Shown: positions 1 through 64,000 of the stretch, piece after piece
How the letters are laid out: the number at the start of each line of letters is the position of its first letter
Numbering within the stretch: the first letter of the stretch is position 1
NCBI GenBank assembly: GCA_946186205.1
Contig: CAMHMH010000010.1
Location: 2,777-66,776, forward strand
DNA from: an uncultured Fretibacterium sp.
GTDB lineage: Bacteria; Synergistota; Synergistia; Synergistales; Aminobacteriaceae
Length of the DNA stretch: 64,000 nt
Direction: 5' to 3'
Program-made: the position numbers and the translations under genes
Notes under the pieces: model-generated
Told to the model about the DNA's origin: nothing
Seen by the model: the letters and a program-made list of their open reading frames with translations, nothing else
Databases searched by the model: none

Positions 1-2
1 AA

Positions 3-1658
3 TTGCTGAGTCTCTTTCTTGTTGCGCTGATGTTTTTCAGTTTCATCGGCAACAGTTCAGCAAACGAGGCTGACAAAAAACTGAATGAGCTTAAAGCAGA
101 AGTGAGAGCCAGATACGGCGAGAACAAACCCATCACAGACGGAAATTATGATAAGTCGCTTGCAGTCAAGTGTATCAACGGTACATTTGTCGGCACGAAG
201 ACAGGCAACGTAATAGCATACAAGGGCATTCCGTTTGTCGGTGAACAGCCTACAGGCAAAAACAGGTTTAAGAAGCCTGTCCCGTTCGGAAAGAATGATG
301 GCATATACGAGGCATATCATTTCGCCAAGGGCAGCCTTCAGCCTGAAACATACGATGATGCGGGGGCTTTTGCTGTACTCGGCGAGGATTGCCTGTATCT
401 TAATGTGTGGAAGAATGCAGCAGATGTTTCAGAGAACAAGCCGGTTATGGTCTGGATACATGGCGGCGGTTTCACGCAGGGCAGCACGATCAATCCATTA
501 TATGACGGCTTCAATTTCGTGAAAGATAACGGCGATGTCATTCTTGTAACGATAGCTTACCGTCTTGGAGGATTGGGATTTATTCACTTGTCCCATTTGC
601 CAGACGGGAAGGATTATCCTGACGCGCAGAATCTTGGCATTATGGATCAGGTGATGGCACTTAAGTGGGTTCATGAAAACATTGCGGGCTTTGGCGGAGA
701 TCCCAATAACGTAACAATATTCGGAGAATCTGCGGGCGGTGCAAGTGTCTCGCTGCTTCCGCTCATACCTGAGGCAAGAGGCTGCTTCCACCGCGTTATT
801 GCTCAAAGCGGGTCGCCTGCGTTCACACACTCTACAGAGGAGGCTATAGCAGTAACCAATGAGCTGCTTGAGGCTCTGAACTGCAAAACCGTAGCCGATC
901 TTCTCGCACTTCCGCCAGAGAAAATTGCCGATGTAGCCGGGGATTTGCTGTCGCTTCGGGACTGGCCTGAAAGGGACGGCAAGCTCATACCTATAGATCC
1001 CTATGACGCATATCTCAAAGGAGAAGCCAAAGATATTGATCTTCTTGAGGGCTGCACAAAGGACGAAATGGGACAGTTTGCGTACTTTATGGGCAAAGAA
1101 GATTTCACTGAATACTACAACTCCCGCTACGAGAAGAGATTCAAGACAATGACTCCTGAAGATGTAGCAAAAGCGAAGGCGTTTATGGACAATACATTAG
1201 GGAATAAGTTCCGCAAAGTCTTCAAGTTCGGAAATCAGGTGCTTTTCATTGCTCATGCGTTCCGTATGTCTGAGAACCATACCGCTGCAGGAGGCAGGAC
1301 GTATCATTACTATTTCAGGGTTGAGACTCCCAGAACGTATTTCCTTTCCGGCCATGCCGCAGAACTCTCTGTTGTGTTCAATAATCCTCAGGACACATTC
1401 TTTTCGGGAAGGGCTTATGATGACACTTTCAATCACACAATGCAGCGTATGTGGGTGAATTTCGCCAAGAAAGGCGATCCTTCACTGACAGCGGAAGAAT
1501 CCCCCACGGGGAAAGCAATACAGTGGGATATGTATAACTCCGAGACAAAACCGATTATGGTGTTTGATGAGTTCAATATACATCAGGGCATTGAAGGCGA
1601 TTACGGCATTGTTGACTGGGAGAGAACATACCCGCTGACAAAGTATTTCATATTCTAA
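3..1658 (+). CDS. Carboxylesterase/lipase type B family, secreted (5' end at the window edge, possibly partial)
   Basis: 551-aa ORF open from the window edge. Hydrophobic signal-like N-terminus. WIHGGGF oxyanion-hole motif and GESAGG nucleophile elbow. Alignable end to end with the next ORF. Confidence 0.85.
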   Translation: MLSLFLVALMFFSFIGNSSANEADKKLNELKAEVRARYGENKPITDGNYDKSLAVKCINGTFVGTKTGNVIAYKGIPFVGEQPTGKNRFKKPVPFGKNDGIYEAYHFAKGSLQPETYDDAGAFAVLGEDCLYLNVWKNAADVSENKPVMVWIHGGGFTQGSTINPLYDGFNFVKDNGDVILVTIAYRLGGLGFIHLSHLPDGKDYPDAQNLGIMDQVMALKWVHENIAGFGGDPNNVTIFGESAGGASVSLLPLIPEARGCFHRVIAQSGSPAFTHSTEEAIAVTNELLEALNCKTVADLLALPPEKIADVAGDLLSLRDWPERDGKLIPIDPYDAYLKGEAKDIDLLEGCTKDEMGQFAYFMGKEDFTEYYNSRYEKRFKTMTPEDVAKAKAFMDNTLGNKFRKVFKFGNQVLFIAHAFRMSENHTAAGGRTYHYYFRVETPRTYFLSGHAAELSVVFNNPQDTFFSGRAYDDTFNHTMQRMWVNFAKKGDPSLTAEESPTGKAIQWDMYNSETKPIMVFDEFNIHQGIEGDYGIVDWERTYPLTKYFIF

Positions 1659-1677
1659 GAACGGAGGAAAAATAATT

Positions 1678-3348
1678 ATGAAGAAAGTCATTAGTATCTC
1701 ATTGGCCGCGCTGATGGTGTTCAGTCTCGTAACTTACGGCAGCACTTCAGCAAAGGCAGAGGAAACACTGAGCGAACTGAAAGCAAGCATAATGTCTCAG
1801 TACGGTGAGAACAAGCAGATCACAGACGGGAATTATGACAAGTCGCTTGCGGTTAAGTGCGTCAATGGTACGTTCGTCGGCAAGAAGGATAACGGAGTCA
1901 TAGCGTATAAGGGGATTCCGTTTGTGGGCAAGCAGCCTGTAGGTGAATACCGCTGGAAAGCTCCTGTTGATTTCGTTCCTGATGATGGAGTCTACGAGGC
2001 GTATTACAACGGGAAAAGCCCCTATCAGATGGAGGCAATCTCAGAAGGCGGTTCTCTTTATGTCCAGGGAGAAGACTGCCTTTATCTGAACGTCTGGAAA
2101 GCGGATGAAGCCTCTGCAGAGAAGAAGCCCGTCATGGTGTGGATACACGGCGGCGGTTATGAATTGGGCGGGACTGTCGATCCAACGTACGATTGCGGCA
2201 ACTTAGTCAGGGAAAACCCCGACATTATAGCCGTTTCCATTGCGTACAGAGTCGGCATATTCGGCTTCTTCCATCTGTCCCACCTTCCTGACGGAAAGGA
2301 TTATCCTGACGCTCAGAACTTGGCAATCATGGATCATATGATGGCGTTAAAGTGGATTCATGAGAATATTGCGGCATTCGGCGGAGATCCTGATAACGTT
2401 ACACTCTTCGGAGAGTCAGCAGGCGGTGAAAGTGTAACAGTGCTTCCGCTGATTGAAGGCTCACACAAGTATTTCAAGCGTGTAATCGCTCAGAGCGGCT
2501 CACCAGTCCTCTCAAGATCAATTGAACAATGCATCGAAACAACAAATGAAGTGATGAAGATTCTCGGCTGCAAAACCGTCGCAGATCTTCAGAAAGTTGA
2601 CGCTAAGAAGATGGTCAAAGCAATGGCCTCGCTCGGAGGAATGTGCGTAGGGCCTGAAAGAGACGGAAAATACTTGACGCTTACACCTTATGAGGATTAC
2701 GCAAAGGGAGCGGCTAAGGATATAGAAATTCTTCAGGGCGTAAACAAGGACGAGCTGAACTACTTCATGGTAGAAGCCGGAGGAGTAGAGCCTTTCACCA
2801 AATGGATAAACAATCGCATAGCAAAGAATTTCACCGTGCTGACGGATGAGGAAAAAGCACTTGTAGAGAGTTTCTGCAATGACATCAAGGGAGAGAGCTA
2901 TGATCCAATCTGCCGACTTTTCGACCAAATCTGGTTTATCGCGCCTATGTTCAGACTGTCAGAGAATCAGGCTCAGGCCGGCGGAAAATCGTACAGTTAT
3001 TACTTCACGGTTGAATCCTCCGTGCCATTGATGAAGAGCGGACATGCTGTAGAACTTTCGACAATCTTCAATCACCCGGAAGATACCCAGTTCACCGGAA
3101 GAGCATTCGATGAGACATTCTCAAAGGTCATGCGCAAGATGTGGGTTCAGTTTGCGAAAACCGGAAATCCCTCACTCAGTGCAGACATCTCACCCGACGG
3201 CAAAGCGTACGAATGGCCGCTGTATGACCTGAAGGACAAGAGCATTATGGTCTTCGATGAGTTCAACATTCACCCGGAAAAAGAATCACAGAGAAAAATT
3301 CTTGACTGGGACAGATGCTATTTCCTGACAAAGTATTTCTGCCTGTAA
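1678..3348 (+). CDS. Carboxylesterase/lipase type B family, secreted (paralog of the previous ORF)
   Basis: 556-aa ORF. GGAGGA Shine-Dalgarno upstream. Signal peptide MKKVISISLAALMVFSL. WIHGGGY and GESAGG motifs. Confidence 0.88.
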   Translation: MKKVISISLAALMVFSLVTYGSTSAKAEETLSELKASIMSQYGENKQITDGNYDKSLAVKCVNGTFVGKKDNGVIAYKGIPFVGKQPVGEYRWKAPVDFVPDDGVYEAYYNGKSPYQMEAISEGGSLYVQGEDCLYLNVWKADEASAEKKPVMVWIHGGGYELGGTVDPTYDCGNLVRENPDIIAVSIAYRVGIFGFFHLSHLPDGKDYPDAQNLAIMDHMMALKWIHENIAAFGGDPDNVTLFGESAGGESVTVLPLIEGSHKYFKRVIAQSGSPVLSRSIEQCIETTNEVMKILGCKTVADLQKVDAKKMVKAMASLGGMCVGPERDGKYLTLTPYEDYAKGAAKDIEILQGVNKDELNYFMVEAGGVEPFTKWINNRIAKNFTVLTDEEKALVESFCNDIKGESYDPICRLFDQIWFIAPMFRLSENQAQAGGKSYSYYFTVESSVPLMKSGHAVELSTIFNHPEDTQFTGRAFDETFSKVMRKMWVQFAKTGNPSLSADISPDGKAYEWPLYDLKDKSIMVFDEFNIHPEKESQRKILDWDRCYFLTKYFCL

Positions 3349-3364
3349 CAGTGTCAGCCGTGTA

Positions 3365-4588
3365 ATGTCAAAAAATTTCACTATGAAAGGAACTACAGTT
3401 AGTACGATGCAGCACAAATCAAAATCACAATCCCGCGCACGTGTCGTTATGGGCGCATTGCTTCTCGTTCTCGCGCTGTCCGTTACGGCGTGCGCAGCTC
3501 CCTTCACAGCTCCGAAAAAACTGGCCGATTACCTCTACTACATGGAATACACCGACTATGTGCCAGACCTCACGACGGGCGAAAATGTCAAAATGGGCTT
3601 CGCTTGCTCGGCAGTCCGCAACGGAAATTTTTACGGCCGCAATTTGGATCTTGATTATGCAGATGTCCCTGAGTTTGTCATCAAGGTTGCAGCAAAAGAA
3701 GGTCGTTACGCAAGCATAGGAATGGCCGCAATCCTCACGCTGAAATCGAATCAGGTCGACAAAGTTTCGGAAGCTGATTTGCTCGCACTGCCAAACATGA
3801 CTTTTGACGGCATTAATGAAAACGGCGTGGCCATGAACAGCAACGTTGCTCCTGCTGTTGATCTGGACTTCGCGACTCTTCTCTCAACCAATTACGGCAA
3901 ACCCCGCATTCATTCTATGGCAGTAGTACGCTACGTTCTCGATCACGCAAAATCCGCCGCGCATGGTGTGGAGCTGCTGAAGAATATGGACATTTACGGC
4001 GGCTATGGCACATGGTGGGGGCTTCACTGGATGCTTTCTGACGAGAAGGAGACTTACATCATCGAGTGCATTGACGGCGAACTTGTCGCGAGAAACGACA
4101 CGGACAACATCATGACGAATTTCTACGTCAACTACGCGCCGAAAACTCTTTACGCAAAGCATATCGCACAGACAGGTCAGAAAGTCGCGGGAAAAATCTA
4201 TGAGGGCTTCCCGATTCTTACGCCTCATGCCTGCGGAGTCGAACGTTACGCCATCCTGAAGGCACATTACGAGGAAGGCGGGAAATCTGCTGATGGAATG
4301 GCTCACTTAATGGAGCGCGTGAAATATACCCAGTCTTATGAAGCTGATACAAATCCTTTCTGGTACACAGAGTATACTGAAGGAAATCTGACAATCGCAC
4401 ACTCTCCGATGGATTTCAAGGCAGATATTCAGTCAAGCATTGAGACATACAAGCTGCACGACAGGAACATTAACCCCAATAACTTCTGGCAGACATGGCA
4501 CACATCGGTTTATGACCTCGCGAACAAGACACTGCGCCTCAACATTCAAGAGGATTACTCAAAGCATTACGACTTCAAATTAGACTAA
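3365..4588 (+). CDS. Choloylglycine hydrolase / linear amide C-N hydrolase (Ntn hydrolase) family protein, secreted
   Basis: 407-aa ORF with an N-terminal hydrophobic segment. GFACSAVRNGNFYGRNLDLDY resembles the Cys-nucleophile and GRNxD signature of bile-salt hydrolase/penicillin V acylase relatives. The exact start is uncertain (alternative ATGs at 3383 and 3407). Confidence 0.65.
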   Translation: MSKNFTMKGTTVSTMQHKSKSQSRARVVMGALLLVLALSVTACAAPFTAPKKLADYLYYMEYTDYVPDLTTGENVKMGFACSAVRNGNFYGRNLDLDYADVPEFVIKVAAKEGRYASIGMAAILTLKSNQVDKVSEADLLALPNMTFDGINENGVAMNSNVAPAVDLDFATLLSTNYGKPRIHSMAVVRYVLDHAKSAAHGVELLKNMDIYGGYGTWWGLHWMLSDEKETYIIECIDGELVARNDTDNIMTNFYVNYAPKTLYAKHIAQTGQKVAGKIYEGFPILTPHACGVERYAILKAHYEEGGKSADGMAHLMERVKYTQSYEADTNPFWYTEYTEGNLTIAHSPMDFKADIQSSIETYKLHDRNINPNNFWQTWHTSVYDLANKTLRLNIQEDYSKHYDFKLD

Positions 4589-4603
4589 CGAAATACATTC
4601 AAT

Positions 4604-4634
4604 GCCTCCTCAAAGACTGAGGGGGTATTTTTTT
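4604..4634 (+). terminator. Rho-independent terminator
   Basis: Hairpin CCTCCTCA-aagac-TGAGGGGG followed by a T8 run just after the stop at 4588. Confidence 0.6.
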
Positions 4635-4697
4635 TGCATTTAATAAGCTCATAACCTATAATCAGCATCAATCTTTTCACAGAAAGGAAGCAAGAAA

Positions 4698-5711
4698 TTG
4701 AACAAGAAAGTTTTTGCATTGGCAGTGATTGCTGTCATGGCCTCAACGTTTGCGGCTTATGCGGAGAATGCTCCCGATTATTCAAAGAAGGAAAGCTGGT
4801 ACAAGCTCCCCGAAATCACAAAGGACGCTGATACGTTCTACATCAACTCAACGTCGTATGTATTCGACAGCCTGAAAGAAGATTCACCCGAATATGCTCC
4901 GCTCGACAATGAAGAAATGTTAGCGCGGTATCCGGAAGAATATTTAGTTCACGCAACTGTGTTCGAGGAATGCACAAATATATTCATGCCGTATTACCGT
5001 CAGGCGGGAATGAGAGTCATGAAAAAATCCTGGCTTGAGACTGGCGATATTGACGCGGCAATTTCAGGAATACCCTACAGCGACATAACAGCCGCGCTTG
5101 ATTACTACTTCACGAACTGCAACAACGGAAGGCCGTTCATCATCGCAGGACACAGCCAAGGGTCAGCACTCGTAAGACTCGTACTCAAAAAATATTTTGC
5201 TGAACATCCCGATTACTACAAACGAATGATCGCCGCTTACGTAATAGGATACTCAGTAACAAAAGATGACCTGAAAAAATTCCCGCATTTGAAGTTTGCG
5301 ACAGGTGAGACTGACACGGGAGTTATCATCAGCTGGAACACAGAAGGCTCAATGAACGTAAAACAAAACGCCTCGAATATTGTAGTACTTCCGGGGGCAA
5401 TCAGCATTAACCCGCTGAACTGGAAGCTCGATGAGACTTACGCACCCGCAAGCGAAAATTTAGGCTCGCTCATTGTGAACGAAAAGGGAGAACACGTAAT
5501 CGCTGACGTAGGAGCAGACGCGCAAATAGTTCTTGCACGCGGTGTTGTGGTAACGAACGCAAAAGCCGACCCAATGCCGGAAGAAGCCGCAAGAATCACA
5601 CTGGAATATTTCGGGCCGGACGTAAGACACGATAACGATTACACGTACTACTACAGCAACATCAAAGCTAACGTAGCAAAACGAATCGCAGCTTACAAGG
5701 CCGGCAAGTAG
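4698..5711 (+). CDS. Alpha/beta-hydrolase, DUF3089-like lipase/esterase, secreted
   Basis: 337-aa ORF with a TTG start 7 nt after GAAAGGAAG. Signal peptide. GHSQGS nucleophile elbow. The DUF3089 assignment is from memory of that family's layout. Confidence 0.55.
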   Translation: MNKKVFALAVIAVMASTFAAYAENAPDYSKKESWYKLPEITKDADTFYINSTSYVFDSLKEDSPEYAPLDNEEMLARYPEEYLVHATVFEECTNIFMPYYRQAGMRVMKKSWLETGDIDAAISGIPYSDITAALDYYFTNCNNGRPFIIAGHSQGSALVRLVLKKYFAEHPDYYKRMIAAYVIGYSVTKDDLKKFPHLKFATGETDTGVIISWNTEGSMNVKQNASNIVVLPGAISINPLNWKLDETYAPASENLGSLIVNEKGEHVIADVGADAQIVLARGVVVTNAKADPMPEEAARITLEYFGPDVRHDNDYTYYYSNIKANVAKRIAAYKAGK

Positions 5712-5738
5712 CAGAAGGAAATCAATCATCACATTAAA

Positions 5739-5777
5739 GCCGTCGCATTCCGTGTGAGTGTGGCGGCATTGTTTTTT
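5739..5777 (+). terminator. Probable Rho-independent terminator
   Basis: GCCGTC...GGCGGC stem (one G-U pair) followed by TTGTTTTTTT. Confidence 0.45.
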
Positions 5778-5913
5778 TGCGGCAATCGAAATCGCAGACT
5801 CTAATTCACAGCCACGAAAATTTTTTATTTCATACTGTATAATTTTTTCTGCAAAGTAAGGTGCGGAGTCGTTGTGCCTGAAAAAAATTTTTTGTATCGG
5901 AGGTATTAATCTC

Positions 5914-8900
5914 ATGCACAAAATTAACGTGAGACTTTCATTGTTGATTTTTGTATTGTCGGTTGTCCTTCAGTGCTCGGGGATTGCACAAGCAGCGCAG
6001 ACATTGAGCAGACAAAAAATCGAAAGACATTGATGACATTGTCAAATCAGTGAACGGAGAACTCGCAATCTCTAAGAAGGGTCTAATCACCATAAGAGGC
6101 GGGAACTACACAACCAGCGGCGGCTTCGATGATAGGGTAGACCGAGGCCAAGCAACAGGCACATATTATGATGTATTCGCCACAGTGTTCAGCAGGGACG
6201 CTACACCCTCTAAAGCCTGCAAGATTTCTTCATATCCAAGATCCGGTTCGTTCGTTAATGATCTTAATAATGGTTTCTTCGATGCGCCTAATTATTTTGC
6301 CCCTGCTGTATCGCGCAGACTGTACAACGGCAAAAGAGCGTTCATGTTCCATAACATAGCTAATAACGGCGAACTCAAGTATTACTTCAAGACACTTTCC
6401 AACACCATAACTTCACATGACAACCGCCAGACACCTGATGAGCGCATGAATTACGTACAGGTTTCGGATTTCGGGGAATATACACCGAAGGCGATCCCAA
6501 GCAGTTATGACATAAAATTTGCCATGCAGGTATATGGAACGGGTGTTATGGAAGTAAAGGGCTATGAGAACGAAATTTTTGTTGTTGCAGTCGGAGGTAA
6601 CCCCACGTGTGGCAGACAAGACAATACGCCTTGAATTTTTCGCTGTCAGTGCTGACAATGCAGGCAATATGACTTTTGTGCCTTTAACGGCATTGACGCA
6701 CGAAACTCCTTTCAGAGATACAGAAGGAGGTGCGAGAATAGTATCATTGGCTGTCGGAGATTTTGACGGCGACAAATACAACAACGAAGTAGCTCTGACG
6801 ATTACCACGGGACAAGAGCTTCGTCTTTTCGTTTACAGGTTGATTGTCTCGGACGGAAGTTTGGCACTGAGGTCTCTGGGTGATCCAAAAGGGATTCTCG
6901 TTCACTCAACAAAGCAGTGGGGCTATGAGCTTGAGAGTCAGCCTGTATCAGATACGGTAGCAGGAGATTTTGACGGAGACGGCACGAGCGAAATTGCTGT
7001 ACTTTTCAAGGACGTATGGAGAGCAGAAAAACTCAAACACCACAAAGGCTGGCCGTAGGGACCCTACTTAGGCAACATACACTGCAAGGTTCAGTTCATA
7101 AGTGGAACGCTGAGACAGGCACTTTCGACACGGCAGAGACCATTAAGGATTACCACGGTGAGAAAGACGACAAAACAACAGCCACAGGAGTTGTAGGACT
7201 GAGGGCAGTTACTGCTGACCTAAACGGAGACGGCATGGACGAAATCGCTACTGTTCTGGTCGGATATTCCCATCGTAAGGATTGGAATGGTGTGGGTATG
7301 AGAGATACTGAGTTTTGTGTTTACCCTCATCTTGCGGTCTGGAAATTTGATAAGGGAATAACGCCAATTCATGATGACGCTCACGTGAAGGGTGGAGTCA
7401 ACACATTTTACAAATACGATTTCGGGCCTCTGTACGACCTCATCAAGGGTCAAAAACCACTTCTCGAAAGGGATCCTATCTTGCGTTTTTGGTCCCACAG
7501 AGACAGTTGGCCGGATGATGGTATTGAGAGAAGAGCCGGTATACCCCCAGAGCTCATACAATATATGTTTGGTCTGCAGTATTTATCAATAGCGGCAGGA
7601 CCTTTCACCGGAACACTCGGCACGTTTAAGACGGTCGATGATATTGCAATAGCGTGGAAATCCGGACAAACCGCTTCGTACCAGAAAGAGAAAGAAGTTT
7701 GGTTTGACACAACAGGTGCTGACTGCGTAACAATCTTCAAGACGAAACTTAAAAGCGACAAGGACGGCAATAAAAGTTTTGACGGTTTCGAGGACGGAAA
7801 ACTTGCACTGCAGGACAAATCTACGGCTAACGACAAGTACATTAGAGCATTCCATGCGGGGACTAGCACATTGCGCGGACTTGTAGCCGTTGACCTTGCC
7901 AGCGAGGGAGTCGAACTCGGCAGACCTGTACACATTCGGAGGGACGCAAACAGAAGTTATATCGCGGCTATCAGCGCAATTCCCTATCACGTTGATACGA
8001 TCAGCATGGACGGAACAGCACTTACTGAACAGCCCATAAACTTCACCTACAGCGATGCTTCTAACGGCGGCAATATGACTGTTACATACGGAGAAACAAC
8101 GACTGATTCTAAATCAAACTCAGTGCAGCAGGATTTGAGCCAGTCAATTGAAACGATGTTTTTGGCCGACCCTCAGGCAAAAGGCGGATCAGCGTTTGAA
8201 AAAGTGAAGGGGCTTATAGGATTTTCGTCTGGAATCGCCGGTTTCATACAAGGTGCGAAAATCGAAAGTATGACTACGGAGCAAAAGCGAGAACTTGTCT
8301 GGCGGCCGGATGCCAGCACCCCCCTGGACTTGCTCGACGGCCTTATGGGGTTCATTTCGGACAGAGTTGACAAGATTAACCAGCTCACTAACGATAACGC
8401 AACAACGACAATGATTGACAAGAACATAATGACAACGACACACGATGCAATTTTTTACACTTCTGCAAAAAGGCATATATGGCGTTATCCCGTTATGACG
8501 AGACCGCTTCCGATGTGGCTTGCTGCCGGCCAAAGAATTGACTCTACGCAAATTCAATACCCTGACACCGTGAGCGGAGACAAGCAGCTTTTCATAACGT
8601 TCACAATGAGCGAAAACTCATCGCTTAACGTGACAACGTCGACAAGTGATTCTGAGTATCAGCCGCTTCATGAGGAGGGCAACTTCTTCTCATATCCGTC
8701 TCGCATTGCAGATGTCGAAGGCTATAATGAGGCGGGAGTTCTTGGAAAGGAGAACAATTGGGACTTCAGCAACGTTTACTACAATACATCAATTACTTTT
8801 GAGAAAGCGTCGGGTGATATGCAGCACACCGAAACGAAAGTTACTCCGAGCGGGTTTACTCAATTTATATCTTTCTTTGAGAGACTCTTCAAAGGGGATA

Positions 8901-10681
8901 ATACAAAGAGTGTCATCAATATGCCCAATACGGACAACCCCAAGACTTTCACGAAGAAATACAGCAAGACCGAAAAAATCAACTACACCTTACAAGGCAG
9001 CCCAGCCCTTACAGGTAATATGGCAGCGGATCATAAAGTCAAAATGCTGCCGTTTGTAGCCAAAGAGGGAGCTATGACGTTTGCAACTGCTGTAGAACTC
9101 GGCACAAAGAATTATGCTATGTTATGGGACATAAGCAGCCTGTATCAGCAGAAGCCAGACCCGTCTTTGTACCTTCCGCGTAAGTTCGTCAAGAAGAGCG
9201 TTTTCGAGGCTAACCGCCAAGACAAGACAGCAATGATGATCAGGGGAATAAGATTCTATGCGTCAGATTTTGCATTCTTCACGGATAACAGACTCGTGAA
9301 CGGACAGAATTATGAAATCCGTGTGCCTCTGTACAACGCGAGCTTCAAGGATACCGGGGATTTCGTAGTCCGTCTCTCATGGATAGACAGTAATGATGAT
9401 TTTCCTGCTGTAGCCAACAATAAAGTTACCAAGCATTCTATCGGAGAAATAACCATGAGTCTCGGCGGCTGGAAAAACGGCTCGAATAACAACAAGGGCT
9501 GGGCGGTCTTCAACTGGACACCGAATATCACATCGAGTTCTGCGCCTATATGGGGTCCAAATCAGAACAAAGAATATTATCTCTATGTTGAGATTGACCC
9601 AAAGAACAATCTGCATGAAGTCCACGAGGCGCGTTACTTATCCGGCGACGTAAGGATTAACGATTACGGCGGAAATAACACGGGCTTTTATCCGTTTTAC
9701 GCCTACAATACGAGCGATTCCAGAGTGTCAGTCAGCGAAAATGTCATGTCAAGCGCTGTCGCCCTCACTCCTTTGTACTTCACTGACAGCGACGGCAACA
9801 GGATAAACGATATGGCCTCATTCATTCTCGCGCACAAAGACGAATCGTTTGTACCTGTAACGGCGAACTTCAATTACAGCGGCTCAGAATATCCCTATGC
9901 TTTCTTCGGAGGCTATATATTAACGCAGTCAGGAAAGCAGAAAGTTCCGGGCGCGGGCATTAATACAATAGTTGACCTCGATTCACTCGGCTATGAGGAT
10001 ATAGACGAAGTGTTTATGGTGCAGGATATCGTGCTGTTCAACGGACTCAATCAGGTTACATTCACCATTTCGCCGACACTGTTATTAAACGATGTCTCGA
10101 ATGAGCTGATGGCTAAGGCAGGTTTAATCACGTTCGGAATACAGAAATATGGTGAAATTGAAATACTTTCCTCAGACGAAGAGTTTTACGAGGGCGAAGA
10201 TCCGTATTTTGAGCTTGATCCAATTCCTGACAATATCGTTTCATCACCGACTGCAGAATCTCACACTTTCACGGCAAACGAAAATGTTTCCTGGATAATT
10301 TCGAGCGTAAAGTTTCAGGGCAATATTGCAGCTTCTGATTCTGATGACAGAGATTATCTTGACATAACCATTGAGACCGTCAGCGGGGACGAACTTATAA
10401 CGGACAACTACGGCCAAGAGGCTGTTATAACTGTCAGCTCAATCGCAGGCCTGACACCCAAAGGCGAATACACGATAACCGTTCAGAGATTCACAGACGA
10501 GGACGACGAATTGAAAGACGCGGGAGTCGTGAACTTCACCGCGAAGAATGCCGCAGAAGACGGCGGAAGCGAAAGCGTAAAGATACTTTCATCATCAGGC
10601 GGAGGCTGCGACACCGGGCTTGCCTAGGCAACATTTGCGTTATTGCTCGGCGGTATAATGGCCTTCAGGAAGAAACGCTAA
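5914..10681 (+). pseudogene. Disrupted giant secreted FG-GAP/VCBS-like repeat surface protein with a C-terminal sorting-signal-like tail
   Basis: Signal-peptide ORF at 5914-6033 (MHKINVRLSLLIFVLSVVLQCSGIAQA). Coding continues in three other frame segments: open from 6008 to 6634, then 6564-7058, then 7016-10627. Repeats GDFDGDKYNNEVA, AGDFDGDGTSEIAV and ADLNGDGMDEIA look like FG-GAP. An in-frame TAG at 10625-10627 is followed by ATFALLLGGIMAFRKKR and then TAA at 10679-10681. Confidence 0.75.
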
Positions 10682-10810
10682 ACGATAATGATAAAGCCTC
10701 CTCTTTGCGGGGAGGTTTTATTTTGTGAATTTCTTGCGCGCTATGATAAACTAAATCACATCGCAAATAATTTTTTAGCAGTTTACAGCAAGAAAGAGGA
10801 ATTTTTTGTC

Positions 10811-13800
10811 ATGGATATTGCCCGCGCCAGCATCAAGCGTACAGTAGTTGTACTTTTCATTTGCCTTCTTATTTCTCTTGGCGGTGTATCTGCCTATTTC
10901 AGCATCGGTAAACTTGAAGACCCAGCCTTCACAATCAAAACCGCAGTCGTAACAATCATATATCCAGGCTCAACAGTTTACGAGGCCGAACAGGAAGCCG
11001 CCAGCAGAATGGAAGACGCAATTCAGGCAATGGGTGAAGTAAAGAGAATCCGCACCCGTTCTTCTCCCGGTTCAGCAACAATTTACGTTGACATCAAAGA
11101 CGAATATACTACCGCTGACCTTCCGCAAGTCTGGAACATTCTCAGGCAGAAAGTCAATGACGCTCTCGTCAATCTCCCGGCAGGATGCACAGTCGTAATC
11201 AACAATGATTTCGGTGATGTATTCGGCCAGTATTACGCGCTCACAGGAGACGGCTACACAATGAGGGAGCTTTACGATTACGCGGACTTCCTCAAGAAAG
11301 AGCTTGTATTAGTCCCGGAAGTCGCAAAAGTCAGCATAGTAGGTGAGCAGACAGAAGCAGTTTACGTTGAGTTCTCATCAGCCCGGCTCCGTTCGTTAGG
11401 AATCTCATCAGCAACAATCTTCGACATACTCAATCAGCAGAACTCACTCTCAGTTATGGGAAAAACTTTTTACGGCGAGCAGTACGTAACAATAAACCCT
11501 ACAGGAGGAGTCATTAACGTTGAGGATTTCGGCGAGACTGTTATCGGAGGCGGCGAGGGCCATCTCATAAGGCTGAAGGAAGTCGCAGAGATTCGCAGGG
11601 CTTACGCTGACCCGCAGACTATGATGATGTTCTTCAACGGACAGCCAGCTCTGGCACTCGGAATATCTACGGTTACGGGCGGAAATGTCGTTACTATGGG
11701 CGAGGCTGTAGAGAAAAGACTTGAGGAGCTTGAAGAGGACTGCCCAATAGGCATGGAGCTTGCACCGATCTATATGCAGTCAGACGGAGTCGTGAAGTCC
11801 GTAAACGATTTCGTAATCAACCTCATAGAGTCGCTAGTTATAGTTGTAGGAGTCCTTCTTGTGTTTATGGGAGTGAGAAGCGGACTCATAATTGGTATTG
11901 TCCTTCTTCTGACGGTCGCGGCGACTCTCATCGTCATGAATCAGCAGGGGATTTTCTTGCAGCAGGTCTCACTTGCGGCCATGATTATCGCGTTAGGCTC
12001 GTTAGTCGACAATGCCATAGTCGTAACTGAGGGAATGCTTGTAGGAGTCCAGAACGGTCAGTCAGCAGAAGACGCAGCCTCTGACACTGTATCGGGGTCA
12101 ATGTGGGCGATGTTCGGCGGGACTGTCATCGCTGTTCTTGCGTTCGCGCCAATAGGATTATCACCAGACAGCACGGGCGAATTTTGCCGGAGTTTGCTTC
12201 AGGTTGTCGGAATATCTATGATGCTCAGCTGGCTTTTTGCTATCACGGCGACTCCCGTCATCGGAAATCTCATGCTCAAGCCCCCGAAACAGTCAGGAGG
12301 AGACCCATACGGCAGCTTTTTGTTCAGGGCTTACAGGTCATTTCTTGAGTTCTGCCTTCATTACAGGATGATGACAATTGTTGTTGTTGTGATAATGTTC
12401 GCGTTCTCTGCTGTTGTTCTGATTACGTCAGTCGAAAAAGTGTTCTTCCCGTCGTCAACAGCAATGTATTTCGTCGCGGATCTGTGGCAGCGCGAAGGGA
12501 CATCAATAAACGTTCAAAGGGACATGACAGAAAACCTTGCCGAACGACTCATGAAACGCCCCGACATCAAGAACGTTACGACCACAATCGGAAGCGGTAA
12601 TTTGCGTTTCATGCTGACATATTCACCGCCTGACGCTGATAATGCATTCTCGGAGCTTCTAGTAGAAATAAAACCAGGAGGAGATCCTAAAGCAATCCTT
12701 CAGGAGACTCAGCGAATCATTGATGAAGAAATGCCCGGTGTGATTGGAGTCTGCAAACTCTTCTCAAAGGGCGCGAGCATGGCTCCTGTCATTGAGGCAA
12801 GATTTTACGGCGATGATCCCCTTGTGCTGCGAAGCCTCGCGGAAAAAGCACGGCAAATCATGGAGCAAGACCCTATACATAACTGCGTGAGACTCGACTG
12901 GTACGACCGTGTTACGGTTTTCCGGCCTCAGATCCGCAAAGACAGAATGCAGAGCTTAGGACTTACACGCCCGATGATAAACAACGCAATACTCACAGGC
13001 ACTTCAGGCGTAACTGTCGGGACATTCAGGGACAAGAACAAATCACTTCCGATTCTTTTCAGCCTCATTCCTGAAGAGCGCAACAAGATTGATGCTTTGC
13101 AGTCATTGCCGGTATGGTCTCCGTCAGCAAAAAGGGCTGTAACTTTAGGCTCGGTGATTTCTGACCTTGAAGTCTCGTATGAAGATGAAGTAATCATGCG
13201 CAGAAACAGAAGGCGAGTCCTAAGCGTAGTGAGCGATGTAACACTCGGAAGCAACGTCTCAGAGATGCAGGAGAGAATACGCGCGAAAATCGAGGCTATA
13301 CCGCTGCCATTTGGTTACAGGTTTGAATGGGGAGGAGAGGACGAAAGCCAGAAAGACGCAATGAACGGAATGTCAAAATTATTCATGCCGTGCTTGATTC
13401 TGATGTTCACGATAATGGTGTTTCTGTTCAACGGATTCCGGCAGCCCTTTATCATTTTCGGCTCGATACCGCTGATTGTCATCGGAGTCGTTATTGGTCT
13501 CGTTATGGCGCACAAGCCGCTTGATTTCCTCTCAATCGTGGGAATCTTAAGCCTCGTGGGAATGCTCGCGAAAAACTCAATCGTACTTCTTGACCAGGTA
13601 GCCAGTGATTTCGCTTCAGGCAAAGACCGCTATCTTGCAATCGTTGAAACAGGCGTAAGCAGACTCAGGCCCGTATCAATGTCAGCAGTTACAACAGTGC
13701 TCGGAATGATCCCGCTTATTTGGGACAGCATGTTCGGCCCTATGGCTGTAACGATTATGGGAGGACTTACGGTCAGCACGATTCTTACGATGGTATTCAT

Positions 13801-13888
13801 ACCTGTAATGACTGCGGTTGCGTATAACGTACCTAACCCGGGCGAATACAGAAGCGATGACAGCGACGAAGAAGAGTATGAAGAGTAA
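10811..13888 (+). CDS. RND efflux transporter permease (AcrB/AcrD/AcrF family)
   Basis: Roughly 1025 aa with 12-TM RND architecture and a typical N-terminus, MDIARASIKRTVVVLFICLL. ATG at 10811 follows AGAAAGAGGA. The upstream ORF extension from 10688 is not RND-like. Confidence 0.9.
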   Translation: MDIARASIKRTVVVLFICLLISLGGVSAYFSIGKLEDPAFTIKTAVVTIIYPGSTVYEAEQEAASRMEDAIQAMGEVKRIRTRSSPGSATIYVDIKDEYTTADLPQVWNILRQKVNDALVNLPAGCTVVINNDFGDVFGQYYALTGDGYTMRELYDYADFLKKELVLVPEVAKVSIVGEQTEAVYVEFSSARLRSLGISSATIFDILNQQNSLSVMGKTFYGEQYVTINPTGGVINVEDFGETVIGGGEGHLIRLKEVAEIRRAYADPQTMMMFFNGQPALALGISTVTGGNVVTMGEAVEKRLEELEEDCPIGMELAPIYMQSDGVVKSVNDFVINLIESLVIVVGVLLVFMGVRSGLIIGIVLLLTVAATLIVMNQQGIFLQQVSLAAMIIALGSLVDNAIVVTEGMLVGVQNGQSAEDAASDTVSGSMWAMFGGTVIAVLAFAPIGLSPDSTGEFCRSLLQVVGISMMLSWLFAITATPVIGNLMLKPPKQSGGDPYGSFLFRAYRSFLEFCLHYRMMTIVVVVIMFAFSAVVLITSVEKVFFPSSTAMYFVADLWQREGTSINVQRDMTENLAERLMKRPDIKNVTTTIGSGNLRFMLTYSPPDADNAFSELLVEIKPGGDPKAILQETQRIIDEEMPGVIGVCKLFSKGASMAPVIEARFYGDDPLVLRSLAEKARQIMEQDPIHNCVRLDWYDRVTVFRPQIRKDRMQSLGLTRPMINNAILTGTSGVTVGTFRDKNKSLPILFSLIPEERNKIDALQSLPVWSPSAKRAVTLGSVISDLEVSYEDEVIMRRNRRRVLSVVSDVTLGSNVSEMQERIRAKIEAIPLPFGYRFEWGGEDESQKDAMNGMSKLFMPCLILMFTIMVFLFNGFRQPFIIFGSIPLIVIGVVIGLVMAHKPLDFLSIVGILSLVGMLAKNSIVLLDQVASDFASGKDRYLAIVETGVSRLRPVSMSAVTTVLGMIPLIWDSMFGPMAVTIMGGLTVSTILTMVFIPVMTAVAYNVPNPGEYRSDDSDEEEYEE

Positions 13889-13914
13889 AAATTTTTGCAG
13901 GAAAGGTGATAAAC

Positions 13915-15027
13915 ATGAAGAGACTAATTGAGATAATAATTCTGGTAGGCTTGGTATTCGGAGCATACAAGGGACTCGAATTAATGCGCGGGCAGGAAGA
14001 GGAAGTGAAGCCGAAAGAAGTCGTGCGTCCCGTGAAAACCATAACACTCAGAAGCAACGGGAAGGGCGGATTGTGGCAGTACTACGGAACATTGCAGGGA
14101 GGAAGGCGCGTTGATTTGTCGTTCAGAGTTGCCGGGCCGATAAGAAGCATACGAGTCGAAAAGGGAGCTTCCGTGAAGAAAGGCCAGCTCCTTGCGACTT
14201 TAGACCCCCGCGACTATCAGACACAGTTGAAGCAGGCGGAAAGCAATCAGGCTCAGGCTCAGGCGCAATACGAAAACGCGCAGGCAAACTTCAAGCGTTA
14301 TGAGAATCTCTACAAGCAGAAAGTCATAGCACGCTCACAGTATGACACGTACAAGACCCAATTGAATGTAGCTGAGTCATCGCTCAATGTAGCAAAGGCC
14401 GCAGCTACTGCCGTACGTGACTCGCTGAAAGATACTGAGCTGCGCGCGCCGTTTGACGGGGTAATTGTTGACAGGCTGGTAGAAAGTTTTCAGGACGTAA
14501 CAGCAAAGCAGACGATATTTATTTTGCAGGACATCTCCATGCTTGAGATCGTCTTCAATGTCCCTGACACCGACGTGATATGGGCCTCAAAAGCGACATC
14601 GTTAAAGCCGTCCTCAATCCGCGCAAAATTCGACGCGATTCCCGATGAGTCATTCCCTCTCACGCTGAAGGAGTTTGTTTTGCAGGCTGACAGAAGCACA
14701 AACACTTTCCCGGTAATCGGCGTAATGCCCCAGCAAAGAGACGTGGCACTCCTTCCCGGAATGACAGCGACTGTCGAGGTTGAAATCTTTGACTCAGCAG
14801 GCGGGGAAAGAGTCTTCACAGTTCCGCAGACTGCTGTTGTTTCGAGCGGCGACAAAACATATGTGTGGCAGTGTGAGAACAACGCGGTCAAACGAGTCAG
14901 CGTGAGGCAGAATACTCCGCACAACAACGGCTTCATTGACATCACAAGCGAGCAGCTCAGGGACGGAAATAAAATCGTCGTGGCCGGAGCGCATCTCCTT
15001 CATGAAGGCCAGAAAGTGAGAATGTGA
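13915..15027 (+). CDS. Efflux RND periplasmic adaptor subunit (HlyD/MFP family)
   Basis: N-terminal TM anchor. Coiled-coil QAQAQAQYENAQANFKRYENLYKQK hairpin region. Beta-barrel C-terminus. Lies directly downstream of the RND pump. Confidence 0.85.
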   Translation: MKRLIEIIILVGLVFGAYKGLELMRGQEEEVKPKEVVRPVKTITLRSNGKGGLWQYYGTLQGGRRVDLSFRVAGPIRSIRVEKGASVKKGQLLATLDPRDYQTQLKQAESNQAQAQAQYENAQANFKRYENLYKQKVIARSQYDTYKTQLNVAESSLNVAKAAATAVRDSLKDTELRAPFDGVIVDRLVESFQDVTAKQTIFILQDISMLEIVFNVPDTDVIWASKATSLKPSSIRAKFDAIPDESFPLTLKEFVLQADRSTNTFPVIGVMPQQRDVALLPGMTATVEVEIFDSAGGERVFTVPQTAVVSSGDKTYVWQCENNAVKRVSVRQNTPHNNGFIDITSEQLRDGNKIVVAGAHLLHEGQKVRM

Positions 15028-15053
15028 ACTCCTCTCAGCCTCATATGCTTTTG

Positions 15054-15091
15054 TCCCTTTCCTGAAAATTACGGGAGAGGGATTTTTTTTG
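15054..15091 (+). terminator. Rho-independent terminator
   Basis: TCCCTTTCC-tgaaaattac-GGGAGAGGGA hairpin followed by T8. Confidence 0.65.
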
Positions 15092-15289
15092 CTGCTGTAT
15101 TAATACAAGGGAGAATATTTTATGCGGCTGATATAATGAAAGTCTCCCCAAAGCCGCGACATAATATTTTGGAGATGATGAGATGAATATTTTTGCGGTA
15201 GTCAGCACAACATCGGCAGAACGTTTACGAATGAATATCAATGCGGCAAATAATCCCCTCAGCACGGAAGATATTGCATACTTGGAGTC

Positions 15290-15937
15290 ATGACGGCCAT
15301 GAAGATGAAGCAGGAATTTTTGCGGCTCGTGTTTCTTTTCTGCGGACTAACGGTTGCGCATCTTGGTGTTACTCTGTTCCTTCTCGCGAATCTCGGCGCA
15401 GATCCTTTCAACGTTTTCGTTCAGGGACTTAATCATTTAATGAGCGGCTTCAACCTGACGCACGGTATAATTCACATGTGCGTCTCCTTCATGATAATAC
15501 TTGTCCTGCTTGCTACAGACAGAAGCTACATCAAAGCGGGAACGGTTATATGTATGTTCTGCGGAGGCCCGATAATAGATTTCTTCATGTGGCTGCTTGA
15601 GGGTCTTGAGATAGAAAGCGCGGGATTGGTGATTAAGATTCCTGTTTTGATTCTCGGCTGTGTAATTCTTGCTTTCGGTATGACAATCGTAATAAGGTCA
15701 GAAGCAGGAACCGGGCCGAATGATTTAGTCGCTGTTGTGATAAGTGAAAAGTGTCATTTCAATTTCGGGCTTACGAGAGTGATAACGGACAGTATATTTG
15801 TTCTTGCGGGCTTCATTATGGGCGGCAAATTCGGAACAGGCACGATAATATGCGCTTTCCTGGTCGGGTTCGTTGCTGACTTTTTCATGCCATATTCGCA
15901 GAGATTAATAGACTTGGGACTCAAGCTGACTGATTAA
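15290..15937 (+). CDS. YczE/YyaS/YitT-family integral membrane protein
   Basis: 215-aa polytopic membrane ORF. GADPFNVFVQGL and GTGPND motifs are typical of this family (recognised from memory). Confidence 0.6.
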   Translation: MTAMKMKQEFLRLVFLFCGLTVAHLGVTLFLLANLGADPFNVFVQGLNHLMSGFNLTHGIIHMCVSFMIILVLLATDRSYIKAGTVICMFCGGPIIDFFMWLLEGLEIESAGLVIKIPVLILGCVILAFGMTIVIRSEAGTGPNDLVAVVISEKCHFNFGLTRVITDSIFVLAGFIMGGKFGTGTIICAFLVGFVADFFMPYSQRLIDLGLKLTD

Positions 15938-15994
15938 TGAGCACAGCAGGTATCATAACGCCCCCGGCATAAAAGCTGAGGGCAATTTTTGTTA

Positions 15995-17062
15995 TTAAAG
16001 TATGTTTGTGTCGATTCCGTATTTCACGAGCAGAGACGCAAAATCAAATCCGTTAATCAGGATTATGCCTTTTTCGGCAGCATATTTTTTTGTTTCGCCG
16101 CTGAACTCCTGAGTCATATTTATGAGAATGTTTATCTGCTTTTCGTATCCTTCTGTCCTGACAAGCTGAAAAGCACCCTCAATATCATTATCATCAATGC
16201 CCCTTTTGTTTTTCGCCTGAACATGTATCACCGGCACAAGCTCCCGTGAAAGTTCCGATGAAAGTTCAGAAATACTTTTAAGAAGCGTATTGTCCGTAAA
16301 CGACTCAAAAACTAAATCAACATCAGCCCCCTGACCGTCATATATATTGCTGTTAATGCATCTGTAACCGCATCTTGTGAAAAGCTCCTCAATGATTCTT
16401 TCAAGCTGTTTGGCTTCCCATCCGTTTATGACCCCGATAATGTTCATCAGGTAATCATTTCTTGCGTCAATAACTTGCTTTGAAGCCGAGAGAACTTCAA
16501 GCGGAGTTTTTACGGCGTGAGTGTCCGAGTCTGTTTTTTTCTCTGCGATGAGGCTTTCAGCTGCTTCGATGAAGTCTTCATTATGGACATTGTTTACTGC
16601 TTTGCGGTATGCCTTGAATTTTGCGCTTACTGTCTTTGAAGAGTCATTGAGGCCGTATGAGAAGCTCCCGATAAGTTCAACGCCTATCATATGACCGAAA
16701 TCATTGCTTTCATCATCCCGGTATCCCTCTGTAGAAATCGGCGCGAACGAATAGCCTTCTGTGCATCTCACAATTGTAAATGTGTTCGCCCATTCGTCAG
16801 ACGTTTCCCAGTCCCCCAGAGGAGAGTCAATATTCAGTTTCGGAATGATGAGAGTATCGCCCGGCTTCATGTCCAGCATAGGACGTATTATCCTGTAGCG
16901 GCGTTCCCCGTCATCGTATGTCCGCGCAAAAATATCTTCCCCGTTCCTGAGATCCGTGCCGTCACAGCCCCATCCCTGACGGAGTACTTTGTGTTCCTGA
17001 AGCTCTTTCTTGATCAGGTCGTAGCAGGCACCGTAATCAATTCTGAAAACGTAAAAGCCCAT
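15995..17062 (-). CDS. Mrr-like PD-(D/E)xK restriction endonuclease domain protein with an uncharacterised N-terminal domain
   Basis: C-terminal GQGADVDLVFES...VIHVQAKNKRG...GIILINGFDFASLLVKYGI matches the Mrr catalytic-core pattern (GxGDxGxD...QxK). ATG at 17062 lies 8 nt after AAAGGAG. Confidence 0.7.
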   Translation of the reverse strand: MGFYVFRIDYGACYDLIKKELQEHKVLRQGWGCDGTDLRNGEDIFARTYDDGERRYRIIRPMLDMKPGDTLIIPKLNIDSPLGDWETSDEWANTFTIVRCTEGYSFAPISTEGYRDDESNDFGHMIGVELIGSFSYGLNDSSKTVSAKFKAYRKAVNNVHNEDFIEAAESLIAEKKTDSDTHAVKTPLEVLSASKQVIDARNDYLMNIIGVINGWEAKQLERIIEELFTRCGYRCINSNIYDGQGADVDLVFESFTDNTLLKSISELSSELSRELVPVIHVQAKNKRGIDDNDIEGAFQLVRTEGYEKQINILINMTQEFSGETKKYAAEKGIILINGFDFASLLVKYGIDTNIL

Positions 17063-17108
17063 ATGATTTTCTCCTTTCATGTATATATTTTTTTTGAAAA
17101 CTTTAATA

Positions 17109-18080
17109 TCATAAACCGTTCAATATTTCCTCAGCGAATCCCTTCACGATCTCTTTCAGCTCTTCAGGCTCAATCACGATCACATGAGGCGCGCCAGACA
17201 TTACCCACCTCGCGAACTCATAGAGATTCGGAACTTCCGCTGACAATATCACGCCTCCTTCTTCGCACTCTTCAACCTTCTGCGACGGATGCCACTTCAC
17301 CTCGCGGAACGTCTGCGCTAATGGCTCTGAGATTCTGACCTTCACGGGAATTTTTTCATGTCCCGGGATAACATGCCACGCCGACAATGTATAGTCCTCC
17401 GTGAATCCTCCGTCTTCAGGCTTCACATACCCTTCATCACTTATTGACGCGCTTATTATCCGGCTGATTCTGTGAATGCTGAGAGTGTCATGCTTGTGAT
17501 TGTACGAGGCCATGTACCACGCATTGCCCCTGAAGTAAAAATCATACGGTGATAACGTCCAGTGCTTTGGCATTTTCCCCGGCGATGAGTAAAGAATGTT
17601 CACGGCTTTCTGCGAGCGTTTTGCCTCAACGAGAGTCCCGAAAATTTTTGCGTCAACTTCCGCGACTGGTATAGCATTGAGAGTCGATCGCGTTATCTCT
17701 GAACCTAGCGACAGAATTTCACCGGGCATATAGTTTCCGAGCTTCTCAAAGAGTGAGCGTGCAGAGTCTTTCAGGTGTGGCAGGAAATGTACGGCCATGT
17801 TCAAGCCCGCGCTCAAAGCTGTAATTTCGCTCTCGGTTATTCGCAGGTTCAAGTGAAATATTCCGGCACTCTCCATTACGTATAACTTGCTGTGAATGTC
17901 GTAGCGTATATCAGCTCCGTATATACCCCTGAGATAATACAGATCATTCTGAAGCGTCCTGTTGCTTCTGTATTCGCCAGCTGAGAATATTTCGTCATGA
18001 GTCGCTCTCACTTTCGACTGAAGGAACGCCATCACCCTCGACAATCTGTCATGACGCACTGAGGTCATATCTTTAGGCAT
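17109..18080 (-). CDS. HTH-WYL-WCX transcriptional regulator (BrxR/CapW/PafBC-like architecture)
   Basis: N-terminal wHTH-like region (RLSRVMAFLQSKVRATHDEIF). WYL-type core (SPYDFYFRGNAWYMASYNHKHDTLSIHRISRI). C-terminal extension. Start is ambiguous: 18080 is preferred because GAAAGG lies 10 nt upstream; 18113 and 18068 are alternatives. Confidence 0.75.
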   Translation of the reverse strand: MPKDMTSVRHDRLSRVMAFLQSKVRATHDEIFSAGEYRSNRTLQNDLYYLRGIYGADIRYDIHSKLYVMESAGIFHLNLRITESEITALSAGLNMAVHFLPHLKDSARSLFEKLGNYMPGEILSLGSEITRSTLNAIPVAEVDAKIFGTLVEAKRSQKAVNILYSSPGKMPKHWTLSPYDFYFRGNAWYMASYNHKHDTLSIHRISRIISASISDEGYVKPEDGGFTEDYTLSAWHVIPGHEKIPVKVRISEPLAQTFREVKWHPSQKVEECEEGGVILSAEVPNLYEFARWVMSGAPHVIVIEPEELKEIVKGFAEEILNGL

Positions 18081-20601
18081 TGAGTCCATACCTTTCACTG
18101 ACCGGCAGAACATACCCGCATGAAGGGCAGTAAGAAGTTCTGCGCTCTAAAATCCTTCCGCATTTCGGGCAGGGCTTTTCATTTCCCGTTACAGGTTCTG
18201 AGTCATTCACCGCGTTTTTGTCCGTCAGCTTTACTCCCAATGAGAGAAGAGCTTTCACCGCTTTAACATTCCCCGCGTCAACAGCAAGACTCATCAAGCC
18301 ATCGTGAATATCAGCTCCAAATTCAGCGAGGACTCCAATCACATTTGAGTCCCATTCGTGATAGTCTGACGTAACAGCGAGCATTGCGGCATTCTGATTG
18401 TGAATGTTGCGGGTGTTAATGTCTGCTCCGTTCTTGACGAGGAATTTTACGGCCTCTGCTTTGTTGAAGAATACAGCGTACATTAACGGCGAATAACCGA
18501 GCCACGTCTTATAGTTGACATTCCCGCCGTGATTGATTGAGTCCTCAATGTCATTCACAGTTCCCCAGCAAGCCGACAATAACATTATCATATCCCAGAA
18601 TCTTACCCATGTTCCGCCGTTGTCTGTTCCCGACTCTATCATCTCCCAAAGATGACTCAGCATATGACAGCTCAGCGGCCCTCCGTAATATTCCTCCCAT
18701 CCGTCATAATGCTGAATGCTTCTGACGTTGGTTATGTCTGCGGGATCATGCTTCCATAAAAATTCGGCTATGAATTTTGCCTGCTGAAAGTTATCAAGCA
18801 TGATACGTTCTCCCCTGTGCGAAAGAAATTCCCCGAACTGCGTATCACGGAGGCTGTGAATATCCGCGCCGTTATTGAGCAGCACATTCATCATTTCTCC
18901 GGGCTGATAGTAGCTATCACATCTTAAGGCGATTTCAGCAAGCGCGCTGTTTGTGTCATAATTCCCGGAAGCAATAACTTTCTTCAGGGCTTCGGGCGAA
19001 TAACAGAGGCATAACGGATTCATTTCCTCAATATCTCTTCGATGACTCCAGTTTTCATTGATGACATACGTTAATTCGGCACCTTCAGGGAGGACTAACG
19101 GCCATGTGATTCCGGCTTCTTTGAGTATTCTTAGAATCTCCGCTCCTTTGTCGAGCCTGCGTTTTATGTCAGTGTGTTGTGGTGAAGGTTTGCTCATGGC
19201 TTCGGGGAAATCGTTAATCCTGAATGCGAGTCCTGCTGACACTCTGAGAAATTCTGACAGGGATTCGCCGTAATCAGGCACAATTTTTTCGGGGGAGATA
19301 CGCTCAATGATTCCTCTTAGGGTCTCGGTGTCATATTCCGCAATCGAATCACAAAAAAGCCGGAGCGCGTGAGATTTGTTTGCTGGGTCAGTCAGAAGAC
19401 TCTTCCAGTTGCGTCGGAAATCTTGATATTCATCGTCAAAGACTTCACGGAGTGTACGAGATTCGGAAGGGTTAATTTTTGCCCCGGCGTTAATCATCAT
19501 GGGCAGGACCTCGCGCAGAAATGTCCGCACTTCTTCCGACTCTGAGAAGAAAGAATCGGCAGAGTTAAACATAATGTCAAGAACGGGTTTTATTCCGCAA
19601 TCGTCAGTAAAGTCCGTGTTCACATTCGCCCCCGCGTCAAGGAATGTGCGAACTATATCCGGGCGGGCGTATATCCATCTTGCGGCATTCGTGAAAGGAG
19701 TCATTCCGTTGTCGGCTGAAGCGTTAATGTCAGCTCCGTTTGCGAGAAGCAACTTCAGGATTTCGTGCGCGTTGTCGGTGTCTTTGCTGAAATCAATCAT
19801 CATAAGCGGTGTATATCCGTCAGTCTCAAGCTCTTTGGGGTTATGTCCCTTGCTGATGAATTGTCTGACAAGCTCAGGAGTTCCGAATCTCAAGCAGGCC
19901 GCAAAGAATGATTTTTCCGTGCCGAGTCTTTTTGTTCGCCCGTCGAGTCCGTTCTCAATCATGGCCGTGATGTTCTCTGCGCTTTCGTTCGCAAAGAGTT
20001 CGCACCAGCTCGTATAACCAGCGTCATACATGAGCGCGAAAATTTTTGCCGTGAATTTTCCGTCCTCGTTTGAATCCCATCTAGTTACAGACTTTACGCC
20101 ATGACCGCAAATTTCTTCTAGTATATTCTCTTCAATCCCCCAAAATGCTTCATGATCGTATTCTGCAAGAGGCACAGACATTATTACGTGTGCCATTTTT
20201 GAGCCGTGAATATCTCCGCACATTTCCGCCGCTTTTCGTATTGCGCTATCTACGTCATCGCCGCTTCCTGAACCGTAATGCACCGTTCCCGCGTTCCTGA
20301 AAATGCCTGCGAGTATTCTTGCGCTGTTGTCTGCAATCTCTGAAATATCTTCCGCGATTCCCTGTGAAATGTCTTCTTCATTCCGTGTGAATATTACAGC
20401 GTCAGCAATATCGGCGAATCTCTTCACGTCATAATTTCCCGCCGGGATTCCTGCTGTTATGATTCCTGACTCCCGCGCTGATTCTGCGAGCGTTATTGCG
20501 TCATTGAGTTTCGACTCTGTTATGCCCGTTATGAGAATGAAATCTGAGTCCTCAAAGTCATTCAGCGTTTCATTTTTCAGAATGTCAACTACTTTTATCA
20601 T
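18073..20601 (-). CDS. Degenerate FtsZ/tubulin-like N-domain fused to multiple ankyrin repeats and a C-terminal zinc ribbon
   Basis: The N-terminal ~170 aa are paralogous to the upstream 221-aa ORF. Ankyrin repeats include LLANGADINASADNGMTPF, LLNNGADIHS and LVKNGADINTRNIHNQNAAMLA. C-terminal CPKCGRILERRTSYCPSCG. Start is at 20601 or 20628. Confidence 0.7.
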   Translation of the reverse strand: MIKVVDILKNETLNDFEDSDFILITGITESKLNDAITLAESARESGIITAGIPAGNYDVKRFADIADAVIFTRNEEDISQGIAEDISEIADNSARILAGIFRNAGTVHYGSGSGDDVDSAIRKAAEMCGDIHGSKMAHVIMSVPLAEYDHEAFWGIEENILEEICGHGVKSVTRWDSNEDGKFTAKIFALMYDAGYTSWCELFANESAENITAMIENGLDGRTKRLGTEKSFFAACLRFGTPELVRQFISKGHNPKELETDGYTPLMMIDFSKDTDNAHEILKLLLANGADINASADNGMTPFTNAARWIYARPDIVRTFLDAGANVNTDFTDDCGIKPVLDIMFNSADSFFSESEEVRTFLREVLPMMINAGAKINPSESRTLREVFDDEYQDFRRNWKSLLTDPANKSHALRLFCDSIAEYDTETLRGIIERISPEKIVPDYGESLSEFLRVSAGLAFRINDFPEAMSKPSPQHTDIKRRLDKGAEILRILKEAGITWPLVLPEGAELTYVINENWSHRRDIEEMNPLCLCYSPEALKKVIASGNYDTNSALAEIALRCDSYYQPGEMMNVLLNNGADIHSLRDTQFGEFLSHRGERIMLDNFQQAKFIAEFLWKHDPADITNVRSIQHYDGWEEYYGGPLSCHMLSHLWEMIESGTDNGGTWVRFWDMIMLLSACWGTVNDIEDSINHGGNVNYKTWLGYSPLMYAVFFNKAEAVKFLVKNGADINTRNIHNQNAAMLAVTSDYHEWDSNVIGVLAEFGADIHDGLMSLAVDAGNVKAVKALLSLGVKLTDKNAVNDSEPVTGNEKPCPKCGRILERRTSYCPSCGYVLPVSERYGLNA

Positions 20602-20608
20602 GATGAGT

Positions 20609-21274
20609 TTACAATTTCCCTTTGTCATTCATGGCCGCGAGAACTGACACTCTCACTTTCTCGCCTAAATCATCATCCATCACATGACCCCAAATCACCT
20701 GCGCTTCAGGGTCTGCTTTCATCTCTATCACGTTTGCCGCGTCTGACATATCTCTTAACATTACTTCCGTTCCTGTTGTTATGTTCACGAGGAATCTTTT
20801 TGCGCCTGAGACATTCCCGCACATTTCGCAGGCGATCTTTGCGGCTGTTCTTGAATCTTCTGCTGTTCCTGCTCCGAAATAAACCGTGCCCGCGTCCCTG
20901 AGTATCTCGTTCACGTCTTCAATGTCGATATTGACGAACCCGGTTTTTGTTACGAGGTCTGAGACTGCCTCAATGATTCTGCGTGAGGAGTCCTCAGTTT
21001 TTCCCGGCGAAAGTATTACAGCGTCAGCAATATCTGAGAGCCTCTTCATGTTCTGGTTCAGCGGATTGATGCTGCCCGATATGCTTCCTGCTGTTACGGA
21101 TTCAGATGCCTTTGCTGACTCTGCGACTCTGATTGCGTCCTTGATGTTTGACTCTGTGATGTTCGTTATGAGTGTGAGACTTGCGTTCTCGGTGAAGCCT
21201 GATCGCCTGAAAGTGTCATGTGTGAATTGAGTCTCTTGATTCCCGGCCATGTCGATAATTTTGAAGTCGTCCAT
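20609..21274 (-). CDS. Degenerate FtsZ-like protein lacking the GGGTG(S/T)G nucleotide-binding signature
   Basis: FVNIDIEDVNEILRDAGTVYFGAGTAEDSRTAAKIACEMC...AKRFLVNITTGTEVMLRDMSDAANVIE...VIWGHVMDDDLGEKVRVSVLAAM parallels the T7-loop to C-terminal domain of FtsZ. The position of the G-box reads LITNITESNIKDAIRVAE. AGGAGGA Shine-Dalgarno upstream. Confidence 0.65.
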   Translation of the reverse strand: MDDFKIIDMAGNQETQFTHDTFRRSGFTENASLTLITNITESNIKDAIRVAESAKASESVTAGSISGSINPLNQNMKRLSDIADAVILSPGKTEDSSRRIIEAVSDLVTKTGFVNIDIEDVNEILRDAGTVYFGAGTAEDSRTAAKIACEMCGNVSGAKRFLVNITTGTEVMLRDMSDAANVIEMKADPEAQVIWGHVMDDDLGEKVRVSVLAAMNDKGKL

Positions 21275-21340
21275 AATGATTCGTCCTCCTGAAATTTTTG
21301 CAGCAATAATACAACGAGGCAGCGAAAAATTAAGGTGCTG

Positions 21341-21368
21341 TAAAAATTTCCGCGCTGAAATCCGAAAC
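21341..21368 (+). promoter_or_regulatory. Candidate sigma-28 (FliA)-type promoter for flagellin
   Basis: TAAA-N16-TCCGAAAC about 45 nt upstream of the flagellin ATG. This is a loose match to TAAA-N15-GCCGATAA. Confidence 0.3.
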
Positions 21369-21411
21369 TCAAAACGGAGCTATAACTTTCAGCAGGAGGC
21401 AGAAAATTATC

Positions 21412-23253
21412 ATGATGATAGGGAATACAGCGAACACCATCAGCATGGCATATAAGAACCTCACAGCCACGAACAAAGCAATGGAGAACACATCACGCGC
21501 GCTTTCAACGGGGCTTCGTGCGGCAACGGCGGCTGATGATGCGGCAGGTTTCGCGATGGGTATAGCTATGTCGGCGCAGGTGGCGGGAGTCGACAGGGCG
21601 ATACGAAACTCACAGGACGGTATATCAATGCTCCAGACAGCAGAAGGAGGACTCAGCCGTATAAACTCGGTGCTTCAGAGAATGAGAGAGCTTGCAGTTC
21701 AGGCGGCGAATGATTCTCTCACTGCCCAGGACAGAAGCTACATACAGGCGGAAATTGACGAACTCGCAAAAGGAGTCGACAGCGCGGCGGCAAGCACTAC
21801 ATTCAACGGAAAAAGGCTGCTTGACGGAAGCTCGACGGCTCAATGGACATCAGACAACGCGGCAACAAGCCTCAAAATCACGGGGGCAATCACGATCACA
21901 GACGAGTACGGCCAGAAGAAAGCCACCGAAGGAAACTACAGAATCGAAATACGCGCAAAGCCGGGGCAGGGCCAGGTTCAGAAAACAAATATCATTGAGC
22001 TTGAGTCACTTGAAGAGACAATCACGACTGAGACAGCACCGAAACGGGACAAGGACGGAAATATTATCACTGACAGCAGCGGGAATCCTGTAGAAGTCAG
22101 CGTTTCAGTTTCAGAGAAGAGGCTTCACCCTGCGACCCTCGAAAAAATAAAATCCTTCACGAACGCAAGCGGAGTATCATACTTCACAGAGCCTCAGACA
22201 ATACGAATAACTCAGGGCGACGGAAAAACCGCAAGCATTGTAGTTTACGGAGGAGATACAGTTTACGATGTCAGGCGGAAGATTAATGATGCGATTGCAG
22301 ATGACTTAGGGCAGGGGAAATATGTCGACAACCGTGAAAACTTCTGCACAATTTCTGACGGGACTCCCCAGACTTCAGAAGCCGTTTCAACAAAGAACCC
22401 TTCACTTACACCCTACAAAGACATGCAGGAGCTTACTTACGAGCGCGACGCTGACGGAAAATTAATACTTGATTCGGACGGTAGGCCAAAGGAAATTTAT
22501 ACCCCCGTGCAGTCTGAAAAGGGAACAATCATAATACGCAGCGCAGTGGCAGGGAAGGCCGGTGAGCTCACATTCAGCTCCGACAATGAATCGCTTATTG
22601 CCGCTCTGGGACTCAATACGATTCAGCAGGCAGAAGAAAATACATTCACCGCATCAGTGTATGACTCTCATACTGGCAAAGTGCTCGCGAAGAACGCCCA
22701 GACAGACGGAAATGTAATCACAGGAATCATTCACCCGAACGCTAATGTAGAGTTCGACAACATGGCAAACGTAAAAGTCTCGTGGTCTGAGACATCAAAA
22801 CGCTACGTAATGGAAGGCGACACATCAGCATATGAGACAACGCTTCACATCAAGGACAACAGCACGGCATTCCAGATCGGGCAGGGGCGCGGAGAAGATA
22901 TATACATCAACATCGGGGACATGAGGCCGGAAGCGCTCGGCATACATTCAGTTGACGTTACTACGAGGGAGAATGCCTCAAGGTCAATCAGCATACTTGA
23001 CGCGGCAATACATAAAGTCAGCGTTCAGCGTTCAAAACTGGGCTCATACCAAAACGAACTGGAGTACAACACGAACAGCCTAACGGAGACGAGCTTCCAG
23101 TTGCAAAACTCGGAGAGCAGGCTCAAAGATGCTGACATGGCGTTGAAGTACATGGATTTTGTGAAGCTGCAAATTCTGAGTCAGACCGGGAACTCAATGC
23201 TTTCACAGGCGAATCAGAATGCCCAGTCTATAATGAGGGTAATGAATTTCTAG
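21412..23253 (+). CDS. fliC: Flagellin (long form with a large variable central domain)
   Basis: Conserved N-terminal (LSTGLRAATAADDAAGFAMG...SMLQTAEGGL...LQRMRELAVQAAND) and C-terminal (RSKLGSYQNELEYN...ILSQTGNSMLSQANQNAQSIMRVMNF) flagellin domains. AGGAGG Shine-Dalgarno upstream. Confidence 0.95.
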   Translation: MMIGNTANTISMAYKNLTATNKAMENTSRALSTGLRAATAADDAAGFAMGIAMSAQVAGVDRAIRNSQDGISMLQTAEGGLSRINSVLQRMRELAVQAANDSLTAQDRSYIQAEIDELAKGVDSAAASTTFNGKRLLDGSSTAQWTSDNAATSLKITGAITITDEYGQKKATEGNYRIEIRAKPGQGQVQKTNIIELESLEETITTETAPKRDKDGNIITDSSGNPVEVSVSVSEKRLHPATLEKIKSFTNASGVSYFTEPQTIRITQGDGKTASIVVYGGDTVYDVRRKINDAIADDLGQGKYVDNRENFCTISDGTPQTSEAVSTKNPSLTPYKDMQELTYERDADGKLILDSDGRPKEIYTPVQSEKGTIIIRSAVAGKAGELTFSSDNESLIAALGLNTIQQAEENTFTASVYDSHTGKVLAKNAQTDGNVITGIIHPNANVEFDNMANVKVSWSETSKRYVMEGDTSAYETTLHIKDNSTAFQIGQGRGEDIYINIGDMRPEALGIHSVDVTTRENASRSISILDAAIHKVSVQRSKLGSYQNELEYNTNSLTETSFQLQNSESRLKDADMALKYMDFVKLQILSQTGNSMLSQANQNAQSIMRVMNF

Positions 23254-23268
23254 CAGTCGGCAAAAAAA

Positions 23269-23321
23269 TAGCGGTTCATGTTGAGGGAATAAACCTTCAG
23301 CACAAGCCGCTAAAATTTTTT
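23269..23321. terminator. Possible bidirectional terminator between convergent flagellin and hemB
   Basis: TAGCGG...CCGCTA stem with a long loop, flanked by A7 upstream and T6 downstream. Confidence 0.35.
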
Positions 23322-23329
23322 GTGTTAAT

Positions 23330-24304
23330 CTACAGTGAGCCTTCACGCATCCATTCGGCAAGCTCAAGGGCATAATACGTGATAATAATATCCGCGCCGG
23401 CCCTCGCAATACACACGGCAGACTCGCAGGCAATATTCTTTTCATTGAGCCAACCATTTGAACAAGCAGCCTTCATCATTGAGTATTCACCGCTCACACA
23501 ATAGGACGCTACCGGGATATTCACGGAAGATTTCACGGTCTTCAGCACATCAAGGTAGGGCAGTCCCGGCTTCACTATGATGATGTCGGAGCCTTCTTCA
23601 GCGTCAAGCAATGCTTCCTTCACGGCCTCGCGAACGTTGCGGGGATCCATCTGGTAAGTCTTCCTGTCTCCGAACGAGGGAGCAGAACCGGCAGCTTCCC
23701 TGAAAGGCCCGTAAAAAGCACTCGCATACTTCACAGCGTAGGACATAATCAGAGTGTCAGTCATTCCCGCATTATCGAGAGACTCACGAATCGCCCGCGT
23801 ATGTCCGTCCATCATGTCGGAAGGCGCAACAATATCCGCTCCCGCCTGAGCCTGTGAGACTGCAACACGCGCTAATATCTCAAGCGTTGAGTCATTGTCG
23901 ACGTTATTACCCTTCAGGAGTCCGCAATGTCCGTGTGATGTATATTCGCAGAGACACACATCACCGATCAGAGTCAGTCCGGGAAATTCTTTCTTTGCCG
24001 TTCGTATTGCTGTCTGAATTACGCCGTCTTCACGCCACGCAGAAGAGCCTGTTTCATCTTTTTGTTCAGGAATCCCAAACAGTAACACGCCTCCTATTTT
24101 CGCATTCACGGCGCGTTCGAGTATCACGGGCAACATGTCGGGGCTGTAACGTTTCTGACCGGGCATCGCGGGAATGTCCTCGATGATATTTTTCCCTTCA
24201 CGGACAAAAACAGGATAGATTAACATTGAGGGAGCTAAACGAGTCTCGCTTGTCATGTCGCGTATTGCCTGAGTGACTCGCAGCCTTCTCGGACGTATCA
24301 TCAT
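23330..24304 (-). CDS. hemB: Porphobilinogen synthase (delta-aminolevulinic acid dehydratase)
   Basis: 324 aa. RPRRLR N-terminal motif, active-site-like regions (DVCLCEYTSHGHCG, IIIVKPGLPYLD) and typical HemB length. Confidence 0.9.
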   Translation of the reverse strand: MMIRPRRLRVTQAIRDMTSETRLAPSMLIYPVFVREGKNIIEDIPAMPGQKRYSPDMLPVILERAVNAKIGGVLLFGIPEQKDETGSSAWREDGVIQTAIRTAKKEFPGLTLIGDVCLCEYTSHGHCGLLKGNNVDNDSTLEILARVAVSQAQAGADIVAPSDMMDGHTRAIRESLDNAGMTDTLIMSYAVKYASAFYGPFREAAGSAPSFGDRKTYQMDPRNVREAVKEALLDAEEGSDIIIVKPGLPYLDVLKTVKSSVNIPVASYCVSGEYSMMKAACSNGWLNEKNIACESAVCIARAGADIIITYYALELAEWMREGSL

Positions 24305-25281
24305 TGCTTCATTGCCTCCAGTCCGTCAGAAAGATATACAGATGGTTCATACTTGAGAATCTCACGGGCATATTCGATTGACGCTGACGAGTGAAGAATA
24401 TCGCCCTCACGCGGAGACTCATAGACAGCTTTCACTTCATGGCCGGGAGAAAAGACCGCGTAAATTTTCGCAAGCAGTTCATTTAGTGTGGTCTCGACTC
24501 CGCAGCCAATGTTGAAGACTCTGCCGCTTGAGTCAGGACTCATTGCCGCGAGAATATTAGCCTTCACGACATTCTGAACAGCGCAGAAATCTCTTGACTG
24601 TTTGCCGTCGCCATATATCACCGGGATTTCGCCGGAAGTAACAGCACTGATCCATTTCGGAATCACAGCAGCGTATGCGCCTTTGGGATCCTGTCTCACT
24701 CCGAACACGTTGAAATATCGCAGGCCTGTGCATTCAAGTCCGTAAACCCTCGTGTAAAACTCCGCGCATAATTCATTGATGTATTTCGTGAGCGCGTAAG
24801 GGGATAAAGATTTTCCGGTTGACGATTCAACTTTGGGCATTGTCTCATCATCTCCGTACACCGCGCTTGACGTGGCATATACGACCTTTCGGACTCCGTT
24901 GCTCCTCGCTGCCTCAAGAATATTCATGAAGCCCGACGCATTATCATCAAAACATTTCGCGGGATCTTTCATTGAAGCCGGGACTGAGACGAACGCGGCA
25001 TGATGAAGAACGTAATCGATGCCATTCATGACCCGGTTGCAGATCTCGGAGTCGTTAATGCTTCCTTCTGTGAACGCAAAATTTTCCGGGTGTCCTGACG
25101 CTTTAACGGCCATGTCTATATTGTGCTGATAACCTGTGCTGAAGTTATCGAGTCCCGTAACTTTCTGGCCGATTGAGAGCAATGCTTCCGTTAAGTGCGA
25201 GCCGATAAAACCTCCCGCGCCGGTAACAAGCCAGTGATATTTGCCGTCAACAGGAGGCAGAATTTTTTCGTAGTCTGTCAT
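24301..25281 (-). CDS. SDR-family NAD-dependent sugar epimerase (UDP-GlcNAc/UDP-hexose 4-epimerase-like, WbpP/TviC-type)
   Basis: GAGGFIGSHL Rossmann motif and YALTK (YxxxK) catalytic motif. 4-nt ATGA overlap with hemB. Confidence 0.8.
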   Translation of the reverse strand: MTDYEKILPPVDGKYHWLVTGAGGFIGSHLTEALLSIGQKVTGLDNFSTGYQHNIDMAVKASGHPENFAFTEGSINDSEICNRVMNGIDYVLHHAAFVSVPASMKDPAKCFDDNASGFMNILEAARSNGVRKVVYATSSAVYGDDETMPKVESSTGKSLSPYALTKYINELCAEFYTRVYGLECTGLRYFNVFGVRQDPKGAYAAVIPKWISAVTSGEIPVIYGDGKQSRDFCAVQNVVKANILAAMSPDSSGRVFNIGCGVETTLNELLAKIYAVFSPGHEVKAVYESPREGDILHSSASIEYAREILKYEPSVYLSDGLEAMKQ

Positions 25282-25784
25282 TTCTCGATAGCTGTGATTC
25301 TGAGTCTCCGTGTTCCTCTCGGTATCCTCACGACTACTTCATCGCCTACAACATGTCCGCTTACTGCCTGGCCTACGGGACTCTTCTGTGAGATTCTCTG
25401 AATGCCTGAAGCTGATACTGCCGCCCCGGATAATTCCTCAGAGCCTACAATTTCGTACGTGTAAATTTTTCCCTCGTGATCCAAATCCTTAATGCTGACT
25501 CTGAGTCCGACTCCTGCCTTCGTTGTGTCGAGTTTGTCCTCGTCAATCACTGTTACTTTGCTCAGTGTCTCTTCAAGGTCGTGTATCCTGTCTTCGAGTT
25601 TTGCCTGCTCCTCTTTTGCAGCCGCGTACTCTGCATTCTCGCTCAAATCTCCGAACGCTCGCGCTTCCTCAAGCTGCTTGGCAACCTCGAGCCTTCTCGC
25701 TGTTCGCAGGTGAGTCAATTCCTCGGACAGTCTTTCGTAACCGCTTCTTGTCATTTCGTGAACGTCATTTTTTTTCACGGGCAT
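25278..25784 (-). CDS. greA: Transcription elongation factor GreA
   Basis: Coiled-coil N-terminus with AFGDLSENAEYAAAKEEQ and a C-terminal FKBP-like domain. 168 aa. Overlaps the epimerase start. Confidence 0.9.
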   Translation of the reverse strand: MPVKKNDVHEMTRSGYERLSEELTHLRTARRLEVAKQLEEARAFGDLSENAEYAAAKEEQAKLEDRIHDLEETLSKVTVIDEDKLDTTKAGVGLRVSIKDLDHEGKIYTYEIVGSEELSGAAVSASGIQRISQKSPVGQAVSGHVVGDEVVVRIPRGTRRLRITAIEK

Positions 25785-27320
25785 GATTTTTTCACCTTCA
25801 CATTAGATTTTCATATTGTTTGCTAAAATACAGCGGCATTATTTTACACGAAAGGCGGCAATTACTAATGGCACAGTACGACAGCTGCACGCCATACGCG
25901 GCGGGAGTCGGCGGCATTGAGTCGGTCAATACACTCTTCCGCAAAGTCTATCAGTAAATGACACTCGGATTAGTCCTCACGTCAATAACAGCGTGGATCA
26001 CAGTAGCAAGCCCGGCAATGATTCGATTCTTCTACGGCTCACGCGCTCCGTTAATCATTGCGGCAATCGCGGAGTTAGGACTCGTGTTTTACCTCAGCGC
26101 GACGATTGCGAAACATGACGCTTCAACATCACTATTGCTTTTCGGACTCTACAGCGTGCTTAACGGCATAACGATTTCATGTGTACTTCTCGTCTACACA
26201 CAGGAGAGCGTATACACGGCGTTTTTGTCGACGGCGGGAATGTTCGGTGCAATGAGCGTGTATGCTATGTACACGAAGCGCGACATTACGACACGGGGAA
26301 GTTTCTTGCTTATGGGACTCTGCGGACTGATTATCGCGATGGTGATTAACATGTTGGTGGGGTCATCGGCGACTGTAACTGTGATAAGTGTGATAGGCAT
26401 AATAATATTCACTGTCTTGACGGCGTATGACACCGCGAAAATAAAATCGCTTGCTGAAGATTCCGACATGAATAATTCAAGAACATAATAATACCCACTC
26501 GTCATTTTGGCTGAGGGGGTAATTTTTTTTTGTGGCTGAATATAATTCTAGTTTCTCAAGCTGTGAACAGACAATCTCTCTTAACCGCTGCGGGTTATTT
26601 CACGGACATCATTTTTCTTCACTGCCGAGATTTTTCACCTTTCACATTAGAATTTCATAATCTCTGCTAGAATATGGCCGTAATATTTTACATGAAAAAG
26701 GGAGATTACATTATGGCACAATACGACAGCTATACGCCATACGCGGCGGGAGTCGGCAGCATTGAGTCGGTCAATACACTTTTCCGCAAAGTCTATCAGT
26801 ATATGGCACTCGGATTAATCCTCACATCATTAACAGCATGGATCACAGTAGCAAGCCCGGCAATGATTCGATTCTTCTACGGCTCACGCGCTCCGTTAAT
26901 CATTGCGGCAATCGCGGAGTTAGGACTCGTGTTTTACCTCAGCGCGACGATTGCGAAACATGACGCTTCAACATCACTATTGCTTTTCGGACTCTACAGT
27001 GTGCTTAACGGGATAACGATTTCATGTGTACTTCTCGTTTACACACAGGAGAGCGTATACACGGCGTTTTTGTCGACGGCGGGAATGTTCAGTGCAATGA
27101 GCCTGTATGCTATGTACACTAAGCGCGACATTACGGCATGGGGAAGTTTCCTTCACATGGGACTCTGGGGACTCATCATTGCGATGGTGATTAATATATT
27201 CTTGGGTTCGTCGACGGCTGAGACAGTCATAAGCGTGATGGGCATCATAATTTTCATGGGCCTGACTGCTTACGACACTGCGAAAATAAAATCAATCGCT
27301 GAAAGCTCCGGCATGAATGA
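25741..27320 (+). repeat. Tandem duplication (~845-bp period) covering the promoter/5' region and most of the BAX-inhibitor-1 gene
   Basis: 25741-26475 aligns with 26584-27320. Long stretches are almost base-identical, for example 25990-26260 against 26835-27105. The ATGs at 25868 and 26713 are 845 nt apart. Confidence 0.85.
25868..26488 (+). pseudogene. BAX inhibitor-1/YccA family gene copy with a premature TAA and a truncated C-terminus
   Basis: Reads MAQYDSCTPYAAGVGGIESVNTLFRKVYQ then TAA (25955-25957), where the intact copy has TAT (Tyr). It also lacks the last TM helix present in copy 2. Confidence 0.75.
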
Positions 27321-27429
27321 TGATGAGGCAATCGGAAAAGTTGCGGTGATCGGCGCGCTTGCGTTGTACTTGGACTTCATCAACCTGTTCTTGTACCTGA
27401 TAAAACTTTTCGGGAAGAGAAGAGACTAG
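26713..27429 (+). CDS. BAX inhibitor-1/YccA family membrane protein (intact copy)
   Basis: 238 aa and 7-TM-like. N-terminus MAQYDSYTPYAAG preceded by AAAAAGGGAG. The C-terminal GALALYLDFINLFLYLIKLFG is typical of the family. Confidence 0.85.
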   Translation: MAQYDSYTPYAAGVGSIESVNTLFRKVYQYMALGLILTSLTAWITVASPAMIRFFYGSRAPLIIAAIAELGLVFYLSATIAKHDASTSLLLFGLYSVLNGITISCVLLVYTQESVYTAFLSTAGMFSAMSLYAMYTKRDITAWGSFLHMGLWGLIIAMVINIFLGSSTAETVISVMGIIIFMGLTAYDTAKIKSIAESSGMNDDEAIGKVAVIGALALYLDFINLFLYLIKLFGKRRD

Positions 27430-27444
27430 AAAGAATACGAGAAA

Positions 27445-27480
27445 TCCCCCCGGTGAAAGTGCCGAGGGGAATTTTTTTTT
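27445..27480. terminator. Rho-independent terminator between convergent genes
   Basis: TCCCCCCGG-tgaaagtg-CCGAGGGGA hairpin followed by T9. Confidence 0.6.
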
Positions 27481-27507
27481 ACGTTTTTTGCGCTGGTGAT
27501 TCATTCG

Positions 27508-27675
27508 TTAGTCGTCTGAGTCCGACCTGTCGCGGAGACCGTTTCTCCACATGTCGGCTTTGTCCCGAAGCTCGCGCCTTTTCTCATCACTGAGTCTTGT
27601 ATCTCTCGAATATTTGTCGAACGTATCGGCAATCGGTCCGCTTGCGCGGGATAAAAAGTCATTGAGCAATCCCAT
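27508..27675 (-). CDS. Small hypothetical protein (55 aa)
   Basis: ATG lies 6 nt after GGGGGTG. Charged, helical-looking sequence MGLLNDFLSRASGPIADTFDKYSRDTRLSDEKRRELRDKADMWRNGLRDRSDSDD. Confidence 0.45.
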   Translation of the reverse strand: MGLLNDFLSRASGPIADTFDKYSRDTRLSDEKRRELRDKADMWRNGLRDRSDSDD

Positions 27676-27773
27676 TTTCTTCACCCCCTTGCCTTGTATA
27701 ATTGCGTCAATCTTAATCACACACTCAAAGAAAATCGAATGCATTTGATTCACACAAAAGGGAGCGTATATTC

Positions 27774-29039
27774 ATGGCCAACTTCAGACTCACACGCCAG
27801 CAAATGAACAGGCTGAAATTTCGTTTTGAGCAGTTCCGTAATGCAAGGCTTCAAGTTCACAGGCTCATGAAGGAATACATTGACGACTACAAAAACTTTC
27901 AGGGAGACTCCTCAGACCGCCAGGAATATTTAGAGGGAAAATACATCATGCTTGCTCCGTCTCACAGCCACATAAAATTTGACGGTGAAGAGATTGTCCT
28001 ATGGTCGCCGGATGATATAGCACTCTTGACCGGGCGGAGGCAGTCAACAATATCGCGAGTGCTTCAACGAATGCAACGGAGTCCGGGATGGCGTTCAAGG
28101 CTCGCGGCTCTCAGCGTCGACTCAATGTCCGGGAACAACAACAAGGTTTACATTTATCGGAGCGGAATATTTGATCTCATATTCGACAAGTACGAGGAAG
28201 AATATTTAGCACGTTACACACGGCCGCGCAGGGGAAATTCTGTCGACTCAAAAGAGGTCTTGCGCTTCTGGAATTATCTCAAGGACTCAAATTGTCATGA
28301 TGAGTATGACTCTTACAGCCTGAGAGTCTCAGAGGCTGAACAAAATGATGCTGATGATTTTCCGCCAATGTCATTGAAAGATATTGCCATGTTAATTTTC
28401 AGGAAGATACTAACGCCAAAGACAGGAATAATTTTCCCGGTGATATTCGCCGTAACTCTCGCGGTTGTCAGAAGATGGCCGGCAATGATTCCGATCCTCG
28501 CAATAATTTCTGTGATTGTGATTCCCGTTTGCGCTGTGATGATTCGGACTCATCGGTTCAGAATCGGAGTCGCGTCAGACATCGGGGCGGTCGCGTTACT
28601 GTGCGGCGTATTCTTGGGCGTTGCTTCATTCTCGGACGGAGTAATCTACACTCCCGGCGGAAATGCTGTAGAGCTTTACGAACACGAACGGAGCATTGAG
28701 CTTTACGCTGACATGTGGAGGAATGGCCGCGTGTTTTTCCGTGTGATCTCTGACAAGTATGAAGGCATCAAGGAAGTATTCTTCAGAGTGAATGAGGGCG
28801 AATACAAATCGACGGGCTTCAATGAGTATCATTATCCTGTATTGATGATTGAGCCTGAGACACAGCACGGTGATATTAGCATTGAGGTGAAGTATATTGA
28901 CGCTCGCAACAAAGAGTACGGGCCGTATAAATTTGTGTTTGATGTTGACGGTGAGAGGGAGAAACTAAAACGCAAAGCGGAAAATGACAGGCAGGAGTTC
29001 AAGCGCGAAAAGAAAGAAAAGAGCAAAAACAAAAAGTAA
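27774..29039 (+). CDS. Hypothetical membrane protein with an N-terminal HTH-like segment and a K/E-rich tail
   Basis: 421 aa. DIALLTGRRQSTISRVLQRM looks like an HTH. About three TM helices in the middle (residues ~215-300). C-terminal domain and KEKKEKSKNKK tail. Confidence 0.5.
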   Translation: MANFRLTRQQMNRLKFRFEQFRNARLQVHRLMKEYIDDYKNFQGDSSDRQEYLEGKYIMLAPSHSHIKFDGEEIVLWSPDDIALLTGRRQSTISRVLQRMQRSPGWRSRLAALSVDSMSGNNNKVYIYRSGIFDLIFDKYEEEYLARYTRPRRGNSVDSKEVLRFWNYLKDSNCHDEYDSYSLRVSEAEQNDADDFPPMSLKDIAMLIFRKILTPKTGIIFPVIFAVTLAVVRRWPAMIPILAIISVIVIPVCAVMIRTHRFRIGVASDIGAVALLCGVFLGVASFSDGVIYTPGGNAVELYEHERSIELYADMWRNGRVFFRVISDKYEGIKEVFFRVNEGEYKSTGFNEYHYPVLMIEPETQHGDISIEVKYIDARNKEYGPYKFVFDVDGEREKLKRKAENDRQEFKREKKEKSKNKK

Positions 29040-29128
29040 ACCGTGAAGGGAAAATTTTCTGTGATAAAATAGGGGCGGCGGTGAGGGAGCTAGCATGACC
29101 CCTAACGCCATGAAACAAACACCCACGA

Positions 29129-29263
29129 TTAACGGGTGAACCAGTCAATTAACAACAAGACTGTTTTCACGATCCAGAATACGGCAGCGGCGATTTTGTC
29201 AATCCGGTCAAGGAAAGTCCGCCGCTGTTTTTTTCCGGCTTTGCGCGTAACCTTTTTAGGCAT
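29129..29263 (-). CDS. Small basic/hydrophobic protein (44 aa)
   Basis: MPKKVTRKAGKKQRRTFLDRIDKIAAAVFWIVKTVLLLIDWFTR. GAGGTG lies 6 nt before the ATG. A second degenerate copy 220 bp away differs mostly at synonymous third positions in this frame. TGgTATAAT extended -10 upstream, on the minus strand near 29343-29351. Confidence 0.55.
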   Translation of the reverse strand: MPKKVTRKAGKKQRRTFLDRIDKIAAAVFWIVKTVLLLIDWFTR

Positions 29264-29388
29264 CGCGTTCACCTCAATTCTACAGGGCGGCTCCCCGTCG
29301 ACCGATGAGCCCTGTACCTCATCCGGGACTCCCTCGTGAAAATCATTATACCAGATAAAATTAGCACCTTATGTGATATGATACGTGC

Positions 29389-29462
29389 CATCCAGAAGAT
29401 AGCAGTGGCGATTTTATCTATCCTGTCAGAGAGATTGCGCCGCTGTTTTTATTGCCCTTCAT
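29389..29462 (-). pseudogene. Frameshifted paralog of the 44-aa small ORF
   Basis: The ATG (29460-29462, minus strand) gives MKGNKNSGAISLTG and then a stop. Adding one A to the A5 run would restore KKQRRNLSDRIDKIATAIFWMA, which is homologous to copy 1. Confidence 0.4.
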
Positions 29463-29509
29463 TATCTGCTACAATCCCACTAATCAATCACACACAGGAG
29501 GGATTTATT

Positions 29510-31510
29510 ATGCGAAGGAATTTATCACTCGCACTAATTCTTGTTCTCTTTTTTTCTTTCACACCTTCTCACGCACTCTCTATACGCGACAACTACGACA
29601 TAATCATAGCCGGAGCAGGCACAGGAGGAATCAGCGCGGCAATTCAGGCGGCCTCAATGGGCTCTGAAGTCCTCGTTGTAGAGTCGTCATCAATGCTCGG
29701 AGGCCAGGCAATCGCAGCAGGAGTCGCGAACATGGACGACCTTTCAGCGCAGAGGAGCGGAATATACGCCGACTTCATTTCGCGTGTCGAGGAGTATTAC
29801 TCAGCGCGGGGAAAATCCATCGGAACAAGCTACTGGGATCCGAGAAATTTAGCCTTTGAGCCTCACATAGGACTGCGAATCCTTCAGGAAATGGCACGAG
29901 GCGAGGAAGCACCCGACATTCTTTACGGGTCAGAAATTATTGCCGTCGGAAAAGAAGAAGTTATTTCCGTCAATGGCGAGAACGTCAGCGAGGCTCCACG
30001 AATCAACAGCGTAATCATTAAGACTCCTGAAGGAATGAAGAATATCACCTGCAAGATTCTCATTGACGCTACAGAATACGGCGACATTCTCCCGCTGGCA
30101 GGCGCGGACTACAGAGCAGGAAACTCAATCACGCCCAACATTAACCCAAACGCTATGATTCAGGACATAACATGGACAGCCGTTATCAGGAAATACCCCG
30201 GCGGAGTCCCTGAGCACCTCAAGCCTAAATCACCCCTTCCCGGCTACGACATGGCCCGCATAAATTACGCGAATTATGTCGCTAAGGACGGCTTCACCTT
30301 CAAGGGACAATACCCCGTAAAGCTCCCGGTAGATTTCATCACTCACAACGTTTACAGAGGACTCCCCGACTCTTTCACGCCCGGAAATTTTGACGCAACA
30401 CCAGAGAATTGGCCGTCAATCTCTAAATGCTCGGTCAACTGGGCTAATGATTTCCCCGGACAAAACAAGCTCGGAGACAAATACGGACTCCCAGTCTCAT
30501 ACTTGGAGGACAAAAACTTGCGCGCAAGGCTCGAACGCGACGCATTAATCAAAACTCTTCACTTCATTTACTACATGCAGAATGAGTTAGGCGAGTCATG
30601 GTCAGTTGATGAGAATGAATACGGCGAGCTTCAAGAGGCTGCAAAAGATCTCCCGGACGAATGGAAGATCATCGCACGTCATTTGCCCCCTGTCCCTTAC
30701 GTCAGAGAATCACGAAGGGGAGTCAGTAATCACACGCTAATCTCTCAGGAACTCTTCAGCAACTCATTAAGCTACAAAGACGGGCGCGGAAATAATGAGT
30801 TTCAGGACGCAATCGCAATCGGCTGCTATCATCTCGACTTGCATCACACGGACATCGAGTCGGATATGGAGTCAGACTTAGGCGAGAAGCAAGCGTACAT
30901 TGAGCAGCACAGGCCGCACGGAAATTTTCAGGTGCCAATGAACATTTTGATTCCCAGAAATGTTGACGGGCTAATACTCGCTGAGAAAAATTTATCGATG
31001 TCGAGACTCGTTGCAGGAGCTTTGAGACTTCAGCCAATCACAATGATGACAGGTCAAGCCGCCGGGGCTCTCGCTGCAATCTCTGTATCACGCAACATTC
31101 AGCCGAGATTCGTCAAGGCCGTTCACGTTCAGGAAGCACTGATTGATTCGGGGGCTAATCTCTCACTCTGCACTTACTCAGATGTTCCCGCTAATCACAA
31201 ATACTACAAGGCCGTACAGATCGCTAACCTCTATAAACTTCTTGAGCCGGAAAAATATCCCGATACAGTGTCTTATGATGTCGGCTACGATATAACATTC
31301 GCGCTCGACAATCCCGAACTCGTGAAGGAAATAGCAGAAGGCAAAGACAAAGGACTCTTCAAGCCCGATGACATTCTCAGCAACAAGGACAGGGAGAGTC
31401 TCATTGCCCGCGTGAAAGAATTAACAGGCCGTGAGATTTCACTGAAGGAAGGAAATATTACGAGGGGTGAAGCTGTGAGTCTCGCTGTTGAAGAATTGAA
31501 GAAAAATTAG
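29510..31510 (+). CDS. Secreted FAD-dependent oxidoreductase (FAD_oxidored-like)
   Basis: ATG at 29510 follows CAGGAGGG. Signal peptide MRRNLSLALILVLFFSF. DIIIAGAGTGGISAAIQAA dinucleotide-binding motif. The ORF portion upstream of 29510 is antisense to the small-ORF repeat. Confidence 0.75.
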   Translation: MRRNLSLALILVLFFSFTPSHALSIRDNYDIIIAGAGTGGISAAIQAASMGSEVLVVESSSMLGGQAIAAGVANMDDLSAQRSGIYADFISRVEEYYSARGKSIGTSYWDPRNLAFEPHIGLRILQEMARGEEAPDILYGSEIIAVGKEEVISVNGENVSEAPRINSVIIKTPEGMKNITCKILIDATEYGDILPLAGADYRAGNSITPNINPNAMIQDITWTAVIRKYPGGVPEHLKPKSPLPGYDMARINYANYVAKDGFTFKGQYPVKLPVDFITHNVYRGLPDSFTPGNFDATPENWPSISKCSVNWANDFPGQNKLGDKYGLPVSYLEDKNLRARLERDALIKTLHFIYYMQNELGESWSVDENEYGELQEAAKDLPDEWKIIARHLPPVPYVRESRRGVSNHTLISQELFSNSLSYKDGRGNNEFQDAIAIGCYHLDLHHTDIESDMESDLGEKQAYIEQHRPHGNFQVPMNILIPRNVDGLILAEKNLSMSRLVAGALRLQPITMMTGQAAGALAAISVSRNIQPRFVKAVHVQEALIDSGANLSLCTYSDVPANHKYYKAVQIANLYKLLEPEKYPDTVSYDVGYDITFALDNPELVKEIAEGKDKGLFKPDDILSNKDRESLIARVKELTGREISLKEGNITRGEAVSLAVEELKKN

Positions 31511-31655
31511 TGAGTCGATTCTGTTCCGTGAGTCTAAGAAGCGAATCGGCAATAAGTTCTTGATGACTATGAAACCGAATCAATCTCAAAATTTCAGAGA
31601 GTCGATTCTGTTCCGTGAGTCATAGAAGCGAATCGGAAATAAGTTTTTGATGAGT
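31511..31655 (+). repeat. Two direct copies (~88-nt period) of a short intergenic repeat
   Basis: GAGTCGATTCTGTTCCGTGAGTC(T/A)(A/T)AGAAGCGAATCGG(C/A)AATAAGTT(C/T)TTGATGA occurs at about 31512 and about 31600. The core AAGAAGCGAATCGGCAAT recurs inverted at 52638-52745. Confidence 0.8.
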
Positions 31656-31718
31656 GCAAAATGAAAAATGTAAACTGATTCAGATGCATTCGATTTTTTG
31701 AAGCCGTTATGCAACACT

Positions 31719-31757
31719 AAGGGAGGCCAAACGCACAAAGGGGAAGCCTCCTTTTTG
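31719..31757 (+). terminator. Probable Rho-independent terminator
   Basis: GGGAGGC...GCCTCC stem followed by TTTTT. Confidence 0.45.
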
Positions 31758-31855
31758 TTTGCAGAAATTACGCAATGAAAAATCGGTAAGCATTTTTTTT
31801 TTTCTAAGTATAATGTGCAATTATCCCTATACTTTTAAGAAAGGACTCATTCTGA

Positions 31856-33505
31856 ATGAACAGCGAATATTCACGAGAAGTCGAAAAATTATCAGCGGCG
31901 TTTGATGATGCTGTCTCAAACTCAGAGGCATTCACTCAGCAGGAAAAATCATCGTTCAACAATGAAATCTCAAACCGTGTGCTTCCTCTTCTCAATTCAC
32001 CCAAGCCGAAAATTTTGGTCTACGGAATCTACAACGGCGGCAAGTCTACCCTCGTAAACTCTATATGCGGGCGTGAAGTTGCATCAGTTGCTGACCGTCC
32101 CGAAACTCACAGGATTACAGCATATGACGCGGGAAAATATGTTCTTGTCGATTCTCCCGGCATTGACGCGCCTGAAGAAGACGAGAGAGTCGCGGACGAA
32201 CAAATTAAAGCGTGCCACATCATTTTGTTTGTTGTCAGCTCAAAGGGAGGATTTGAGAGCGAAACGAATTACCGCAAAATGCTCGACCTTATGAACAAGG
32301 GCATACCGTTTATCATCGTCCTTAATGACAGAGGCGTGCCAACAAATGAGGAAGCACAGCACCGCCGCGAGCTTCAGGATATACGCAGCAAAATCATCAA
32401 GAACCTCACGAAGTACAGCGGGCGTAATGACATCGAAAGAAAGTATGAAGTGATTGTAGTAAATGCTCTCAGGGCATGGCGCGGAGTCTCGGAAAACAAA
32501 GCGGGCTTCATATCGAACAGCCGAATCACAGACTTAACATCAAGGATTGATCAGCTACTCGAAAGCAAAGAAGTCCTGAAAATGTATCTCGCTCCCCTCT
32601 CAGCACTTGAGGAAGAAATCAACAGGGCAGAAGAATTACTCACAGCACGTAAGGTAACGGAAGATTTTGCGCGCAGAAGGTCAGCACTTCAGCAGAGAGT
32701 CACGGAGCTTCATTCGAGCATGGAGAACGCAATACGATACACGGCCTCAAAGTATACGGAAGAAATTTATCACAGCTTTCTCGGCGAGGGCGGGCGGAAT
32801 ATTGCGGACATTAACGCAGAAATAGCGAGCGAGGTTGATGGCAAGTATAAAGTTTCTGTTTCACCTGTTCTGACGTACATACGTAAATCATTTGCTGACA
32901 TAAACGTTACGGCGGACGAATCCGGGAATGTCGTTCTTGCGACTCCTGAAGTCAGCATGAAGCCTCGTGCGGTTTCTGGTGATGACAGCGGGAACTTGCC
33001 GGCATATTCGGACAAGAGCAGCCCGGCGGATTATGACACAGGGAGCATCACAAAAGCAGCGGCAGCAGGAGCGGCAACAGGGGCGGCAATCGGAAGCATT
33101 GTACCCGTAATAGGAACAGCAATAGGCACGGCAGGAGGAGCATTAATCGCGGGAGTCGGTGAATTTCTCCGTCAGATGTTCTCACGTGATGACAGTGAAA
33201 AGGAATTTGAGAGAAGATTGCGTGAAGTTGAAGCCTACAACAGACAGATAGAACAGAAATTCGAGGAGGACAAGCGCAGGAGGCAGGACGCACGAACGGC
33301 AGCAAACGCGCAAGTCAACAGCGCAGTTAAACAGCTCAGGTCAGCATATTCAGATCTCATAGACAAGACATTCAGCAAGGTTATACAGCTCATCGACTCA
33401 GCCGCCGCTAAAAATTCCGCAAGCAACGCCGCTATAGACGGGACAATGAATATACTTCTCGCGCTTAACGCAAATATTCACAATCTCCGTCAGAAAATCG
33501 CATAA
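31856..33505 (+). CDS. Dynamin-like P-loop GTPase 1 with a C-terminal glycine-zipper membrane segment and coiled coil
   Basis: G1 GIYNGGKST and G3 DSPG. Long helical C-terminus. AAAAGAATGAAIGSIVPVIGTAIGTAGGALIAGVG hydrophobic Gly-zipper. R/E/Q-rich coiled-coil tail. Confidence 0.6.
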   Translation: MNSEYSREVEKLSAAFDDAVSNSEAFTQQEKSSFNNEISNRVLPLLNSPKPKILVYGIYNGGKSTLVNSICGREVASVADRPETHRITAYDAGKYVLVDSPGIDAPEEDERVADEQIKACHIILFVVSSKGGFESETNYRKMLDLMNKGIPFIIVLNDRGVPTNEEAQHRRELQDIRSKIIKNLTKYSGRNDIERKYEVIVVNALRAWRGVSENKAGFISNSRITDLTSRIDQLLESKEVLKMYLAPLSALEEEINRAEELLTARKVTEDFARRRSALQQRVTELHSSMENAIRYTASKYTEEIYHSFLGEGGRNIADINAEIASEVDGKYKVSVSPVLTYIRKSFADINVTADESGNVVLATPEVSMKPRAVSGDDSGNLPAYSDKSSPADYDTGSITKAAAAGAATGAAIGSIVPVIGTAIGTAGGALIAGVGEFLRQMFSRDDSEKEFERRLREVEAYNRQIEQKFEEDKRRRQDARTAANAQVNSAVKQLRSAYSDLIDKTFSKVIQLIDSAAAKNSASNAAIDGTMNILLALNANIHNLRQKIA

Positions 33506-33519
33506 AGTGAGGTCATAAC

Positions 33520-34470
33520 ATGCTGTCAAAAAAAGATGCAGAAACTTTAGAGAGGCTCGCAGGTTCAGGCTTCCTTCAGAAATGGGAGGGACTCCGCAGA
33601 AAGTTTGACTCCGGCGAAAAAATCACAGTCGCTAATACAGGTCAGTACAGTTCCGGCAAAAGCACGCTCTTTAATGCTCTCTTGGGACGGGTTGACAATG
33701 AACGCTTCCAGACCGGCGCAATTCCCACGACGAAATCAGGAGACCGCGAGAGATTCTCGGACAATATTGATCTCATGGACACGCCCGGAATTGACGCGAA
33801 TCTTGCTGACGATGCAGAGGCCTTCAGGATGTTAATGGAGTCGGACATCATCATAATGACTCACAACGTCAAAACAGGAATGCTTAACCGTGCCGAATAT
33901 GACTGGCTGAAAAAAATTGCTGACGGGATCGGCTCTGAAAGCATTTCCGACAGGCTGATATTTGTCTCAACGTGGATTGACGAAATACAAGAGGAGTCAG
34001 ACCAGCAGAAATTGAGAGACGAAATACAGCGTCAAATCTCGGAGATAGTATCAGGAAAACAAATAGCATATTACGAGGTGTCAGCAAAAAGATATTACAC
34101 GGCCGTGAAGAAAGGCAATGCGAATCTCGAACGTGCCAGCAGAATCCCGGAATTAAGAGAAGGCCTCACAGGACGCGCGAAACTTTACGGGGCATCGCTT
34201 CAGGCTTTGAGGAAAAAAGAATTGTCCATGCTGTGCAGTGAGTCATGGGACGCTCTCCGATCTCTGAGAAATGAAAAGGACGGCGAGATTTCACGACGAA
34301 AGAAACGAATCCGTGAAAGGCATGACTCAGAGTTTGAGACTTGGCGGGGAATCAAGAACAGGTTCGAGTCAATGAGGCAGAATGTATTCAGCAAGCTGCA
34401 CACTATACGGCAGCATTTCGACAGCTCATCAGATTACCAGTCTTACGAGCGAAGAGTCTATGACATTTAG
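33520..34470 (+). CDS. Dynamin-like P-loop GTPase 2 (short form)
   Basis: G1 GQYSSGKST, G3 DTPG and a G4-like STWID. Paralog of residues 1 to ~290 of the 34892 ORF. Confidence 0.6.
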   Translation: MLSKKDAETLERLAGSGFLQKWEGLRRKFDSGEKITVANTGQYSSGKSTLFNALLGRVDNERFQTGAIPTTKSGDRERFSDNIDLMDTPGIDANLADDAEAFRMLMESDIIIMTHNVKTGMLNRAEYDWLKKIADGIGSESISDRLIFVSTWIDEIQEESDQQKLRDEIQRQISEIVSGKQIAYYEVSAKRYYTAVKKGNANLERASRIPELREGLTGRAKLYGASLQALRKKELSMLCSESWDALRSLRNEKDGEISRRKKRIRERHDSEFETWRGIKNRFESMRQNVFSKLHTIRQHFDSSSDYQSYERRVYDI

Positions 34471-34481
34471 GAGGGGTGAAC

Positions 34482-34892
34482 ATGGCGGTAATATTCTGGG
34501 CAGCAGCAGGAGCCGTAGTAGCGGCGGCCACGCACGGAGATCACAGCGCGCACAGCGATTACGACAATTACGGGAATTACGGGGACTACAGCGACGCAGC
34601 CGAAAGAAGGCGCAAGAGACGTGAGGGAATGAAGCCGGAAATAGAGTCCTCAGCAAATGAATTGTCAACCTACAAGAGAAGTATTGTAAACCCGCAGTTA
34701 AGCAGCCAGTCATTAAAGGCGGAAAAAGCAATGACTGTTGATGTTGATGCGATGGATTTAGACGCGAGGTCGAAGATCAACAGCAAGATAAATATTGAGG
34801 AGTTATCGCAGACGGGGGACTTGAGAAAAGAGCTTGATGAGATTGACGGGCTTCTTGCGAAAATTGCACACATAGGGAGCGAGAACAAGTAA
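34482..34892 (+). CDS. Small membrane protein with seven tandem [H/Y]-x-x triplets; C-terminal domain homologous to the tail of GTPase 3
   Basis: AGGAGG lies 7 nt before the ATG. N-terminal TM MAVIFWAAAGAVVAAAT, then HGD-HSA-HSD-YDN-YGN-YGD-YSD, then RRRKRRE. The C-terminus (YKRSIVNPQL...AMDLDARSK...LRKELDEIDGLLAKIAHIGSENK) aligns with the GTPase 3 tail. Confidence 0.7.
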   Translation: MAVIFWAAAGAVVAAATHGDHSAHSDYDNYGNYGDYSDAAERRRKRREGMKPEIESSANELSTYKRSIVNPQLSSQSLKAEKAMTVDVDAMDLDARSKINSKINIEELSQTGDLRKELDEIDGLLAKIAHIGSENK

Positions 34893-36076
34893 TGAACTTC
34901 TCAGCGGATGAGCTTTCACTTCTGGGAAAATATGCCGGATCTGAAACCGCAAGACGATGGGAGACTCTGCAAAAGAAGCTGGCTTCCGACGACAAAATCA
35001 CGATCGCTAACACCGGGCTTTACAATTCGGGAAAAAGTATGCTGTTCAATGCGATTCTTGACTGTACAGAAAATGAGCGTTTCAGCGTCGGGGACATGCC
35101 CACAACGAGAGAAGCAGACCGCGCAAGATTCACGGACAACATTGACCTAATGGACATGCCCGGAATTGGTACAGATCCTGCCGATAATGCAGAAGTCCCA
35201 AGTATGTTAATGGAGTCTGACATCATAATAATGACTCACAGGATCAACGCAGGAATGCTTAACCAAGCCGAATGTGAATGGCTGAAGAAGATTGCTGAAA
35301 ATATCGGTGCAGAAGCGATAAATGACAGGCTCATATTTGTATGCACAGCTATTGACCGAATAAGCAGCGAGGGTGAAAGGAACAAACTGCGGAATGAATT
35401 AATGCGTCAGGTTTCGGGTGCGTCATTCGGAAGGATGATTCAATTCTGGGAAGTCTCCTCAACTCGTTATTACAAGTCAAAGGCTGAGGGCAATTCCGAG
35501 CTTGAAGCAATGAGCGGTATACCTGCGCTCCGTGAATATCTTGTGTCTGAAGCTGAAAGACTTTCTCACATGGCCGGGGCAATAAGGAAAGCGGAAATTC
35601 TGAGGCTGTGCGCTGAAATATTATCTGCGCTGAGTGCAGCAAGAGAGTCTGTGATACGTGACTTTTCTGAACTCTCAGGGAAAATCCGCGAAAAATACAG
35701 AATGAAGCTAGAAGAATGGCAGGGAGTCCTGAAAACTTTCAGCAGAAAAAAGAGAGGAGATACTACAGGACTGAATCCTACAGGACTGTGGGGGAACATC
35801 GGCTCATTTTTCGGAAAAGAATACAGTACAAAGAAAGACACACTTTCAGACTATAAAGCAAAAATCGTAAACCCGTTCTTAGCCTCTGAGACTCTCATCA
35901 ATGCCAGCGCAATGGATGTTTCAGAGCAGGAAATGGACTCTGACGCACGTGGAAAACTCCGCTATGAGGAAGGCTACGAGGAAGCATCATCGACTCTTGA
36001 GCTTAGGCGCGAGCTTGAAATCATAGACGGACTGACAGCAAAATTTTCATACATAGAAAGCGAGAACAAACAATGA
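34892..36076 (+). CDS. Dynamin-like P-loop GTPase 3 (equivalent to a fusion of GTPase 2 and the small-protein C-domain)
   Basis: G1 GLYNSGKSM, G3 DMPG and a G4-like CTAID. Carries PTGLWGNIGSFFGKEY. The tail is YKAKIVNPFL...EMDSDARGK...LRRELEIIDGLTAKFSYIESENK. TAATG overlap with the preceding gene. Confidence 0.6.
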   Translation: MNFSADELSLLGKYAGSETARRWETLQKKLASDDKITIANTGLYNSGKSMLFNAILDCTENERFSVGDMPTTREADRARFTDNIDLMDMPGIGTDPADNAEVPSMLMESDIIIMTHRINAGMLNQAECEWLKKIAENIGAEAINDRLIFVCTAIDRISSEGERNKLRNELMRQVSGASFGRMIQFWEVSSTRYYKSKAEGNSELEAMSGIPALREYLVSEAERLSHMAGAIRKAEILRLCAEILSALSAARESVIRDFSELSGKIREKYRMKLEEWQGVLKTFSRKKRGDTTGLNPTGLWGNIGSFFGKEYSTKKDTLSDYKAKIVNPFLASETLINASAMDVSEQEMDSDARGKLRYEEGYEEASSTLELRRELEIIDGLTAKFSYIESENKQ

Positions 36077-37833
36077 CAGCAGTTGAAGCAATAAATGAAT
36101 TTGTAGAAACAATGTTAGACTGCCGCGAAACGTTAGACAAAATAGAAGGCTCTGACGAAAAATTATCGCAGTGCATAAAGACATTCGCCGAAAGAATTTC
36201 AGACATCACGAAACCGAACGCGCAATCAGATAATCCCGCAGTCAAAGACATTCAGGAGAGCCAGACAGAAACATTGCGCGAAATGCTCAAGGACGTAGGC
36301 GCGAAAATGGACGCAACCCGCGAAAATATGAAGTTCATAGTCAGCAACAAAGAGTCATTCAACATCGCAGTGTTCGGAAAAGTGAAGGCCGGAAAAAGTT
36401 ACACGGGCAATTTCATCATGGGCAACGTGATTCGCGGCATGGGTATCAAGACTTCTTACGACAATATTACGCCCCCGAAAGTTACGGTGTATGACAGAGG
36501 CAAAATCACTTCAGCCGAAAAGCTCGCGGAGATTGAGAGCAACGATGACGGATTCATTGTTGACCCTAACGAGGCCACAAGCACAATACAGCTTTTCACT
36601 CTCGGCGGCATGAAATGGATCGACACTCCCGGAATAGGAAGCGTGACTCAGGCGAATGAGCTTCTCGCAAAAGATTTTGTTGACAGCGCAGACCTTGTTG
36701 TCTACATGAGCAACTCTGACGCGGCAGGAACTCATCAGGACTTCAAAGAGCTTGAGACTCTTCACAAGAAAGGAAGAAGATTTCTGCTCCTCCTCACTCA
36801 GTCAGATACGCTTGAGGAAGACTGCGATGACGACGGAAATATTATCGCGACTCTCGTCCCTAAGTCCGACAAAGACCGCAAAAGCATGGAAGATTACATC
36901 TGCGAAACTCTGAAGGAATACGGAATCAATGAGAAGAAGCTTCAGCGAGGCCGGGAGATACTCACAATTTCAACAAAGCTCGCACTTGAAGCACTAAAGA
37001 ATAATGATGAGGCCATGTTCGACGCAAGCAACCTCAAAAAATTTCTCGCAATACTCATCGACATTACACGGAACGAAAGCGCAGACTTGAAACTTGCAAC
37101 CCCCGCGAAAAGAATCAACTCCGCGATTGACGCTATCATGGAAATTTTGACAGGAGCAGAGCATACACTCAGCAAACATTCTCAGAGCCTCAGAGAAACA
37201 GAAGAGAGACTCACCGACAACAACGAAACACTTTTAGCGCAGATGAAAAATGACTCGTACATGAAGATTGAGTCATTCATAACGAGGAAGGCTGAAGAGG
37301 TTGAAAAGGGCGGCGCGTCAGTGAGTGCTTCAGACATTGAGCGCGAAATAAATTCTGTGGTTTACAATTCCGTAATGAATGCTTGCGCCAAAGAATTTTC
37401 CGGGAGCGAGAGAATTTTGTCGTCATACTCTGAGAGCCTCAAGATTCAGGCGGGCGGCGACTTGTCCATGAGAACAGATACGATCACTCACACTCAAAGG
37501 AAAGTCGAGCGTGAAAGAAGAGATCCTACAGGACTGTGGGAGAATATCGGCTCATTCTTCGGAAAAGAATATTACAGCACAAAAACAAGGAACGTAACAA
37601 TCACAACAAAAATAGATCTCGGAGTGAATACAGCTCAGGTAATGGCCTCGATAAGAAGCGGGCTTGATGAAGTATTCATGACTCAGATTCCCGAAATGAT
37701 GAAGAAACTTGCGGATGAGATTATTTCTCCCGTCCGTGATGTTCAGGAAAAAGCAAAGGCTCAAATTTCCGCGACGATAAAAGAGCTTGAAGGCGTGAGA
37801 ATAAAAATTGCTGACACTCATACTGAAGGCTAA
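36073..37833 (+). CDS. Dynamin-like P-loop GTPase 4 (long form)
   Basis: G1 GKVKAGKS, G3 DTPG and a G4-like LTQSD. Long helical stalk-like C-terminus. Carries PTGLWENIGSFFGKEY. ATGA overlap with the preceding gene. Confidence 0.65.
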   Translation: MTAVEAINEFVETMLDCRETLDKIEGSDEKLSQCIKTFAERISDITKPNAQSDNPAVKDIQESQTETLREMLKDVGAKMDATRENMKFIVSNKESFNIAVFGKVKAGKSYTGNFIMGNVIRGMGIKTSYDNITPPKVTVYDRGKITSAEKLAEIESNDDGFIVDPNEATSTIQLFTLGGMKWIDTPGIGSVTQANELLAKDFVDSADLVVYMSNSDAAGTHQDFKELETLHKKGRRFLLLLTQSDTLEEDCDDDGNIIATLVPKSDKDRKSMEDYICETLKEYGINEKKLQRGREILTISTKLALEALKNNDEAMFDASNLKKFLAILIDITRNESADLKLATPAKRINSAIDAIMEILTGAEHTLSKHSQSLRETEERLTDNNETLLAQMKNDSYMKIESFITRKAEEVEKGGASVSASDIEREINSVVYNSVMNACAKEFSGSERILSSYSESLKIQAGGDLSMRTDTITHTQRKVERERRDPTGLWENIGSFFGKEYYSTKTRNVTITTKIDLGVNTAQVMASIRSGLDEVFMTQIPEMMKKLADEIISPVRDVQEKAKAQISATIKELEGVRIKIADTHTEG

Positions 37834-38905
37834 TAACTCGTGCAACCTTCGCTGCTCATATTGCTGTGTCGGCGACAAGTCATCATCATCAATGCTCAAC
37901 GCTGAGGAAATGTCCCGCACTTTGTCGTGGTTTGCGTCAGAAGCGAGAATGCGCGGTGAACATTCACCCTCAATAATCTTTCACGGAGGAGAACCGCTTC
38001 TGATTCCCGTCTCACAGTACCGTGAATGCCTCGACACTTTGCTGAAAGATAACGCAGATTTAGACTTCACGTTTCAGATTCAGACGAACGGGACAATCAT
38101 TAATGATGAGATTATCGCGTTCCTAAAAGATTATGACGTTCAGCCGGGGATTTCTGTTGACGGTCCGCAGGGTGTTCACGATTCGCAGAGGATTAAAGCT
38201 GACGGGAGTCCCTCGTATTCACTTGTCATGAAAAACATTCGGCGGCTCAAGTCTGAGGGGCTTAACGCATGCGGTCTTATGGTTCTGACTCGGAGATCAC
38301 TAAATGCCGGGCTTGAATGGCTCAATGACTTTGCGGAAATGAGAGTCCCAATGAAAATCAATCCGCTTTATTCTGCCGGTGAAGCACTGAAACATGACGA
38401 GCTTTCTTTGAGGCCGGGCGATTATGCTGACTATTTGATTCGAGTCTACGAATATATTTTTGACAATGAGATAAACATCTCGCTGACTCCGATTGAGTAC
38501 ATACTTCAGGGAATAATCAACGACATTACGCCGAGGGGCTGCGTTTTCTCCGGGACGTGTCATGACTCTTTCTTGTGCATTGATTACGAGGGAAATATTT
38601 ACCCCTGCGGAAGATTTGCGGACAGCAAGTCGAACATCGTCGGCAACATTCACACGGGCATAACAAGAGGAGGCCGTCAGATTCTCGCGGGTCTCAAAGC
38701 GTCGAGGACATCAAATATTCGCAGCGAGTGCAAAAATTGCAGGCACGTCAGATTCTGTAACGGCGGCTGCTCTGTCATGAACGGCGCAATGTGCAAAGAC
38801 TTCATGAGATTCACGGACTATCTTTTCAGCAATGGCATCACGAAATACAAGGACTATTTGCTTCACAGGCGGGCGGAAATATGCAGTATGATTTGCTCCT
38901 CCTGA
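37808..38905 (+). CDS. Radical SAM enzyme with a C-terminal SPASM domain (peptide/protein-modifying maturase type)
   Basis: CNLRCSYC (CX3CX2C) near the N-terminus. C-terminal YPCG...CKNCRHVRFCNGGC (CX2CX5CX3C) SPASM signature. No ATG is available; the likely start is TTG at 37808, overlapping the previous gene by 26 nt. Confidence 0.8.
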   Translation: MLTLILKANNSCNLRCSYCCVGDKSSSSMLNAEEMSRTLSWFASEARMRGEHSPSIIFHGGEPLLIPVSQYRECLDTLLKDNADLDFTFQIQTNGTIINDEIIAFLKDYDVQPGISVDGPQGVHDSQRIKADGSPSYSLVMKNIRRLKSEGLNACGLMVLTRRSLNAGLEWLNDFAEMRVPMKINPLYSAGEALKHDELSLRPGDYADYLIRVYEYIFDNEINISLTPIEYILQGIINDITPRGCVFSGTCHDSFLCIDYEGNIYPCGRFADSKSNIVGNIHTGITRGGRQILAGLKASRTSNIRSECKNCRHVRFCNGGCSVMNGAMCKDFMRFTDYLFSNGITKYKDYLLHRRAEICSMICSS

Positions 38906-40560
38906 ACGTTACGAGATACAGCGCAAACGGAGGATGGTTTCATGAATATTTAGGCGGACACATAATCGCGTCATATATATCACAGTTTCAGTTCTCCGCA
39001 AAAGTTTTCTCATGCCACGTTTCAGAATGCACAAAGATAATCACGAACGAAATCACGAAAAGGGGAGTCGAAATTCTCGGCTTCTATGTCGCGGCTGACA
39101 ATGTGATTCTTTCCGGCCATGTCATGAAGTGGGTGAAGGAAAATTTTCCGTGCGTTAAGATTCTCGCGGGAGGCCCTGAATGTTACGCGCTTGGTGAAAA
39201 GTTCATTGCTGAAAGTTTATGTGATTATGTTGTTTACGGCGAGGGGGAAAAGTCCGTGCTTGATATTCTTCGTTATGAGCTTGACGGAATCGGAAGCCGT
39301 GAAAACATCAGAGGCATAAAATACATATCGCCTTCAGGAATTTTCACCGTAAATCCTCCGTCTGAACTGATACATGACCTCGACTCGATTCCATTTCCCG
39401 ACAGAAGTAACAGCTTGAGTCTTGATTTCAGGACAGGTGAATCGATCGGCATTCTTACGGGGAGGGGCTGCCCATTTCACTGCGGGTTCTGCTTTGAGGG
39501 TTCAGCGTCAAAAACTGTGAGGCTTCGTAGCATTGGGAATGTCATCGCGGAGATTGAGTCAGTCAGAAGATACAATCCCTCCTTGAAGTGCGTCAACATT
39601 TACGATGATACTTTCACGCTTAGTCCTGAGAGAGTCAGAAAGTTCTGCGACTACATGAGAACCGCCGGGCTTTTGTGGACGTGTGAAGCTCATGTATCAG
39701 TCCTCTATCACAACCCCGAAATGATTCACATCATGGCCGGGTCCGGGTTAATCGCCGTGCAGATAGGAATCGAGAGCGGGAACAGAAGAGTCCTTGAAGC
39801 CTACAAGAAGAACATCACGCCGGAAATGATTATTGATGTCGTGAGAATGTGCAAGTCAGCAGGAGTTTACCGCGTTGAAGGCAATTACATTTTGGGCGGA
39901 GCTTTCGAGTCAGAAGAGACATTACGGGACAGCATCAGTCACGCAAAATCACTCATCACTAACGGGCGGGGCATAACGGAAATCAACACTGTATTTTTTG
40001 CGCCTTACTTCGGAACGCCTGTAACAAAAAATCCTCAAGCATACGGAATGAGAGTCGACTCTTTCAGGAACGATCACACAGCCGTAACGATGAGGGAAGC
40101 TGTTACTGAGTCAGAAAGTTTTACGGTGAATGAAATCGTGAGGGCCAAAGAAATTTTTGAGCGCGAAATCACAGATCACTATATCGCCGAGGCACTGAAC
40201 ACTGCGAGGGACGAACTAATTCACGGGACATGCAGGAATATTCCCGTTCATGTGAGCAATACGCACTGGATTCGGGCGTGGAGAAATTATCCGCACATCT
40301 CCGACTTCATGGAACACCTTTCGCATGACGAGCAGGAATTTTCGCCGATGAAATTTCCCGTGAGGACTCTCAGCGCGTATACTGTTGAGGGAGATAATGT
40401 TTCAGGTTACGGCGTGAGTCTTTCGGGAGAAGAGTCGAGAGCGATTCTTTTTGCTGACGGAAGGAGGACAGTAAAAAAAATTGCTGAGGAAAACGGAATC
40501 TCCCCAGCAGTTTTTGAGTCTCTGAATAATAAGTGCCTCGTATATTTCTCGGATTTCTAG
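38881..40560 (+). CDS. B12-binding-domain (class B) radical SAM enzyme
   Basis: N-terminal Rossmann-like B12-binding-type region followed by GRGCPFHCGFC (CX3CX2C). ATG at 38881 overlaps the SPASM gene by 25 nt. Confidence 0.75.
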   Translation: MQYDLLLLNVTRYSANGGWFHEYLGGHIIASYISQFQFSAKVFSCHVSECTKIITNEITKRGVEILGFYVAADNVILSGHVMKWVKENFPCVKILAGGPECYALGEKFIAESLCDYVVYGEGEKSVLDILRYELDGIGSRENIRGIKYISPSGIFTVNPPSELIHDLDSIPFPDRSNSLSLDFRTGESIGILTGRGCPFHCGFCFEGSASKTVRLRSIGNVIAEIESVRRYNPSLKCVNIYDDTFTLSPERVRKFCDYMRTAGLLWTCEAHVSVLYHNPEMIHIMAGSGLIAVQIGIESGNRRVLEAYKKNITPEMIIDVVRMCKSAGVYRVEGNYILGGAFESEETLRDSISHAKSLITNGRGITEINTVFFAPYFGTPVTKNPQAYGMRVDSFRNDHTAVTMREAVTESESFTVNEIVRAKEIFEREITDHYIAEALNTARDELIHGTCRNIPVHVSNTHWIRAWRNYPHISDFMEHLSHDEQEFSPMKFPVRTLSAYTVEGDNVSGYGVSLSGEESRAILFADGRRTVKKIAEENGISPAVFESLNNKCLVYFSDF

Positions 40561-41120
40561 TTCATGCAGCGGTCTCGGATAATATCCTTCACTCTTTCGA
40601 CGACGTAATCAAGCCCGCCCGATGTATCAAGAGTTACAGTTCTTGCCATGAGTCCAAGCTCGTAAAGACAATCGTCAATCTTTTCTCCCACACGTGAATG
40701 AAAATCTACTGCCCATTCTTTATTGTCGCTGAAAGTTTTTGTGCGTTCGTGCATTTGTTCGGGAGTTGTGAGCAGCTTTATTCCCCATGCCCTGTCGATT
40801 AGCGGAGACGTGCGCATTAAAGCCGAGAGCCTGCGAAAACTTTTCGGGTTGCGTACTGCGACATACGCGAGATTGCCGGGGTGCCAAGTCTCAGACACAG
40901 AGACTCCCGGGAGATTCGCGAAATTCATATCACGTTCAAGCTCCATTCTCGTAAGCTCAACTTCAAACGACTCGTCCCTTTTGTCGGGGATCCCTTTGTC
41001 CCGGTAAAATATTTCCTTGCCTATCTCGTAGCCGCAGCCCGTTATGATATTGTCCCTCTCAAGCGCACGGAGTATACTCGTCTTCCCGCTCGCATGAGGC
41101 CCGCAAATGAACATGAACAT
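40557..41120 (-). CDS. P-loop NTPase/kinase-like protein (AAA-type small ATPase)
   Basis: Walker A CGPHASGKTS at the N-terminus. 187 aa. Lies 3 nt downstream of mfd on the same strand. Confidence 0.5.
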   Translation of the reverse strand: MFMFICGPHASGKTSILRALERDNIITGCGYEIGKEIFYRDKGIPDKRDESFEVELTRMELERDMNFANLPGVSVSETWHPGNLAYVAVRNPKSFRRLSALMRTSPLIDRAWGIKLLTTPEQMHERTKTFSDNKEWAVDFHSRVGEKIDDCLYELGLMARTVTLDTSGGLDYVVERVKDIIRDRCMN

Positions 41121-41123
41121 GAA

Positions 41124-44100
41124 TTAACCCTCCTGTGTGATTTTGATGTTACGGCCTAATGACTTGAGATATTTTCTCATACGCGCGTCCATTTCACCGC
41201 CGGAAGATTTTACTGTTACAGTTCCTTTCTTGACGGTTACCTGACGAACTCCGAAACGACCGCCGAAATTTTTCGCCGCCGTGAGTCCCGCAAGATATTT
41301 CACCTCTGAAGGTATTGCCCCGAATCTGTCGGACATCTCATCACATAATGCGTCAATCTCATCAAGTCCGACCGCGTTAATCAGCCTGCGGTAAATCGTA
41401 ACTCTCACGTCATCCTGTGGGATATAATGTTCAGGAATGAATCCGCCGCCCCTGTCTGAAATTATTTCGGGCTTCTCTGGTTCTTTCCTGCCTCTGAGTC
41501 TGTCGAGCTCCTCTTCAAGAAGTTTGTAGAAAAGATTGTATGAGCTGTTTCGAGTCGTACCGTGCTGAAGTGTTCCGCCTGCCTCGCCTCCTCCGCGTAT
41601 GTCAAGATCCCTTCTCGCAATCTCGTAGCCTGATCCCAACTCCGTCATTGTTGATATTGCTTCAAGGCGGTCAAGTGTGTCCTGATTGAGCGTTGATTTC
41701 TCCGGGTAAAAGAAGTAAGCGAATGCCTTCTCTCCTCTTCTGCCGACTCTCCCTCGAAGCTGATACATTTGCGCGAGTCCTAACTCTTCTGCGTTGTCGA
41801 TTATTATCGTGTTTGCGCGACCGACATCAAGCCCGCTTTCGATTATCGTTGTCGCTATGAGGATGTCTATTTTTCCATCGTAGAAGTCTAGCATTGTTGA
41901 CTCTAGTTCTTTCTCGTTCATTTGTCCGTGAGCCGTCCTGATTCTTGCGTCAGGGAAAAACGCTTCAAGCATTCTCAGATATTCGGGCATACGTGAAATT
42001 TTTGCTGACAGAAAATATACCTGCCCGCCCCTGTTAAGCTCATACGTGATAGCCCGGCGAATCACTCCCGCGCTGAACTGGCCTGTGTATGTCGTGATGG
42101 GCAGCCTGTCTTCAGGAGGAGTCGACAATACAGAAATGCTCCGTAATCCTCGTAACGCCATCTCAAGAGTACGGGGAATCGGAGTCGCTGAGAGGCTTAG
42201 CACATCCGTTTTGCCGTAAGTCAGCTTCAGGCTCTCTTTGTGCATTACGCCGAACCGGTGTTCCTCGTCAATGATGAGTAATCCCAAGTCCCGGAACTTC
42301 ACCCCCTTCTGCAATAATTTGTGAGTCCCAATGAGAATATCAATCTTTCCTTCTTCTGTTGACTTGAGGACTTCACGCGCCTGCTTTGCTGTGATGAACC
42401 GCGACAAGAGTCCGACGTTCACGGGGAAGCCCGACAACCTCGACTGAAACGCCGCGTAATGCTGCTGAGCCAATATCGTTGTGGGAACGAGCACGCACAC
42501 TTGAAACCCTGACATTACGACACGAAAAGCCGCCCTCAATGCAACCTCCGTTTTTCCGAACCCAACATCACCGACTAACAATCGATCCATAGGGAAATTT
42601 GATGACAAGTCCTTCATGATTTCGTCAACCGCTTTAAGCTGGTCTGCTGTCTCGTTGAAGGTGAAAGCGTTCACAAAGTCATCATATGCGCTGTCGTTCG
42701 GTGCGTAAGGGGGACGGCGTTCAAGCTCACGTTTCGCAAAAATTTCCATGAGCATTAGGGCTTCTTTCTGCGCGCGCTCCTGAGTCTTCTCAAGATTTTT
42801 CTTCCACGATTTGCCTTTGAGGCTGTCAAGTTTTGCTGACTCTGACTCGTGCTCATTGAGTCCCGTCAGTTTTGCCGACTGAATCACGGGTATCAAGAGT
42901 CTTTGGTCATCCGCAAACTCAATCACAAGCACATCAAGAGGCATGCCAGAGTCATTTATCGTTTCGATCCCCCGGAATATTCCCGTGCCGTAATCCTCAT
43001 GAATGACGAGCTGCCCCGGTGATAATTTCCCGCCCTCGTTCCAGTCGTTTGGCGTGTGTCTCTGAGTGAGTGAGACTCCCGCGTTGATGCCGGACAATTC
43101 GCGCTCCGAGATAAAAGCCTTCTTTGCTTCCCTGTTGACAAAACCCGCTGAGAGATTCCCGCCGTGAATCGTGTAGGGCAGTTTCTGATACACCGGGTTG
43201 TTCGTGAAGACTTCAACGCCGAATCCATTCCGTGAAAGCTCCTCGCATGTGTTAAGTATCGTGTATGAATTTCCCCTGAAGGCCGGAAGTGATTCGGTCG
43301 GAAATTCAGCCTCAGATTTAGCGGGGTCATTCGTGATTCGAATCACAGGGAACTTTGCGAGCCTCACAAAAATTTTGTCCCATTCGTCAACAAGATACCC
43401 GGCTTTCTTTTCGTCAAAAACTTCACGCCACAGCCACATGAATGACTCGGCCTGCTGCTCTGTCTTCGATGGCTCATAAAGCGTTATCATCGTGTCGGGC
43501 GGCATGAGTGAGTCAGTCTTTGACCGTTCAGCCTCGGTTATGGCGTGCAAGATTACTTCCTCAAGCTGCATTAATTGAGAGTTAGTTTTCTGAGTGTCAG
43601 GCGAGAACCCTCCGATTCGTTCGATCTGCTCATCAAGAAATTCAAACCTTAACGGCAAAGCGTAAGCAGGATCATAGACATCAAGAATGAATCCTCTTTG
43701 CGCGAACTGGCCGGGAAGCCACACGAGACTCGACGGAGTATAGCCGGAATAAATCAGCCATTCTTTTATCGTGTCGGGACTGATGTTTTCATTGAGCGAA
43801 ATTTTGAGAGCCTTGACACCTACGAGGCATGAAGACATTAACGCACCGGGTGAAGCCGCAAGTACTCCTGACGAATTAGCCCATCGCCGCAATATCTCTC
43901 CGCGTTCTAGAAGCAGCGCATGTATGCTCGCGGCCTGCTGTGATAATGGCATCTCAGGAAGAAGGAATACATTTGCGTCCGGGTGCAGCGTCTTGAAGTC
44001 CTGCGTGAATGCTGAGACCTGAGTCGAGTCCGGGAAAATTGCGAGCGTGTGTCCTCTTGCGGGAGTCAGGTAGGCTCTTGCGGAAATTCCTGCGCGTTCA

Positions 44101-44159
44101 AGAATCGTTTTGTTCTGAAGTGAGCGTGTCAATGATTTCTTTATTGGACGGTTTATCAT
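41124..44159 (-). CDS. mfd: Transcription-repair coupling factor
   Basis: 1011 aa. Central CarD/TRCF RNAP-interacting region, SF2 helicase motifs (GDVGFGKTEVA, IIDEEHRFG) and a C-terminal TRCF domain. Confidence 0.92.
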   Translation of the reverse strand: MINRPIKKSLTRSLQNKTILERAGISARAYLTPARGHTLAIFPDSTQVSAFTQDFKTLHPDANVFLLPEMPLSQQAASIHALLLERGEILRRWANSSGVLAASPGALMSSCLVGVKALKISLNENISPDTIKEWLIYSGYTPSSLVWLPGQFAQRGFILDVYDPAYALPLRFEFLDEQIERIGGFSPDTQKTNSQLMQLEEVILHAITEAERSKTDSLMPPDTMITLYEPSKTEQQAESFMWLWREVFDEKKAGYLVDEWDKIFVRLAKFPVIRITNDPAKSEAEFPTESLPAFRGNSYTILNTCEELSRNGFGVEVFTNNPVYQKLPYTIHGGNLSAGFVNREAKKAFISERELSGINAGVSLTQRHTPNDWNEGGKLSPGQLVIHEDYGTGIFRGIETINDSGMPLDVLVIEFADDQRLLIPVIQSAKLTGLNEHESESAKLDSLKGKSWKKNLEKTQERAQKEALMLMEIFAKRELERRPPYAPNDSAYDDFVNAFTFNETADQLKAVDEIMKDLSSNFPMDRLLVGDVGFGKTEVALRAAFRVVMSGFQVCVLVPTTILAQQHYAAFQSRLSGFPVNVGLLSRFITAKQAREVLKSTEEGKIDILIGTHKLLQKGVKFRDLGLLIIDEEHRFGVMHKESLKLTYGKTDVLSLSATPIPRTLEMALRGLRSISVLSTPPEDRLPITTYTGQFSAGVIRRAITYELNRGGQVYFLSAKISRMPEYLRMLEAFFPDARIRTAHGQMNEKELESTMLDFYDGKIDILIATTIIESGLDVGRANTIIIDNAEELGLAQMYQLRGRVGRRGEKAFAYFFYPEKSTLNQDTLDRLEAISTMTELGSGYEIARRDLDIRGGGEAGGTLQHGTTRNSSYNLFYKLLEEELDRLRGRKEPEKPEIISDRGGGFIPEHYIPQDDVRVTIYRRLINAVGLDEIDALCDEMSDRFGAIPSEVKYLAGLTAAKNFGGRFGVRQVTVKKGTVTVKSSGGEMDARMRKYLKSLGRNIKITQEG

Positions 44160-44250
44160 TGCGTGTAAAAATCTCCGGGAAAAATTTTAGTATGATATAT
44201 TTATCTCTTAATCCCGATTATAACATTCACGTAAGGAGGCTTATTTTCAC

Positions 44251-45114
44251 ATGAAGAACATTGCTTTTATAGGAGCCGGGAAAATGGGCAAGCCTATGAT
44301 TCGCAACTTGATCAAGCTGGGCTTCTCTGTAGACGTTTACGCGCGCTCAATAATGAAGGTGTACGACATAATAAGCAGCGGCGCGAAATATCACAGCTCT
44401 GTTTACGACTGCGCTAAAGATTCTGACGTAGCTATAACGATGCTGGGCTTCCCGAAAGACGTTGAAGAGATCTATTTTGCTTCAGGAGGATTGCTCGACA
44501 GCATGAAGAAAGACTCATACATCATCGACATGACGACAACGAGCCCGTCACTTGCGGAAATGATTCACGGCGAGGCGGAAAAGCGCGGGCTTCATTTTCT
44601 TGACGCTCCTGTTACGGGAGGAGTCAGCGGCGCGAAGAATGCTTCACTCTCAATCATGGCCGGAGGAAATGAAGAAGACTATCAAGCGTGCCTGCCTTTG
44701 TTCCGCGCAATGGGTACGAACATAAACTACATGGGCGGGCCTGGAATGGGTCAGCACACAAAGATTGCGAATCAGATAATCATAGCCGGAACGATTGCGG
44801 GAGTCTGCGAGGCTATGACGTATGCGCGGGCTGAAGGACTCGACATGCCGAAATTCCTGCGCGCAGTCTCGACAGGGGGAGCGAGCTCGAAACAATTGGA
44901 GTCAGCCGGGCCCAAGATCCTTGACCGTGATTTTACTGCGACATTCAGCGTGAAACATTTCGTGAAGGACTTATTGCTTGCTGTTGATGAGGCCGGAAAA
45001 GAGAACTTGAATCTTGATGTGCTTCTTACGGTGATGAGTCATTACAAGCAGCTTGAGACAGACGGATTCGGCGAGAACGGGACTCAAGTCCTCATAAAAT
45101 ATTACGGAGGCTAA
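44251..45114 (+). CDS. NAD(P)-dependent beta-hydroxyacid dehydrogenase (3-hydroxyisobutyrate/tartronate semialdehyde reductase family)
   Basis: IAFIGAGKMGKPM Rossmann motif and typical ~287-aa length. AGGAGG Shine-Dalgarno upstream. Confidence 0.8.
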   Translation: MKNIAFIGAGKMGKPMIRNLIKLGFSVDVYARSIMKVYDIISSGAKYHSSVYDCAKDSDVAITMLGFPKDVEEIYFASGGLLDSMKKDSYIIDMTTTSPSLAEMIHGEAEKRGLHFLDAPVTGGVSGAKNASLSIMAGGNEEDYQACLPLFRAMGTNINYMGGPGMGQHTKIANQIIIAGTIAGVCEAMTYARAEGLDMPKFLRAVSTGGASSKQLESAGPKILDRDFTATFSVKHFVKDLLLAVDEAGKENLNLDVLLTVMSHYKQLETDGFGENGTQVLIKYYGG

Positions 45115-46029
45115 ATGATGAGACGAGTTGCAGTTTTGTGCGGAGGAGACAGCAGAGAGCGTGAAGTGTCATTGCGGAGCGGGAAAGCTGTTGCTGATGC
45201 CCTGAATGAGGCGGGATTTTACGCGGACATGATTGACTTGCTGAGGCTTGAAGATGCTGACAGGGTTAAAGGCTATGACGGCGCGTTCATTGCTATGCAT
45301 GGCGATTGGGGCGAGGACGGGCGGTTGCAGGCTAGGCTCTCAGAGATGGGAATACCGTACACAGGCTCAGGCCCTCACGCTTGCGCGCTGGCAATGGACA
45401 AATGGGAGGCTCAGAAATTTTTTGCGAGCGCGGGAATCCCCGTCCCTAAATCTGTATTCCTTCCCAAAAATTATGATGATGTTGTGCGCGCAATTGGCCG
45501 TAATGTTGTCGTGAAACCCTGCGCGGGAGGTTCAACCGTAGGAGTGTCGATAATCCCGGAACTGACTCCGCAGAATCTCAACGCCGCCGTGAGTCTTGCG
45601 CGTGAAAGTTACGCCGGGGAAGTCATAGCTGAGGAATATATACCCGGCCATGAGATAACGTGCGCTGTCTGGGAAAACAACGGAGCAACAGAAGCATTGC
45701 CCGTGATAGAGATAAAACCGCACGAAGGTTACTACGATTACGCGAACAAATACACAAAGGGCGCGACGGAATATATTTGCCCCGCTGAAATTGATGATGA
45801 GACCGCAAAACGAATCGGAGATTACGCGGTGAAGGCTCATGAGTCGTTAGGATGCAGAGCGTACAGCAGATCCGATTTCCGACTCACTCCTGAAGGTGAA
45901 GCGTATATCCTAGAAGTGAACACCGCACCGGGAATGACAGCAACGAGCCTCGTACCTAAAGCAGCAAGGGCAAGAGGCATAAGCATGGCTGAATTTGTGA
46001 AAGCGATAATGAACATGGCCAAAGTGTAA
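45115..46029 (+). CDS. ddl: D-alanine--D-alanine ligase
   Basis: VAVLCGGDSREREVSLRSG N-terminus, ATP-grasp core and C-terminal LEVNTAPGMT motif. Confidence 0.9.
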   Translation: MMRRVAVLCGGDSREREVSLRSGKAVADALNEAGFYADMIDLLRLEDADRVKGYDGAFIAMHGDWGEDGRLQARLSEMGIPYTGSGPHACALAMDKWEAQKFFASAGIPVPKSVFLPKNYDDVVRAIGRNVVVKPCAGGSTVGVSIIPELTPQNLNAAVSLARESYAGEVIAEEYIPGHEITCAVWENNGATEALPVIEIKPHEGYYDYANKYTKGATEYICPAEIDDETAKRIGDYAVKAHESLGCRAYSRSDFRLTPEGEAYILEVNTAPGMTATSLVPKAARARGISMAEFVKAIMNMAKV

Positions 46030-46150
46030 GATACCCTGTATAATTACATCATCACACAAAAATTTTTCACACAAAATATTTTTACCCTTCAGAAAATCAA
46101 CGGTGAAACATGCCGTGATTAATATAAATTTTGAGGAGGATAAAATTTTC

Positions 46151-47326
46151 ATGGATTACGCAAAGGAATCATTAAGGCTTCACGAGCAGTGGAAAGGCAA
46201 GATCGAAGTCATCGCAACCGTTCCCGTCAAGACAAAAGAAGATCTCTCACTCGCCTACACTCCCGGCGTTGCTGAACCCTGCCTCGCGATTCAGAAGGAT
46301 GTCAGCAAGAGCTACGACCTCACCAGACGGCACAATCTCTGCTTAGTCGTAACGGACGGAAGCGCAGTACTCGGACTCGGCGACATAGGCCCGGAAGCAG
46401 GCATGCCCGTCATGGAGGGAAAATGCGTTCTCTTCAAGTCATTCGGAGGCGTTGACGCTTTCCCCCTCTGCGTGAAAACGAAAGACGTTGACGAGTTTGT
46501 CGAGACCGTGTACAACATCTCAGGCTCATTCGGCGGGATTAACCTTGAGGATATAGCCGCGCCCCGCTGCTTTGAGATTGAGAGGAAGCTCAAAGAGAAG
46601 TGCGACATTCCGATCTTCCACGACGACCAGCACGGAACAGCCGTAATCACTCTCGCAGGACTCATCAACGCATTGAAAGTTGTCGGAAAAGACATCGGCA
46701 AAATCAAAGTTGCAGTAAACGGAGCAGGAGCCGCCGCAATCGCAATCACAAAGCTGTTAATCTCAGCAGGACTCAAGAACGTAACACTTTGCGACAGAAC
46801 CGGCATAGTCTACAAAGGACGCGAGAAGGGCATGAACTGGATCAAATCCGAAATGGCCGAAATCACTAACCCCGAAGGACTCAAAGGGACTCTTGCTGAC
46901 GCTATGAAGAGCGCGGATGTATTCATCGGAGTGTCAGCACCCAACAGCGTGACTCAGGACATGGTTCGCTCAATGGCAAAAGACCCGATAATCTTCGCAT
47001 GCGCAAACCCAACTCCCGAAATTTTCCCCGACGACGCAAAAGCAGCAGGAGCAAAAGTAATCTCAACAGGAAGAAGCGACTTCCCGAATCAGATCAACAA
47101 CGTGTTAGCATTCCCGGGAATTTTCAGAGGAACATTTGACGTGAGAGCCAGCGACATCAACGAGGCCATGAAGGTTGCAGCTTCACACGCGCTTGCGGAT
47201 TTGGTTGAACCCGAAAAGCTCGGCCCGGATTACATCATTCCGGCAGCGTTCGATCCGAGAGTCGGCCCGGCAGTGTCAAAAGCTGTTGCTGAGGCCGCGA
47301 GAAAATCAGGGGTTGCGAGGTTGTAA
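46151..47326 (+). CDS. NAD(P)-dependent malic enzyme (short form)
   Basis: ATG at 46151 follows GAGGAGGA. Motifs LSLAYTPGVA, FHDDQHGTA and VNGAGAAA are typical of malic enzymes. Confidence 0.88.
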   Translation: MDYAKESLRLHEQWKGKIEVIATVPVKTKEDLSLAYTPGVAEPCLAIQKDVSKSYDLTRRHNLCLVVTDGSAVLGLGDIGPEAGMPVMEGKCVLFKSFGGVDAFPLCVKTKDVDEFVETVYNISGSFGGINLEDIAAPRCFEIERKLKEKCDIPIFHDDQHGTAVITLAGLINALKVVGKDIGKIKVAVNGAGAAAIAITKLLISAGLKNVTLCDRTGIVYKGREKGMNWIKSEMAEITNPEGLKGTLADAMKSADVFIGVSAPNSVTQDMVRSMAKDPIIFACANPTPEIFPDDAKAAGAKVISTGRSDFPNQINNVLAFPGIFRGTFDVRASDINEAMKVAASHALADLVEPEKLGPDYIIPAAFDPRVGPAVSKAVAEAARKSGVARL

Positions 47327-47329
47327 GCA

Positions 47330-48706
47330 ATGGAAGAATACAGAGGCTTCAAGATATTCTCACTTCCTCCGAAATATTTCGCGCTGTTCGCGGTTGTCGT
47401 TCTTCTGTCTGCTATGCTTGGAGTCCTTCCTGCGGGAATGGCCGGGTGCTTTGCGTTCATGATTGTGTGCGGTGCTATCTTGCAGGAAATCGGCGACAAT
47501 CTCCCAATCGTTAATACATTCTTGGGCGGCGGCCCTGTCGTGATAATTTTCGGCATGGGATTTTTGCGCTACATGAACTTTTTCGGCGTGTTCGATGTGA
47601 TTTCCGGCTTAATCGGCAAGACTGGCTTCACAAAAATTTTGATGACGAACATCGATACGTTCTTCAAGCCTGCCGGGGCATTTCTCGATTTCTACATAGC
47701 GGCGTTAATCACAGGCTCAATTCTCGGAATGAACAGAAAACTTCTCGTCAAAGCGGCGGCGCGTTACTTCCCGGCAATTTTCGGAGCTATTGCGGTTTCG
47801 TTCGGGCTTGTGGCAATCGCGGGACATTTCAGCGGATTCGGCGTTGTGAAAGCTGTATTGCTTATCGCGCTTCCTATTATGGGCGGCGGAATGGGCGCGG
47901 GAGCAGTGCCGCTCAGCAAAATTTTCGAGTCGTCCGGCACAATGACCGCTGAAGAGGCTATCTCAATCATGAATCCCGCAGTCGCTATCGGAAATGCTAC
48001 ATCAATCGTGCTTGCTGGAATCCTAGTGAAAGTCCTTGCGTCAAAATTCTTCAACGGACAAGGCTCACTCATGAAGGCCGGCGCGAATGATGACCCGGCA
48101 GAATACGAGATTTCACCCGAAATGCAGAAGAAACGAGATCATGTTACAGTAACGAATCTCGGAATAGGACTCCTTGCCGCAACAACATTCTTCTCATGGG
48201 GCTATATCGTCGCGGGAATTTGGATCAAGCTCGTGCCTGCTGTGAACATTCATGCTTATGCGTGGATGATTATCACGGTCGCTTTGTGCAAAGTCTTCAA
48301 CGTTCTCCCCGAATTTATAGAGGTCTGCTGCTATCAGTGGTTCCAGTTCGTAATGAAGAATCTTACGTCAATGCTGATGGTTGGAATCGGACTGTGCTAT
48401 TTGAGCCTTGACGTTGTAATAAGCAGCTTCTCGATGATGTACTTGCTTATGTGCTTCCTTGCGTGTATTGGCGCGTTTGTAGGAGCGGGACTCATTGGCT
48501 CGATGGTTGGCTTCTATCCTGTTGAGGCCGGAATCACTGCGGGGCTTTGCATGTCGAACATGGGCGGCACTGGTGATGTTGCTGTGTTGTCGGCGGCTCA
48601 TCGCATGGAGCTAATGCCGTTCGCGCAGATCTCTTCACGACTCGGAGGCGCAATCATTCTCATCATTGGCTCGTTAATGCTTTCGACTCTTGGCAGTATG
48701 TTATAG
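47330..48706 (+). CDS. 2-hydroxycarboxylate transporter (2HCT; citrate/malate:cation symporter family)
   Basis: 458-aa polytopic membrane protein. The family assignment rests on overall 2HCT-like sequence character and its position next to the malic enzyme. Confidence 0.7.
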   Translation: MEEYRGFKIFSLPPKYFALFAVVVLLSAMLGVLPAGMAGCFAFMIVCGAILQEIGDNLPIVNTFLGGGPVVIIFGMGFLRYMNFFGVFDVISGLIGKTGFTKILMTNIDTFFKPAGAFLDFYIAALITGSILGMNRKLLVKAAARYFPAIFGAIAVSFGLVAIAGHFSGFGVVKAVLLIALPIMGGGMGAGAVPLSKIFESSGTMTAEEAISIMNPAVAIGNATSIVLAGILVKVLASKFFNGQGSLMKAGANDDPAEYEISPEMQKKRDHVTVTNLGIGLLAATTFFSWGYIVAGIWIKLVPAVNIHAYAWMIITVALCKVFNVLPEFIEVCCYQWFQFVMKNLTSMLMVGIGLCYLSLDVVISSFSMMYLLMCFLACIGAFVGAGLIGSMVGFYPVEAGITAGLCMSNMGGTGDVAVLSAAHRMELMPFAQISSRLGGAIILIIGSLMLSTLGSML

Positions 48707-48716
48707 GGGTGATTGA

Positions 48717-49550
48717 ATGAAGAAGTTACTGCTTGCGATTCTTGTTGCGGGAATTTTCGCGAGTTCTGCGTTCGGAGCAGGCATGAGAATGGGAGCTTTG
48801 ACACAGCAGAATATGAGCGCGGAAGAGTTCGCAGAGTTCATAAAGTCCCAGGAGAGAAATTTTTTCGGCTGGAAGATTATGAACACAAATCACAGACTCG
48901 ATGACACATTCACATATTTTGACTCTCTAACGTCTATGATTATGGCTCTTCACTCCGGGAAAATTGACGAGGCCGCACTCCCTGAACCTGTCGCCGAATA
49001 CGTCAAGACAACTGACGCGGGAGTCGAAATTTCCTGCGCGCTACATTCGAGAACGACTCACCTTGCGTTAGGATTCAGGAGTGATGACTCAGGTCAGAGA
49101 CTCTGCGATATGGTCAACGGGGCATTATCGGCCATGAAAGGAGACAGGAGACTCAGCATTCTCACGTCAAAATATCTTCACCGCCCCGCAACAACACTCC
49201 CGGCTGCTGAGTCATTCGCGAGTTTTCCCGGTGCTGAAACGGTGAAAGTTGCTGTTACTGGTGATCTTCCTCCGCTCGACATGATTGCGCCTGACGGAAA
49301 GCCGATAGGGTATAACACCGCTGTGTTGTCGGAAATCGGCAGGAGAATGGGAGTCAACATTGAGCTTGTGAACATTGACTCAGGAGCAAGAACAAGCGCG
49401 TTAATGTCCGGGAGAGTCGACGCTGTTTTCTGGTATCAGGTCTGGGAAGGAGTCGAGAAACAGCCCGACGCGCCCGCAGGAGTCCTTCTCTCTGAGCCTT
49501 ATTACGAGTGGGATACGTTCCTTCACTTGAGGCATTACGTGAGGGACTGA
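48717..49550 (+). CDS. Secreted protein with a family-3 solute-binding (amino-acid ABC SBP-like) domain
   Basis: Signal peptide. The C-terminal half (VKVAVTGDLPPLDMIAPDGKPIGYNTAVLSEIGRRMGVNIELV...GRVDAV) resembles the SBP_bac_3 N-lobe. Confidence 0.55.
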   Translation: MKKLLLAILVAGIFASSAFGAGMRMGALTQQNMSAEEFAEFIKSQERNFFGWKIMNTNHRLDDTFTYFDSLTSMIMALHSGKIDEAALPEPVAEYVKTTDAGVEISCALHSRTTHLALGFRSDDSGQRLCDMVNGALSAMKGDRRLSILTSKYLHRPATTLPAAESFASFPGAETVKVAVTGDLPPLDMIAPDGKPIGYNTAVLSEIGRRMGVNIELVNIDSGARTSALMSGRVDAVFWYQVWEGVEKQPDAPAGVLLSEPYYEWDTFLHLRHYVRD

Positions 49551-49554
49551 ATGA

Positions 49555-50163
49555 ATGTCCTGCCTTGAATGCAAAAGTGATTCGCCCGGCGCGATAAGAT
49601 TCCGTTTGCTTGAAGTTCACACTCTGCACATAAGGGACTTTGACGGCGAGAAAATTATTCAGGCATTAGGCGAGTTTCAGAATTACGAAATTTGTACGGC
49701 CTGCGCTCTTGAGGGGGCGCGGGTCTTTCTTTATCCGGCAAAATTGATACTGTCGAAATGTTTCGCGTTCTTCATGCTGATACTTGCGGGAATGATTCTG
49801 ACTCTCTTGCTTACGGTTAATGACTCATGGCCGGGGCTTGAAGGATTATTCCCGGTGAAAGTAATCGGGCCTCTTGCTGTCATTGTGGGACTGTCGGGAA
49901 TTTTCGCGAATGTCCGGGAGATTCTGAGAGTCCGCGAGTCCGTCAGCAAAATGAATCATGACGAGGCACTTCACTTTTCAGCATACAGGCTCATCATCGA
50001 GAACGCTCCGAAAAAATACAATGACAACGACATAACATATATCCCCGTCAGCAAAGAGACTCAGAGAATGAGTCCTTCACAGCTTGCGGAGAAATACAAT
50101 CTTCTTTCAGCAGTCGCAGTTAAAGCGCATAAACTTATAGAGGAGGAAAAAATAAATGAGTGA
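49555..50163 (+). CDS. Hypothetical membrane protein with an N-terminal Cys pair region
   Basis: 202-aa ORF. CLEC...CTAC motif, two TM helices and tight spacing with its neighbours. Confidence 0.4.
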   Translation: MSCLECKSDSPGAIRFRLLEVHTLHIRDFDGEKIIQALGEFQNYEICTACALEGARVFLYPAKLILSKCFAFFMLILAGMILTLLLTVNDSWPGLEGLFPVKVIGPLAVIVGLSGIFANVREILRVRESVSKMNHDEALHFSAYRLIIENAPKKYNDNDITYIPVSKETQRMSPSQLAEKYNLLSAVAVKAHKLIEEEKINE

Positions 50164-51097
50164 AAGTTTCATAGCGGCGTTGACCGTAGTAAGTCCGATG
50201 ATGATATTGATGATAATCGGCTGGCTTTGCAGGACAAAAGGGGTAATAACGCGCCCGGCTATGAAGGAATATGACAGGCTGATATTCCGGGTTTTTATGC
50301 CGCTGCTGTTGTTCAAGAATATATACGAGATAAATTTTTCGGGAGGCATTGCGGTGAAAGAGATGGTATTCACGGCTGTGTGCCTTCTGATAATGTTCGC
50401 ATTGTGCCTCGACTGCCCGCGATACTTGACGAGAGACCTGCGCAAGTCTTCAGTGATAGGCCAGGCGATCGTGAGAGGGAACTACGTAATATTCGGCGTG
50501 GTTGTGTCGGAAGCGTTATACGGCGAGGGCAATATAGGTGTAGTGATAATGATGAGCATGTTAGTTGTGCCGATGGTCAATATATTCTCTGCGATAATAC
50601 TTGAGGCAGGGCGTTCGGGGAAATCGAGTCCGGCAAAATTATTCCTCGCTGTGCTGAAGAACCCCATGATAATCGGAGCAATATGCGCGTTCATAGTGAA
50701 GGGATTCGGGATAAAGATTCCGGCTGTATTGTGGTCAGTGATTCGGAGCATAGCAAACTCAACGACGACAATCAGCTTTATTTCTCTCGGTGTTGGTCTC
50801 GACATGGCCGACGCGATTGCAGACAGGAGGCTTCTTGCGTGGGGAGTGATTCTGCGGATGATAATTTTGCCGGGAGTCATGCTGCCTCTTGCGGTGATTT
50901 CGGGGTTCAGGGGTCAGAGTCTTTGTGCGATGATGGTAACGTTTGCGGCTCCGTCGGCGGTTGCGTCATATCCTATGGCGGTTGCGATGGGTGCTGACGG
51001 ACAATTGGCGGGACAGCTTGTTTGCGCGACAACAATAATTTCTGTGATAACGATATTTTTGTGGACGTTCGCATTCAAGAGTCTCGGCTTGATGTAG
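50156..51097 (+). CDS. AEC (auxin efflux carrier) family transporter
   Basis: 313-aa 10-TM-like protein with typical AEC N- and C-terminal repeats. Overlaps the previous gene by 8 nt. Confidence 0.7.
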   Translation: MSESFIAALTVVSPMMILMIIGWLCRTKGVITRPAMKEYDRLIFRVFMPLLLFKNIYEINFSGGIAVKEMVFTAVCLLIMFALCLDCPRYLTRDLRKSSVIGQAIVRGNYVIFGVVVSEALYGEGNIGVVIMMSMLVVPMVNIFSAIILEAGRSGKSSPAKLFLAVLKNPMIIGAICAFIVKGFGIKIPAVLWSVIRSIANSTTTISFISLGVGLDMADAIADRRLLAWGVILRMIILPGVMLPLAVISGFRGQSLCAMMVTFAAPSAVASYPMAVAMGADGQLAGQLVCATTIISVITIFLWTFAFKSLGLM

Positions 51098-51130
51098 AAT
51101 GACACGATAACAATATGAGGAGTGATATTT

Positions 51131-51352
51131 ATGGAACAGGTAAGAGAACCCAAAATTGACTGGCGCAACATTCGGATTTACGACGAGGACGGAACGCAGA
51201 TAAAGAATCCCCGGACTCTGCGCTCAATGGCCGAAGCAATGGAACTCGCAGACGCATGGGAGAAACGCATGGAAAGCTATCACCTTGAGGAAATATTCGG
51301 CGATGATAACGAGGAGGACGGAGAAATTGACACCGACGAAGAAAACTCCTGA
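51131..51352 (+). CDS. Putative antitoxin with an acidic tail (unrecognised family)
   Basis: 73 aa. GAGGAG lies 8 nt before the ATG. Sits immediately upstream of, or overlapping, a YafQ-type toxin gene. DDNEEDGEIDTDEENS tail. Confidence 0.45.
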   Translation: MEQVREPKIDWRNIRIYDEDGTQIKNPRTLRSMAEAMELADAWEKRMESYHLEEIFGDDNEEDGEIDTDEENS

Positions 51353-51659
51353 GAGGAAGCGCACGCCGTTTCCCCGAGAAGTATTGTACACAAAAGATTT
51401 CGTTGATGACTGGGAAAAACTTTCGCGTTCCGGCAAGCACGACATGAACCGCATCAAGGAAGTAATATCACTTCTTGTGAAGAATAACGGCTCACTTCCG
51501 GCTGAATGGCGAGACCATGAACTTAAAGGCGAATGGAACGAATTTCGTGAATGCCACGTGAAAGGCGATCTTCTTGTGGTGTATCAGGTACGCAAGAAAT
51601 CATACTGTGAAGTGCTGATATTCTCCAACATCGGCACACACTCAGAAATATTCGGGTAA
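51285..51659 (+). CDS. Type II toxin, YafQ/RelE superfamily (start uncertain: ATG 51285/51303 or TTG 51384)
   Basis: REVLYTKDFVDDWEKLSRSGKHDMNRIKEVISLL...WRDHELKGEWNEFRECHVKGDLLVVYQV...NIGTHSEIFG matches the YafQ pattern (DHxLxG...RExH...D.LL.Y...G(T/S)HSE(L/I)F). Confidence 0.75.
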   Translation: MRKYSAMITRRTEKLTPTKKTPERKRTPFPREVLYTKDFVDDWEKLSRSGKHDMNRIKEVISLLVKNNGSLPAEWRDHELKGEWNEFRECHVKGDLLVVYQVRKKSYCEVLIFSNIGTHSEIFG

Positions 51660-51665
51660 CAAAAA

Positions 51666-51693
51666 ACTCCGGGAGATTTGAGTCTCTCGGAGT
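51666..51693. terminator. Bidirectional Rho-independent terminator
   Basis: ACTCCGGGAGA-tttgag-TCTCTCGGAGT hairpin preceded by A6, between the convergent toxin and pilin genes. Confidence 0.6.
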
Positions 51694-51725
51694 TCGCTGT
51701 CTGATGTGCTTGTGTGGTGTGTTAG

Positions 51726-52301
51726 TTAGTTTGTGAATATCGCAGTATCTACAGGCTCAATTATGCCGGAGAGGAGTTTGACTTGGAATGAGTTAGTAGT
51801 GTTGGTAATAATGTCAGTCGCTGTATCACTTGCGGGAGTTTCAGGATTCTCTGCTGCATCAGTATGGACATTATATTTGCCGTAGCCTTTTATCGCCTGC
51901 AATGCTGTTCTGATGTCGTCCTTGTCTGAGTCTCCGCTGAAATCTACCTTGACTATCCATGTTGTAGGCCCCGCGTTTGGAGCTGTAGCGTTATGTGCCG
52001 TATACTTAATTGCCCGTGTATCAGTGCCATCACCATCATACTTAATGTCATACCACGTGGGCAGGGACAATGACAATACCGTATCCGTTGTAACATTAGT
52101 AAGATCTTCGCCCGAATGGTTAGTTGCATACAAGACAGCCGCCGCCCTCATCGCGTTTACGTTTGAAGCTATCGTTGATGCCTTTGCCTTTGCTGATGCT
52201 CCCTGCATGGAAATCGTCATGCTTGCAGTAAGAGTCGCCAAAATAGCCACTACAATGAGCAGCTCAACCAACGTGAAACCTTTGCGTGATGTTTTCATCA
52301 C
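51726..52301 (-). CDS. Prepilin-type N-terminal cleavage/methylation domain protein (type IV pilin/pseudopilin)
   Basis: MMKTSRKG|FTLVELLIVVAILATL class III signal peptide. Confidence 0.85.
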   Translation of the reverse strand: MMKTSRKGFTLVELLIVVAILATLTASMTISMQGASAKAKASTIASNVNAMRAAAVLYATNHSGEDLTNVTTDTVLSLSLPTWYDIKYDGDGTDTRAIKYTAHNATAPNAGPTTWIVKVDFSGDSDKDDIRTALQAIKGYGKYNVHTDAAENPETPASDTATDIITNTTNSFQVKLLSGIIEPVDTAIFTN

Positions 52302-52598
52302 TTTTCAACCTCCTATAATCGAACACACAATTTGTTTTGAAACATTCCGCACAGTACGTTCATCAAATACGCCCCGCCTATTGAGCGCAAATGACTACAT
52401 GAACTGCAAACCCTTAACGCTTTGTTGCCTTTGAAACTTTTGGAACTTTTTTCTTTGGATGAGTGAATTTTATCATCTGCTGATTAATTCGGCAATACGA
52501 AAATTAATCCTTAACACAAAATCTAATCTCTTTATATTTTATACGTTGCTCTTTTCGTGAAACTTGAAACTGAGTCAGCCCCTCAAAATTTCAGCGCA

Positions 52599-52637
52599 CA
52601 AAAAATCCCGGCCATTTCGTTTTTCATGACCGGGAAA
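52599..52637 (-). terminator. Rho-independent terminator for the minus-strand TRAP operon
   Basis: On the minus strand: TCCCGGTC-atgaaaaacgaaatg-GCCGGGA followed by T6. Confidence 0.55.
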
Positions 52638-52745
52638 TTTATTGCCGATTCGATTCTTGTCTGGCAGTTCACTTCTTAGCGTCTCGATTTTGAGCTGCCG
52701 ATTTGCTTCTTAATGACTCGATACTGAGTCGCCGATTCGATTCTT
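52638..52745 (-). repeat. Three copies of the short repeat core GCCGATT(C/T)G(A/C)TTCTT (inverted relative to 31511-31655)
   Basis: TTATTGCCGATTCGATTCTTGTC, GAGCTGCCGATTTGCTTCTTAATGACTC and GAGTCGCCGATTCGATTCTTACTC. The last copy abuts the dctP stop codon. Confidence 0.7.
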
Positions 52746-53847
52746 ACTCAGCGGGAACGGGAGCGGGTGTTTCACTCTGGGACGGTGCTTTCTTCTGAGC
52801 GTCATCGATAGCTGTTGCGGGTTTGGGCTTTGAGGCTTCTGCTACTTCTTCAAGACTCTTCTCAAGCGTCGAGGCGAGTCCGTTCGTAGCTGTATCGATT
52901 CTCTTGTACAGATCCTTCACTCCCTGAACCGCAAGCACATCGCTGAAGAATGAATTATCGTACTCAATCATCTTCATTCCGCCTTTTACGAGGATTGCCT
53001 TGTTGCTCTTGTCGATCTCCTCAAGTTTCGGGCGCATTTCCTGCAACGCTTCAGCTACTGCCTTGTCGAGGACTGCTCTGTGTTCGGGCTTGAGTGCCTT
53101 ATAGATTTTGTCGTTGATGCAGATCTGGTTGCAGTAGAGTATGTGATTCGTGCAGGCGAGGAATTTCTGTACTTCCTCAAAGTGCGCGCCCACGCATGTG
53201 TCTGCGGCGTTCTCCTGAGCGTTTACCGTTCCGCTCTGAAGTGAGAAGTAAAGCTCGCCCCATGCAAGCGGTGTAGGTTCCGCGCCGATTGCCGTCCAAA
53301 AGTCCATGTGATTCTTGTTCTCCATCGTTCTTATCTGAAGCCCGGTGAAGTCCGTCAGAGTCTCAAGGTCTTTATTGGCCGTCGCGAGTCTGTACGTTGC
53401 GTTCTGCATGAAGCCGAGAAGGTGAAGCCCGGCCTTTTCGTAAGCTGCTGACATTTTGCGGTGAAACTCCGAGTCGCCGTTCAAAACTTTGTCGATCGTA
53501 TCGCCGTCGTATCTCGCGAAAACCATCGGCAAATCGAACACTGCCATCTCGGGAATGAATGACACTATCGGGGCTGTCTGGCATACTGTGATTGCTATAT
53601 ATCCCTTCTGAGCCTGACGGAGCAAATCAGCGTCCCCGCCTAATTCGCCGTTAGGGAAATAGTCAATCACGAGTCCCGCGTTTGCTGCCTTAACTTTTGA
53701 CTGAATGAGCTGCGCAAATACCTGGCCTGCCGCGCCCTTTGCTGTTGTGTCGGCGGTAACAAGCCATACTTCATCAAATTCCGACGCTCCGAAAGCACAC
53801 GAGCCGAGCGCAAGAACAACCATAAGGGCAATGATAAATTTTCTCAT
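52744..53847 (-). CDS. dctP: TRAP transporter substrate-binding protein with a low-complexity C-terminal extension
   Basis: Signal peptide, DctP-like fold signature regions, and a tail KPKPATAIDDAQKKAPSQSETPAPVPAE. Confidence 0.85.
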   Translation of the reverse strand: MRKFIIALMVVLALGSCAFGASEFDEVWLVTADTTAKGAAGQVFAQLIQSKVKAANAGLVIDYFPNGELGGDADLLRQAQKGYIAITVCQTAPIVSFIPEMAVFDLPMVFARYDGDTIDKVLNGDSEFHRKMSAAYEKAGLHLLGFMQNATYRLATANKDLETLTDFTGLQIRTMENKNHMDFWTAIGAEPTPLAWGELYFSLQSGTVNAQENAADTCVGAHFEEVQKFLACTNHILYCNQICINDKIYKALKPEHRAVLDKAVAEALQEMRPKLEEIDKSNKAILVKGGMKMIEYDNSFFSDVLAVQGVKDLYKRIDTATNGLASTLEKSLEEVAEASKPKPATAIDDAQKKAPSQSETPAPVPAE

Positions 53848-53859
53848 AGTTTTACCCTC

Positions 53860-55161
53860 CTAATATGCAAGCCACGTGCTTATTGACGGGATATAGACAA
53901 TCAACGCCAATGAGATCAAGAATGCCACGATGAACGGGAAAGCCCTCTTTGCGACATCCATCGGCTGATCCTGCGAAATATTTCCGGCAACGAACAAATC
54001 GAGTCCGAACGGAGGAGTCGCAAGTCCTATCGACAGGCAGCACACGAGGACAACACCGAAATGCACCTCATTAACACCGAGCATTTTCACAGCAGGAAGG
54101 AGAACGGGAGCGAGAATGATAATCGCCGGGCCAGTGTCCATAATCATGCCGAGTATCAAGAATATAATCGTGCATACGCTGAGGACTGCTATGTCGCTGT
54201 GGAAGTTGTTCAGAATGAAATCCTGCACTGCTGACGTTGCATGTGTGAGAGACAATACGCGCCCGAATGCCGTTGCGAATGCGAGAATGAACGCGAGTCC
54301 GCCGTAAGTTTTCACCGAGCTGATGAGGAACGCAGGAAGAGCAGAGAATTTTATTGTGCGCTCAATGAAGAGACATACTATTATTGCGTAGAAGACTGAG
54401 ACAACAGCCGCTTCAGTCGGTGTGAAGAATCCCGAATAGATACCGCCGAGAATGATTAACGGACATAGCAACGCCCAGAATGAATCCTTCAGGAGGGGCA
54501 TGAATCCGTTCGCGCTGATCTCGTCAAGCCTTTTCTGAGTCTTCTCGTTAATCTCCGCTTTGTTGTCTTTGTTCGTAGCGCAGTAGAAAACCGCATAGGC
54601 CATGAGGAACAATCCGATTAAAATTCCGGGGAAGACTCCGCCTAAGAATAATTTGCCGGTTGAGACTCCTGTTGCGAGTGAGTAAAGGACGAAAGGAATC
54701 GACGGGGGAATTATGACTCCGAGTCCGCCCGCGACTGCGATAAGTCCTGCCGCCCATGTCTTGTTGTAGCCTAAGTCAACCATGAACGGAATGCACATCG
54801 CGCCGACAGCCGCCGTTGTTGCAGGGCCTGAACCCGAAATTGCGCCGTAGAACAGGCACGTCAAAACTACAGCGCAGGGAACTCCGCCCGTGAAGCGTCC
54901 GACAAAGTACGAGAAGAAGTTGAAGAGCTTCTTTGAGATTCCGCCCTCGGCCATGATGACTCCGCCGAGAATGAACAGGGGAACCGCAAGAATCGGTGTT
55001 GAGTTTGCGCCGGATAATGTGTTGTCGACAATCTGAGGAATGACTCCGCCTCTGCCCATCATGAGAATGGGTGCGACTGAGCCGAGAATCATGCTTACTC
55101 CGATGGGTATCGAGAGTACTATTGCTACGAGAAATACTACGAATACGAGTAACGCCGCCAT
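53860..55161 (-). CDS. dctM: TRAP transporter large permease
   Basis: 433-aa polytopic membrane protein, the typical DctM size, positioned between the Q and P subunit genes. Confidence 0.88.
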   Translation of the reverse strand: MAALLVFVVFLVAIVLSIPIGVSMILGSVAPILMMGRGGVIPQIVDNTLSGANSTPILAVPLFILGGVIMAEGGISKKLFNFFSYFVGRFTGGVPCAVVLTCLFYGAISGSGPATTAAVGAMCIPFMVDLGYNKTWAAGLIAVAGGLGVIIPPSIPFVLYSLATGVSTGKLFLGGVFPGILIGLFLMAYAVFYCATNKDNKAEINEKTQKRLDEISANGFMPLLKDSFWALLCPLIILGGIYSGFFTPTEAAVVSVFYAIIVCLFIERTIKFSALPAFLISSVKTYGGLAFILAFATAFGRVLSLTHATSAVQDFILNNFHSDIAVLSVCTIIFLILGMIMDTGPAIIILAPVLLPAVKMLGVNEVHFGVVLVCCLSIGLATPPFGLDLFVAGNISQDQPMDVAKRAFPFIVAFLISLALIVYIPSISTWLAY

Positions 55162-55164
55162 TGA

Positions 55165-55737
55165 TTACTTCGCCCCCTCTGCTTTTGCTGCCGCTTCAAG
55201 TTCGGCCTTTGCGTCAAGCTGTGTCTGCTCAAGAGTCGTAAGCTCCCTCTCGTTAAACTTGCTGAGATGGATAAAGAACATCTGAACCGCCCTGAGAGTC
55301 GCCAGGCAGAACCCGAAAAGCCCGACCGCGTACAGCCACCACATCGGCCAGTTCATAGCCGGGGAAGTCTCAGCCTTCGCGCCTTCAAGCATTTCACCCG
55401 CTGACCATCTGAGGCACTCTATGCAGTGATACGCAAGAAGAGCCATGCACACACCCACGATAACGTCGACACAAAGATTAATGACCTTGCGGAGTTTTTC
55501 GGGAAGAAGGTCAATTACGACATTTACGCGGAGCATGTTTGCTTTTCTGACTGTGTAGGGAAGGGAGATAAATACGCTCATTATCCACATGAAGCGCGAG
55601 AACTCCTCAGCCCATGTAAGCGACGGCAAAAACGGAATCTTTCTGACGATAACCTGAAGCATCATGACACATGCAATCAGTATCAGAAATATGACCATTA
55701 AGCACTCTTCGAAATGCTCATCAAGCCATTTGAACAT
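55165..55737 (-). CDS. dctQ: TRAP transporter small permease
   Basis: 190 aa with 4 TM helices, immediately upstream of dctM. Confidence 0.8.
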   Translation of the reverse strand: MFKWLDEHFEECLMVIFLILIACVMMLQVIVRKIPFLPSLTWAEEFSRFMWIMSVFISLPYTVRKANMLRVNVVIDLLPEKLRKVINLCVDVIVGVCMALLAYHCIECLRWSAGEMLEGAKAETSPAMNWPMWWLYAVGLFGFCLATLRAVQMFFIHLSKFNERELTTLEQTQLDAKAELEAAAKAEGAK

Positions 55738-55834
55738 GTAGAATATTCCTCCTTGTGTTTATAGTGATTAAGGGATTAGGGACAAGGGGTAGGGAATAGC
55801 TGTACCCTGTATCCTGTACCCTGTCCCCTAGCCT

Positions 55835-56764
55835 TTACTCTGACTGTGAAGCGATTAGATCCTTCGAGCGTCCTGCCCTTAACACGTAGCTGTCTAAATC
55901 ATGGCCGACAATTTCGCGAATCTTCCGGGACATTTCCATAACCTTCAGAACGTCAACGCCCGTTGTGATTCCCATCTCATCAAGCATATTGATTACGTCC
56001 TCTGATGAGATATTGCCAGCCGCGCCGGGGACGAAAGGACATCCGCCAAGACCGCCGAATGAAGCATCAAAGCGAGTCATTCCCGCCTGCATTGCCGCGA
56101 GTATGTTAGCCATTGCCGCGCCGCGTGTGTTGTGGAAGTGAAGCCACCATGAAGCCTGCGGATATTTTTCACGGACATGCTTGCAGAGATCGTAGACCTG
56201 ATTCGGGACTGCCTGCCCTGAAGCGTCAGACAACGAAATCTCATCAATTCCGACCTTCAAATACGCCTCTATTATCGCGTCAACATCTTCAACGGGAGTC
56301 CTTCCTTCCCAAGGTGAAGCATAAGGCATTGAGATTGAGCCGGATATAGCTATGTGATTCTCGTTCGCCATCTTCACGCAGTCAGCAAAACCCGCAACGC
56401 TCTCCTCTGGAGTCCTGTTAAGATTCTTGAGGTTGTGCATACGGCTGGCGGAAACATTGAGCTTTACCTTCTTGCAGCCGCAATCGATAGCCCGCTGTAC
56501 TCCGCGTGTGTTGGGAATGAGCGCGCGCAGTTCTACATCTCCGGGAATCTCGCCTATACGCTTGAAGATTTCATCAGTGTCAGCCATCTGAGGGACTCTC
56601 TTGGGGTGCATGAATGAGCCGACCTCGATAACCTTATAGCCCGCGTCAATGAAGCCACGCAGGATTTCTATTTTCTGGTCTGTGTTGGGGTAAACTTTCT
56701 CATTCTGGACTCCGTCGCGCAGACCGACTTCACACATTGTTACTTTTTCGGGCAAGTTCATCAT
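55835..56764 (-). CDS. Hydroxymethylglutaryl-CoA lyase-like (DRE-TIM/pyruvate carboxyltransferase) enzyme
   Basis: EVGLRDGVQNE motif and HFHNTRG metal-binding motif. The ATG at 56764 overlaps the upstream stop (TGATG). Confidence 0.8.
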   Translation of the reverse strand: MMNLPEKVTMCEVGLRDGVQNEKVYPNTDQKIEILRGFIDAGYKVIEVGSFMHPKRVPQMADTDEIFKRIGEIPGDVELRALIPNTRGVQRAIDCGCKKVKLNVSASRMHNLKNLNRTPEESVAGFADCVKMANENHIAISGSISMPYASPWEGRTPVEDVDAIIEAYLKVGIDEISLSDASGQAVPNQVYDLCKHVREKYPQASWWLHFHNTRGAAMANILAAMQAGMTRFDASFGGLGGCPFVPGAAGNISSEDVINMLDEMGITTGVDVLKVMEMSRKIREIVGHDLDSYVLRAGRSKDLIASQSE

Positions 56765-57612
56765 CAGTCGATACCGTTCTCGGCAAAATATTTCTTTGCG
56801 GTCTCGAGGCACTGTTTCGCATGGCCGGCGACTCCCCGCGCTTGAATCTCTTTGAGGTTGGGAAGCTCAATCGACAGCGGGATATTCGGCATTGCTTTTA
56901 TCATGTCAGCGATTTTCACATCACCTTCACCGACATAGAATCTTGCCTCGCGCGCAGTGTAGAGCATGAGATCATCTTTGATGTTGTCAAGCACTGTGTC
57001 TTTGCACTCTGCGTTCTCTGGTGCCGGGCCGTCGCAAAGGTGAATGAAGCGGAAATACTTTCTCGGAGTCCTCGCAAGCTCTGAGCCTGTTACGCCTGCC
57101 CTGCCTGCGTGAAGCGTGTCGACCATCACAAAGACGTTATCCCTGTAAAGGTCATCGATGAGGGAAATATCTTCCTGAAGGTTTCTGACACCTGCCCAAG
57201 GAAGGAACTCAATGTTGAACATGAGTCCGAACTCTTTTGCCATGTCCGCGACTTTTCCGGCTGTCTCTGTGTACCATTTGCGGTCGCGTGTCCACACTGA
57301 GCCGAGTACGTCCGTTGCGCCTAATTTCGCGGCTGCCTCGAACGCGGGCTTGTACTCGTTAATGTCGAGGTCTTTGCGGATTCGCGCAAGCTCAATGTCC
57401 ATTAACGGCATGTCGTATTCTTTGAGGGCTGCTTTGATGTCGGCAAAAAGTTTCGGGTCATCCTGCGGAAGGAATGAAGGCTCACCGGGAAGGTGCATAG
57501 GAATCGTGCGGAGACTCACATAGTCATAGCCTGCTTCTTTTGCGATTTTGATCTGATCCATCGGATTGGTGCCGGGGATTGTGAGATAAGCTAACGAAAA
57601 TTTACGTGCCAT
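56764..57612 (-). CDS. Xylose-isomerase-like TIM-barrel protein (sugar phosphate isomerase/epimerase; possibly dehydroshikimate-dehydratase-like)
   Basis: 282-aa ORF with AP_endonuc_2-like character. The functional hint comes only from the adjacent shikimate-dehydrogenase-family gene. Confidence 0.55.
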   Translation of the reverse strand: MARKFSLAYLTIPGTNPMDQIKIAKEAGYDYVSLRTIPMHLPGEPSFLPQDDPKLFADIKAALKEYDMPLMDIELARIRKDLDINEYKPAFEAAAKLGATDVLGSVWTRDRKWYTETAGKVADMAKEFGLMFNIEFLPWAGVRNLQEDISLIDDLYRDNVFVMVDTLHAGRAGVTGSELARTPRKYFRFIHLCDGPAPENAECKDTVLDNIKDDLMLYTAREARFYVGEGDVKIADMIKAMPNIPLSIELPNLKEIQARGVAGHAKQCLETAKKYFAENGID

Positions 57613-57632
57613 TTGTGAAACTCATTCTCCTT

Positions 57633-57665
57633 TCGTGAAATGAACAAACAAACCGCCCGTGTGAT
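57633..57665 (-). terminator. Weak candidate terminator after the shikimate dehydrogenase-family gene
   Basis: On the minus strand: CCGCC...GGCGG stem followed by TTTGTTTGTT. Confidence 0.3.
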
Positions 57666-57686
57666 AGCGGCGGCGTTATTCTCTTG

Positions 57687-58565
57687 TTACTTTCCTTCTT
57701 TTTCCTTCATGATTGTCTCAAGGGTCTGGCGCATTACTTCAAGAGGCACAGCCTGACCGCCCGTCCACAACTGAATCTGACGGAGTCCCTGATACAATGA
57801 CATTCCGAGTCCGTTGATGGTTGTGCATCCGACTTCAGCGGCTTCCTTGAGGAAACGAGTCGTTGCGGGGTTATATGTCGCGTCAAAGCAAATGTGCGAC
57901 GGCTTGAGGAATTTTTTGTCGACGCATGTATATTCCTCTTTGCCCTTCATGCCGAGTCCCGAAAGGTTAAGGATAATATCTGTCTCATCGAGTGCCTTCT
58001 TGATTCCGGCTTCGTCAGCTGCTCTTACAGGTACGCAGACTCCGGGGTAGAACTTGTTGATTTCCTCGCTGAGTGTCTCGCATTTCTCCGAGCGTGAAGA
58101 GATGTATATCTTCTTTGCTCCCTCGTTGGCAAGCTCAAGGCAAACGCTCCTGCCAGTTCCGCCCGCGCCGAATGAGAACATAACTTTGTCTTTGATGACA
58201 CAGCCGTGCTCTTTGATGTCGCGCAGTGCTCCGTAGCCGTCAGTGTTGTAGCCGATGAGTTTCCCGCCCTCAGTTTTGACGACGGTGTTTGAGCTTCCGA
58301 TTTTCTTGCAGAGGGGATCAAGGTCATCAAGGTACTGCATAACGGCTTCTTTGTTGGGCTTTGTTACGGCGCAACCCAAGAACGTGGGCATGTAGCGTAT
58401 GCCGTCAATAATTTCCTTGAGGTGGGTGCTGTCTGCCTCACAGTAGCAATAGACCATGTTGAAGCCTGCCGCCTGATACGCTGAGTTCTGCATTCTTGCG
58501 GCGAATGACTGACTCAGAGGCGTGCCGATAAGTGCGATAAGTCTGCTGTTAATATCAATCTGCAT
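57687..58565 (-). CDS. Shikimate/quinate dehydrogenase family protein
   Basis: LIGTPLSQSF...MQN N-terminal substrate domain. GAGGTGRSV Rossmann motif. ATG at 58565 lies 8 nt after AGGAG. Confidence 0.85.
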   Translation of the reverse strand: MQIDINSRLIALIGTPLSQSFAARMQNSAYQAAGFNMVYCYCEADSTHLKEIIDGIRYMPTFLGCAVTKPNKEAVMQYLDDLDPLCKKIGSSNTVVKTEGGKLIGYNTDGYGALRDIKEHGCVIKDKVMFSFGAGGTGRSVCLELANEGAKKIYISSRSEKCETLSEEINKFYPGVCVPVRAADEAGIKKALDETDIILNLSGLGMKGKEEYTCVDKKFLKPSHICFDATYNPATTRFLKEAAEVGCTTINGLGMSLYQGLRQIQLWTGGQAVPLEVMRQTLETIMKEKEGK

Positions 58566-58750
58566 AATTAACGCTCCTGACATATGAAATTTTTGGTGAA
58601 TGAATTGTGATTGAACGTGATAATTTTATTCACAAGAAATTTATATTGCAAACATAATTTTACTGGTTGTGAAAAAATCTCTTTAAGACGGGCAGACAAA
58701 ATTTTCTGTGTGATATTATATACAAATCCAAAATATTATTTCAGGAGGAC

Positions 58751-61700
58751 ATGCGATTGTCTGACAGCATTCAAATTTTCTCTTCATGCGTTCAAAAATT
58801 CTTAGAGCGCAATACTGTTTTAAGCGGAAATGATAATCACCTGTATATATTTCAGGGCTTCCCTGTCAGTTTCTTAAAGGCTCTGGACATTCCTCACCTC
58901 GCAGGAGAATGGGACGGCTCATATCCTGACGCGCTGAAACTTGACGGATCAGAAATTCTCCCGTTCCTGATAACTTCAAAGGGGCAGGCGTGGTGTTTCT
59001 ATGAAGAGTTTCAAGCATTAAGCATGTTGCTAAAAAATTTCAATGTCTACAAAGGAACAATGACCGTAATCAAAAATGATCTGTTCAGTGATTATTATCC
59101 TCTTCCTGAAAGCATGTCCCCTGAAAAAATCTCAGAGCTTTTCAGAAATGACAGCGGGAAAAAAGCTGTTAATGATTCAGATTTGAAGCTACTGGATTAT
59201 TATTCAGACTGTCGGACTGATGGCAATATTCTTTTCGTGTCATTCATAGACAGGCATACAGAGCATAATATTAATGAGACAGGATTTTTCTGGGACATGG
59301 CCGGCATTCTTCCAGCGGACGGAATCGATTCTGCTTCAGATGATGAAGGTACAATTTCTTCTCTGCCTCTTTCGGAAATCAAAGTAAAGCTCATGAACGG
59401 TGAACTGAAAAATTCATGCTTCATCATTCAGGACGACGGCGATGACTCTATTGACGCTGAGATCACAAAGATGAATACGCTTGGCAGATTCTTCGGGACA
59501 AAGTTCAAGGCTTCACACTGCACAAAAAAGAATGACAGCGGGGAGCAATATCTTCACATGCTCAAGAAATACTGGGGCAGCGAAGCATCATTCAGGGAGC
59601 TTATGTTTTATGAATCTCCTGCGGAAAACAACAGGACAATGACTCTCTCACAGGGCAGAATAATATCTGACGTTATAGAGCAGAGCATGAAAGCCGCTTC
59701 AGGTGAAAATTATTCAGACATAATAGTTACAGCTCCTACAGGTTCAGGGAAATCAATATTTTTCCAGATACCCGCGATATATCTTCATGAGGAAGAAGAG
59801 AAACCGCTTCTCACGATAATTATATGCCCTCTTGTGTCGCTTATGTATGATTAGGTGAATGAGCTTCATGAACGCGGAATTGACTACGCTACATATATTA
59901 ATGCGTCAATAACATCTGAGGAGCGAAAATCAAGGCTCAACGGAATCATAAGCGGGCGTTACTCTGTTGTTTATCTTTCGCCTGAGTTCCTTCTCGGAGG
60001 GGATATACGAACTCTCACAGGAGGAAGGGACATAGGGCTTGTTGTGATTGATGAAGCGCATCTTGTAACGTCATGGGGAAGAGATTTCCGGGCTGATTAT
60101 TGGTTTCTCGGAGATTACATCGAGAATGTTCGCAGAGAAAGCCCACGCTCGGATTCAAAGCCTCAGAAATTCCCGGTGCTTTGCCTTACTGCCACTGCTG
60201 TTTACGGCGGGCGTGATGATGTCGTTGGGGATCTTCAGCAGAGCCTTCATCTTGCGTGCTACACAGGGCATATATACATCGGGTATGTCAGGCGCGGAAA
60301 TATCAAGTTTGACATAAGGCATCACGAGAAAAAATCAAGGTCAAAAAAGGAAGCAAAGACAACTCTTGCTGTTGCGGCCGCAGTAAAGTATGTGAGGGAA
60401 AAACAGAAAACGATAATGTATTTTCCGTTTGTCCGTCAGATAGGAATGATTAACGAAGTGCTTCAGAAATTTGAAGAGGGAGCAAAGACCGAAACATATT
60501 ACGGCGGCATGAATGGTACGGACAAAGATACAGCCTACGAAAATTTCAGGTGTTCGCGCTCTACTGTAATGCTTGCGACAAAGGCTTTCGGAATGGGCGT
60601 TAATATCGGGGACATAAGGAACGTATATCACTTTTCGCCTACAGGAACTCTTGCGGATTACGTTCAGGAAATAGGAAGGGCTGCGAGAAATCTCAAAGAG
60701 GGCTGCGCTGTTGCTGACTATATGATTTCCGATATGCAGTATGTACAAATGTTATGGGGGCTTTCGGGACTGAAGCATTACCAGCTTAAGGAAATGGCAA
60801 AAAAGCTCTACGATATTTGCACGCACTCTGAAGGAAGAAATATTTTGTTCTCTCCTGAAACTTTCAGCTACCTTTTCAGTGATTACCAGCTCGAAAACAG
60901 CGTAAAAAGCGGGCTTCTTATGCTAAGTGCTGACCTTAACGCAAAATCTCATTTCAGGTTGTTAAGCGTGAGACCAAGAAGCCTTTTCTCTGTGCAGTAT
61001 ATTTTAGTGCCGCACGAAATTGAGATGAAATTTCTTGATGAATACGGCTCTTACTGCAAGAAAGTTAATGACTGTTATCCGCGCAAGTCAGCCGGAGGAA
61101 GCATAATAAAGAACGGAAAAGTTTTTGAGATTGACCTTGCAAAATTGTGGGAGAATAAATTTATCGGCCTCAGCTTTCAGCAGTTCAAGTTCAAATTTCT
61201 CAGCGGTGAATTATTCCCTGAAACTGATAAAGGGCAGGGCGAATGTTACAGAATAGTGCCCAACATGAAAATGACAATCACATACGAAAAGGGCTGGCAT
61301 AAAGTAAGCGTCCTGTTCAAAAAAGTGTCGGAAGCAATTCAGGATTCATTCAATGACTTATTCAGGAATTTCGGCAGAAAACATTTCAGCTTCAGTGATT
61401 TTTACGGGATTTTCAGCAAAAGGTACAGGCTTGAGGGAAGGCGCGAATATATCAGGATGGTACTGGATCTTTTCTGCTATGATCATGTAGATTTCAGCTT
61501 CGGAGCGTCATACAGGCAGCCTACAGAGTCATGGAAATTCATCGAGCGCATAAAGCCGGACACCGACAGCGGCAATTTCGAGGAAAAATACTGCATACGC
61601 GGGGACAAGTACGCCGGCATAGGCAGCAAACTTCGGAGCTATTTCAGCATGGCAGAACCTAACAGCAAATACAGAGTCACAGAGAAATATACAGTTTATC

Positions 61701-62086
61701 TTCCAATGCCTCAGCCAATGCCCGCACGCCCTAAAAGCTATGAATCCCAATGCGATACATCATCACCGCCTCAGCAGCTAATGGCATCAATACTTCAGCT
61801 TTTCGGTTTAGCATCATACGAAATTACAGGCGGCAGAAACCTTCAAATATCCATCACTGTAACTGATCCCAGCAAGCTCCTTGATATAGCAGCCAGCACA
61901 TCATACAGGAACGCTGTGCTTTCTGACATTGAAGCCAAACACAAACGCGCAGTGAAGATAATGCAGAATTTCATGAGCAAAAATTTCACGGACAAAGAAC
62001 GCTGGGAAATAATAGAAGAATATTTTCTAGGCCATGACAGCAATGTAGATACACTTCTCGGAATAAATCAACAGGAAGGTGAATAA
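58751..62086 (+). pseudogene. RecQ-like SF2 helicase with large N- and C-terminal extensions, interrupted by an in-frame TAG
   Basis: Motif I TAPTGSGKS. Then CPLVSLMYD-TAG(59852-59854)-VNELHERGI, where RecQ proteins have SLMxDQV. DEAH box VIDEAHLVTSWGRDFR and later motifs (KAFGMGVN, QEIGRAAR) follow in the same frame. Confidence 0.8.
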
Positions 62087-62088
62087 TA

Positions 62089-62175
62089 ATGATTCCCGGC
62101 GCATTAATCGGAGACATTATCGGAAGCGTTTATGAGTTCAACAACGTTAAGTCAAAAGATTTCCCGCTCATGTCA
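62089..62175 (+). pseudogene. 5' remnant of an ADP-ribosylglycohydrolase-family gene
   Basis: MIPGALIGDIIGSVYEFNNVKSKDFPL matches the characteristic N-terminus of ADP-ribosylglycohydrolase-family proteins (from memory). Beyond ~30 aa the frame is just the antisense of a glycine-zipper gene. Confidence 0.45.
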
Positions 62176-62534
62176 GAACGCTCAATCCCTACTGAAACCA
62201 ATTTAGCGGCATCATCAACGGTTTTTTTGTCAGTCGCCGCTCCTATACCCGCTCCTACTACAGCTCCTGTACCACCGCCAATAGTCGCCCCCGTCAAGGC
62301 AGCTCCACCAATCGCAGCCCCCGCAAGCGGTACAGCCGCAAGTCCGCCACTTGCGATAACAGCAATCGTCGCGCAAGCTGCCCAGACGAGTCCTCCGCAA
62401 AGTCCGCCAGTAGCTCCGCCCACAGCACCACCGTAAGCAGTATCTTCACCCCACCACGCCAACGCAGGCTCAACAACCGCAAACATCATGACGCAAACGA
62501 CCAGCAACGCAATAACTTTTGACTTCTTCAACAT
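62130..62534 (-). CDS. Secreted glycine-zipper protein 1
   Basis: AAGGAGG lies 8 nt before the ATG. Signal peptide. The region GGAVGGATGGLCGG...GGLAAVPLAGAAIGGAALTGATIGGGTGAVVGAGIGAA is a glycine zipper. Confidence 0.7.
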   Translation of the reverse strand: MLKKSKVIALLVVCVMMFAVVEPALAWWGEDTAYGGAVGGATGGLCGGLVWAACATIAVIASGGLAAVPLAGAAIGGAALTGATIGGGTGAVVGAGIGAATDKKTVDDAAKLVSVGIERSDMSGKSFDLTLLNS

Positions 62535-62547
62535 GATTATTACCTCC

Positions 62548-62868
62548 TTAATCTGCAGGCCCCCAGATCCAGCCCGCTATACCTCCTGCAATCGCTCCGA
62601 TTCCTGCACCTACTGCCGTCCCTACAACAGGAATAAAGCTCCCGATTACTGCTCCCGTTGCCGCTCCTGCTCCTGCTCCATAGACTCCGCCCTTTATTGA
62701 CGGATCTATAATTGTCTCTGTCGTTTTCTGATGTCCACCACCGGGAAGTGGTATCCATATTTCAGTTCTACTCATCGCACCGGGTGCAATTAGATTCGCA
62801 GACGATACACCCTGCAACACCGACACAAGCACCAGCGATAAAACCAACATAACCGCAATTTTCTTCAC
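62548..62868 (-). CDS. Secreted glycine-zipper protein 2
   Basis: GTG at 62868 lies 8 nt after AAAGGAG. Signal peptide VKKIAVMLVLSLVLVSVLQG. C-terminal GAGAGAATGAVIGSFIPVVGTAVGAGIGAIAGGIAGW. Confidence 0.65.
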   Translation of the reverse strand: MKKIAVMLVLSLVLVSVLQGVSSANLIAPGAMSRTEIWIPLPGGGHQKTTETIIDPSIKGGVYGAGAGAATGAVIGSFIPVVGTAVGAGIGAIAGGIAGWIWGPAD

Positions 62869-62886
62869 GCTATTTTCTCCTTTCAC

Positions 62887-63135
62887 TTAATACACAATAG
62901 GGCTAAAAGGATCATGAAAACATCCCGGACTCACAACTACCATAAACCCCGCGCCCATTAAACCACCCGGAACACCGCCCGCTAAAAATCCCGCAATGCC
63001 TCCGAGTATTGCCCGAAATCCCAGCGATAATGCTCCGTAATTTTCCCGCTCATTACTCCGAATCATTCCGGCGAACGAAGGCTGAAGCATTCCGAACAAC
63101 AACAGCAGCATAACAACAAACGCAGTCTTTCTCAT
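62887..63135 (-). CDS. Secreted/membrane glycine-zipper protein 3
   Basis: ATG at 63135 follows GAAAGGAGGA. Signal peptide MRKTAFVVMLLLLFGML. ILGGIAGFLAGGVPGGLMGAGF is a glycine zipper. Confidence 0.65.
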   Translation of the reverse strand: MRKTAFVVMLLLLFGMLQPSFAGMIRSNERENYGALSLGFRAILGGIAGFLAGGVPGGLMGAGFMVVVSPGCFHDPFSPIVY

Positions 63136-63488
63136 TAATTCCTCCTTTCTTGAGACAAAACGGTGCGCCAAACAGCTCCAACTTCACGAAGAAACTACCC
63201 GGCGCATAAACGAAAGCACACAAATAATAATCACTCGTCTTGCGCTATGCTATAATAACCGCAGGACAAGATACGGTAAGCTGATTTTCAGCTCACATTA
63301 ATTGAGTGCTGAAAACATAAATTGATGAAACAAATTATAGCACAGAAAATTTCTTGTCCTTGTTTTTTATGCCTTACTTCATAATTTCCCCGCAATAATT
63401 TATCCCAATGGCTGAAATTCTATCGTTGATTCTGATTCTCTTTCGTGGCATAATTACCCGCAATAAATTTCCCAAGAGGTGAAACAGT

Positions 63489-63557
63489 ATGCGCAACCGT
63501 AGAATCATTATCAGCATTCTTGAGGCCGTGTGCTGTTGTCGTCCCTTCACATTCTAA
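63489..63557 (+). promoter_or_regulatory. Candidate Cys-rich leader peptide ORF upstream of cysK
   Basis: AGAGGTG lies 7 nt before the ATG. The 22 codons read MRNRRIIISILEAVCCCRPFTF, with three consecutive Cys codons (TGC TGT TGT, 63531-63539), about 100 nt upstream of cysK. Confidence 0.4.
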
Positions 63558-63659
63558 CTTCGCGCAAGAAATCCATTTTTCACACACAAATTTTTCATTA
63601 ACGCCTGAGAATTAACCGGGCAATTCATTATCACATTAACACAAAAGGAGTCGTGTATC

Positions 63660-64000
63660 ATGTCAGGAGTCTATACTTCTATCGATCAGCTTATCGGACA
63701 CACACCGCTGCTTGAGCTTGTGAGGATTCAGAATCAATTCGGGCTTCACGCAAAAATCCTCGCAAAACTTGAGTACTTCAACCCCGCAGGAAGCGTAAAA
63801 GACAGAGTCGCAAAATCAATCCTCGATGACGCAGAATCAGACGGCAGACTCAATCCCTCAAGCGTCATAATCGAACCCACGAGCGGCAATACAGGCATCG
63901 GACTCGCTTCAGTCGCAGCAACTCGCGGTTACCGGGTCATTATCGTTATGCCCGAAACAATGTCCATCGAACGCCGCAAGATCATGAAGGCTTACGGAGC
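63660..64000 (+). CDS. cysK: Cysteine synthase A (O-acetylserine sulfhydrylase), 3'-truncated by the window end
   Basis: [10 protein letters not shown]...[15 protein letters not shown] (PLP-lysine motif)...[18 protein letters not shown] Shine-Dalgarno upstream. Confidence 0.92.

What the first reader, a model, noticed from the sequence alone, without database searches (positions are those of the whole stretch)
15995..21274. Co-directional four-gene operon: pseudo-FtsZ, pseudo-FtsZ-ankyrin-zinc-ribbon, WYL regulator and Mrr-like nuclease, a candidate novel defence or stress module
The four minus-strand genes overlap or are separated by at most 46 nt (the 20609/20601-20628, 18073/18080 and 17109/17062 junctions), which suggests one transcript. 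HTH-WYL regulators (BrxR/CapW type) and Mrr-type PD-(D/E)xK nucleases are established hallmarks of defence islands. I know of no described system that pairs them with tubulin/FtsZ-fold proteins or with a bacterial ankyrin-repeat/zinc-ribbon protein. The cytoskeletal-fold proteins could be sensors or scaffolds, for example for phage tubulins or nucleus-forming phages, and the nuclease could be the effector.
Basis: inference. Interest (0 to 1): 0.75.

Follow-up and report, generated by a model that had tools for sequence, protein, structure and literature searches.

The report
Truncated FtsZ copies under WYL control
A rumen Synergistaceae bacterium carries a conserved, co-regulated operon for two cut-down copies of the cell-division protein FtsZ that have lost every GTP-binding motif, an ankyrin scaffold and a WYL sensor-regulator, with a swappable nuclease gene attached; no described system looks like it, and it most likely blocks cell division, or baits phage proteins, under DNA stress or infection.

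Summary
The four minus-strand genes are real and tightly packed. Gene 1 (221 aa) and the N-terminus of gene 2 (851 aa) are paralogous FtsZ derivatives. They have lost all GTP-binding motifs and the membrane-tether tail. Gene 1 keeps the T7 loop and the polymer-interface leucine. Gene 2 adds ankyrin repeats and a zinc ribbon. Gene 3 is an HTH-WYL-WCX regulator. Gene 4 is an EVE-like reader fused to an Mrr nuclease, resembling a type IV restriction enzyme.

Comparative data change the picture. The core is pseudo-FtsZ, usually with ankyrin repeats, plus WYL. It recurs in at least five genomic contexts, only in Synergistaceae. Every WYL ortholog with enough upstream DNA lies downstream of pseudo-FtsZ or ankyrin genes. 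A 16-nt box placed exactly 11 nt before a -10 hexamer precedes every transcription unit and occurs nowhere else in 1.07 Mb. The Mrr gene is a variable tail, not core; its family stands alone in Firmicutes. Relatives often carry a PDDEXK_4 nuclease (PADLOC candidate PDC-S26) instead.

The pseudo-FtsZ genes are under purifying but several-fold relaxed selection. No named defence system or paper matches.

Best reading (about 0.4): a WYL-gated, FtsZ-derived filament capper, with accessory nucleases. Function is untested.

The parts
21323..21338 (-). Conserved 16-nt box GCACCTTAATTTTTCG (family consensus [GA]CACYTTWNNTTTNCG). Candidate operator or activator site of the WYL regulator.
   Evidence: The intergenic alignment shows it is conserved even where the left flank differs. 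It is the only exact match in the 64-kb window. The composite box + 11 nt + TAnnnT occurs 27 times in 1.07 Mb of fetched DNA, always 25-45 nt upstream of a system gene. Binding by the WYL protein is inferred, not shown.
21306..21311 (-). -10-like hexamer TATTAT, exactly 11 nt downstream of the box. No TTGACA-like -35 hexamer sits at 16-18 nt.
   Evidence: Read directly from the sequence. The 11-nt spacing is invariant in all 27 occurrences. The generic sigma-70 scan found no canonical promoter here.
21285..21290 (-). Ribosome-binding site AGGAGG of pFtsZ1.
   Evidence: Read from the sequence. It is conserved in the alignment.
20609..21274 (-). pFtsZ1: 221-aa truncated, nucleotide-blind FtsZ paralogue with the T7 loop intact. 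It covers S4 to the end of the C-terminal subdomain and has no linker or C-terminal peptide.
   Evidence: Pfam FtsZ_C only, and TIGR00065 at 66.6 bits against a cutoff of 295. It aligns to PDB FtsZ residues ~167-312. The AlphaFold model (pLDDT 68.9) has FtsZ as its top Foldseek hits (1rq2, E=4e-11, TMq ~0.6). GGGTGTG is replaced by ITNITESN. Equivalents of N207, D209, D212 and L272 are kept. It is ~50% identical to the C-terminal half of genuine Synergistaceae FtsZ.
19984..20601 (-). pFtsZ2 domain: the N-terminal ~205-215 aa of gene 2. A second FtsZ-derived domain with the T7 loop deleted and the L272 equivalent lost.
   Evidence: 40% identity to pFtsZ1. Alignments A3 and A6. It is a separate gene in L008 and L064.
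18073..19983 (-). Ankyrin-repeat region of gene 2 (Ank hits at aa 243-338 and 691-810) ending in a CxxC...CxxC zinc ribbon (aa 817-841, nt 18106-18180).
   Evidence: Pfam Ank_2 5e-24 and Zn_ribbon_3 4e-5. The zinc-ribbon cysteines are conserved in 6 of the 8 orthologues examined, as in the window protein; L060 and L073 lack them. The PADLOC PDC-M72A hit covers only the Ank part.
17109..18080 (-). HTH-WYL-WCX transcription regulator (YafY type), 323 aa from the orthologue-supported start.
   Evidence: Pfam WYL and WCX. PADLOC WYL models at 2.8e-27 and 3.3e-21. Weak PDB sequence hits to CapW, BrxR and DriD. It is 62-93% identical in 10 or more loci and always lies downstream of pFtsZ or Ank genes. 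dN/dS is 0.08-0.11.
15995..17062 (-). EVE/YTH-like reader domain + Mrr_cat PD-(D/E)xK nuclease, resembling a type IV modification-dependent restriction enzyme. This is a variable tail gene, not part of the conserved core.
   Evidence: Pfam Mrr_cat. The AlphaFold model has pLDDT 91.6. Foldseek gives MspJI (4f0p, 1e-5), the EVE proteins 2hd9, 2p5d and 1zce, and YTH domains. Family invariants are LRQGWG, D253, D255 and Q288-x-K290. It is absent from orthologous loci. Homologues stand alone in Firmicutes contigs.

Best explanation
This is a lineage-specific, WYL-gated module built from duplicated ftsZ.

Shown:
- pFtsZ1 is a recent derivative of the Synergistaceae ftsZ.
- It has lost every nucleotide-binding element and the membrane-tether peptide.
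- It keeps the 'bottom' polymer face: the T7 loop N/D/D residues, the L272 equivalent, and lineage-typical S8-S10.
- It is always genetically coupled to a highly conserved HTH-WYL-WCX regulator.
- A 16-nt box at a fixed distance from a -10 hexamer precedes every transcription unit.

Inferred:
- The WYL protein binds the box.
- On binding a nucleic-acid-type ligand that arises from DNA damage or phage infection, it switches the operon on. DriD, DdaA and PafBC do this for division inhibitors, and CapW and BrxR do it for defence genes.
- pFtsZ1 then docks its T7 face onto the GTP face of FtsZ at a filament end, or onto FtsZ monomers. It offers no face for the next subunit, so it caps or poisons Z-ring assembly and halts division.
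- pFtsZ2-Ank-zinc ribbon is a partner or scaffold that localises, buffers or targets pFtsZ1.
- The nuclease genes are interchangeable add-ons riding on the same stress-inducible promoter. Here the add-on is an EVE-Mrr type IV-like enzyme; in relatives it is PDDEXK_4/PDC-S26, NucS-like or PDDEXK_9.
For: - Loss of T1-T6 with retention of T7 and L272.
- Asymmetric conservation. Identity to the lineage FtsZ is 65% in T7+H8 and 52-66% in S8-S10, but ~15% in the ex-GTPase half.
- No C-terminal linker or peptide.
- FtsZ fold.
- pFtsZ genes are under purifying selection, so they are functional.
- The T7-intact pFtsZ is the one universal element. The minimal system L072 is a T7-intact pFtsZ-Ank fusion plus WYL with no nuclease. 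Orphan pFtsZ genes exist on their own (L014, L051), which suggests pFtsZ is itself the active principle.
- WYL is linked to pFtsZ/Ank genes in every locus that has enough upstream DNA.
- The shared box sits at fixed spacing and the promoter lacks a -35, as in activator-dependent promoters.
- Precedents in the literature: WYL activators drive division inhibitors (DriD->didA, PMC9186387; DdaA->aciT, PMC13010146). FtsZ interface fragments, including the T7 site, are dominant-negative in E. coli (PMC9245647). The truncated paralogue FtsZ1 blocks division when overexpressed in A. tumefaciens (bioRxiv 10.1101/2025.09.29.679267).
Against: - There is no experiment. No complex model could be run.
- pFtsZ1 evolves 4-8 times faster in dN/dS than its neighbours. 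That is unexpected for a protein that must fit a conserved FtsZ surface, unless only the interface is constrained.
- D209 is G or N in a few members.
- The accessory genes are defence-island types (PDC-S26, PDC-S11, type IV-like enzyme), which points to phage conflict rather than plain DNA-damage control.
- The roles of the Ank-zinc-ribbon protein, the AAA+ ATPase and the 208-aa family are not explained.
- The box is only weakly dyad-symmetric and differs from the DriD/DdaA box CGAC-N7-GTCG.
- Ligand and regulatory sign (activator or repressor) are unknown.
- The pFtsZ1 model has only moderate confidence (pLDDT 68.9).
Confidence: 0.4

Rival explanations
1. This is the first reader's model, refined: an anti-phage system in which the FtsZ-derived domains are baits or decoys. 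They would mimic FtsZ, which phage division inhibitors target, or they would bind phage tubulins. Engagement would be relayed through the Ank scaffold to nuclease effectors, with WYL acting as regulator.
For: - Elevated dN/dS in pFtsZ1 and pFtsZ2 compared with neighbouring genes.
- Modular, rapidly rearranging architecture, with duplications, fusions and fissions.
- Defence-candidate nucleases lie inside or behind the operon in relatives: PDC-S26 at 6e-62 and PDC-S11 at 2e-20. Here the tail is a type IV-like EVE-Mrr gene.
- L072 lies next to an integrase.
- WYL/BrxR/CapW-type regulators are typical of defence loci. This is established knowledge; the weak CapW hit is.
- Precedent: CapRel(Ebc) is triggered by the phage Gp0.4-FtsZ complex (PMC13423816).
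Against: - Nuclease genes are dispensable and non-orthologous between lineages. The window and L060 lack PDDEXK_4, and L072 has no nuclease at all.
- There is no PADLOC hit to a named system.
- The locus is chromosomal and syntenic, not on an obvious mobile island in the window.
- No phage homologues or phage context were found.
- Retention of the catalytic T7 residues is not needed for a passive decoy.
Confidence: 0.22
2. There are two unrelated neighbours. pFtsZ1 and pFtsZ2-Ank would be a housekeeping accessory of division or cell shape in this clade. WYL plus the tail nuclease would be a separate small defence cassette that happens to sit next to it.
For: - The tail after WYL varies as a defence hot spot would: EVE-Mrr here, a 456-aa unknown protein in L060, Mrr_cat plus NucS-like in L001, and AAA-ATPase_like plus PDDEXK_9 in L074.
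- In L013 the WYL gene has its own box and promoter.
- Orphan pFtsZ genes exist without WYL.
Against: - The same 16-nt box drives pFtsZ1, the AAA+ unit, the pFtsZ2-Ank-WYL unit and WYL itself.
- WYL orthologues were never found without upstream pFtsZ or Ank genes, across at least five different flanking contexts and in a WYL-anchored scan.
- Gene junctions are 4-7 nt.
- In L013 and L072 nothing follows WYL on the same strand.
Confidence: 0.15
3. The genes are decaying remnants of an ftsZ duplication, that is, non-functional pseudogenes.
For: - All GTPase motifs are lost and the N-terminus erodes stepwise: ~261-267 aa, then 210-230 aa, then 142 aa.
- Some loci have split or frameshifted gene 2.
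Against: - dN/dS is 0.24-0.62 over dS up to 0.8, and the reading frames are intact.
- 49 columns are invariant in 18 sequences, including a new conserved ITNITESN loop and an AAMNDK tail.
- The promoter box and ribosome-binding site are conserved.
Confidence: 0.03

Closest known systems
WYL-activated DNA-damage responses that induce a division inhibitor (DriD->DidA in Caulobacter; DdaA->AciT in Acinetobacter; PafBC in actinobacteria)
   Same: An HTH-WYL(-WCX) regulator is coupled to a gene whose product plausibly stops cell division. The target promoters have a dedicated box and no good -35 (PMC9186387, PMC13010146).
   Different: - Sequence similarity to DriD is only marginal (E 0.78).
- The box differs from CGAC-N7-GTCG.
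- The regulator is encoded inside the operon it would control.
- The putative inhibitor is an FtsZ-derived half-subunit, not a small membrane peptide. DidA acts on the late divisome rather than on FtsZ (from my own knowledge, not checked here).
- ssDNA sensing was not tested.
BrxR / CapW family WYL regulators of defence systems (BREX, CBASS)
   Same: The HTH-WYL-WCX architecture matches. The best PDB sequence hit is CapW 7tb6 (E 0.0026), and BrxR 7t8k also hits weakly. Nuclease and defence-candidate genes lie in the same locus.
   Different: Those regulators usually sit upstream of the system and repress it through palindromic operators (established knowledge, not tested here). In this locus WYL is the last core gene and the box is at most weakly palindromic. 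The associated core genes are not a known defence system.
FtsZ filament cappers and sequesterers (MciZ, SulA) and dominant-negative FtsZ fragments
   Same: The proposed mode of action is occupying one longitudinal interface of FtsZ so that polymers cannot extend. Interface fragments, including the T7 site, inhibit E. coli growth (PMC9245647).
   Different: MciZ and SulA are unrelated to FtsZ in sequence. Here the inhibitor would be a natural, genome-encoded FtsZ half that presents the T7 face itself. The interaction was not tested.
Truncated FtsZ paralogues of Hyphomicrobiales (A. tumefaciens FtsZ1 and FtsZ3)
   Same: They are lineage-specific ftsZ duplications that lost part of the protein. 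FtsZ1 overexpression blocks division (bioRxiv 10.1101/2025.09.29.679267).
   Different: These paralogues were identified as 'FtsZ GTPase' sequences, so they keep a GTPase domain. From my own knowledge, FtsZ1 lacks the C-terminal linker and peptide. The Synergistaceae proteins show the opposite pattern: the GTP-binding half is destroyed and the T7 loop plus C-terminal subdomain is kept. They are also embedded in a WYL/Ank/nuclease operon.
FtsZl1 and FtsZl2 families (Makarova & Koonin 2010, PMC2875224)
   Same: They are non-canonical members of the FtsZ/tubulin superfamily with a conserved gene neighbourhood.
   Different: Those are old, distant families linked to vWA, GTPase and OmpA genes and to membrane remodelling. 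The proteins here are recent offshoots of the host's own FtsZ, ~50% identical in the C-terminal half, with a different neighbourhood.
CapRel(Ebc), an immune sensor of the phage Gp0.4-FtsZ complex (PMC13423816)
   Same: It shows that FtsZ targeted by phage proteins can be the cue for bacterial immunity. It is the conceptual precedent for an FtsZ-mimic bait.
   Different: There is no homology. CapRel uses the real FtsZ, not a duplicated mimic, and its effector is a tRNA pyrophosphokinase toxin.
MspJI-type and EVE-nuclease type IV restriction enzymes (comparison for gene 4 only)
   Same: An N-terminal PUA-like/EVE/YTH-like reader fold plus a C-terminal PD-(D/E)xK (Mrr_cat) domain. The top fold hit is MspJI.
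   Different: There is no PADLOC or NCBIfam family hit. Specificity for a modified base was not tested.

Membership tests
FtsZ (cell-division GTPase, TIGR00065 / Pfam Tubulin+FtsZ_C) | GTP-binding loops T1-T6, including the tubulin signature GGGTGTG | tested here: not met
   There is no Pfam Tubulin (PF00091) hit. Equivalents of G20-N24, N43/D45, G71/A72, G105-T110 and N165/D166 are deleted or substituted in pFtsZ1 and pFtsZ2.
FtsZ (cell-division GTPase, TIGR00065 / Pfam Tubulin+FtsZ_C) | T7 synergy loop (N207, D209, D212) and C-terminal subdomain fold | tested here: met
   pFtsZ1 has NIDIED and an FtsZ_C hit at 3.8e-14, and its top Foldseek hits are FtsZ. pFtsZ2 has lost the T7 loop.
FtsZ (cell-division GTPase, TIGR00065 / Pfam Tubulin+FtsZ_C) | Curated whole-protein score and the C-terminal linker plus conserved peptide for membrane anchors | tested here: not met
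   TIGR00065 gives 66.6 bits against a cutoff of 295.2. The proteins end right after S10, whereas genuine Synergistaceae FtsZ continues for ~100 aa to ...LYDQPSFYRKNRRD.
BrxR/CapW-type WYL defence regulators | wHTH + WYL + WCX domain architecture | tested here: met
   Pfam WYL and WCX. The PADLOC WYL model PDLC01457 covers aa 21-319. The HTH was read from the sequence pattern only.
BrxR/CapW-type WYL defence regulators | Encoded at the head of, and repressing, a recognised defence system | tested here: not met
   WYL is the third gene, downstream of pFtsZ and Ank. The core genes match no named PADLOC system. Repression versus activation is not testable with these tools.
DriD/DdaA/PafBC-type WYL DNA-damage activators | Target box CGAC-N7-GTCG (DriD, DdaA) and activation by ssDNA bound to the WYL domain | tested here: not met
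   The conserved box is [GA]CACYTTWNNTTTNCG, a different sequence (PMC13010146). ssDNA binding is not testable here. The -35-less promoter layout is compatible with an activator.
Type IV modification-dependent restriction endonuclease (MspJI / EVE-nuclease / Mrr) - gene 4 | Modified-base reader domain fused to a PD-(D/E)xK catalytic domain with an intact D...(E/Q)xK motif | tested here: met
   Model pLDDT is 91.6. Fold hits are MspJI, EVE proteins and YTH. Mrr_cat scores 1.9e-8. D253, D255, Q288 and K290 are invariant in 32 homologues. Activity on modified DNA was not tested.
Any named anti-phage system in PADLOC-DB v2 | HMM matches of the component proteins to one system's models | tested here: not met
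   There are only generic WYL and Ank hits, with PDC-M72A matching the Ank part alone. Accessory genes of relatives hit the single-gene candidates PDC-S26, PDC-S11 and PDC-S02, and IetA-like AAA. The DefenseFinder and PADLOC system logic was not run.

The most novel reading that the evidence does not exclude
The operon would be a bacterial 'integrated decoy' immune system. Duplicated, catalytically dead copies of the cell's own FtsZ, one fused to an ankyrin scaffold, would serve as bait for phage proteins that attack the division machinery. Engagement would trigger division arrest and/or the attached nucleases under WYL control. This would be the first immune sensor built from a cytoskeletal protein mimic, analogous to the integrated decoys of plant NLR receptors.
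Probability: 0.15. Interest if true: 0.9.

Novelty: categorically new. Interest (0 to 1): 0.7.

Why it matters
- FtsZ is among the best-studied bacterial proteins. A natural, conserved 'half FtsZ' that keeps only the T7-loop face, placed under a dedicated sensor-regulator, would be a new way to control or exploit the Z ring.
- If it caps FtsZ, it is a genetically encoded capper with a defined interface. That is useful for filament polarity and treadmilling studies and as an inhibitor template.
- If it is a bait for phage division inhibitors, it extends effector-triggered immunity in bacteria (CapRel-Gp0.4-FtsZ) to dedicated decoy proteins.
- It adds a new regulon type and a well-defined candidate operator to the WYL family.
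- The limits are real. The family is confined to uncultured rumen and gut Synergistaceae: 24 representatives at E<=1e-30 among 1.84 billion. Nothing has been tested experimentally.

Tried and rejected
- **Exact-sequence look-up.** Looking up the window's pFtsZ1 and P0001 in the contig index found nothing. I used relatives instead.
- **Phage origin.** tblastn against 50,697 phage records gave only ~31-35% matches to the C-terminal half, some at genes annotated ftsZ. An IMG/VR scan found no relative. Rejected.
- **Flagellar link.** The flagellin gene is adjacent only in one sub-clade. It is absent in L060 and L061, and the flanks differ again in L064, L013 and L072. Rejected as a functional link.
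- **Remnant of PDDEXK_4, AAA+ or the 208-aa family in the window.** tblastn at 1e-6 found none.
- **Genuine ftsZ in the window.** Not present; the only hit is pFtsZ1.
- **Structured RNA in the window.** No Rfam family at gathering score.
- **Canonical sigma-70 promoter or terminators inside the operon.** Nothing above the shuffled background, and nothing upstream of pFtsZ1.
- **PDB sequence search with gene 4.** Only spurious intein hits. The fold search was needed.
- **First dN/dS script.** It timed out. I replaced it with my own NG86 code.

Full report
**Observation**

The window carries four co-directional minus-strand ORFs at exactly the reported coordinates. They are flanked by an RND efflux pair and a YitT-like gene on one side. 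On the other side lie a divergent flagellin gene, then ALAD, an epimerase and GreA. Base composition of the region is unremarkable (GC 0.455-0.48).

With orthologue-supported start codons the junctions are:
- 7 nt between gene 1 and gene 2 (gene 2 start at 20601);
- 4 nt between gene 2 and WYL (WYL start at 18080);
- 46 nt between WYL and gene 4 (gene 4 start at 17062).

Terminator-like sites in the region are no more frequent than in shuffles, and none lies at a gene junction on the minus strand.

**What the four proteins are**

*Gene 1 (221 aa).*
- It hits only Pfam FtsZ_C. It scores 66.6 bits on the NCBIfam ftsZ equivalog, whose cutoff is 295.
- It aligns to residues ~167-312 of crystallised FtsZ.
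- Its AlphaFold model has moderate confidence (pLDDT 68.9). The model retrieves FtsZ structures over its whole length (E 4e-11, TMq ~0.6).
The motif positions of that sequence were checked by script. The protein starts around strand S4.
- The tubulin signature GGGTGTG is replaced by ITNITESN. T1-T3, T5 and T6 are absent.
- Equivalents of the T7-loop residues N207, D209 and D212, and of the interface leucine L272, are present.
- The linker and the C-terminal anchor peptide are missing.

*Gene 2 (851 aa).*
- It begins with a second copy of this truncated fold, 40% identical to gene 1. That copy has lost T7 and L272.
- It continues with ankyrin repeats and ends in a CxxC...CxxC zinc ribbon. Six of the eight orthologues examined keep the zinc ribbon, as the window protein does.

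*Gene 3.* It is an HTH-WYL-WCX regulator. It has only weak sequence similarity to the solved CapW, BrxR and DriD structures.

*Gene 4.*
- It has an Mrr_cat domain.
- A high-confidence model (pLDDT 91.6) shows an N-terminal EVE/YTH/PUA-like domain. The best fold match overall is the modification-dependent enzyme MspJI.
- D253, D255 and Q288-x-K290 are invariant in 32 homologues.
- It therefore looks like a type IV restriction enzyme.

**Origin and spread of the pseudo-FtsZ family**

- A word-indexed search of 5.8 billion proteins found about 35 clusters.
- An exhaustive HMM search of 1.84 billion representatives found only 24 at E<=1e-30. These were either ~210-265 aa or 340-980 aa fusions. Beyond them only ordinary FtsZ C-terminal halves matched.
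- All named members come from Synergistaceae MAGs and are annotated 'hypothetical' or 'ankyrin repeat protein'.
- The genuine FtsZ of the same lineage is ~48-50% identical to the C-terminal half of pFtsZ1 and shares the unusual AQVIWGHV motif. The family is therefore a recent, lineage-specific offshoot of the host's own ftsZ.
- There is a decay series:
  - ~261-267-aa forms with a degenerate T1 (GVGRKGCQ);
  - 210-230-aa forms such as the window's;
  - a 142-aa form that is just H7-T7 plus the C-terminal subdomain.
- Conservation is asymmetric. Against lineage FtsZ, the T7+H8, S8 and S8-S10 elements are 52-66% identical, while the ex-GTPase half is ~15% identical. E. coli FtsZ shows the reverse pattern. 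The element boundaries are approximate and taken from memory.

**Is it one system?**

Neighbourhoods from ENA, Logan and NCBI contigs, a GTDB genome scan and a WYL-anchored metagenome scan all show the same recurring layout:

pFtsZ1 - pFtsZ2 (fused to Ank or separate) - Ank(-zinc ribbon) - [PDDEXK_4] - WYL - [variable tail].

The left flank differs between loci:
- flagellin/ALAD;
- ALAD without flagellin (L060, L061);
- aldo-keto reductase (L064);
- an AAA+ ATPase (L013, L074);
- an integrase (L072).

Every WYL orthologue (62-93% identity) with enough upstream DNA lies directly behind pFtsZ or Ank genes. This includes all three loci found by searching with WYL alone.

The strongest link is cis-regulatory. 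A 16-nt box, [GA]CACYTTWNNTTTNCG, followed by exactly 11 nt and a TAnnnT hexamer, precedes pFtsZ1 in the window (21338-21306) and in every related locus. In L013 and L074 it occurs twice. One copy precedes the AAA+/208-aa/pFtsZ/PDDEXK_4 unit. The other precedes WYL or pFtsZ2-Ank-WYL. Across 1.07 Mb of fetched DNA the composite occurs 27 times, always 25-45 nt upstream of a system gene and nowhere else. No TTGACA-like hexamer sits at the usual distance, so the box overlaps the -35 position.

**What is not core**

The window's EVE-Mrr gene has no homologue in the corresponding position of any related locus. Its family occurs as a solitary gene in Firmicutes contigs, once next to a serine recombinase.

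The slot behind WYL holds something different in each lineage:
- a 456-aa protein with no Pfam hit in L060;
- a 157-aa protein, Mrr_cat and a NucS-like gene in L001;
- AAA-ATPase_like plus PDDEXK_9 in L074;
- nothing on the same strand in L013 and L072.

Many relatives carry a PDDEXK_4 nuclease inside the operon. The L001-type and L013-type copies are only 34-37% identical to each other, so this gene has diverged along with the system. It matches the PADLOC single-gene defence candidate PDC-S26 (6e-62), and the NucS-like gene matches PDC-S11. The window, L060 and L072 lack PDDEXK_4.

The minimal version is L072: a single T7-intact pFtsZ-Ank fusion plus WYL. Two orphan pFtsZ genes (L014, L051) have neither WYL nor the box.

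**Selection**

NG86 estimates between six loci:

| Gene | dN/dS |
|---|---|
| pFtsZ1 | 0.29-0.46 |
| pFtsZ2 | 0.24-0.62 |
| ALAD | 0.06-0.11 |
| GreA | 0.01-0.07 |
| flagellin | 0.11-0.14 |
| WYL | 0.08-0.11 |

The pseudo-FtsZ genes are clearly functional but evolve several-fold faster than their neighbours. Against that background, 49 columns are invariant in 18 sequences. These include T7, the AGTVY strand, IWGH, a new ITNITESN loop and an AAMNDK tail.

**Mechanism**

Shown:
- a nucleotide-blind, tether-less FtsZ half that keeps the T7 face;
- obligate genetic coupling to a conserved WYL regulator;
- a shared promoter box;
- optional nucleases.

Inferred (confidence ~0.4): the WYL protein binds the box and turns the operon on in response to a nucleic-acid signal from DNA damage or infection. 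pFtsZ1 then inserts its T7 face into the GTP face of FtsZ and caps or sequesters it, arresting division. The Ank-zinc-ribbon protein acts as partner or scaffold. The nucleases ride along on the same promoter.

Precedents:
- WYL activators drive division inhibitors (DriD->didA, PMC9186387; DdaA->aciT, PMC13010146).
- FtsZ interface fragments, including the T7 site, are dominant-negative (PMC9245647).
- A truncated FtsZ paralogue blocks division when overexpressed (bioRxiv 10.1101/2025.09.29.679267).

The FtsZ mimics would be baits for phage division inhibitors or phage tubulins and would feed nuclease effectors. It is supported by the fast evolution, the modular architecture and the defence-type accessory genes. 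The finding that CapRel senses a phage protein bound to FtsZ (PMC13423816) also supports it. It is weakened because the nucleases are dispensable.

Coincidental adjacency (~0.15) is hard to reconcile with the shared box and with WYL being linked in every locus that could be assessed. Pseudogene decay (~0.03) is contradicted by dN/dS.

**Comparison with known systems**

- None of the four proteins, nor the accessory proteins of relatives, matches a named PADLOC system.
- Literature searches combining FtsZ with WYL, ankyrin, defence, decoy, or truncated/paralogue terms found no description of such an operon.
- The proteins fail FtsZ membership on GTP motifs, curated score and C-terminal peptide. 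They meet only the T7 and C-domain criteria.
- The regulator has the BrxR/CapW/DriD architecture, but not their position or box.
- Gene 4 meets the structural definition of a type IV enzyme.
- The FtsZl1 and FtsZl2 families (PMC2875224) and the Hyphomicrobiales FtsZ1 and FtsZ3 paralogues are different kinds of FtsZ relatives.

**Verdict**

This is a real, conserved, co-regulated and undescribed module, but its core is pseudo-FtsZ(-Ank)+WYL. The Mrr-like gene is exchangeable cargo.
- By architecture it lies outside every described system. Its function, whether division arrest, immune bait or both, remains untested.
- The narrow distribution in uncultured Synergistaceae limits generality.
- Interest is 0.7.

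Noticed in passing
window 21412-23253 (+); L051 3638-6301; L060/L061: The flagellin gene divergent from the operon has a hypervariable middle. It is 80% identical in amino acids to the L001 copy, while the neighbouring ALAD is 94% identical. It is 887 aa in L051, and it is missing altogether between ALAD and pFtsZ1 in L060 and L061. This boundary is an indel hot spot.
   Followed up: partly
window 25958-26488 and 26674-27429 (+): Two tandem membrane-protein genes share a repeated stretch: TCACTATTGCTTTTCGGACTCTACAG at 26129 and again at 26974. Syntenic loci annotate 2-3 Bax1-I (BI-1/YccA-like) ORFs here, some of them split. This looks like a local tandem duplication.
   Followed up: partly
L013 7260-9554; L074 1318-3507; L014 70-1309; L064 3075-3689 (-); L074 3504-4091: Two further gene families travel with pFtsZ in relatives but are absent from the window. 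One is a two-domain classical AAA+ ATPase (729-764 aa) whose AAA part resembles IetA. The other is a ~200-aa protein family with no Pfam or PADLOC hit, duplicated in L014. The AAA+ unit carries its own copy of the promoter box.
   Followed up: partly
L067-L070 (gene at 7001-8041 in L067): The EVE-Mrr family of window gene 4 sits immediately downstream of a large serine recombinase, beside transposase fragments, in Firmicutes-like contigs (CotJ and SASP neighbours). This suggests it moves as solitary cargo.
   Followed up: partly
L072 755-6277: The minimal version of the system, a pFtsZ-Ank fusion plus WYL, lies directly after a tyrosine integrase and a 559-aa protein with no Pfam hit. This hints that the module can be mobile.
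   Followed up: no
window 20609-21274 (aa 36-43 and 213-218): The loop that replaces the tubulin signature (ITNITESN) and the C-terminal AAMNDK motif are nearly invariant in the family but absent from genuine FtsZ. They may form a new binding surface.
   Followed up: no
window 16691-17338 (+): A 215-aa ORF lies antisense to the gene 4/WYL junction. It has low-complexity, Arg/Pro-rich content and is most likely a shadow ORF rather than a gene.
   Followed up: no

Follow-up and report, generated by a model that had tools for sequence, protein, structure and literature searches.

Two tandem genes in the 64,000-nucleotide stretch of DNA analysed here (the window) are predicted, from sequence profiles and structural models, to encode FtsZ-fold proteins that have lost the nucleotide pocket, and only one of the two retains the T7 loop and the bottom polymerisation face. 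The reading we favour, at a rough probability of 0.45, is that the shorter protein serves as an inducible, one-faced FtsZ mimic that would block the GTP face of FtsZ rather than polymerise. This tentative proposal draws on sequence comparison, models and analogy.

Both genes are carried by a rumen Synergistaceae genome. The first encodes a 221-aa protein, and the second encodes a protein in which an FtsZ-like domain without G-box and T7 is followed by ankyrin repeats, a repeat-rich middle and a C-terminal zinc ribbon (Table 1), an ending that is also present in the orthologs P0039 and P0069. The likely start of the ankyrin-fused gene, the ATG at 20601, lies 7 nt past the TAA of the short gene, and the ATG of the WYL gene overlaps the stop codon of the ankyrin gene (ATGCCTAA). 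The FtsZ-like pair is translationally coupled and lies in one tight operon with the WYL/WCX regulator and the nuclease-like gene. The promoter element GCACCTTA is identical in seven related loci and takes the degenerate form GCACTTTT in an eighth (L006), and all of these loci have an 18-19 nt spacer and a -10 element.

Table 1. Positions in the window of the operon, its upstream signals and the predicted protein features.
Feature	Position	Strand	Remarks
221-aa truncated FtsZ paralog ("short FtsZL")	20609..21274	-	ORF confirmed; Pfam, TIGR00065, phmmer, AF2, hhalign, Foldseek
851-aa ankyrin-fused paralog	18073..20628	-	ORF confirmed; probably 842 aa, ATG at 20601
I39-T40-E41-S42-N43 codons, at T4 / GGGTG(S/T)G position	21146..21160	-	hhalign register
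T7 synergy loop G112-F-V-N-I-D-I-E-D120, 221-aa protein	20915..20941	-	
FtsZ C-terminal (GTPase-activating) domain S7-S10, 221-aa protein	20633..20899	-	includes L173, IWGH194-197
FtsZ-like domain, ankyrin protein	20014..20601	-	ITES aa 36-39 = nt 20512-20523
First ankyrin-repeat block, aa 243-338	19615..19902	-	Ank_2, 5e-24
C-terminal ankyrin-repeat block, aa ~691-812	18193..18558	-	PADLOC PDC-M72A likeness via ankyrin repeats only
C-terminal zinc ribbon, aa 817-841, CPKCG...CPSCG	18106..18180	-	Zn_ribbon_3 4e-05, under gathering score
WYL/WCX transcription regulator, 323 aa from MPKDMTS	17109..18080	-	
Mrr_cat (PD-(D/E)XK) nuclease-like protein	15995..17080	-	last gene of the four-gene minus-strand cluster; variable "cargo" slot
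Conserved promoter element	21306..21338	-	GCACCTTA 21331-21338, 19-nt spacer, -10-like TATTAT 21306-21311
RBS AGGAGG upstream of short gene	21285-21290	-	

The 221-aa protein matches the Pfam FtsZ_C domain with 53.2 bits (cutoff 27) over aa 154-214, and model positions 196-323 of TIGR00065 match its aa 98-215 with a score of 66.6, where the cutoff is 295. A phmmer search of the PDB likewise matches FtsZ (E 3.6e-18, aa 77-216), and hhalign against 12 genuine FtsZ sequences gives E 1.7e-34. Bridging hhalign comparisons connect long degenerate paralogs with FtsZ over the entire core, including T1 and T4 (E 1e-59), and the short family with the long paralogs from residue 23 (E 2.9e-50). AF2 models of the two proteins have pLDDT 78 and 81 and pTM 0.78 and 0.79, and the best 50 PDB matches found by Foldseek for each model are all FtsZ (TMq about 0.6-0.69, 200-240 columns). 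The paralogs are 40% identical to each other over aa 29-159 (E 2e-24), and their alignment runs on to a common ending, AAMNDK or ALMYDAG. The profile-profile search and structure prediction proposed in the preliminary description therefore assign the FtsZ fold to both proteins, and its tandem FtsZ-fold paralogs are borne out. Its motif equivalences are recovered as well, with NIDIEDV paired with NVDFADV, NITTG with the S8 strand and RVSVLAAM with RVTVIAA in the phmmer alignment.

The paralogs appear to have arisen from Synergistaceae FtsZ itself. Besides the fold, the C-terminal half of the 221-aa protein (H7-T7-CTD) is about 50% identical to the FtsZ of the lineage (for example L024:9365-10690), the strings GFVN, NITTGTE.ML and ADP.AQVIWGHV are lineage-specific and common to both, and the T7 NxDxxD motif and bottom-face Leu are retained. 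In contrast to that FtsZ, the 221-aa protein lacks the G-box, T1-T3, the C-terminal linker and the FtsA-binding tail peptide, its N-domain is reduced from about 165 residues to about 95, and its gene lies outside the dcw cluster and evolves at about 5 times the rate of its neighbours. Its N-subdomain is reduced to S1, a remnant of H3 and S4-H4-S5-H5-S6; a short H7 follows, and both T7 and the FtsZ C-terminal domain are kept whole. There is also a wider family, missed by the preliminary description, in which G-box-less FtsZ derivatives form a Synergistaceae-restricted radiation of CTD-only (~140 aa), short, long-degenerate and Ank-fused (800-980 aa) forms.

The hhalign alignment of the 221-aa protein begins at A47, equivalent to FtsZ A141 just past the G-box. 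When this register is extended without gaps, I39-T40-E41-S42-N43-I44-K45 falls on FtsZ G133-G-G-T-G-T-G139, and the bridging profiles agree, so the G-box position is occupied by ITES as first described. Deletions have removed H1-S2-H2-S3 and most of H3, along with H6 and the beginning of H7. An N-terminal T1 region that is missing or shortened had also been reported, and T1-T3 is indeed deleted, but part of the N-terminus survives as an S1-like strand (aa 5-10) and an H3 remnant (aa 19-25). As judged from alignments and models, the nucleotide pocket is dismantled through deletion of the T1-T3 region, replacement of T4 by ITES, and deletion of H6 and the start of H7. A motif scan for Walker A, GGGxG, GxGxxG and NKxD found none in either protein and neither matches an NTPase Pfam domain, so that these searches reveal no overlooked nucleotide-binding motif of the kind that would speak against the original pseudo-GTPase reading. 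We infer that both proteins are pseudo-GTPases.

Conservation of ITES had been taken to imply selection on the motif. The paralogs do share it, but invariance is limited to I39, T40 and, for the most part, N43 (N43 fully so across the short family). The residue at position 41 can be E, K or R among short-family members and A, T or L in the wider set of relatives, and farther family members have DIFG or GDSP in place of the motif. Because ITES is confined to a young subclade and sits, in the models, at the S4 end and H4 N-cap, its conservation argues for structural constraint and recent common ancestry, not a new ligand site.

The statement that all FtsZ/tubulin families keep the G-box was too strong. 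Loss of this element is not unique, because plant ARC3, a MORN-fused FtsZ-like domain that is "probably not a functional GTPase" (PMC3494859), is a functional precedent, and archaeal FtsZ paralogs without the motif were noted earlier (PMC2875224). By analogy, ARC3 would be the closest functional counterpart of the ankyrin-fused paralog, since its FtsZ-like domain is fused to protein-interaction repeats, inhibits FtsZ assembly and makes ARC3 a negative regulator through FtsZ binding (PMC3494859). However, ARC3 is eukaryotic and nuclear-encoded, has MORN rather than ankyrin repeats and is presumably of independent origin; it has no described T7-positive/T7-negative partner split and no WYL or defence context. 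FtsZl1 and FtsZl2 likewise belong to the FtsZ superfamily as divergent prokaryotic paralogs whose function is unknown; they carry extra C-terminal domains and lie in gene neighbourhoods unrelated to division (PMC2875224). FtsZl1 is a mirror image, as it keeps GGGTG(S/T)G and lacks T6-H7 and the FtsZ C-terminal domain (PMC2875224), whereas the proteins described here retain T7 and the CTD without GTP loops.

The dN/dS values of the FtsZ-like genes are 0.33-0.58, compared with 0.07-0.10 for the ALAD, epimerase and WYL genes at similar dS, which puts the pace of evolution of the FtsZ-like genes at about 5 times that of flanking genes. N-terminal regions of Ank-fused proteins are only 26-57% identical across loci. 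Fast evolution, the loss of the catalytic pocket and an L009 ortholog split by a frameshift could mark these genes as functionless remnants of FtsZ duplications with no selected role. We consider this very improbable and disfavour it: intact ORFs are present in at least 28 sequence clusters (51-100% identity, about 45 invariant columns), dN/dS is far under 1, AF2 gives confident folds for both proteins, and gene order, promoter and RBS are conserved.

The bottom longitudinal face of the 221-aa protein is complete, with the T7 loop, H8, the S8-H10 leucine and the S9 IWGH. Its GFVNIDIED corresponds to GFVNLDFAD in FtsZ and to N207/D209/D212 of the E. coli protein, and L173 to the E. coli bottom-face residue L272. 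Among 25 sequences (51-100% identity), G112, F113, V114, N115, D120, L173 and I194-H197 are invariant, and the first T7 aspartate, D117, varies between D, E and G. This pattern suggests that the bottom face of the short protein is under selection. In the ankyrin-fused paralog, a 6-residue deletion has removed the T7 loop, H7 and H8 form a single continuous helix in the AF2 model, and the S8-H10 Leu and IWGH motifs are degenerate. The contrast between the two paralogs was missed by the first reading of this DNA. Almost all relatives that lack the G-box have the T7 motif, among them the CTD-only, short and long forms and the majority of the Ank-fused ones, and its joint loss with the S8-H10/IWGH motifs occurs in one Ank-fused subclade only. 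All four members of this subclade with known upstream sequence (window, L001, L003 and L009) have a T7-positive short gene directly upstream, which in L009 is the frameshift-split copy. The T7-positive Ank-fused genes of L070 and L071 have no upstream short partner.

A complementary split of this kind, with T7 present in one paralog and absent from the other, could reflect a self-contained heterocomplex in which the T7 face of the short protein docks on the remodelled, nucleotide-free top face (the ITES face) of the ankyrin-fused paralog, leaving FtsZ untouched. The resulting nucleotide-independent dimer or short stack would be a scaffold or sensor for the adjacent nucleases. Translational coupling fits this arrangement, as do the top-face LITGIT that is invariant in both paralogs and the similarly fast rates of both FtsZ-like domains, which would be expected of co-evolving partners. 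It is nevertheless doubtful, given that the polar T7 residues N115 and D120 (and also G112, F113 and V114) are invariant in the short family, yet no nucleotide would be present at such an interface, and that single-gene forms are known, namely the T7-bearing Ank-fused L070 and L071, the CTD-only 140-aa proteins and the solo short gene of L006.

In the one-faced mimic that we prefer, the T7 face of the short protein would dock on genuine FtsZ at the top face, where GTP is bound, whether on a monomer or at the minus end of a filament, and may complete the GTPase site on the bound FtsZ. No further subunit could add because the short protein offers no nucleotide face, and therefore FtsZ would be sequestered or capped and Z-ring dynamics perturbed. 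The ankyrin/zinc-ribbon paralog may be a partner, adaptor or sensor for the short protein, and in relatives with a T7-bearing Ank-fused protein a single protein would perform both jobs. SulA, MciZ, MipZ and MinC similarly block one longitudinal interface and sequester monomers or cap filament ends (PMC9897490), but their folds are unrelated to FtsZ. The FtsZ T7/C-terminal interface is the filament plus end (PMC9897490), and it is on this face that SulA, MciZ and MipZ act, whereas a T7-bearing mimic would act on the opposite, GTP-bearing face. A literature search found no natural T7-bearing FtsZ mimic aimed at the GTP-bearing face. FtsZ interface mutants described by Du et al. in PNAS in 2018 are said to be sub-stoichiometric cappers.

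Several observations weigh against the mimic. The N-subdomain is heavily remodelled, so the FtsZ open/closed switch that strengthens longitudinal contacts may not operate, D117 varies, and the short gene of L006 is accompanied by neither an Ank gene nor a WYL gene. That WYL and nuclease genes lie nearby could partly reflect common ancestry in one bacterial family rather than function. In addition, if the target is slowly evolving host FtsZ, the FtsZ-like domains would not be expected to evolve fast; conflict with a fast-evolving partner fits this rate better.

The operon also contains a WYL regulator and defence-candidate nucleases that the preliminary description had missed. In each of the six distinct loci with downstream sequence, a WYL gene follows the Ank-fused gene within one or two genes, and the encoded WYL proteins are 68-93% identical across related loci. 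Pfam detects the WYL and WCX domains and not the N-terminal HTH, which is presumed, and the best PDB sequence match, CapW, is weak (E 0.0026). Variable nuclease-type defence candidates lie beyond the WYL gene; PADLOC matches these cargo genes to the candidates PDC-S26, PDC-S02 and PDC-S11, and no PADLOC model covers the FtsZ-like part. Perhaps the FtsZ-like domains are bait for phage-encoded FtsZ inhibitors or FtsZ-binding proteins, and the ankyrin/zinc-ribbon region relays binding to nuclease effectors or the WYL circuit. Such a decoy would be consistent with this defence-island content, with dN/dS raised above that of the conserved flanks, with the expansion and tandem duplication of variants in the lineage and with a WYL regulator of defence-linked type (PMC9122601). 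We consider it unlikely, as no phage FtsZ inhibitor is known for the lineage, the FtsZ-like protein has no fused signalling or effector domain, PADLOC similarity is limited to ankyrin repeats, and phage collections yielded no relatives of the FtsZ-like proteins to compare.

Members of the WYL class detect ssDNA and are found in association with defence islands (PMC11662680, PMC9122601), and BrxR-family genes lie close to a variety of defence genes (PMC9122601). The WYL activator DriD switches on the cell-division inhibitor gene didA upon DNA damage (PMC9186387, PMC4211646). As in DriD-didA, CapW-CBASS and BrxR-BREX, a WYL + WCX regulator is here encoded beside the genes it presumably controls, but it lies downstream of the FtsZ-like genes and is not first in the operon. 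If the short protein is a one-faced FtsZ mimic, the WYL regulator, whose known relatives respond to ssDNA, DNA damage or phage infection, would gate its expression, and the module and the nucleases next to it would serve in a response to damage or phage, the module by imposing division arrest.

The short protein exceeds the gathering threshold of the Pfam FtsZ_C model (PF12327; 53.2 bits against 27), and FtsZ chains in the PDB match its residues 77-216 with an E-value of 3.6e-18 (phmmer). This alignment contains all the pairings that had been proposed by eye, namely NIDIEDV with NVDFADV, the NITTG strand, and RVSVLAAM with RVTVIAA. There is no FtsZ_C match in the window's ankyrin-fused paralog; ankyrin-fused relatives that carry T7, the synergy loop on the bottom face of FtsZ, do match. 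The two proteins are 40% identical over residues 29-159 (E 2e-24), and in a multiple alignment the similarity reaches as far as a common ending (AAMNDK in the short protein, ALMYDAG in the fused one), which bears out their description as tandem paralogs. Confident AlphaFold2 models of the two (pLDDT 78 and 81; pTM 0.78 and 0.79) have the Rossmann-like N-terminal domain, core helix H7 and C-terminal (GAD) domain of the FtsZ/tubulin superfamily, with the N-terminal domain reduced to 4-5 strands. For each model, the best 50 Foldseek matches in the PDB are all FtsZ (TMq 0.6-0.69). Profile alignment, AlphaFold2 and Foldseek, the kinds of check suggested in the preliminary description, agree on an FtsZ fold for both proteins, and a non-tubulin fold is ruled out by the Pfam and Foldseek matches.

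The model of the short protein begins with S1 (residues 5-10), an extra strand, a remnant of H3 (19-25), S4 (33-39) and H4 (44-56), and continues through S5, H5, S6, a shortened H7 (96-109), T7 and H8 to a complete C-terminal domain. Absent are H1-S2-H2-S3, most of H3, H6 and the start of H7. Because the C-terminal half is 50% identical to FtsZ of the same bacterial lineage, and because the lineage-specific strings GFVN, NITTGTE.ML and ADP.AQVIWGHV are common to the short protein and Synergistaceae FtsZ, sequence comparison identifies the paralogs as derivatives of Synergistaceae FtsZ and not of a distant family. By score, tail and location, the short protein is not itself a bona fide cell-division FtsZ. 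The TIGR00065 FtsZ model covers residues 98-215 with 66.6 bits, compared with an equivalog cutoff of 295.2. The protein terminates at AAMNDKGKL without a linker or tail, and thus without an FtsA/ZipA-binding peptide. Its gene sits between the flagellin and WYL genes and not in the dcw cluster; the genuine FtsZ gene adjoins ftsA elsewhere in the lineage.

Coordinates of features in the window and in related loci (L numbers)
Feature	Locus	Position	Strand	Product
Short FtsZ paralog	window	20609-21274	-	221 aa
Ankyrin-fused FtsZ-like paralog	window	18073-20628	-	851 aa
Conserved promoter element	window	21331-21338		
Second copy of the element	window	29364-29372	+	
Flagellin	window	21412-23253	+	613 aa
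Mrr_cat protein	window	15995-17080	-	
ORF antisense to FtsZ-like gene	window	20886-21230	+	114 aa
ORF antisense to FtsZ-like gene	window	19499-20017	+	172 aa
Short gene	L006	4331-4960		
Split short-gene ortholog	L009	6166-6881		
Tandem FtsZ paralogs	L074	954-2687		254 and 261 aa
C-terminal-domain-only gene	L047	1147-1563		
C-terminal-domain-only gene	L050	9297-9722		
C-terminal-domain-only gene	L051	5022-5438		
C-terminal-domain-only gene	L056	1397-1813		
C-terminal-domain-only gene	L066	1902-2309		

A profile of 25 family members aligns with a profile of 12 genuine FtsZ proteins at a probability of 99.9 and an E-value of 1.7e-34 (hhalign). This alignment begins at A47, opposite FtsZ A141, the first residue past GGGTGTG, and ungapped extension places I39-T40-E41-S42-N43-I44-K45 on FtsZ G133-G139. 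The register was also checked through intermediates, which are relatives of 254-274 amino acids with a degenerate T1 loop (e.g. GVGRKGCQ). These align with FtsZ over the whole core (E 1e-59), with IGDSP---LAP facing AGMGGGTGTGAAP, and the short family aligns with them from residue 23 (E 2.9e-50), with ASLTLITNITE facing ADIIFVIGDSP. Both the direct and the indirect register thus confirm the claim that ITES replaces the G-box: the positions aligned with GGGTG(S/T)G (T4) read ITESNIK in the short protein and ITESKLN in the fused one. The region of the T1 loop (GxGxxG) and the T2/T3 phosphate-sensing loops is deleted, as had been proposed for T1, which long-form relatives retain in degenerate form. 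Walker A, GGGxG, GxGxxG and NKxD motifs were sought in both proteins and none is present, which rules out a hidden nucleotide-binding motif elsewhere. Because of this absence and the loss of the pocket, the prediction that both proteins are pseudo-GTPases is well supported.

The short protein keeps the T7 loop, reading GFVNIDIED at the NxDxxD pattern. Within this loop, G112-F-V-N115 and D120 are invariant in the 25 family members (51-100% identity), as are L173, at the position of E. coli L272 on the bottom face, and I194-W-G-H197. We take N115 and D120 to be the equivalents of E. coli FtsZ N207 and D212. In the window's ankyrin-fused paralog, a 6-residue deletion has removed T7, H7 and H8 are modelled as a single continuous helix, and the L173 and IWGH motifs are also gone. 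This T7-less state is confined to one subclade of fused proteins. Wherever the sequence upstream of a T7-less fused gene is known (the window and the related loci L001, L003 and L009), a T7-bearing short gene lies directly upstream (4 of 4), whereas the T7-bearing fused genes at L070 and L071 have no short partner upstream. The short-gene ortholog at L009 is split into two overlapping frames, either as a frameshift pseudogene or through a MAG assembly error, and the 962-aa ankyrin gene downstream is intact.

The two proteins share the FtsZ/tubulin fold, lack the G-box and T1 loop that define the GTPase, and fall outside bona fide FtsZ. The earlier statement that all FtsZ/tubulin families keep the G-box was too strong, because plant ARC3 has a non-GTPase FtsZ-like domain (PMC3494859). 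ARC3, in which this domain is joined to MORN repeats and which inhibits the assembly of FtsZ (PMC3494859), would be the closest functional analogue, and the likeness of a dead FtsZ-like domain with repeats is one of architecture. FtsZl1 is a mirror image that retains the G-box and is without T6-H7 and the C-terminal domain (PMC2875224). The traits of FtsZl1, which include a vWA/GTPase neighbourhood (PMC2875224), are not those of the present proteins, where kept and lost elements are reversed. We found no description in the literature of T7-retaining FtsZ paralogs without a G-box, of ankyrin fusions or of WYL linkage, and no family name in public sources. The feature itself is real.

An exhaustive HMMER search covering 1.84 billion representative proteins gave 21 matches at E ≤ 1e-30. 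About 30 representatives match most of the profile, and the rest are ordinary FtsZ proteins that match in the C-terminal half only. Four forms make up the full-length matches: short proteins of 209-225 aa, long degenerate ones of 254-274 aa (T1 and T4 both degenerate), C-terminal-domain-only proteins of 136-142 aa and ankyrin-fused proteins of 794-981 aa. A G-box is present in 0 of the full-length family matches, and nearly all retain T7. When one genome was scanned for each species, rumen Synergistaceae and Fretibacterium MAGs were the sole source of full-length relatives, and these genomes also carry a normal FtsZ adjoining ftsA. Since short proteins end in AAMNDK, the junction motif (AAMNDNGY...) at which the ankyrin region starts in fused forms, the short gene probably arose from the fused gene by duplication and truncation. 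A phage origin is rejected: tblastn against 50,697 phage records matched only FtsZ genes, at about 52-62% coverage and probably reflecting host contamination, and an IMG/VR scan for relatives found none. There were also no matches in a JGI metagenome scan with the ankyrin-fused profile.

Additional tandem arrangements are found at L072 and L074. The tandem paralogs at L074 are without a G-box and have T7, and downstream of them a PDDEXK_4/PDC-S26-like gene begins. This is another independent arrangement. The C-terminal-domain-only proteins, encoded in Synergistaceae MAGs, contain nothing more than the last part of H7, the T7 loop and the C-terminal domain of FtsZ behind a short leader. A gene for a 560-aa CstA-like membrane protein lies one or two genes downstream in three loci, including L050 and L051, where it is immediately downstream. 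At L056, the neighbour of the C-terminal-domain-only gene is oriented divergently and encodes a homolog of the window's 361-aa Mrr-like protein with 38% identity.

The likely ATG of the ankyrin gene (20601) lies 7 nt past the TAA of the short gene, its stop codon overlaps the ATG of a WYL/WCX regulator gene as ATGCCTAA, and an Mrr_cat nuclease-like gene follows the regulator gene after 28 nt. The regulator matches Pfam WYL (4e-10) and WCX (7e-16) and two PADLOC WYL models (3e-27 and 3e-21, residues 21-331). Its WYL and WCX domains place it in the wHTH-WYL-WCX class (BrxR/CapW/DriD/PafBC type), and we infer an N-terminal HTH that Pfam does not detect. A WYL/WCX gene is found within the next one or two genes downstream of the fused gene in all six distinct loci with downstream sequence, even where the fused protein is just 26-40% identical to that of the window; the WYL proteins are 68-93% identical to one another. 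The genes around the regulator differ by locus (Mrr_cat, PDDEXK_4, NucS_C-like and unknowns), and several match the PADLOC phage-defence candidates PDC-S26, PDC-S02 and PDC-S11. In the FtsZ-like proteins, PADLOC 2.0 matches the ankyrin repeats alone (PDC-M72A, 9e-19) and assigns no defence-system model.

The N-terminal ~210 residues of the window's Mrr_cat protein (FYVFRIDY...LRQGWG) have no Pfam, NCBIfam or PADLOC match and are conserved in L056; they may form a sensing or DNA-modification-reading domain. At L006, the short gene adjoins a flagellin gene, has no ankyrin or WYL gene downstream, and is followed by a transporter gene on the opposite strand.

Upstream of the first gene, 7 of 8 loci carry GCACCTTA, separated by 18-19 nt from a -10-like hexamer; in the remaining locus, L006, the element is degenerate (GCACTTTT). 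The conserved element occupies the position of the -35 box, as is typical where the site of an activator or repressor overlaps a promoter, and we infer that it is the WYL operator. A sigma-54 promoter is rejected, since the TGCAC-TTGC spacing is 7 nt and not 5, GG is absent and a good -10 lies downstream. The window holds only one other copy of GCACCTTA/GCACCTTAW, about 140 nt before the point where a secreted FAD-dependent oxidoreductase-like protein probably starts. The distance from this copy to a -10 differs, and at least 2 copies per window occur in 11% of shuffles, so this copy is probably a chance occurrence and a regulon within the window is rejected. Generic searches of the operon for promoters and terminators gave counts near the shuffle expectation.

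Comparison of five genes between the window and L001 indicates about equal divergence times, with the two FtsZ-like genes changing in amino-acid sequence roughly 5-8 times faster than the others.

Evolutionary rates of five genes, window compared with L001
Gene	Identity	dN/dS	dS
ALAD	93.5%	0.07	0.53
Epimerase	91.3%	0.10	0.49
WYL	92.6%	0.09	0.55
Short FtsZ-like	58.7%	0.41	0.65
Ankyrin-fused FtsZ-like domain	60.6%	0.58	0.45

The dN/dS values show that the FtsZ-like genes are constrained and therefore not pseudogenes, which conservation across the family also rules out. Fast evolution is common among proteins in genetic conflicts. The flagellin gene, transcribed divergently from the operon, encodes a protein with 80% identity to its L001 ortholog (dN/dS 0.12, dS about 1.0), compared with 91-94% for flanking genes. 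The L006 flagellin has 944 amino acids with a large Gly/Thr-rich insert, and the central domain of the flagellin appears hypervariable. The antisense ORFs inside the FtsZ-like genes look like mirror-frame artefacts by composition, with no evidence for genes.

A model of function can be built on the observed fold, pocket loss, bottom-face retention, operon structure, common promoter element and evolutionary rates. Perhaps the short protein uses its T7 face to dock on genuine FtsZ, at the GTP face of either a monomer or the minus end of a filament; the T7/C-terminal interface forms the plus end (PMC9897490). Because the bound short protein could not be extended, FtsZ would be sequestered or capped. 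The ankyrin/zinc-ribbon paralog would serve as partner of the short protein, and through the WYL regulator DNA damage or phage would induce the module. WYL regulators are known to bind ssDNA (PMC11662680) and to co-localise with defence islands (PMC9122601), and one of them, in Caulobacter, switches on a division inhibitor (PMC9186387, PMC4211646). We hold this whole model tentatively, at a probability of about 0.45. Compared with a host-FtsZ target, fast evolution would be somewhat better explained if the short and ankyrin-fused proteins formed a self-contained complex that leaves FtsZ untouched, or if they were an FtsZ decoy baiting phage factors, but the invariant T7 residues fit an FtsZ-GTP target better than either; we regard the complex as unlikely and the decoy as more so. 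A fuller version of the decoy, in which the FtsZ-like domains bait FtsZ-attacking phage factors and the ankyrin/zinc-ribbon part couples recognition to the WYL circuit and nucleases, strikes us as a long shot. If true, a cytoskeletal protein would here have been turned into an immune sensor of the 'integrated decoy' kind.

The two ends of an FtsZ filament differ from each other, and to our knowledge the well-studied natural protein inhibitors of FtsZ all act on the T7/plus-end face or laterally. If the docking model is true, a protein consisting of little beyond the FtsZ T7 face would provide a natural reagent for the GTP-bearing face, the first of its kind, with which end-specific capping models of treadmilling could be tested directly. 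The family shows stepwise reduction of a cytoskeletal GTPase to a binding module, from long degenerate to short to C-terminal-domain-only forms, with or without ankyrin fusion, and one duplication within it has left only one of the two copies with the contact face. We know of almost no experimental cell biology in the rumen Synergistaceae. The constant linkage to WYL and nuclease-candidate genes, together with the fast evolution, suggests that in these bacteria division control or mimicry forms part of a stress or anti-phage response.

Follow-up and report, generated by a model that had tools for sequence, protein, structure and literature searches.

The operon at positions 31856-40560 of the window (the whole 64,000-nucleotide stretch of DNA that was analyzed) is interpreted, with moderate confidence, as a dynamin-like membrane machine derived from Eleos and equipped with a protein-maturation module of its own. 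A small membrane protein (g3) would be matured by radical SAM (rSAM) enzymes, and the whole would likely serve in phage defense; both the chemistry and the defense role are inferred. If this is true, peptide-antibiotic chemistry has been placed inside a membrane machine. No description of an rSAM-dynamin system was found in the searchable literature. The preliminary description of this DNA had named no described system known to combine these elements; the combination does appear to be undescribed, but the GTPases are relatives of LeoA/LeoBC, which makes the operon a derivative of a known defense system.

Organization of the operon

The operon consists of seven tightly coupled, co-directional open reading frames encoding four dynamin-like GTPases, a membrane protein of 136 aa and two rSAM enzymes, one of the SPASM type and one B12-binding. 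Genes g1 (31856-33505, 549 aa), g2 (33520-34470, 316 aa), g3 (34482-34892, 136 aa), g4 (34892-36076, 394 aa), g5 (36073-37833, 586 aa), g6 (37808-38905, 365 aa, TTG start) and g7 (38881-40560, 559 aa) all lie on the plus strand, as had been claimed. The junctions reported earlier were confirmed throughout (gaps of 14 nt and 11 nt, TAATG at 34892, ATGA at 36073, and overlaps of 26 nt and 25 nt), and so was a convergent gene 3' of the operon, a 187-aa frame on the minus strand (40557-41120) that shares 4 nt with the g7 stop.

The promoter/leader region (31660..31855, plus strand) includes a hairpin and T-run (about 31722-31760) ending the upstream FAD-oxidoreductase gene, and matched no Rfam family. 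A terminator had been proposed at about 31750; a hairpin followed by a T-run was indeed located there, at 31737-31754, but terminator-like sites in the region were no more frequent than in shuffled sequence. The approximately 190 nt upstream of the g1 ATG were about 99% identical to the related locus L093, where the g1 coding sequence showed only 64-66% amino acid identity.

GTPases and the split dynamin

The assignment of four dynamin-like GTPases was upheld by Pfam, by PADLOC profiles and by the P-loop and DxxG motifs, which were intact in all four proteins. Dynamin_N and MMR_HSR1 both scored over the Pfam cut-off in g1 and g2, as did MMR_HSR1 in g4, and Dynamin_N in g5 fell slightly under it (26.0 vs 27). 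All four (g1, g2, g4 and g5) were matched by the PADLOC LeoA/LeoBC models. Protein g1 is LeoA-like (LeoA E=1e-29, model positions 14-535 of 559; P-loop GIYNGGKS, DSPG). Its residues 402-444 matched Gly-zipper_Omp at 22.6 bits, under the cut-off of 25; this hydrophobic tip is a trait of the window's clade and is not conserved among g1 orthologs. The g1 C-terminal region gave a weak PDC-M09A match. The short GTPase g2 (LeoA E=6e-23, model positions 42-339) adjoins g3 in all loci. Protein g5 is LeoBC-like (LeoBC E=6e-21, model positions 23-384 of 601; P-loop GKVKAGKS, DTPG) and shares 32% identity with the protein annotated as 'dynamin family protein' on Klebsiella plasmids.

The tip motif of g5, DPTGLWENIGSFFGKEYYSTK (residues 484-504; 37522..37584, plus strand), is copied into g4 at residues 295-315 with 76% identity. 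Its core, FFGKEYY, was kept in 17 g5 orthologs, those of the distant loci L100 and L103 among them, and is replaced by a Gly-zipper hydrophobic segment in the rSAM-less sister proteins. Because the motif co-varies with the presence of the rSAM genes, it could be a substrate or second substrate; it may serve in membrane binding or as a second site of modification.

From BLAST alignments, g2 and g3 are read together as a minimal dynamin split at the stalk tip, with g2 supplying the GTPase domain and the first (outgoing) long stalk helix and g3 the membrane anchor, linker and returning helices. Protein g2 aligned to residues 4-288 of g4 with 48% identity, and residues 53-136 of g3 aligned to the g4 C-terminus (residues 310-393), also with 48% identity. 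Against g2, g3 and g5, g4 resolved into a g2-like GTPase, the g5-like tip motif and g3-like C-terminal helices, without anchor or triplets. It is accordingly viewed, on these alignments, as a clade-specific extra copy, a fused version of the g2+g3 unit. Gene g4 was found in L093 and was missing from L008 and every other locus, and only 3 fused g4-type clusters were present in the database. The AF2 model of g4 (pTM 0.70) had IniA, Campylobacter DLP1/2 and LeoA as top PDB matches; dN/dS against L093 was 0.76. The seven-gene system with four GTPases described earlier is present in the window, but the conserved core contains three dynamin-like units and six genes.

Radical SAM enzymes and the g3 triplet array

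The g6 enzyme has no N-terminal RRE domain. Its TTG start is required for the CX3CX2C motif (CNLRCSYC, residues 12-19; C12/C16/C19) and matches the ortholog consensus. Pfam Radical_SAM was matched at E=1e-14, and Pfam SPASM gave no match to g6 itself at E<=0.01. The earlier SPASM assignment is backed by the cysteine motif CX2CX5CX3C (C308-x2-C311-x5-C317-x3-C321), by alignment of SPASM maturase models over the full length of g6 and by the presence of PF13186 in many orthologs; C245, C251, C267 and C329 are further invariant cysteines. The NCBIfam ranking was DynA (187 bits), anSME (161) and PapB (148), each under its cut-off. Matches were also obtained to the cyclophane synthases YhhB, GrrM/OscB, FxsB, AmcB and XyeB and to the ChlB structure. 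Sequence matches in PDB were anSME, CteB and ChlB, anSME being the best solved relative. Since g6 lies far under every curated maturase cut-off, its chemistry cannot be read from homology. An anaerobic sulfatase maturase, named beforehand as an outcome that would refute the proposal, was rejected (161 bits vs a cut-off of 349, with no sulfatase in any locus).

The assignment of g7 as a B12-binding rSAM enzyme was likewise supported, by Radical_SAM (E=2e-19; CPFHCGFC at residue 197), by a sub-cut-off B12-binding match (28 bits vs 32; E=2e-6) and by PF02310 in its orthologs. Its best NCBIfam match was HpnJ (128 bits, far under the cut-off of 578); the ApyD and TIGR03975 profiles also matched, and PDB sequence matches include CysS, TokK and OxsB. 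About 85 aa at its C-terminus form a conserved domain (YPVRT...LNxRCLVYFSxF) that gave only sub-threshold winged-helix matches.

The small subunit g3 has a hydrophobic anchor at its N-terminus, followed by a triplet array, then a basic patch (AERRRKRR) and finally a hairpin of two helices. Its AF2 model placed helices at residues 35-72 and 88-134 and was of low confidence over residues 1-35. No family in Pfam, NCBIfam or PADLOC was matched by g3, and its own family numbers 224 representatives (E<=1e-3). The array (residues 18-38; HGD HSA HSD YDN YGN YGD YSD; 34533..34595, plus strand) follows the anchor directly and precedes the basic patch, and its DNA contains a 9-nt tandem repeat. Four to eight in-phase (Y/H)-x-(D/N) triplets were counted in 41 of the 42 unique g3 orthologs, the remaining one not being scored. 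Position 1 was Y (68%), H (31%) or W (1%), position 2 was S in 64%, and position 3 was D (58%) or N (30%); the array end YSD-AAE was invariant. At least three triplets occurred in 130 of 143 further family representatives among those listed, the exceptions being fragments or additional paralogs beside a canonical g3. Two observations weigh against the favored reading: Ser is the most frequent middle residue of the triplets, and anSME, which oxidizes Ser or Cys, is the second-best family match of g6.

The corresponding linker of the two rSAM-less 4-gene sister systems, on Klebsiella and Photobacterium plasmids, consists of poly-Ser and lacks aromatic residues, and in loci L091/L092, from which g7 is missing, g6 and the array are retained. 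The g3 array is therefore probably the rSAM substrate, although the modification is inferred by correlation only, and the enzyme-substrate link between g6 and g3 rests on just two independent rSAM-less lineages. The comparison favors the earlier suggestion that the substrate is the operon's own membrane protein. The accompanying statement that a leader-peptide-type gene is absent did not hold, g3 being in effect a RiPP-like precursor. As judged from the motif, the triplets are of the type crosslinked by triceptide and dynobactin-type SPASM enzymes; Omega-x-x motifs, W-V-N included, are known cyclophane sites (PMC11499958; bioRxiv 10.1101/2024.12.16.628070).

Under the proposed mechanism, g6 would act on the array between the g3 anchor and the basic patch, most likely closing each triplet into a three-residue aromatic-to-C-beta cyclophane like those of triceptides, xenorceptides and dynobactin. 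A flexible juxtamembrane linker would so become rigid, strand-like and resistant to proteases. A second modification, which is dispensable and probably a C-methylation, would be added by g7 to g3 or to the g5 FFGKEYY tip, and GTP hydrolysis by the mature complex would power remodelling, sealing or surveying of the cytoplasmic membrane.

Distribution, presumed role and known systems

Six genes (g1, g2, g3, g5, g6 and g7) form the conserved unit, which was found in more than 15 distinct loci from at least three phyla; hosts are Synergistaceae, Lachnospiraceae, Blautia, Ruminococcus, Clostridium novyi and Riflebacteria. The gene set was the same in all loci examined (rSAM identities 25-93%) except for lineage-specific variants with g7 loss or extra paralogs, and one distant subfamily is permuted (g2-g3-g5-g6-g7-g1) with the full set retained. 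A SPASM gene at least 32% identical to g6 had the same gene set at every locus, and one at most 31% identical in none of 68 loci. This synteny excludes chance association of the rSAM and GTPase genes, and with it the refutation that had been envisaged. Two plasmid forms without rSAM genes, a 2-gene form (g5-like and g1-like; Acetobacter) and a 4-gene form (g2-like, small protein, g5-like and g1-like; Klebsiella, Photobacterium), make a graded series with the 6-gene form, in support of the relationship to Leo/Eleos. The 4-gene sisters reside on conjugative plasmids, beside a toxin-antitoxin pair or CRISPR.

Defense against phage is considered the most likely role, by inference from the Eleos analogy and the variable effector-like genes downstream in relatives. 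A PDC-M09A and BnzB (Bunzi-like) pair lay directly downstream on the same strand in 5 lineages (PDC-M09A-like E down to 8e-90; BnzB-like E=7.5e-119 in L088 and 8e-137 at the lowest among flank ORFs scanned), a patatin phospholipase in 3 lineages, and WYL or XRE regulators upstream in some relatives. The pair is absent from the window. Against the favored reading, phage genomes yielded no homolog.

The same machine, matured in the same way, could instead perform housekeeping or stress-related membrane repair or remodelling, a reading that is unlikely but has to be taken seriously. Membrane repair or remodelling has been proposed for DynA and IniA, and vesiculation for LeoABC. The operon neighbors in the window are housekeeping genes (flagellin, ALAD, GreA, Mfd, Ddl) with no mobile or defense genes nearby, and 14 related loci are flanked mostly by metabolic genes, so that the defense-island signal is only moderate; LeoABC itself was first linked to vesicle release (PMC4159319). 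A repair function is, however, at odds with the rare and patchy distribution across phyla (about 10 of 185,579 species genomes at the level scanned), the different genomic position in the related Synergistaceae locus L008, the patatin, Bunzi-like and WYL modules attached in relatives, the plasmid-borne sisters, and the hypervariability of g1 and g5 between near-identical backgrounds (about 10-fold more non-synonymous divergence from L093 than in the flanks, g3 and g6).

Two further readings dispute the maturation itself. It is improbable that the rSAM enzymes bypass g3 and instead modify a lipid, a small molecule or the tip motif shared by g5 and g4, leaving the acidic Tyr/His array as a linker that binds metal or has a regulatory role. 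Metals are typically coordinated by His, Tyr and Asp, the FFGKEYY tip also tracks the rSAM genes, and the best g7 matches include lipid-related enzymes (HpnJ, ladderane lipid rSAM); yet every family or structure match of g6 is a SPASM enzyme modifying peptides or proteins, the array agrees with the known Omega-x-x motif both in register and in copy number, and g6 and the array persist together in the lineage that lost g7. Less probable still is a RiPP natural-product cluster in which g3 releases a modified N-terminal bioactive peptide and the GTPases provide export, immunity or vesicle delivery. An Omega-x-x repeat beside a SPASM enzyme is the signature of triceptide clusters, and B12-rSAM methylases are known in RiPP pathways (ApyD, TIGR03975 matches), but a protease, transporter or RRE protein was conserved in none of the loci, and g3 shares homology over its C-terminal two-thirds with the stalk portion of g4, the fused GTPase. 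A small protein of the same architecture occurs in the sister systems without rSAM genes, which makes g3 primarily a structural subunit.

The favored reading, an Eleos derivative with a matured g3, can be set against four groups of known systems. The gene pair of the Bunzi / PDC-M09 candidate membrane-surveillance defense systems follows the operon in five lineages, but as a facultative add-on outside the conserved six genes. Among protein-maturing rSAM enzymes, anSME (sulfatases), QhpD (amine dehydrogenase gamma subunit) and the MCR Gln/Arg C-methyltransferases are precedents for modification of a system's own structural or catalytic protein; g6 matched anSME (161 bits) and QhpD (107 bits) and g7 the MCR Gln C-methyltransferase (68 bits), all far under cut-offs, and no sulfatase, amine dehydrogenase or MCR is encoded in the operon or any related locus. 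With the triceptide, xenorceptide and dynobactin-darobactin pathways the operon shares an RRE-less rSAM/SPASM enzyme adjoining a gene for tandem Omega1-X2-X3 motifs; Y/H-x-D/N falls inside the known motif space, and the dynobactin maturase is the best family match of g6. Here, in contrast, the presumed substrate is a 136-aa membrane-anchored GTPase-complex subunit rather than a leader-core peptide, protease and exporter are lacking, g6 is under every curated family cut-off, and 4-8 contiguous triplets stand beside a membrane anchor together with a B12-rSAM partner.

Eleos protects against jumbo phages and requires intact P-loops (bioRxiv 10.1101/2022.05.11.491447). Like Eleos (Millman et al. 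2022; Michie et al. 2014), the operon has adjoining paralogous dynamin-like GTPases with intact P-loops that match PADLOC LeoA/LeoBC, one dynamin divided between two genes, and membrane-binding tips; on these profile matches, without a PADLOC system call, it is classed as a relative or derivative of that system. It differs in having three dynamin units (four in the window) instead of two, in a split at the stalk tip after the whole GTPase domain where LeoC/LeoB are split inside it, in its two rSAM enzymes and aromatic triplet array, neither of which has been reported for Eleos, and in its hosts, which are anaerobic gut and rumen Synergistota and Bacillota.

Organisation and conservation of the operon

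The operon comprises g1 (31856-33505, 549 aa), g2 (33520-34470, 316 aa), g3 (34482-34892, 136 aa), g4 (34892-36076, 394 aa), g5 (36073-37833, 586 aa), g6 (37808-38905, 365 aa) and g7 (38881-40560, 559 aa). The ORF listing and domain searches bore out the preliminary description of seven genes in one direction (31856-40560), together with its junctions: gaps of 14 and 11 nt, then TAATG (34892), ATGA (36073) and two longer overlaps of 26 and 25 nt. Shine-Dalgarno-like sequences were read in the gaps. A hairpin and T-run lie upstream, where a terminator had been placed ahead of the operon, and the convergent gene said to follow was identified as a 187-aa ORF overlapping the end of g7 (40557-41120, minus strand), coding for a P-loop protein with a weak AAA_18-like match. 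Pfam searches agreed with the claimed domains, assigning Dynamin_N and/or MMR_HSR1 to g1, g2, g4 and g5, and Radical_SAM to both g6 and g7, in g7 along with B12-binding. The P-loop was intact and the DxxG motif present in all four GTPases. An Rfam scan of positions 29000-42000 returned nothing relevant and no recognisable riboswitch.

Homologues were sought with g6 and their contigs looked up, and the g6 family alignment was scanned over 185,579 species genomes. Wherever the SPASM gene shares at least 32% identity with g6, the locus has the order g1-g2-g3-g5-g6-g7, while the GTPases were absent from 68 of 68 loci in which this identity is at most 31%. The carriers include Synergistaceae MAGs, Candidatus Blautia excrementipullorum, Lachnospiraceae, Butyricicoccus, Ruminococcus (R. 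flavefaciens among them), a Riflebacteria MAG, Clostridium sp. HCP1S3_C6 and Clostridium novyi A str. 4570, the last two being cultured and usable experimentally. Chance juxtaposition was ruled out by the synteny of the gene set in these related loci. Two loci from a metagenome scan (L100 and L103) form a distant subfamily whose g6 ortholog is only 25% identical to that of the window; all six genes are retained there in permuted order (g2-g3-g5-g6-g7-g1), and since the set survives this rearrangement a functional linkage is strongly argued. Which six genes make up the set, and that they are inherited together, is regarded as practically certain. A g3 profile matched 224 cluster representatives (50% identity) among 1.84 billion at E<=1e-3, so the genome scan understates the size of the family. 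For two distant g3 subfamilies (P0266 and P0254) the contigs were too short for gene context to be used. Searches of Pfam, NCBIfam and PADLOC gave no family for g3, and an exact-match look-up of the window protein (P0121) gave no record. The additional gene g4 is limited to the window's own clade (three database clusters), and a related locus, L093, carries the same seven genes at the corresponding chromosomal site. One lineage (L091/L092) is missing g7.

Downstream of the FAD-oxidoreductase stop, and ahead of the operon leader, lie two copies of a 65-nt direct repeat (31502-31566 and 31589-31653; 88% identical, 87 nt apart), with no further copies within the window. The repeat is present in L093 in diverged form with a 34-nt insertion. 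It is not predicted to fold better than shuffled sequence and has no match in Rfam. Elsewhere in the window, an 851-aa protein rich in ankyrin repeats and with a zinc ribbon at its C-terminus, unusual for a bacterium, is encoded at 18073-20628 (minus strand). Adjacent genes for Bax inhibitor-1/YccA-family membrane proteins were seen at 25958-26488 and 26674-27429 (plus strand), the first of which (176 aa) appears N-terminally shortened. At 27774-29039 (plus strand) is a gene for a 421-aa protein with hydrophobic segments, without a family match and conserved in L093. Neither this gene nor that of the 187-aa protein is conserved beside the operon in other loci.

Dynamin-like GTPases and a probable split dynamin

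In comparisons with the PADLOC models, the match of g1 to LeoA covered almost the whole model (93%, E=1e-29) and that of g5 to LeoBC its N-terminal ~60% (E=6e-21), and g2 and g4 matched the part of LeoA comprising the GTPase and first helix. In a search of PDB sequences g1 retrieved generic Era/Der GTPase domains only and g5 had no match; the dynamin assignment therefore rests on the PADLOC models and on the fold of g4. In the AlphaFold model of g4 (pTM 0.70) the GTPase domain is followed by a helix of 80 residues, and a second helix runs back after a disordered tip. The top PDB matches of this model by Foldseek were IniA (7e-9), Campylobacter DLP1/2 and LeoA, with IRG proteins and mitofusins next. 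A Leo/Eleos ancestry of the GTPases is accepted with high confidence.

When the operon proteins were compared with one another, g2 aligned to residues 4-288 of g4 (48% identity) and residues 53-136 of g3 aligned to residues 310-393 (48% identity). Because g2 and g3 each align to a separate part of g4, the latter is interpreted as their fused version. In the AlphaFold model of g3 the N-terminal 35 residues are disordered and are followed by a hairpin of two helices. From the g4 alignments and the two models it is inferred that g2 and g3 are probably the two parts of a minimal dynamin-like protein, divided at the stalk tip, with its membrane anchor at the N-terminus of g3. The LeoC/LeoB split of ETEC, in contrast, falls inside the GTPase domain (PMC4159319). 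No homology was found by hhalign between g3 and the C-terminal stalk of g1 (probability 0.4%).

The triplet array and the radical SAM enzymes

All g3 orthologs share one plan: a Gly/Ala-rich hydrophobic N-terminus from residue 2, with the in-phase triplets directly behind it, then a near-invariant YSD-AAERRxRR segment and a helical hairpin. Seven in-phase triplets are present in the window protein. Among 42 unique orthologs, 41 of which could be scored, the array held 4-8 triplets (mean 6.5), with Y (68%), H (31%) or W (1%) at position 1, mainly S (64%), D (17%) or G (11%) at position 2, and mainly D (58%), N (30%) or A (9%) at position 3. At least three triplets were counted in 130 of 143 additional listed representatives, the other 13 being C-terminal fragments, a g4-like fragment, one out-of-phase case and a repeat-less paralog type. 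An example of the last was found in a related locus, L095 (4239-4688), as an extra 149-aa paralog whose gene separates g2 from the canonical g3; the protein starts MGWFTD, is highly charged, lacks both anchor and triplets, and parallels the triplet-less g4 of the window. As an extra paralog beside a canonical g3, this protein (P0258), the one repeat-less relative with a readable gene context, was rejected as an uninformative natural control.

Sister systems were found by tblastn of g5 and g2 against plasmids. A four-gene cluster is carried by many Klebsiella, Raoultella and Citrobacter plasmids and by one Photobacterium toruni plasmid, and codes for a ~280-aa GTPase (top match g2), a ~162-aa small protein, a "dynamin family protein" (~600 aa, top match g5) and a ~540-aa GTPase (top match g1; LeoA match E=3e-40). 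Its gene order is that of L100 minus the two radical SAM genes, and no radical SAM gene of any kind lies within 6 kb of the clusters. The small proteins are laid out as g3 is: hydrophobic at the N-terminus, of low complexity in the linker, and helical from there on. Their linker, however, is poly-Ser (S8 and S14) with zero aromatic residues. In hhalign the g3 profile matched the Klebsiella protein weakly (probability 34%, E=4e-4), the poly-Ser falling on the triplets; this match was used solely as positional support. An Acetobacter plasmid carries a g5-like and g1-like pair alone, the classical two-gene form. On present sequences, aromatic triplets appear to occur where radical SAM genes occur, a pattern drawn from two independent sister lineages only, and this tracking is the main evidence for assigning the g3 array as the putative substrate of g6, a reading we favour with moderate confidence. 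Three-residue cyclophane-forming rSAM/SPASM enzymes act on motifs of the Omega1-X2-X3 type (PMC11499958), to which the g3 triplets belong, and rings at W-V-N, F-A-R and W-S-K have been documented in xenorceptides (bioRxiv 10.1101/2024.12.16.628070).

The tip of g5 covaries likewise: it is Gly-zipper hydrophobic in the sister g5-like proteins and carries a conserved SFFGKEYY motif instead in all orthologs linked to radical SAM genes. Because of this covariation the SFFGKEYY tip may be a second substrate or a different kind of membrane-binding element. A tblastn search of phage genomes with g5 gave no match. Shorter GTPase matches on Burkholderia, Acinetobacter and Diaphorobacter plasmids were rejected as relatives. 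They belong to a different dynamin pair (~415 aa and ~510-535 aa; L107 3598-6446, L108 4911-7657, L109 4923-7792) located within catechol/benzoate degradation operons, an unexpected context for dynamins.

The radical SAM cluster of g6 is a CX3CX2C motif at residues 12-19 (C12/C16/C19), and its SPASM motif is C308-x2-C311-x5-C317-x3-C321, with C245, C251, C267 and C329 also invariant. Scores against curated families were led by DynA, the dynobactin maturase (187 bits, cut-off 450), followed by anSME (161), TIGR04083 (148.5), PapB (147.6), DarW (135) and YhhB (131), every score lying far under the cut-off of its family. The cyclophane-synthase families scored were DynA, DarE/DarW, XyeB, GrrM/OscB, FxsB, YhhB and AmcB; those other than DynA gave 75-135 bits against cut-offs of 310-650. 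The solved relatives by sequence were anSME, CteB and the triceptide synthase ChlB. A reading as an anaerobic sulfatase maturase, which would call for a sulfatase partner with the C/S-x-P/A-x-R motif, was rejected: 161 bits lies below the TIGR03942 cut-off of 349, and no sulfatase was found in the operon or related loci. An identity with pVips was also rejected, since the match is to the generic radical SAM core alone (residues 9-121, E=3e-12); pVips are not known to have a SPASM domain. By sequence comparison alone, g6 is assigned to a new SPASM subfamily inside the peptide- and protein-modifying group. Formation of three-residue cyclophanes as its chemistry remains a tentative inference, somewhat short of even odds.

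In g7 the B12-binding domain PF02310 was matched at residues 24-126 (E=2e-6, 28 bits, under the cut-off of 32) and PF04055 at residues 192-352; its orthologs have PF02310. An N-terminal B12-binding domain followed by a radical SAM core is what defines class B, and at the level of predicted domains g7 is a class B enzyme. Its PDB sequence relatives include CysS, TokK and OxsB. Membership of a curated subfamily (HpnJ, ApyD, PhpK, BchE, MCR methylases and others) was not supported: HpnJ, ApyD and PhpK were among the top hits as very weak matches, the best score was 128 bits for HpnJ against a cut-off of 578, and all 21 hits were far under their cut-offs. A profile search of PDB sequences and per-member Pfam scans with the conserved C-terminal domain gave sub-threshold winged-helix hits only (E >=0.03), and no RRE/PqqD-like identity is claimed for it. 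As one lineage is without g7, its modification is treated as accessory. Downstream of the patatin gene of the related locus L094, two more radical SAM genes were noted (16939-19284), one for a 456-aa B12-binding enzyme and one for a 275-aa enzyme.

Possible role and comparison with known systems

Eleos is a two-gene LeoA/LeoBC system of Bacillus vietnamensis that protects against jumbo phages, and protection requires both P-loops (bioRxiv 10.1101/2022.05.11.491447). Phage defence is inferred as the role of the operon at little better than an even chance. The case is weakened by the neighbours of the operon in the window, which are housekeeping genes, and by the flanking genes of 14 related loci, which are mostly metabolic; both favour housekeeping membrane repair, a role rated less likely than defence, although not by a wide margin. 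Against repair stand the conflict-type neighbours in relatives. A pair of PDC-M09A-like and BnzB-like (Bunzi) genes lies directly downstream on the operon strand in five lineages (L088, at 9408-11671, L012, L013, L090 and L091), the downstream slot is taken by a patatin phospholipase in three (L001/L009, L016 and L094), and a giant Ser/Thr kinase resembling PD-T4-6 is close by in two loci. The Bunzi-like pair and patatin may be integral effectors or mere neighbours. Upstream regulators are of the WYL/WCX type in C. novyi and XRE in others.

Further points against repair are the location of sister systems on conjugative plasmids, where they adjoin a toxin-antitoxin pair or a type III CRISPR locus, and the divergence of the GTPases. 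Between the window and L093, at one shared chromosomal site, divergence is mosaic. The operon leader is ~99% identical; for g3, g6 and the FAD oxidoreductase of the flank dS is ~0.2 and dN/dS 0.10-0.13, DNA identity being ~93-96% for flanks, g3 and g6. DNA identity falls to 58-78% for g1, for g5 over its N-terminal half and for parts of both g2 and g4; dS is ~0.7 and dN 0.22-0.25 for g1 and g5 (66-69% amino acid identity), and dN/dS is 0.76 for g4. Such a mosaic points to allelic replacement, or to diversifying selection acting on the GTPases. In L008, the closest six-gene relative (Synergistaceae), the operon lies in a different genomic context. Taken with the facultative neighbours and plasmid sisters, these features point to a conflict system, and defence is retained as the preferred role.

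In the full-text literature searched, no paper describing such a system, with dynamin-like proteins, Eleos or LeoA joined to radical SAM, SPASM or RiPPs, was found; an unrelated preprint on Eleos was all that came up. We know of no established mechanism by which Eleos-type bacterial dynamins stop phages. A speculative proposal, which we hold to be unlikely as a whole, is that RiPP-type radical chemistry here yields no secreted peptide but serves to construct part of an immune or membrane machine. In it 4-8 consecutive cyclophanes, with or without methylation, would be installed by the radical SAM enzyme in the juxtamembrane linker of the split dynamin; the linker would become a rigid, strand-like, protease-resistant strut or sensor, without which the Eleos-type GTPases could not work on the membrane when a phage infects. 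If true, the new part would be RiPP-type chemistry on a structural subunit of a membrane machine. A dedicated maturation module would mark the membrane-proximal linker of the small subunit as a critical working part of Eleos-type dynamins, with deletion of the radical SAM genes and Tyr/His mutants as genetic handles. It would also reveal a new SPASM subfamily, under all curated cut-offs, acting on a tandem Tyr/His array in a 136-aa subunit beside a B12-dependent partner of unknown chemistry. A testable evolutionary series would run from two-gene Eleos through the four-gene form and the six-gene form with radical SAM enzymes to the seven-gene form.

Compared with Eleos, the operon meets the criteria of homology (LeoA and LeoBC homologues adjacent: g1 and g5, by model matches without application of the PADLOC system-level rules) and of fold (GTPase, helical stalk and membrane-binding tip, based on the g4 model only). 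It does not meet that of a two-gene architecture, or the LeoC/LeoB split, the conserved unit being six genes with three dynamin units. Compared with the triceptide pathway, it is under every curated family threshold, including those for cyclophane synthases, and is without peptide-processing genes; it meets the criteria of enzyme architecture (a radical SAM cluster and full SPASM domain with auxiliary-cluster cysteines, in g6) and of motif (an adjacent gene encoding Omega1-X2-X3 with an aromatic Omega, in the g3 array). By analogy, the operon may work like an Eleos-type dynamin pair to which a triceptide-type maturation step has been added.
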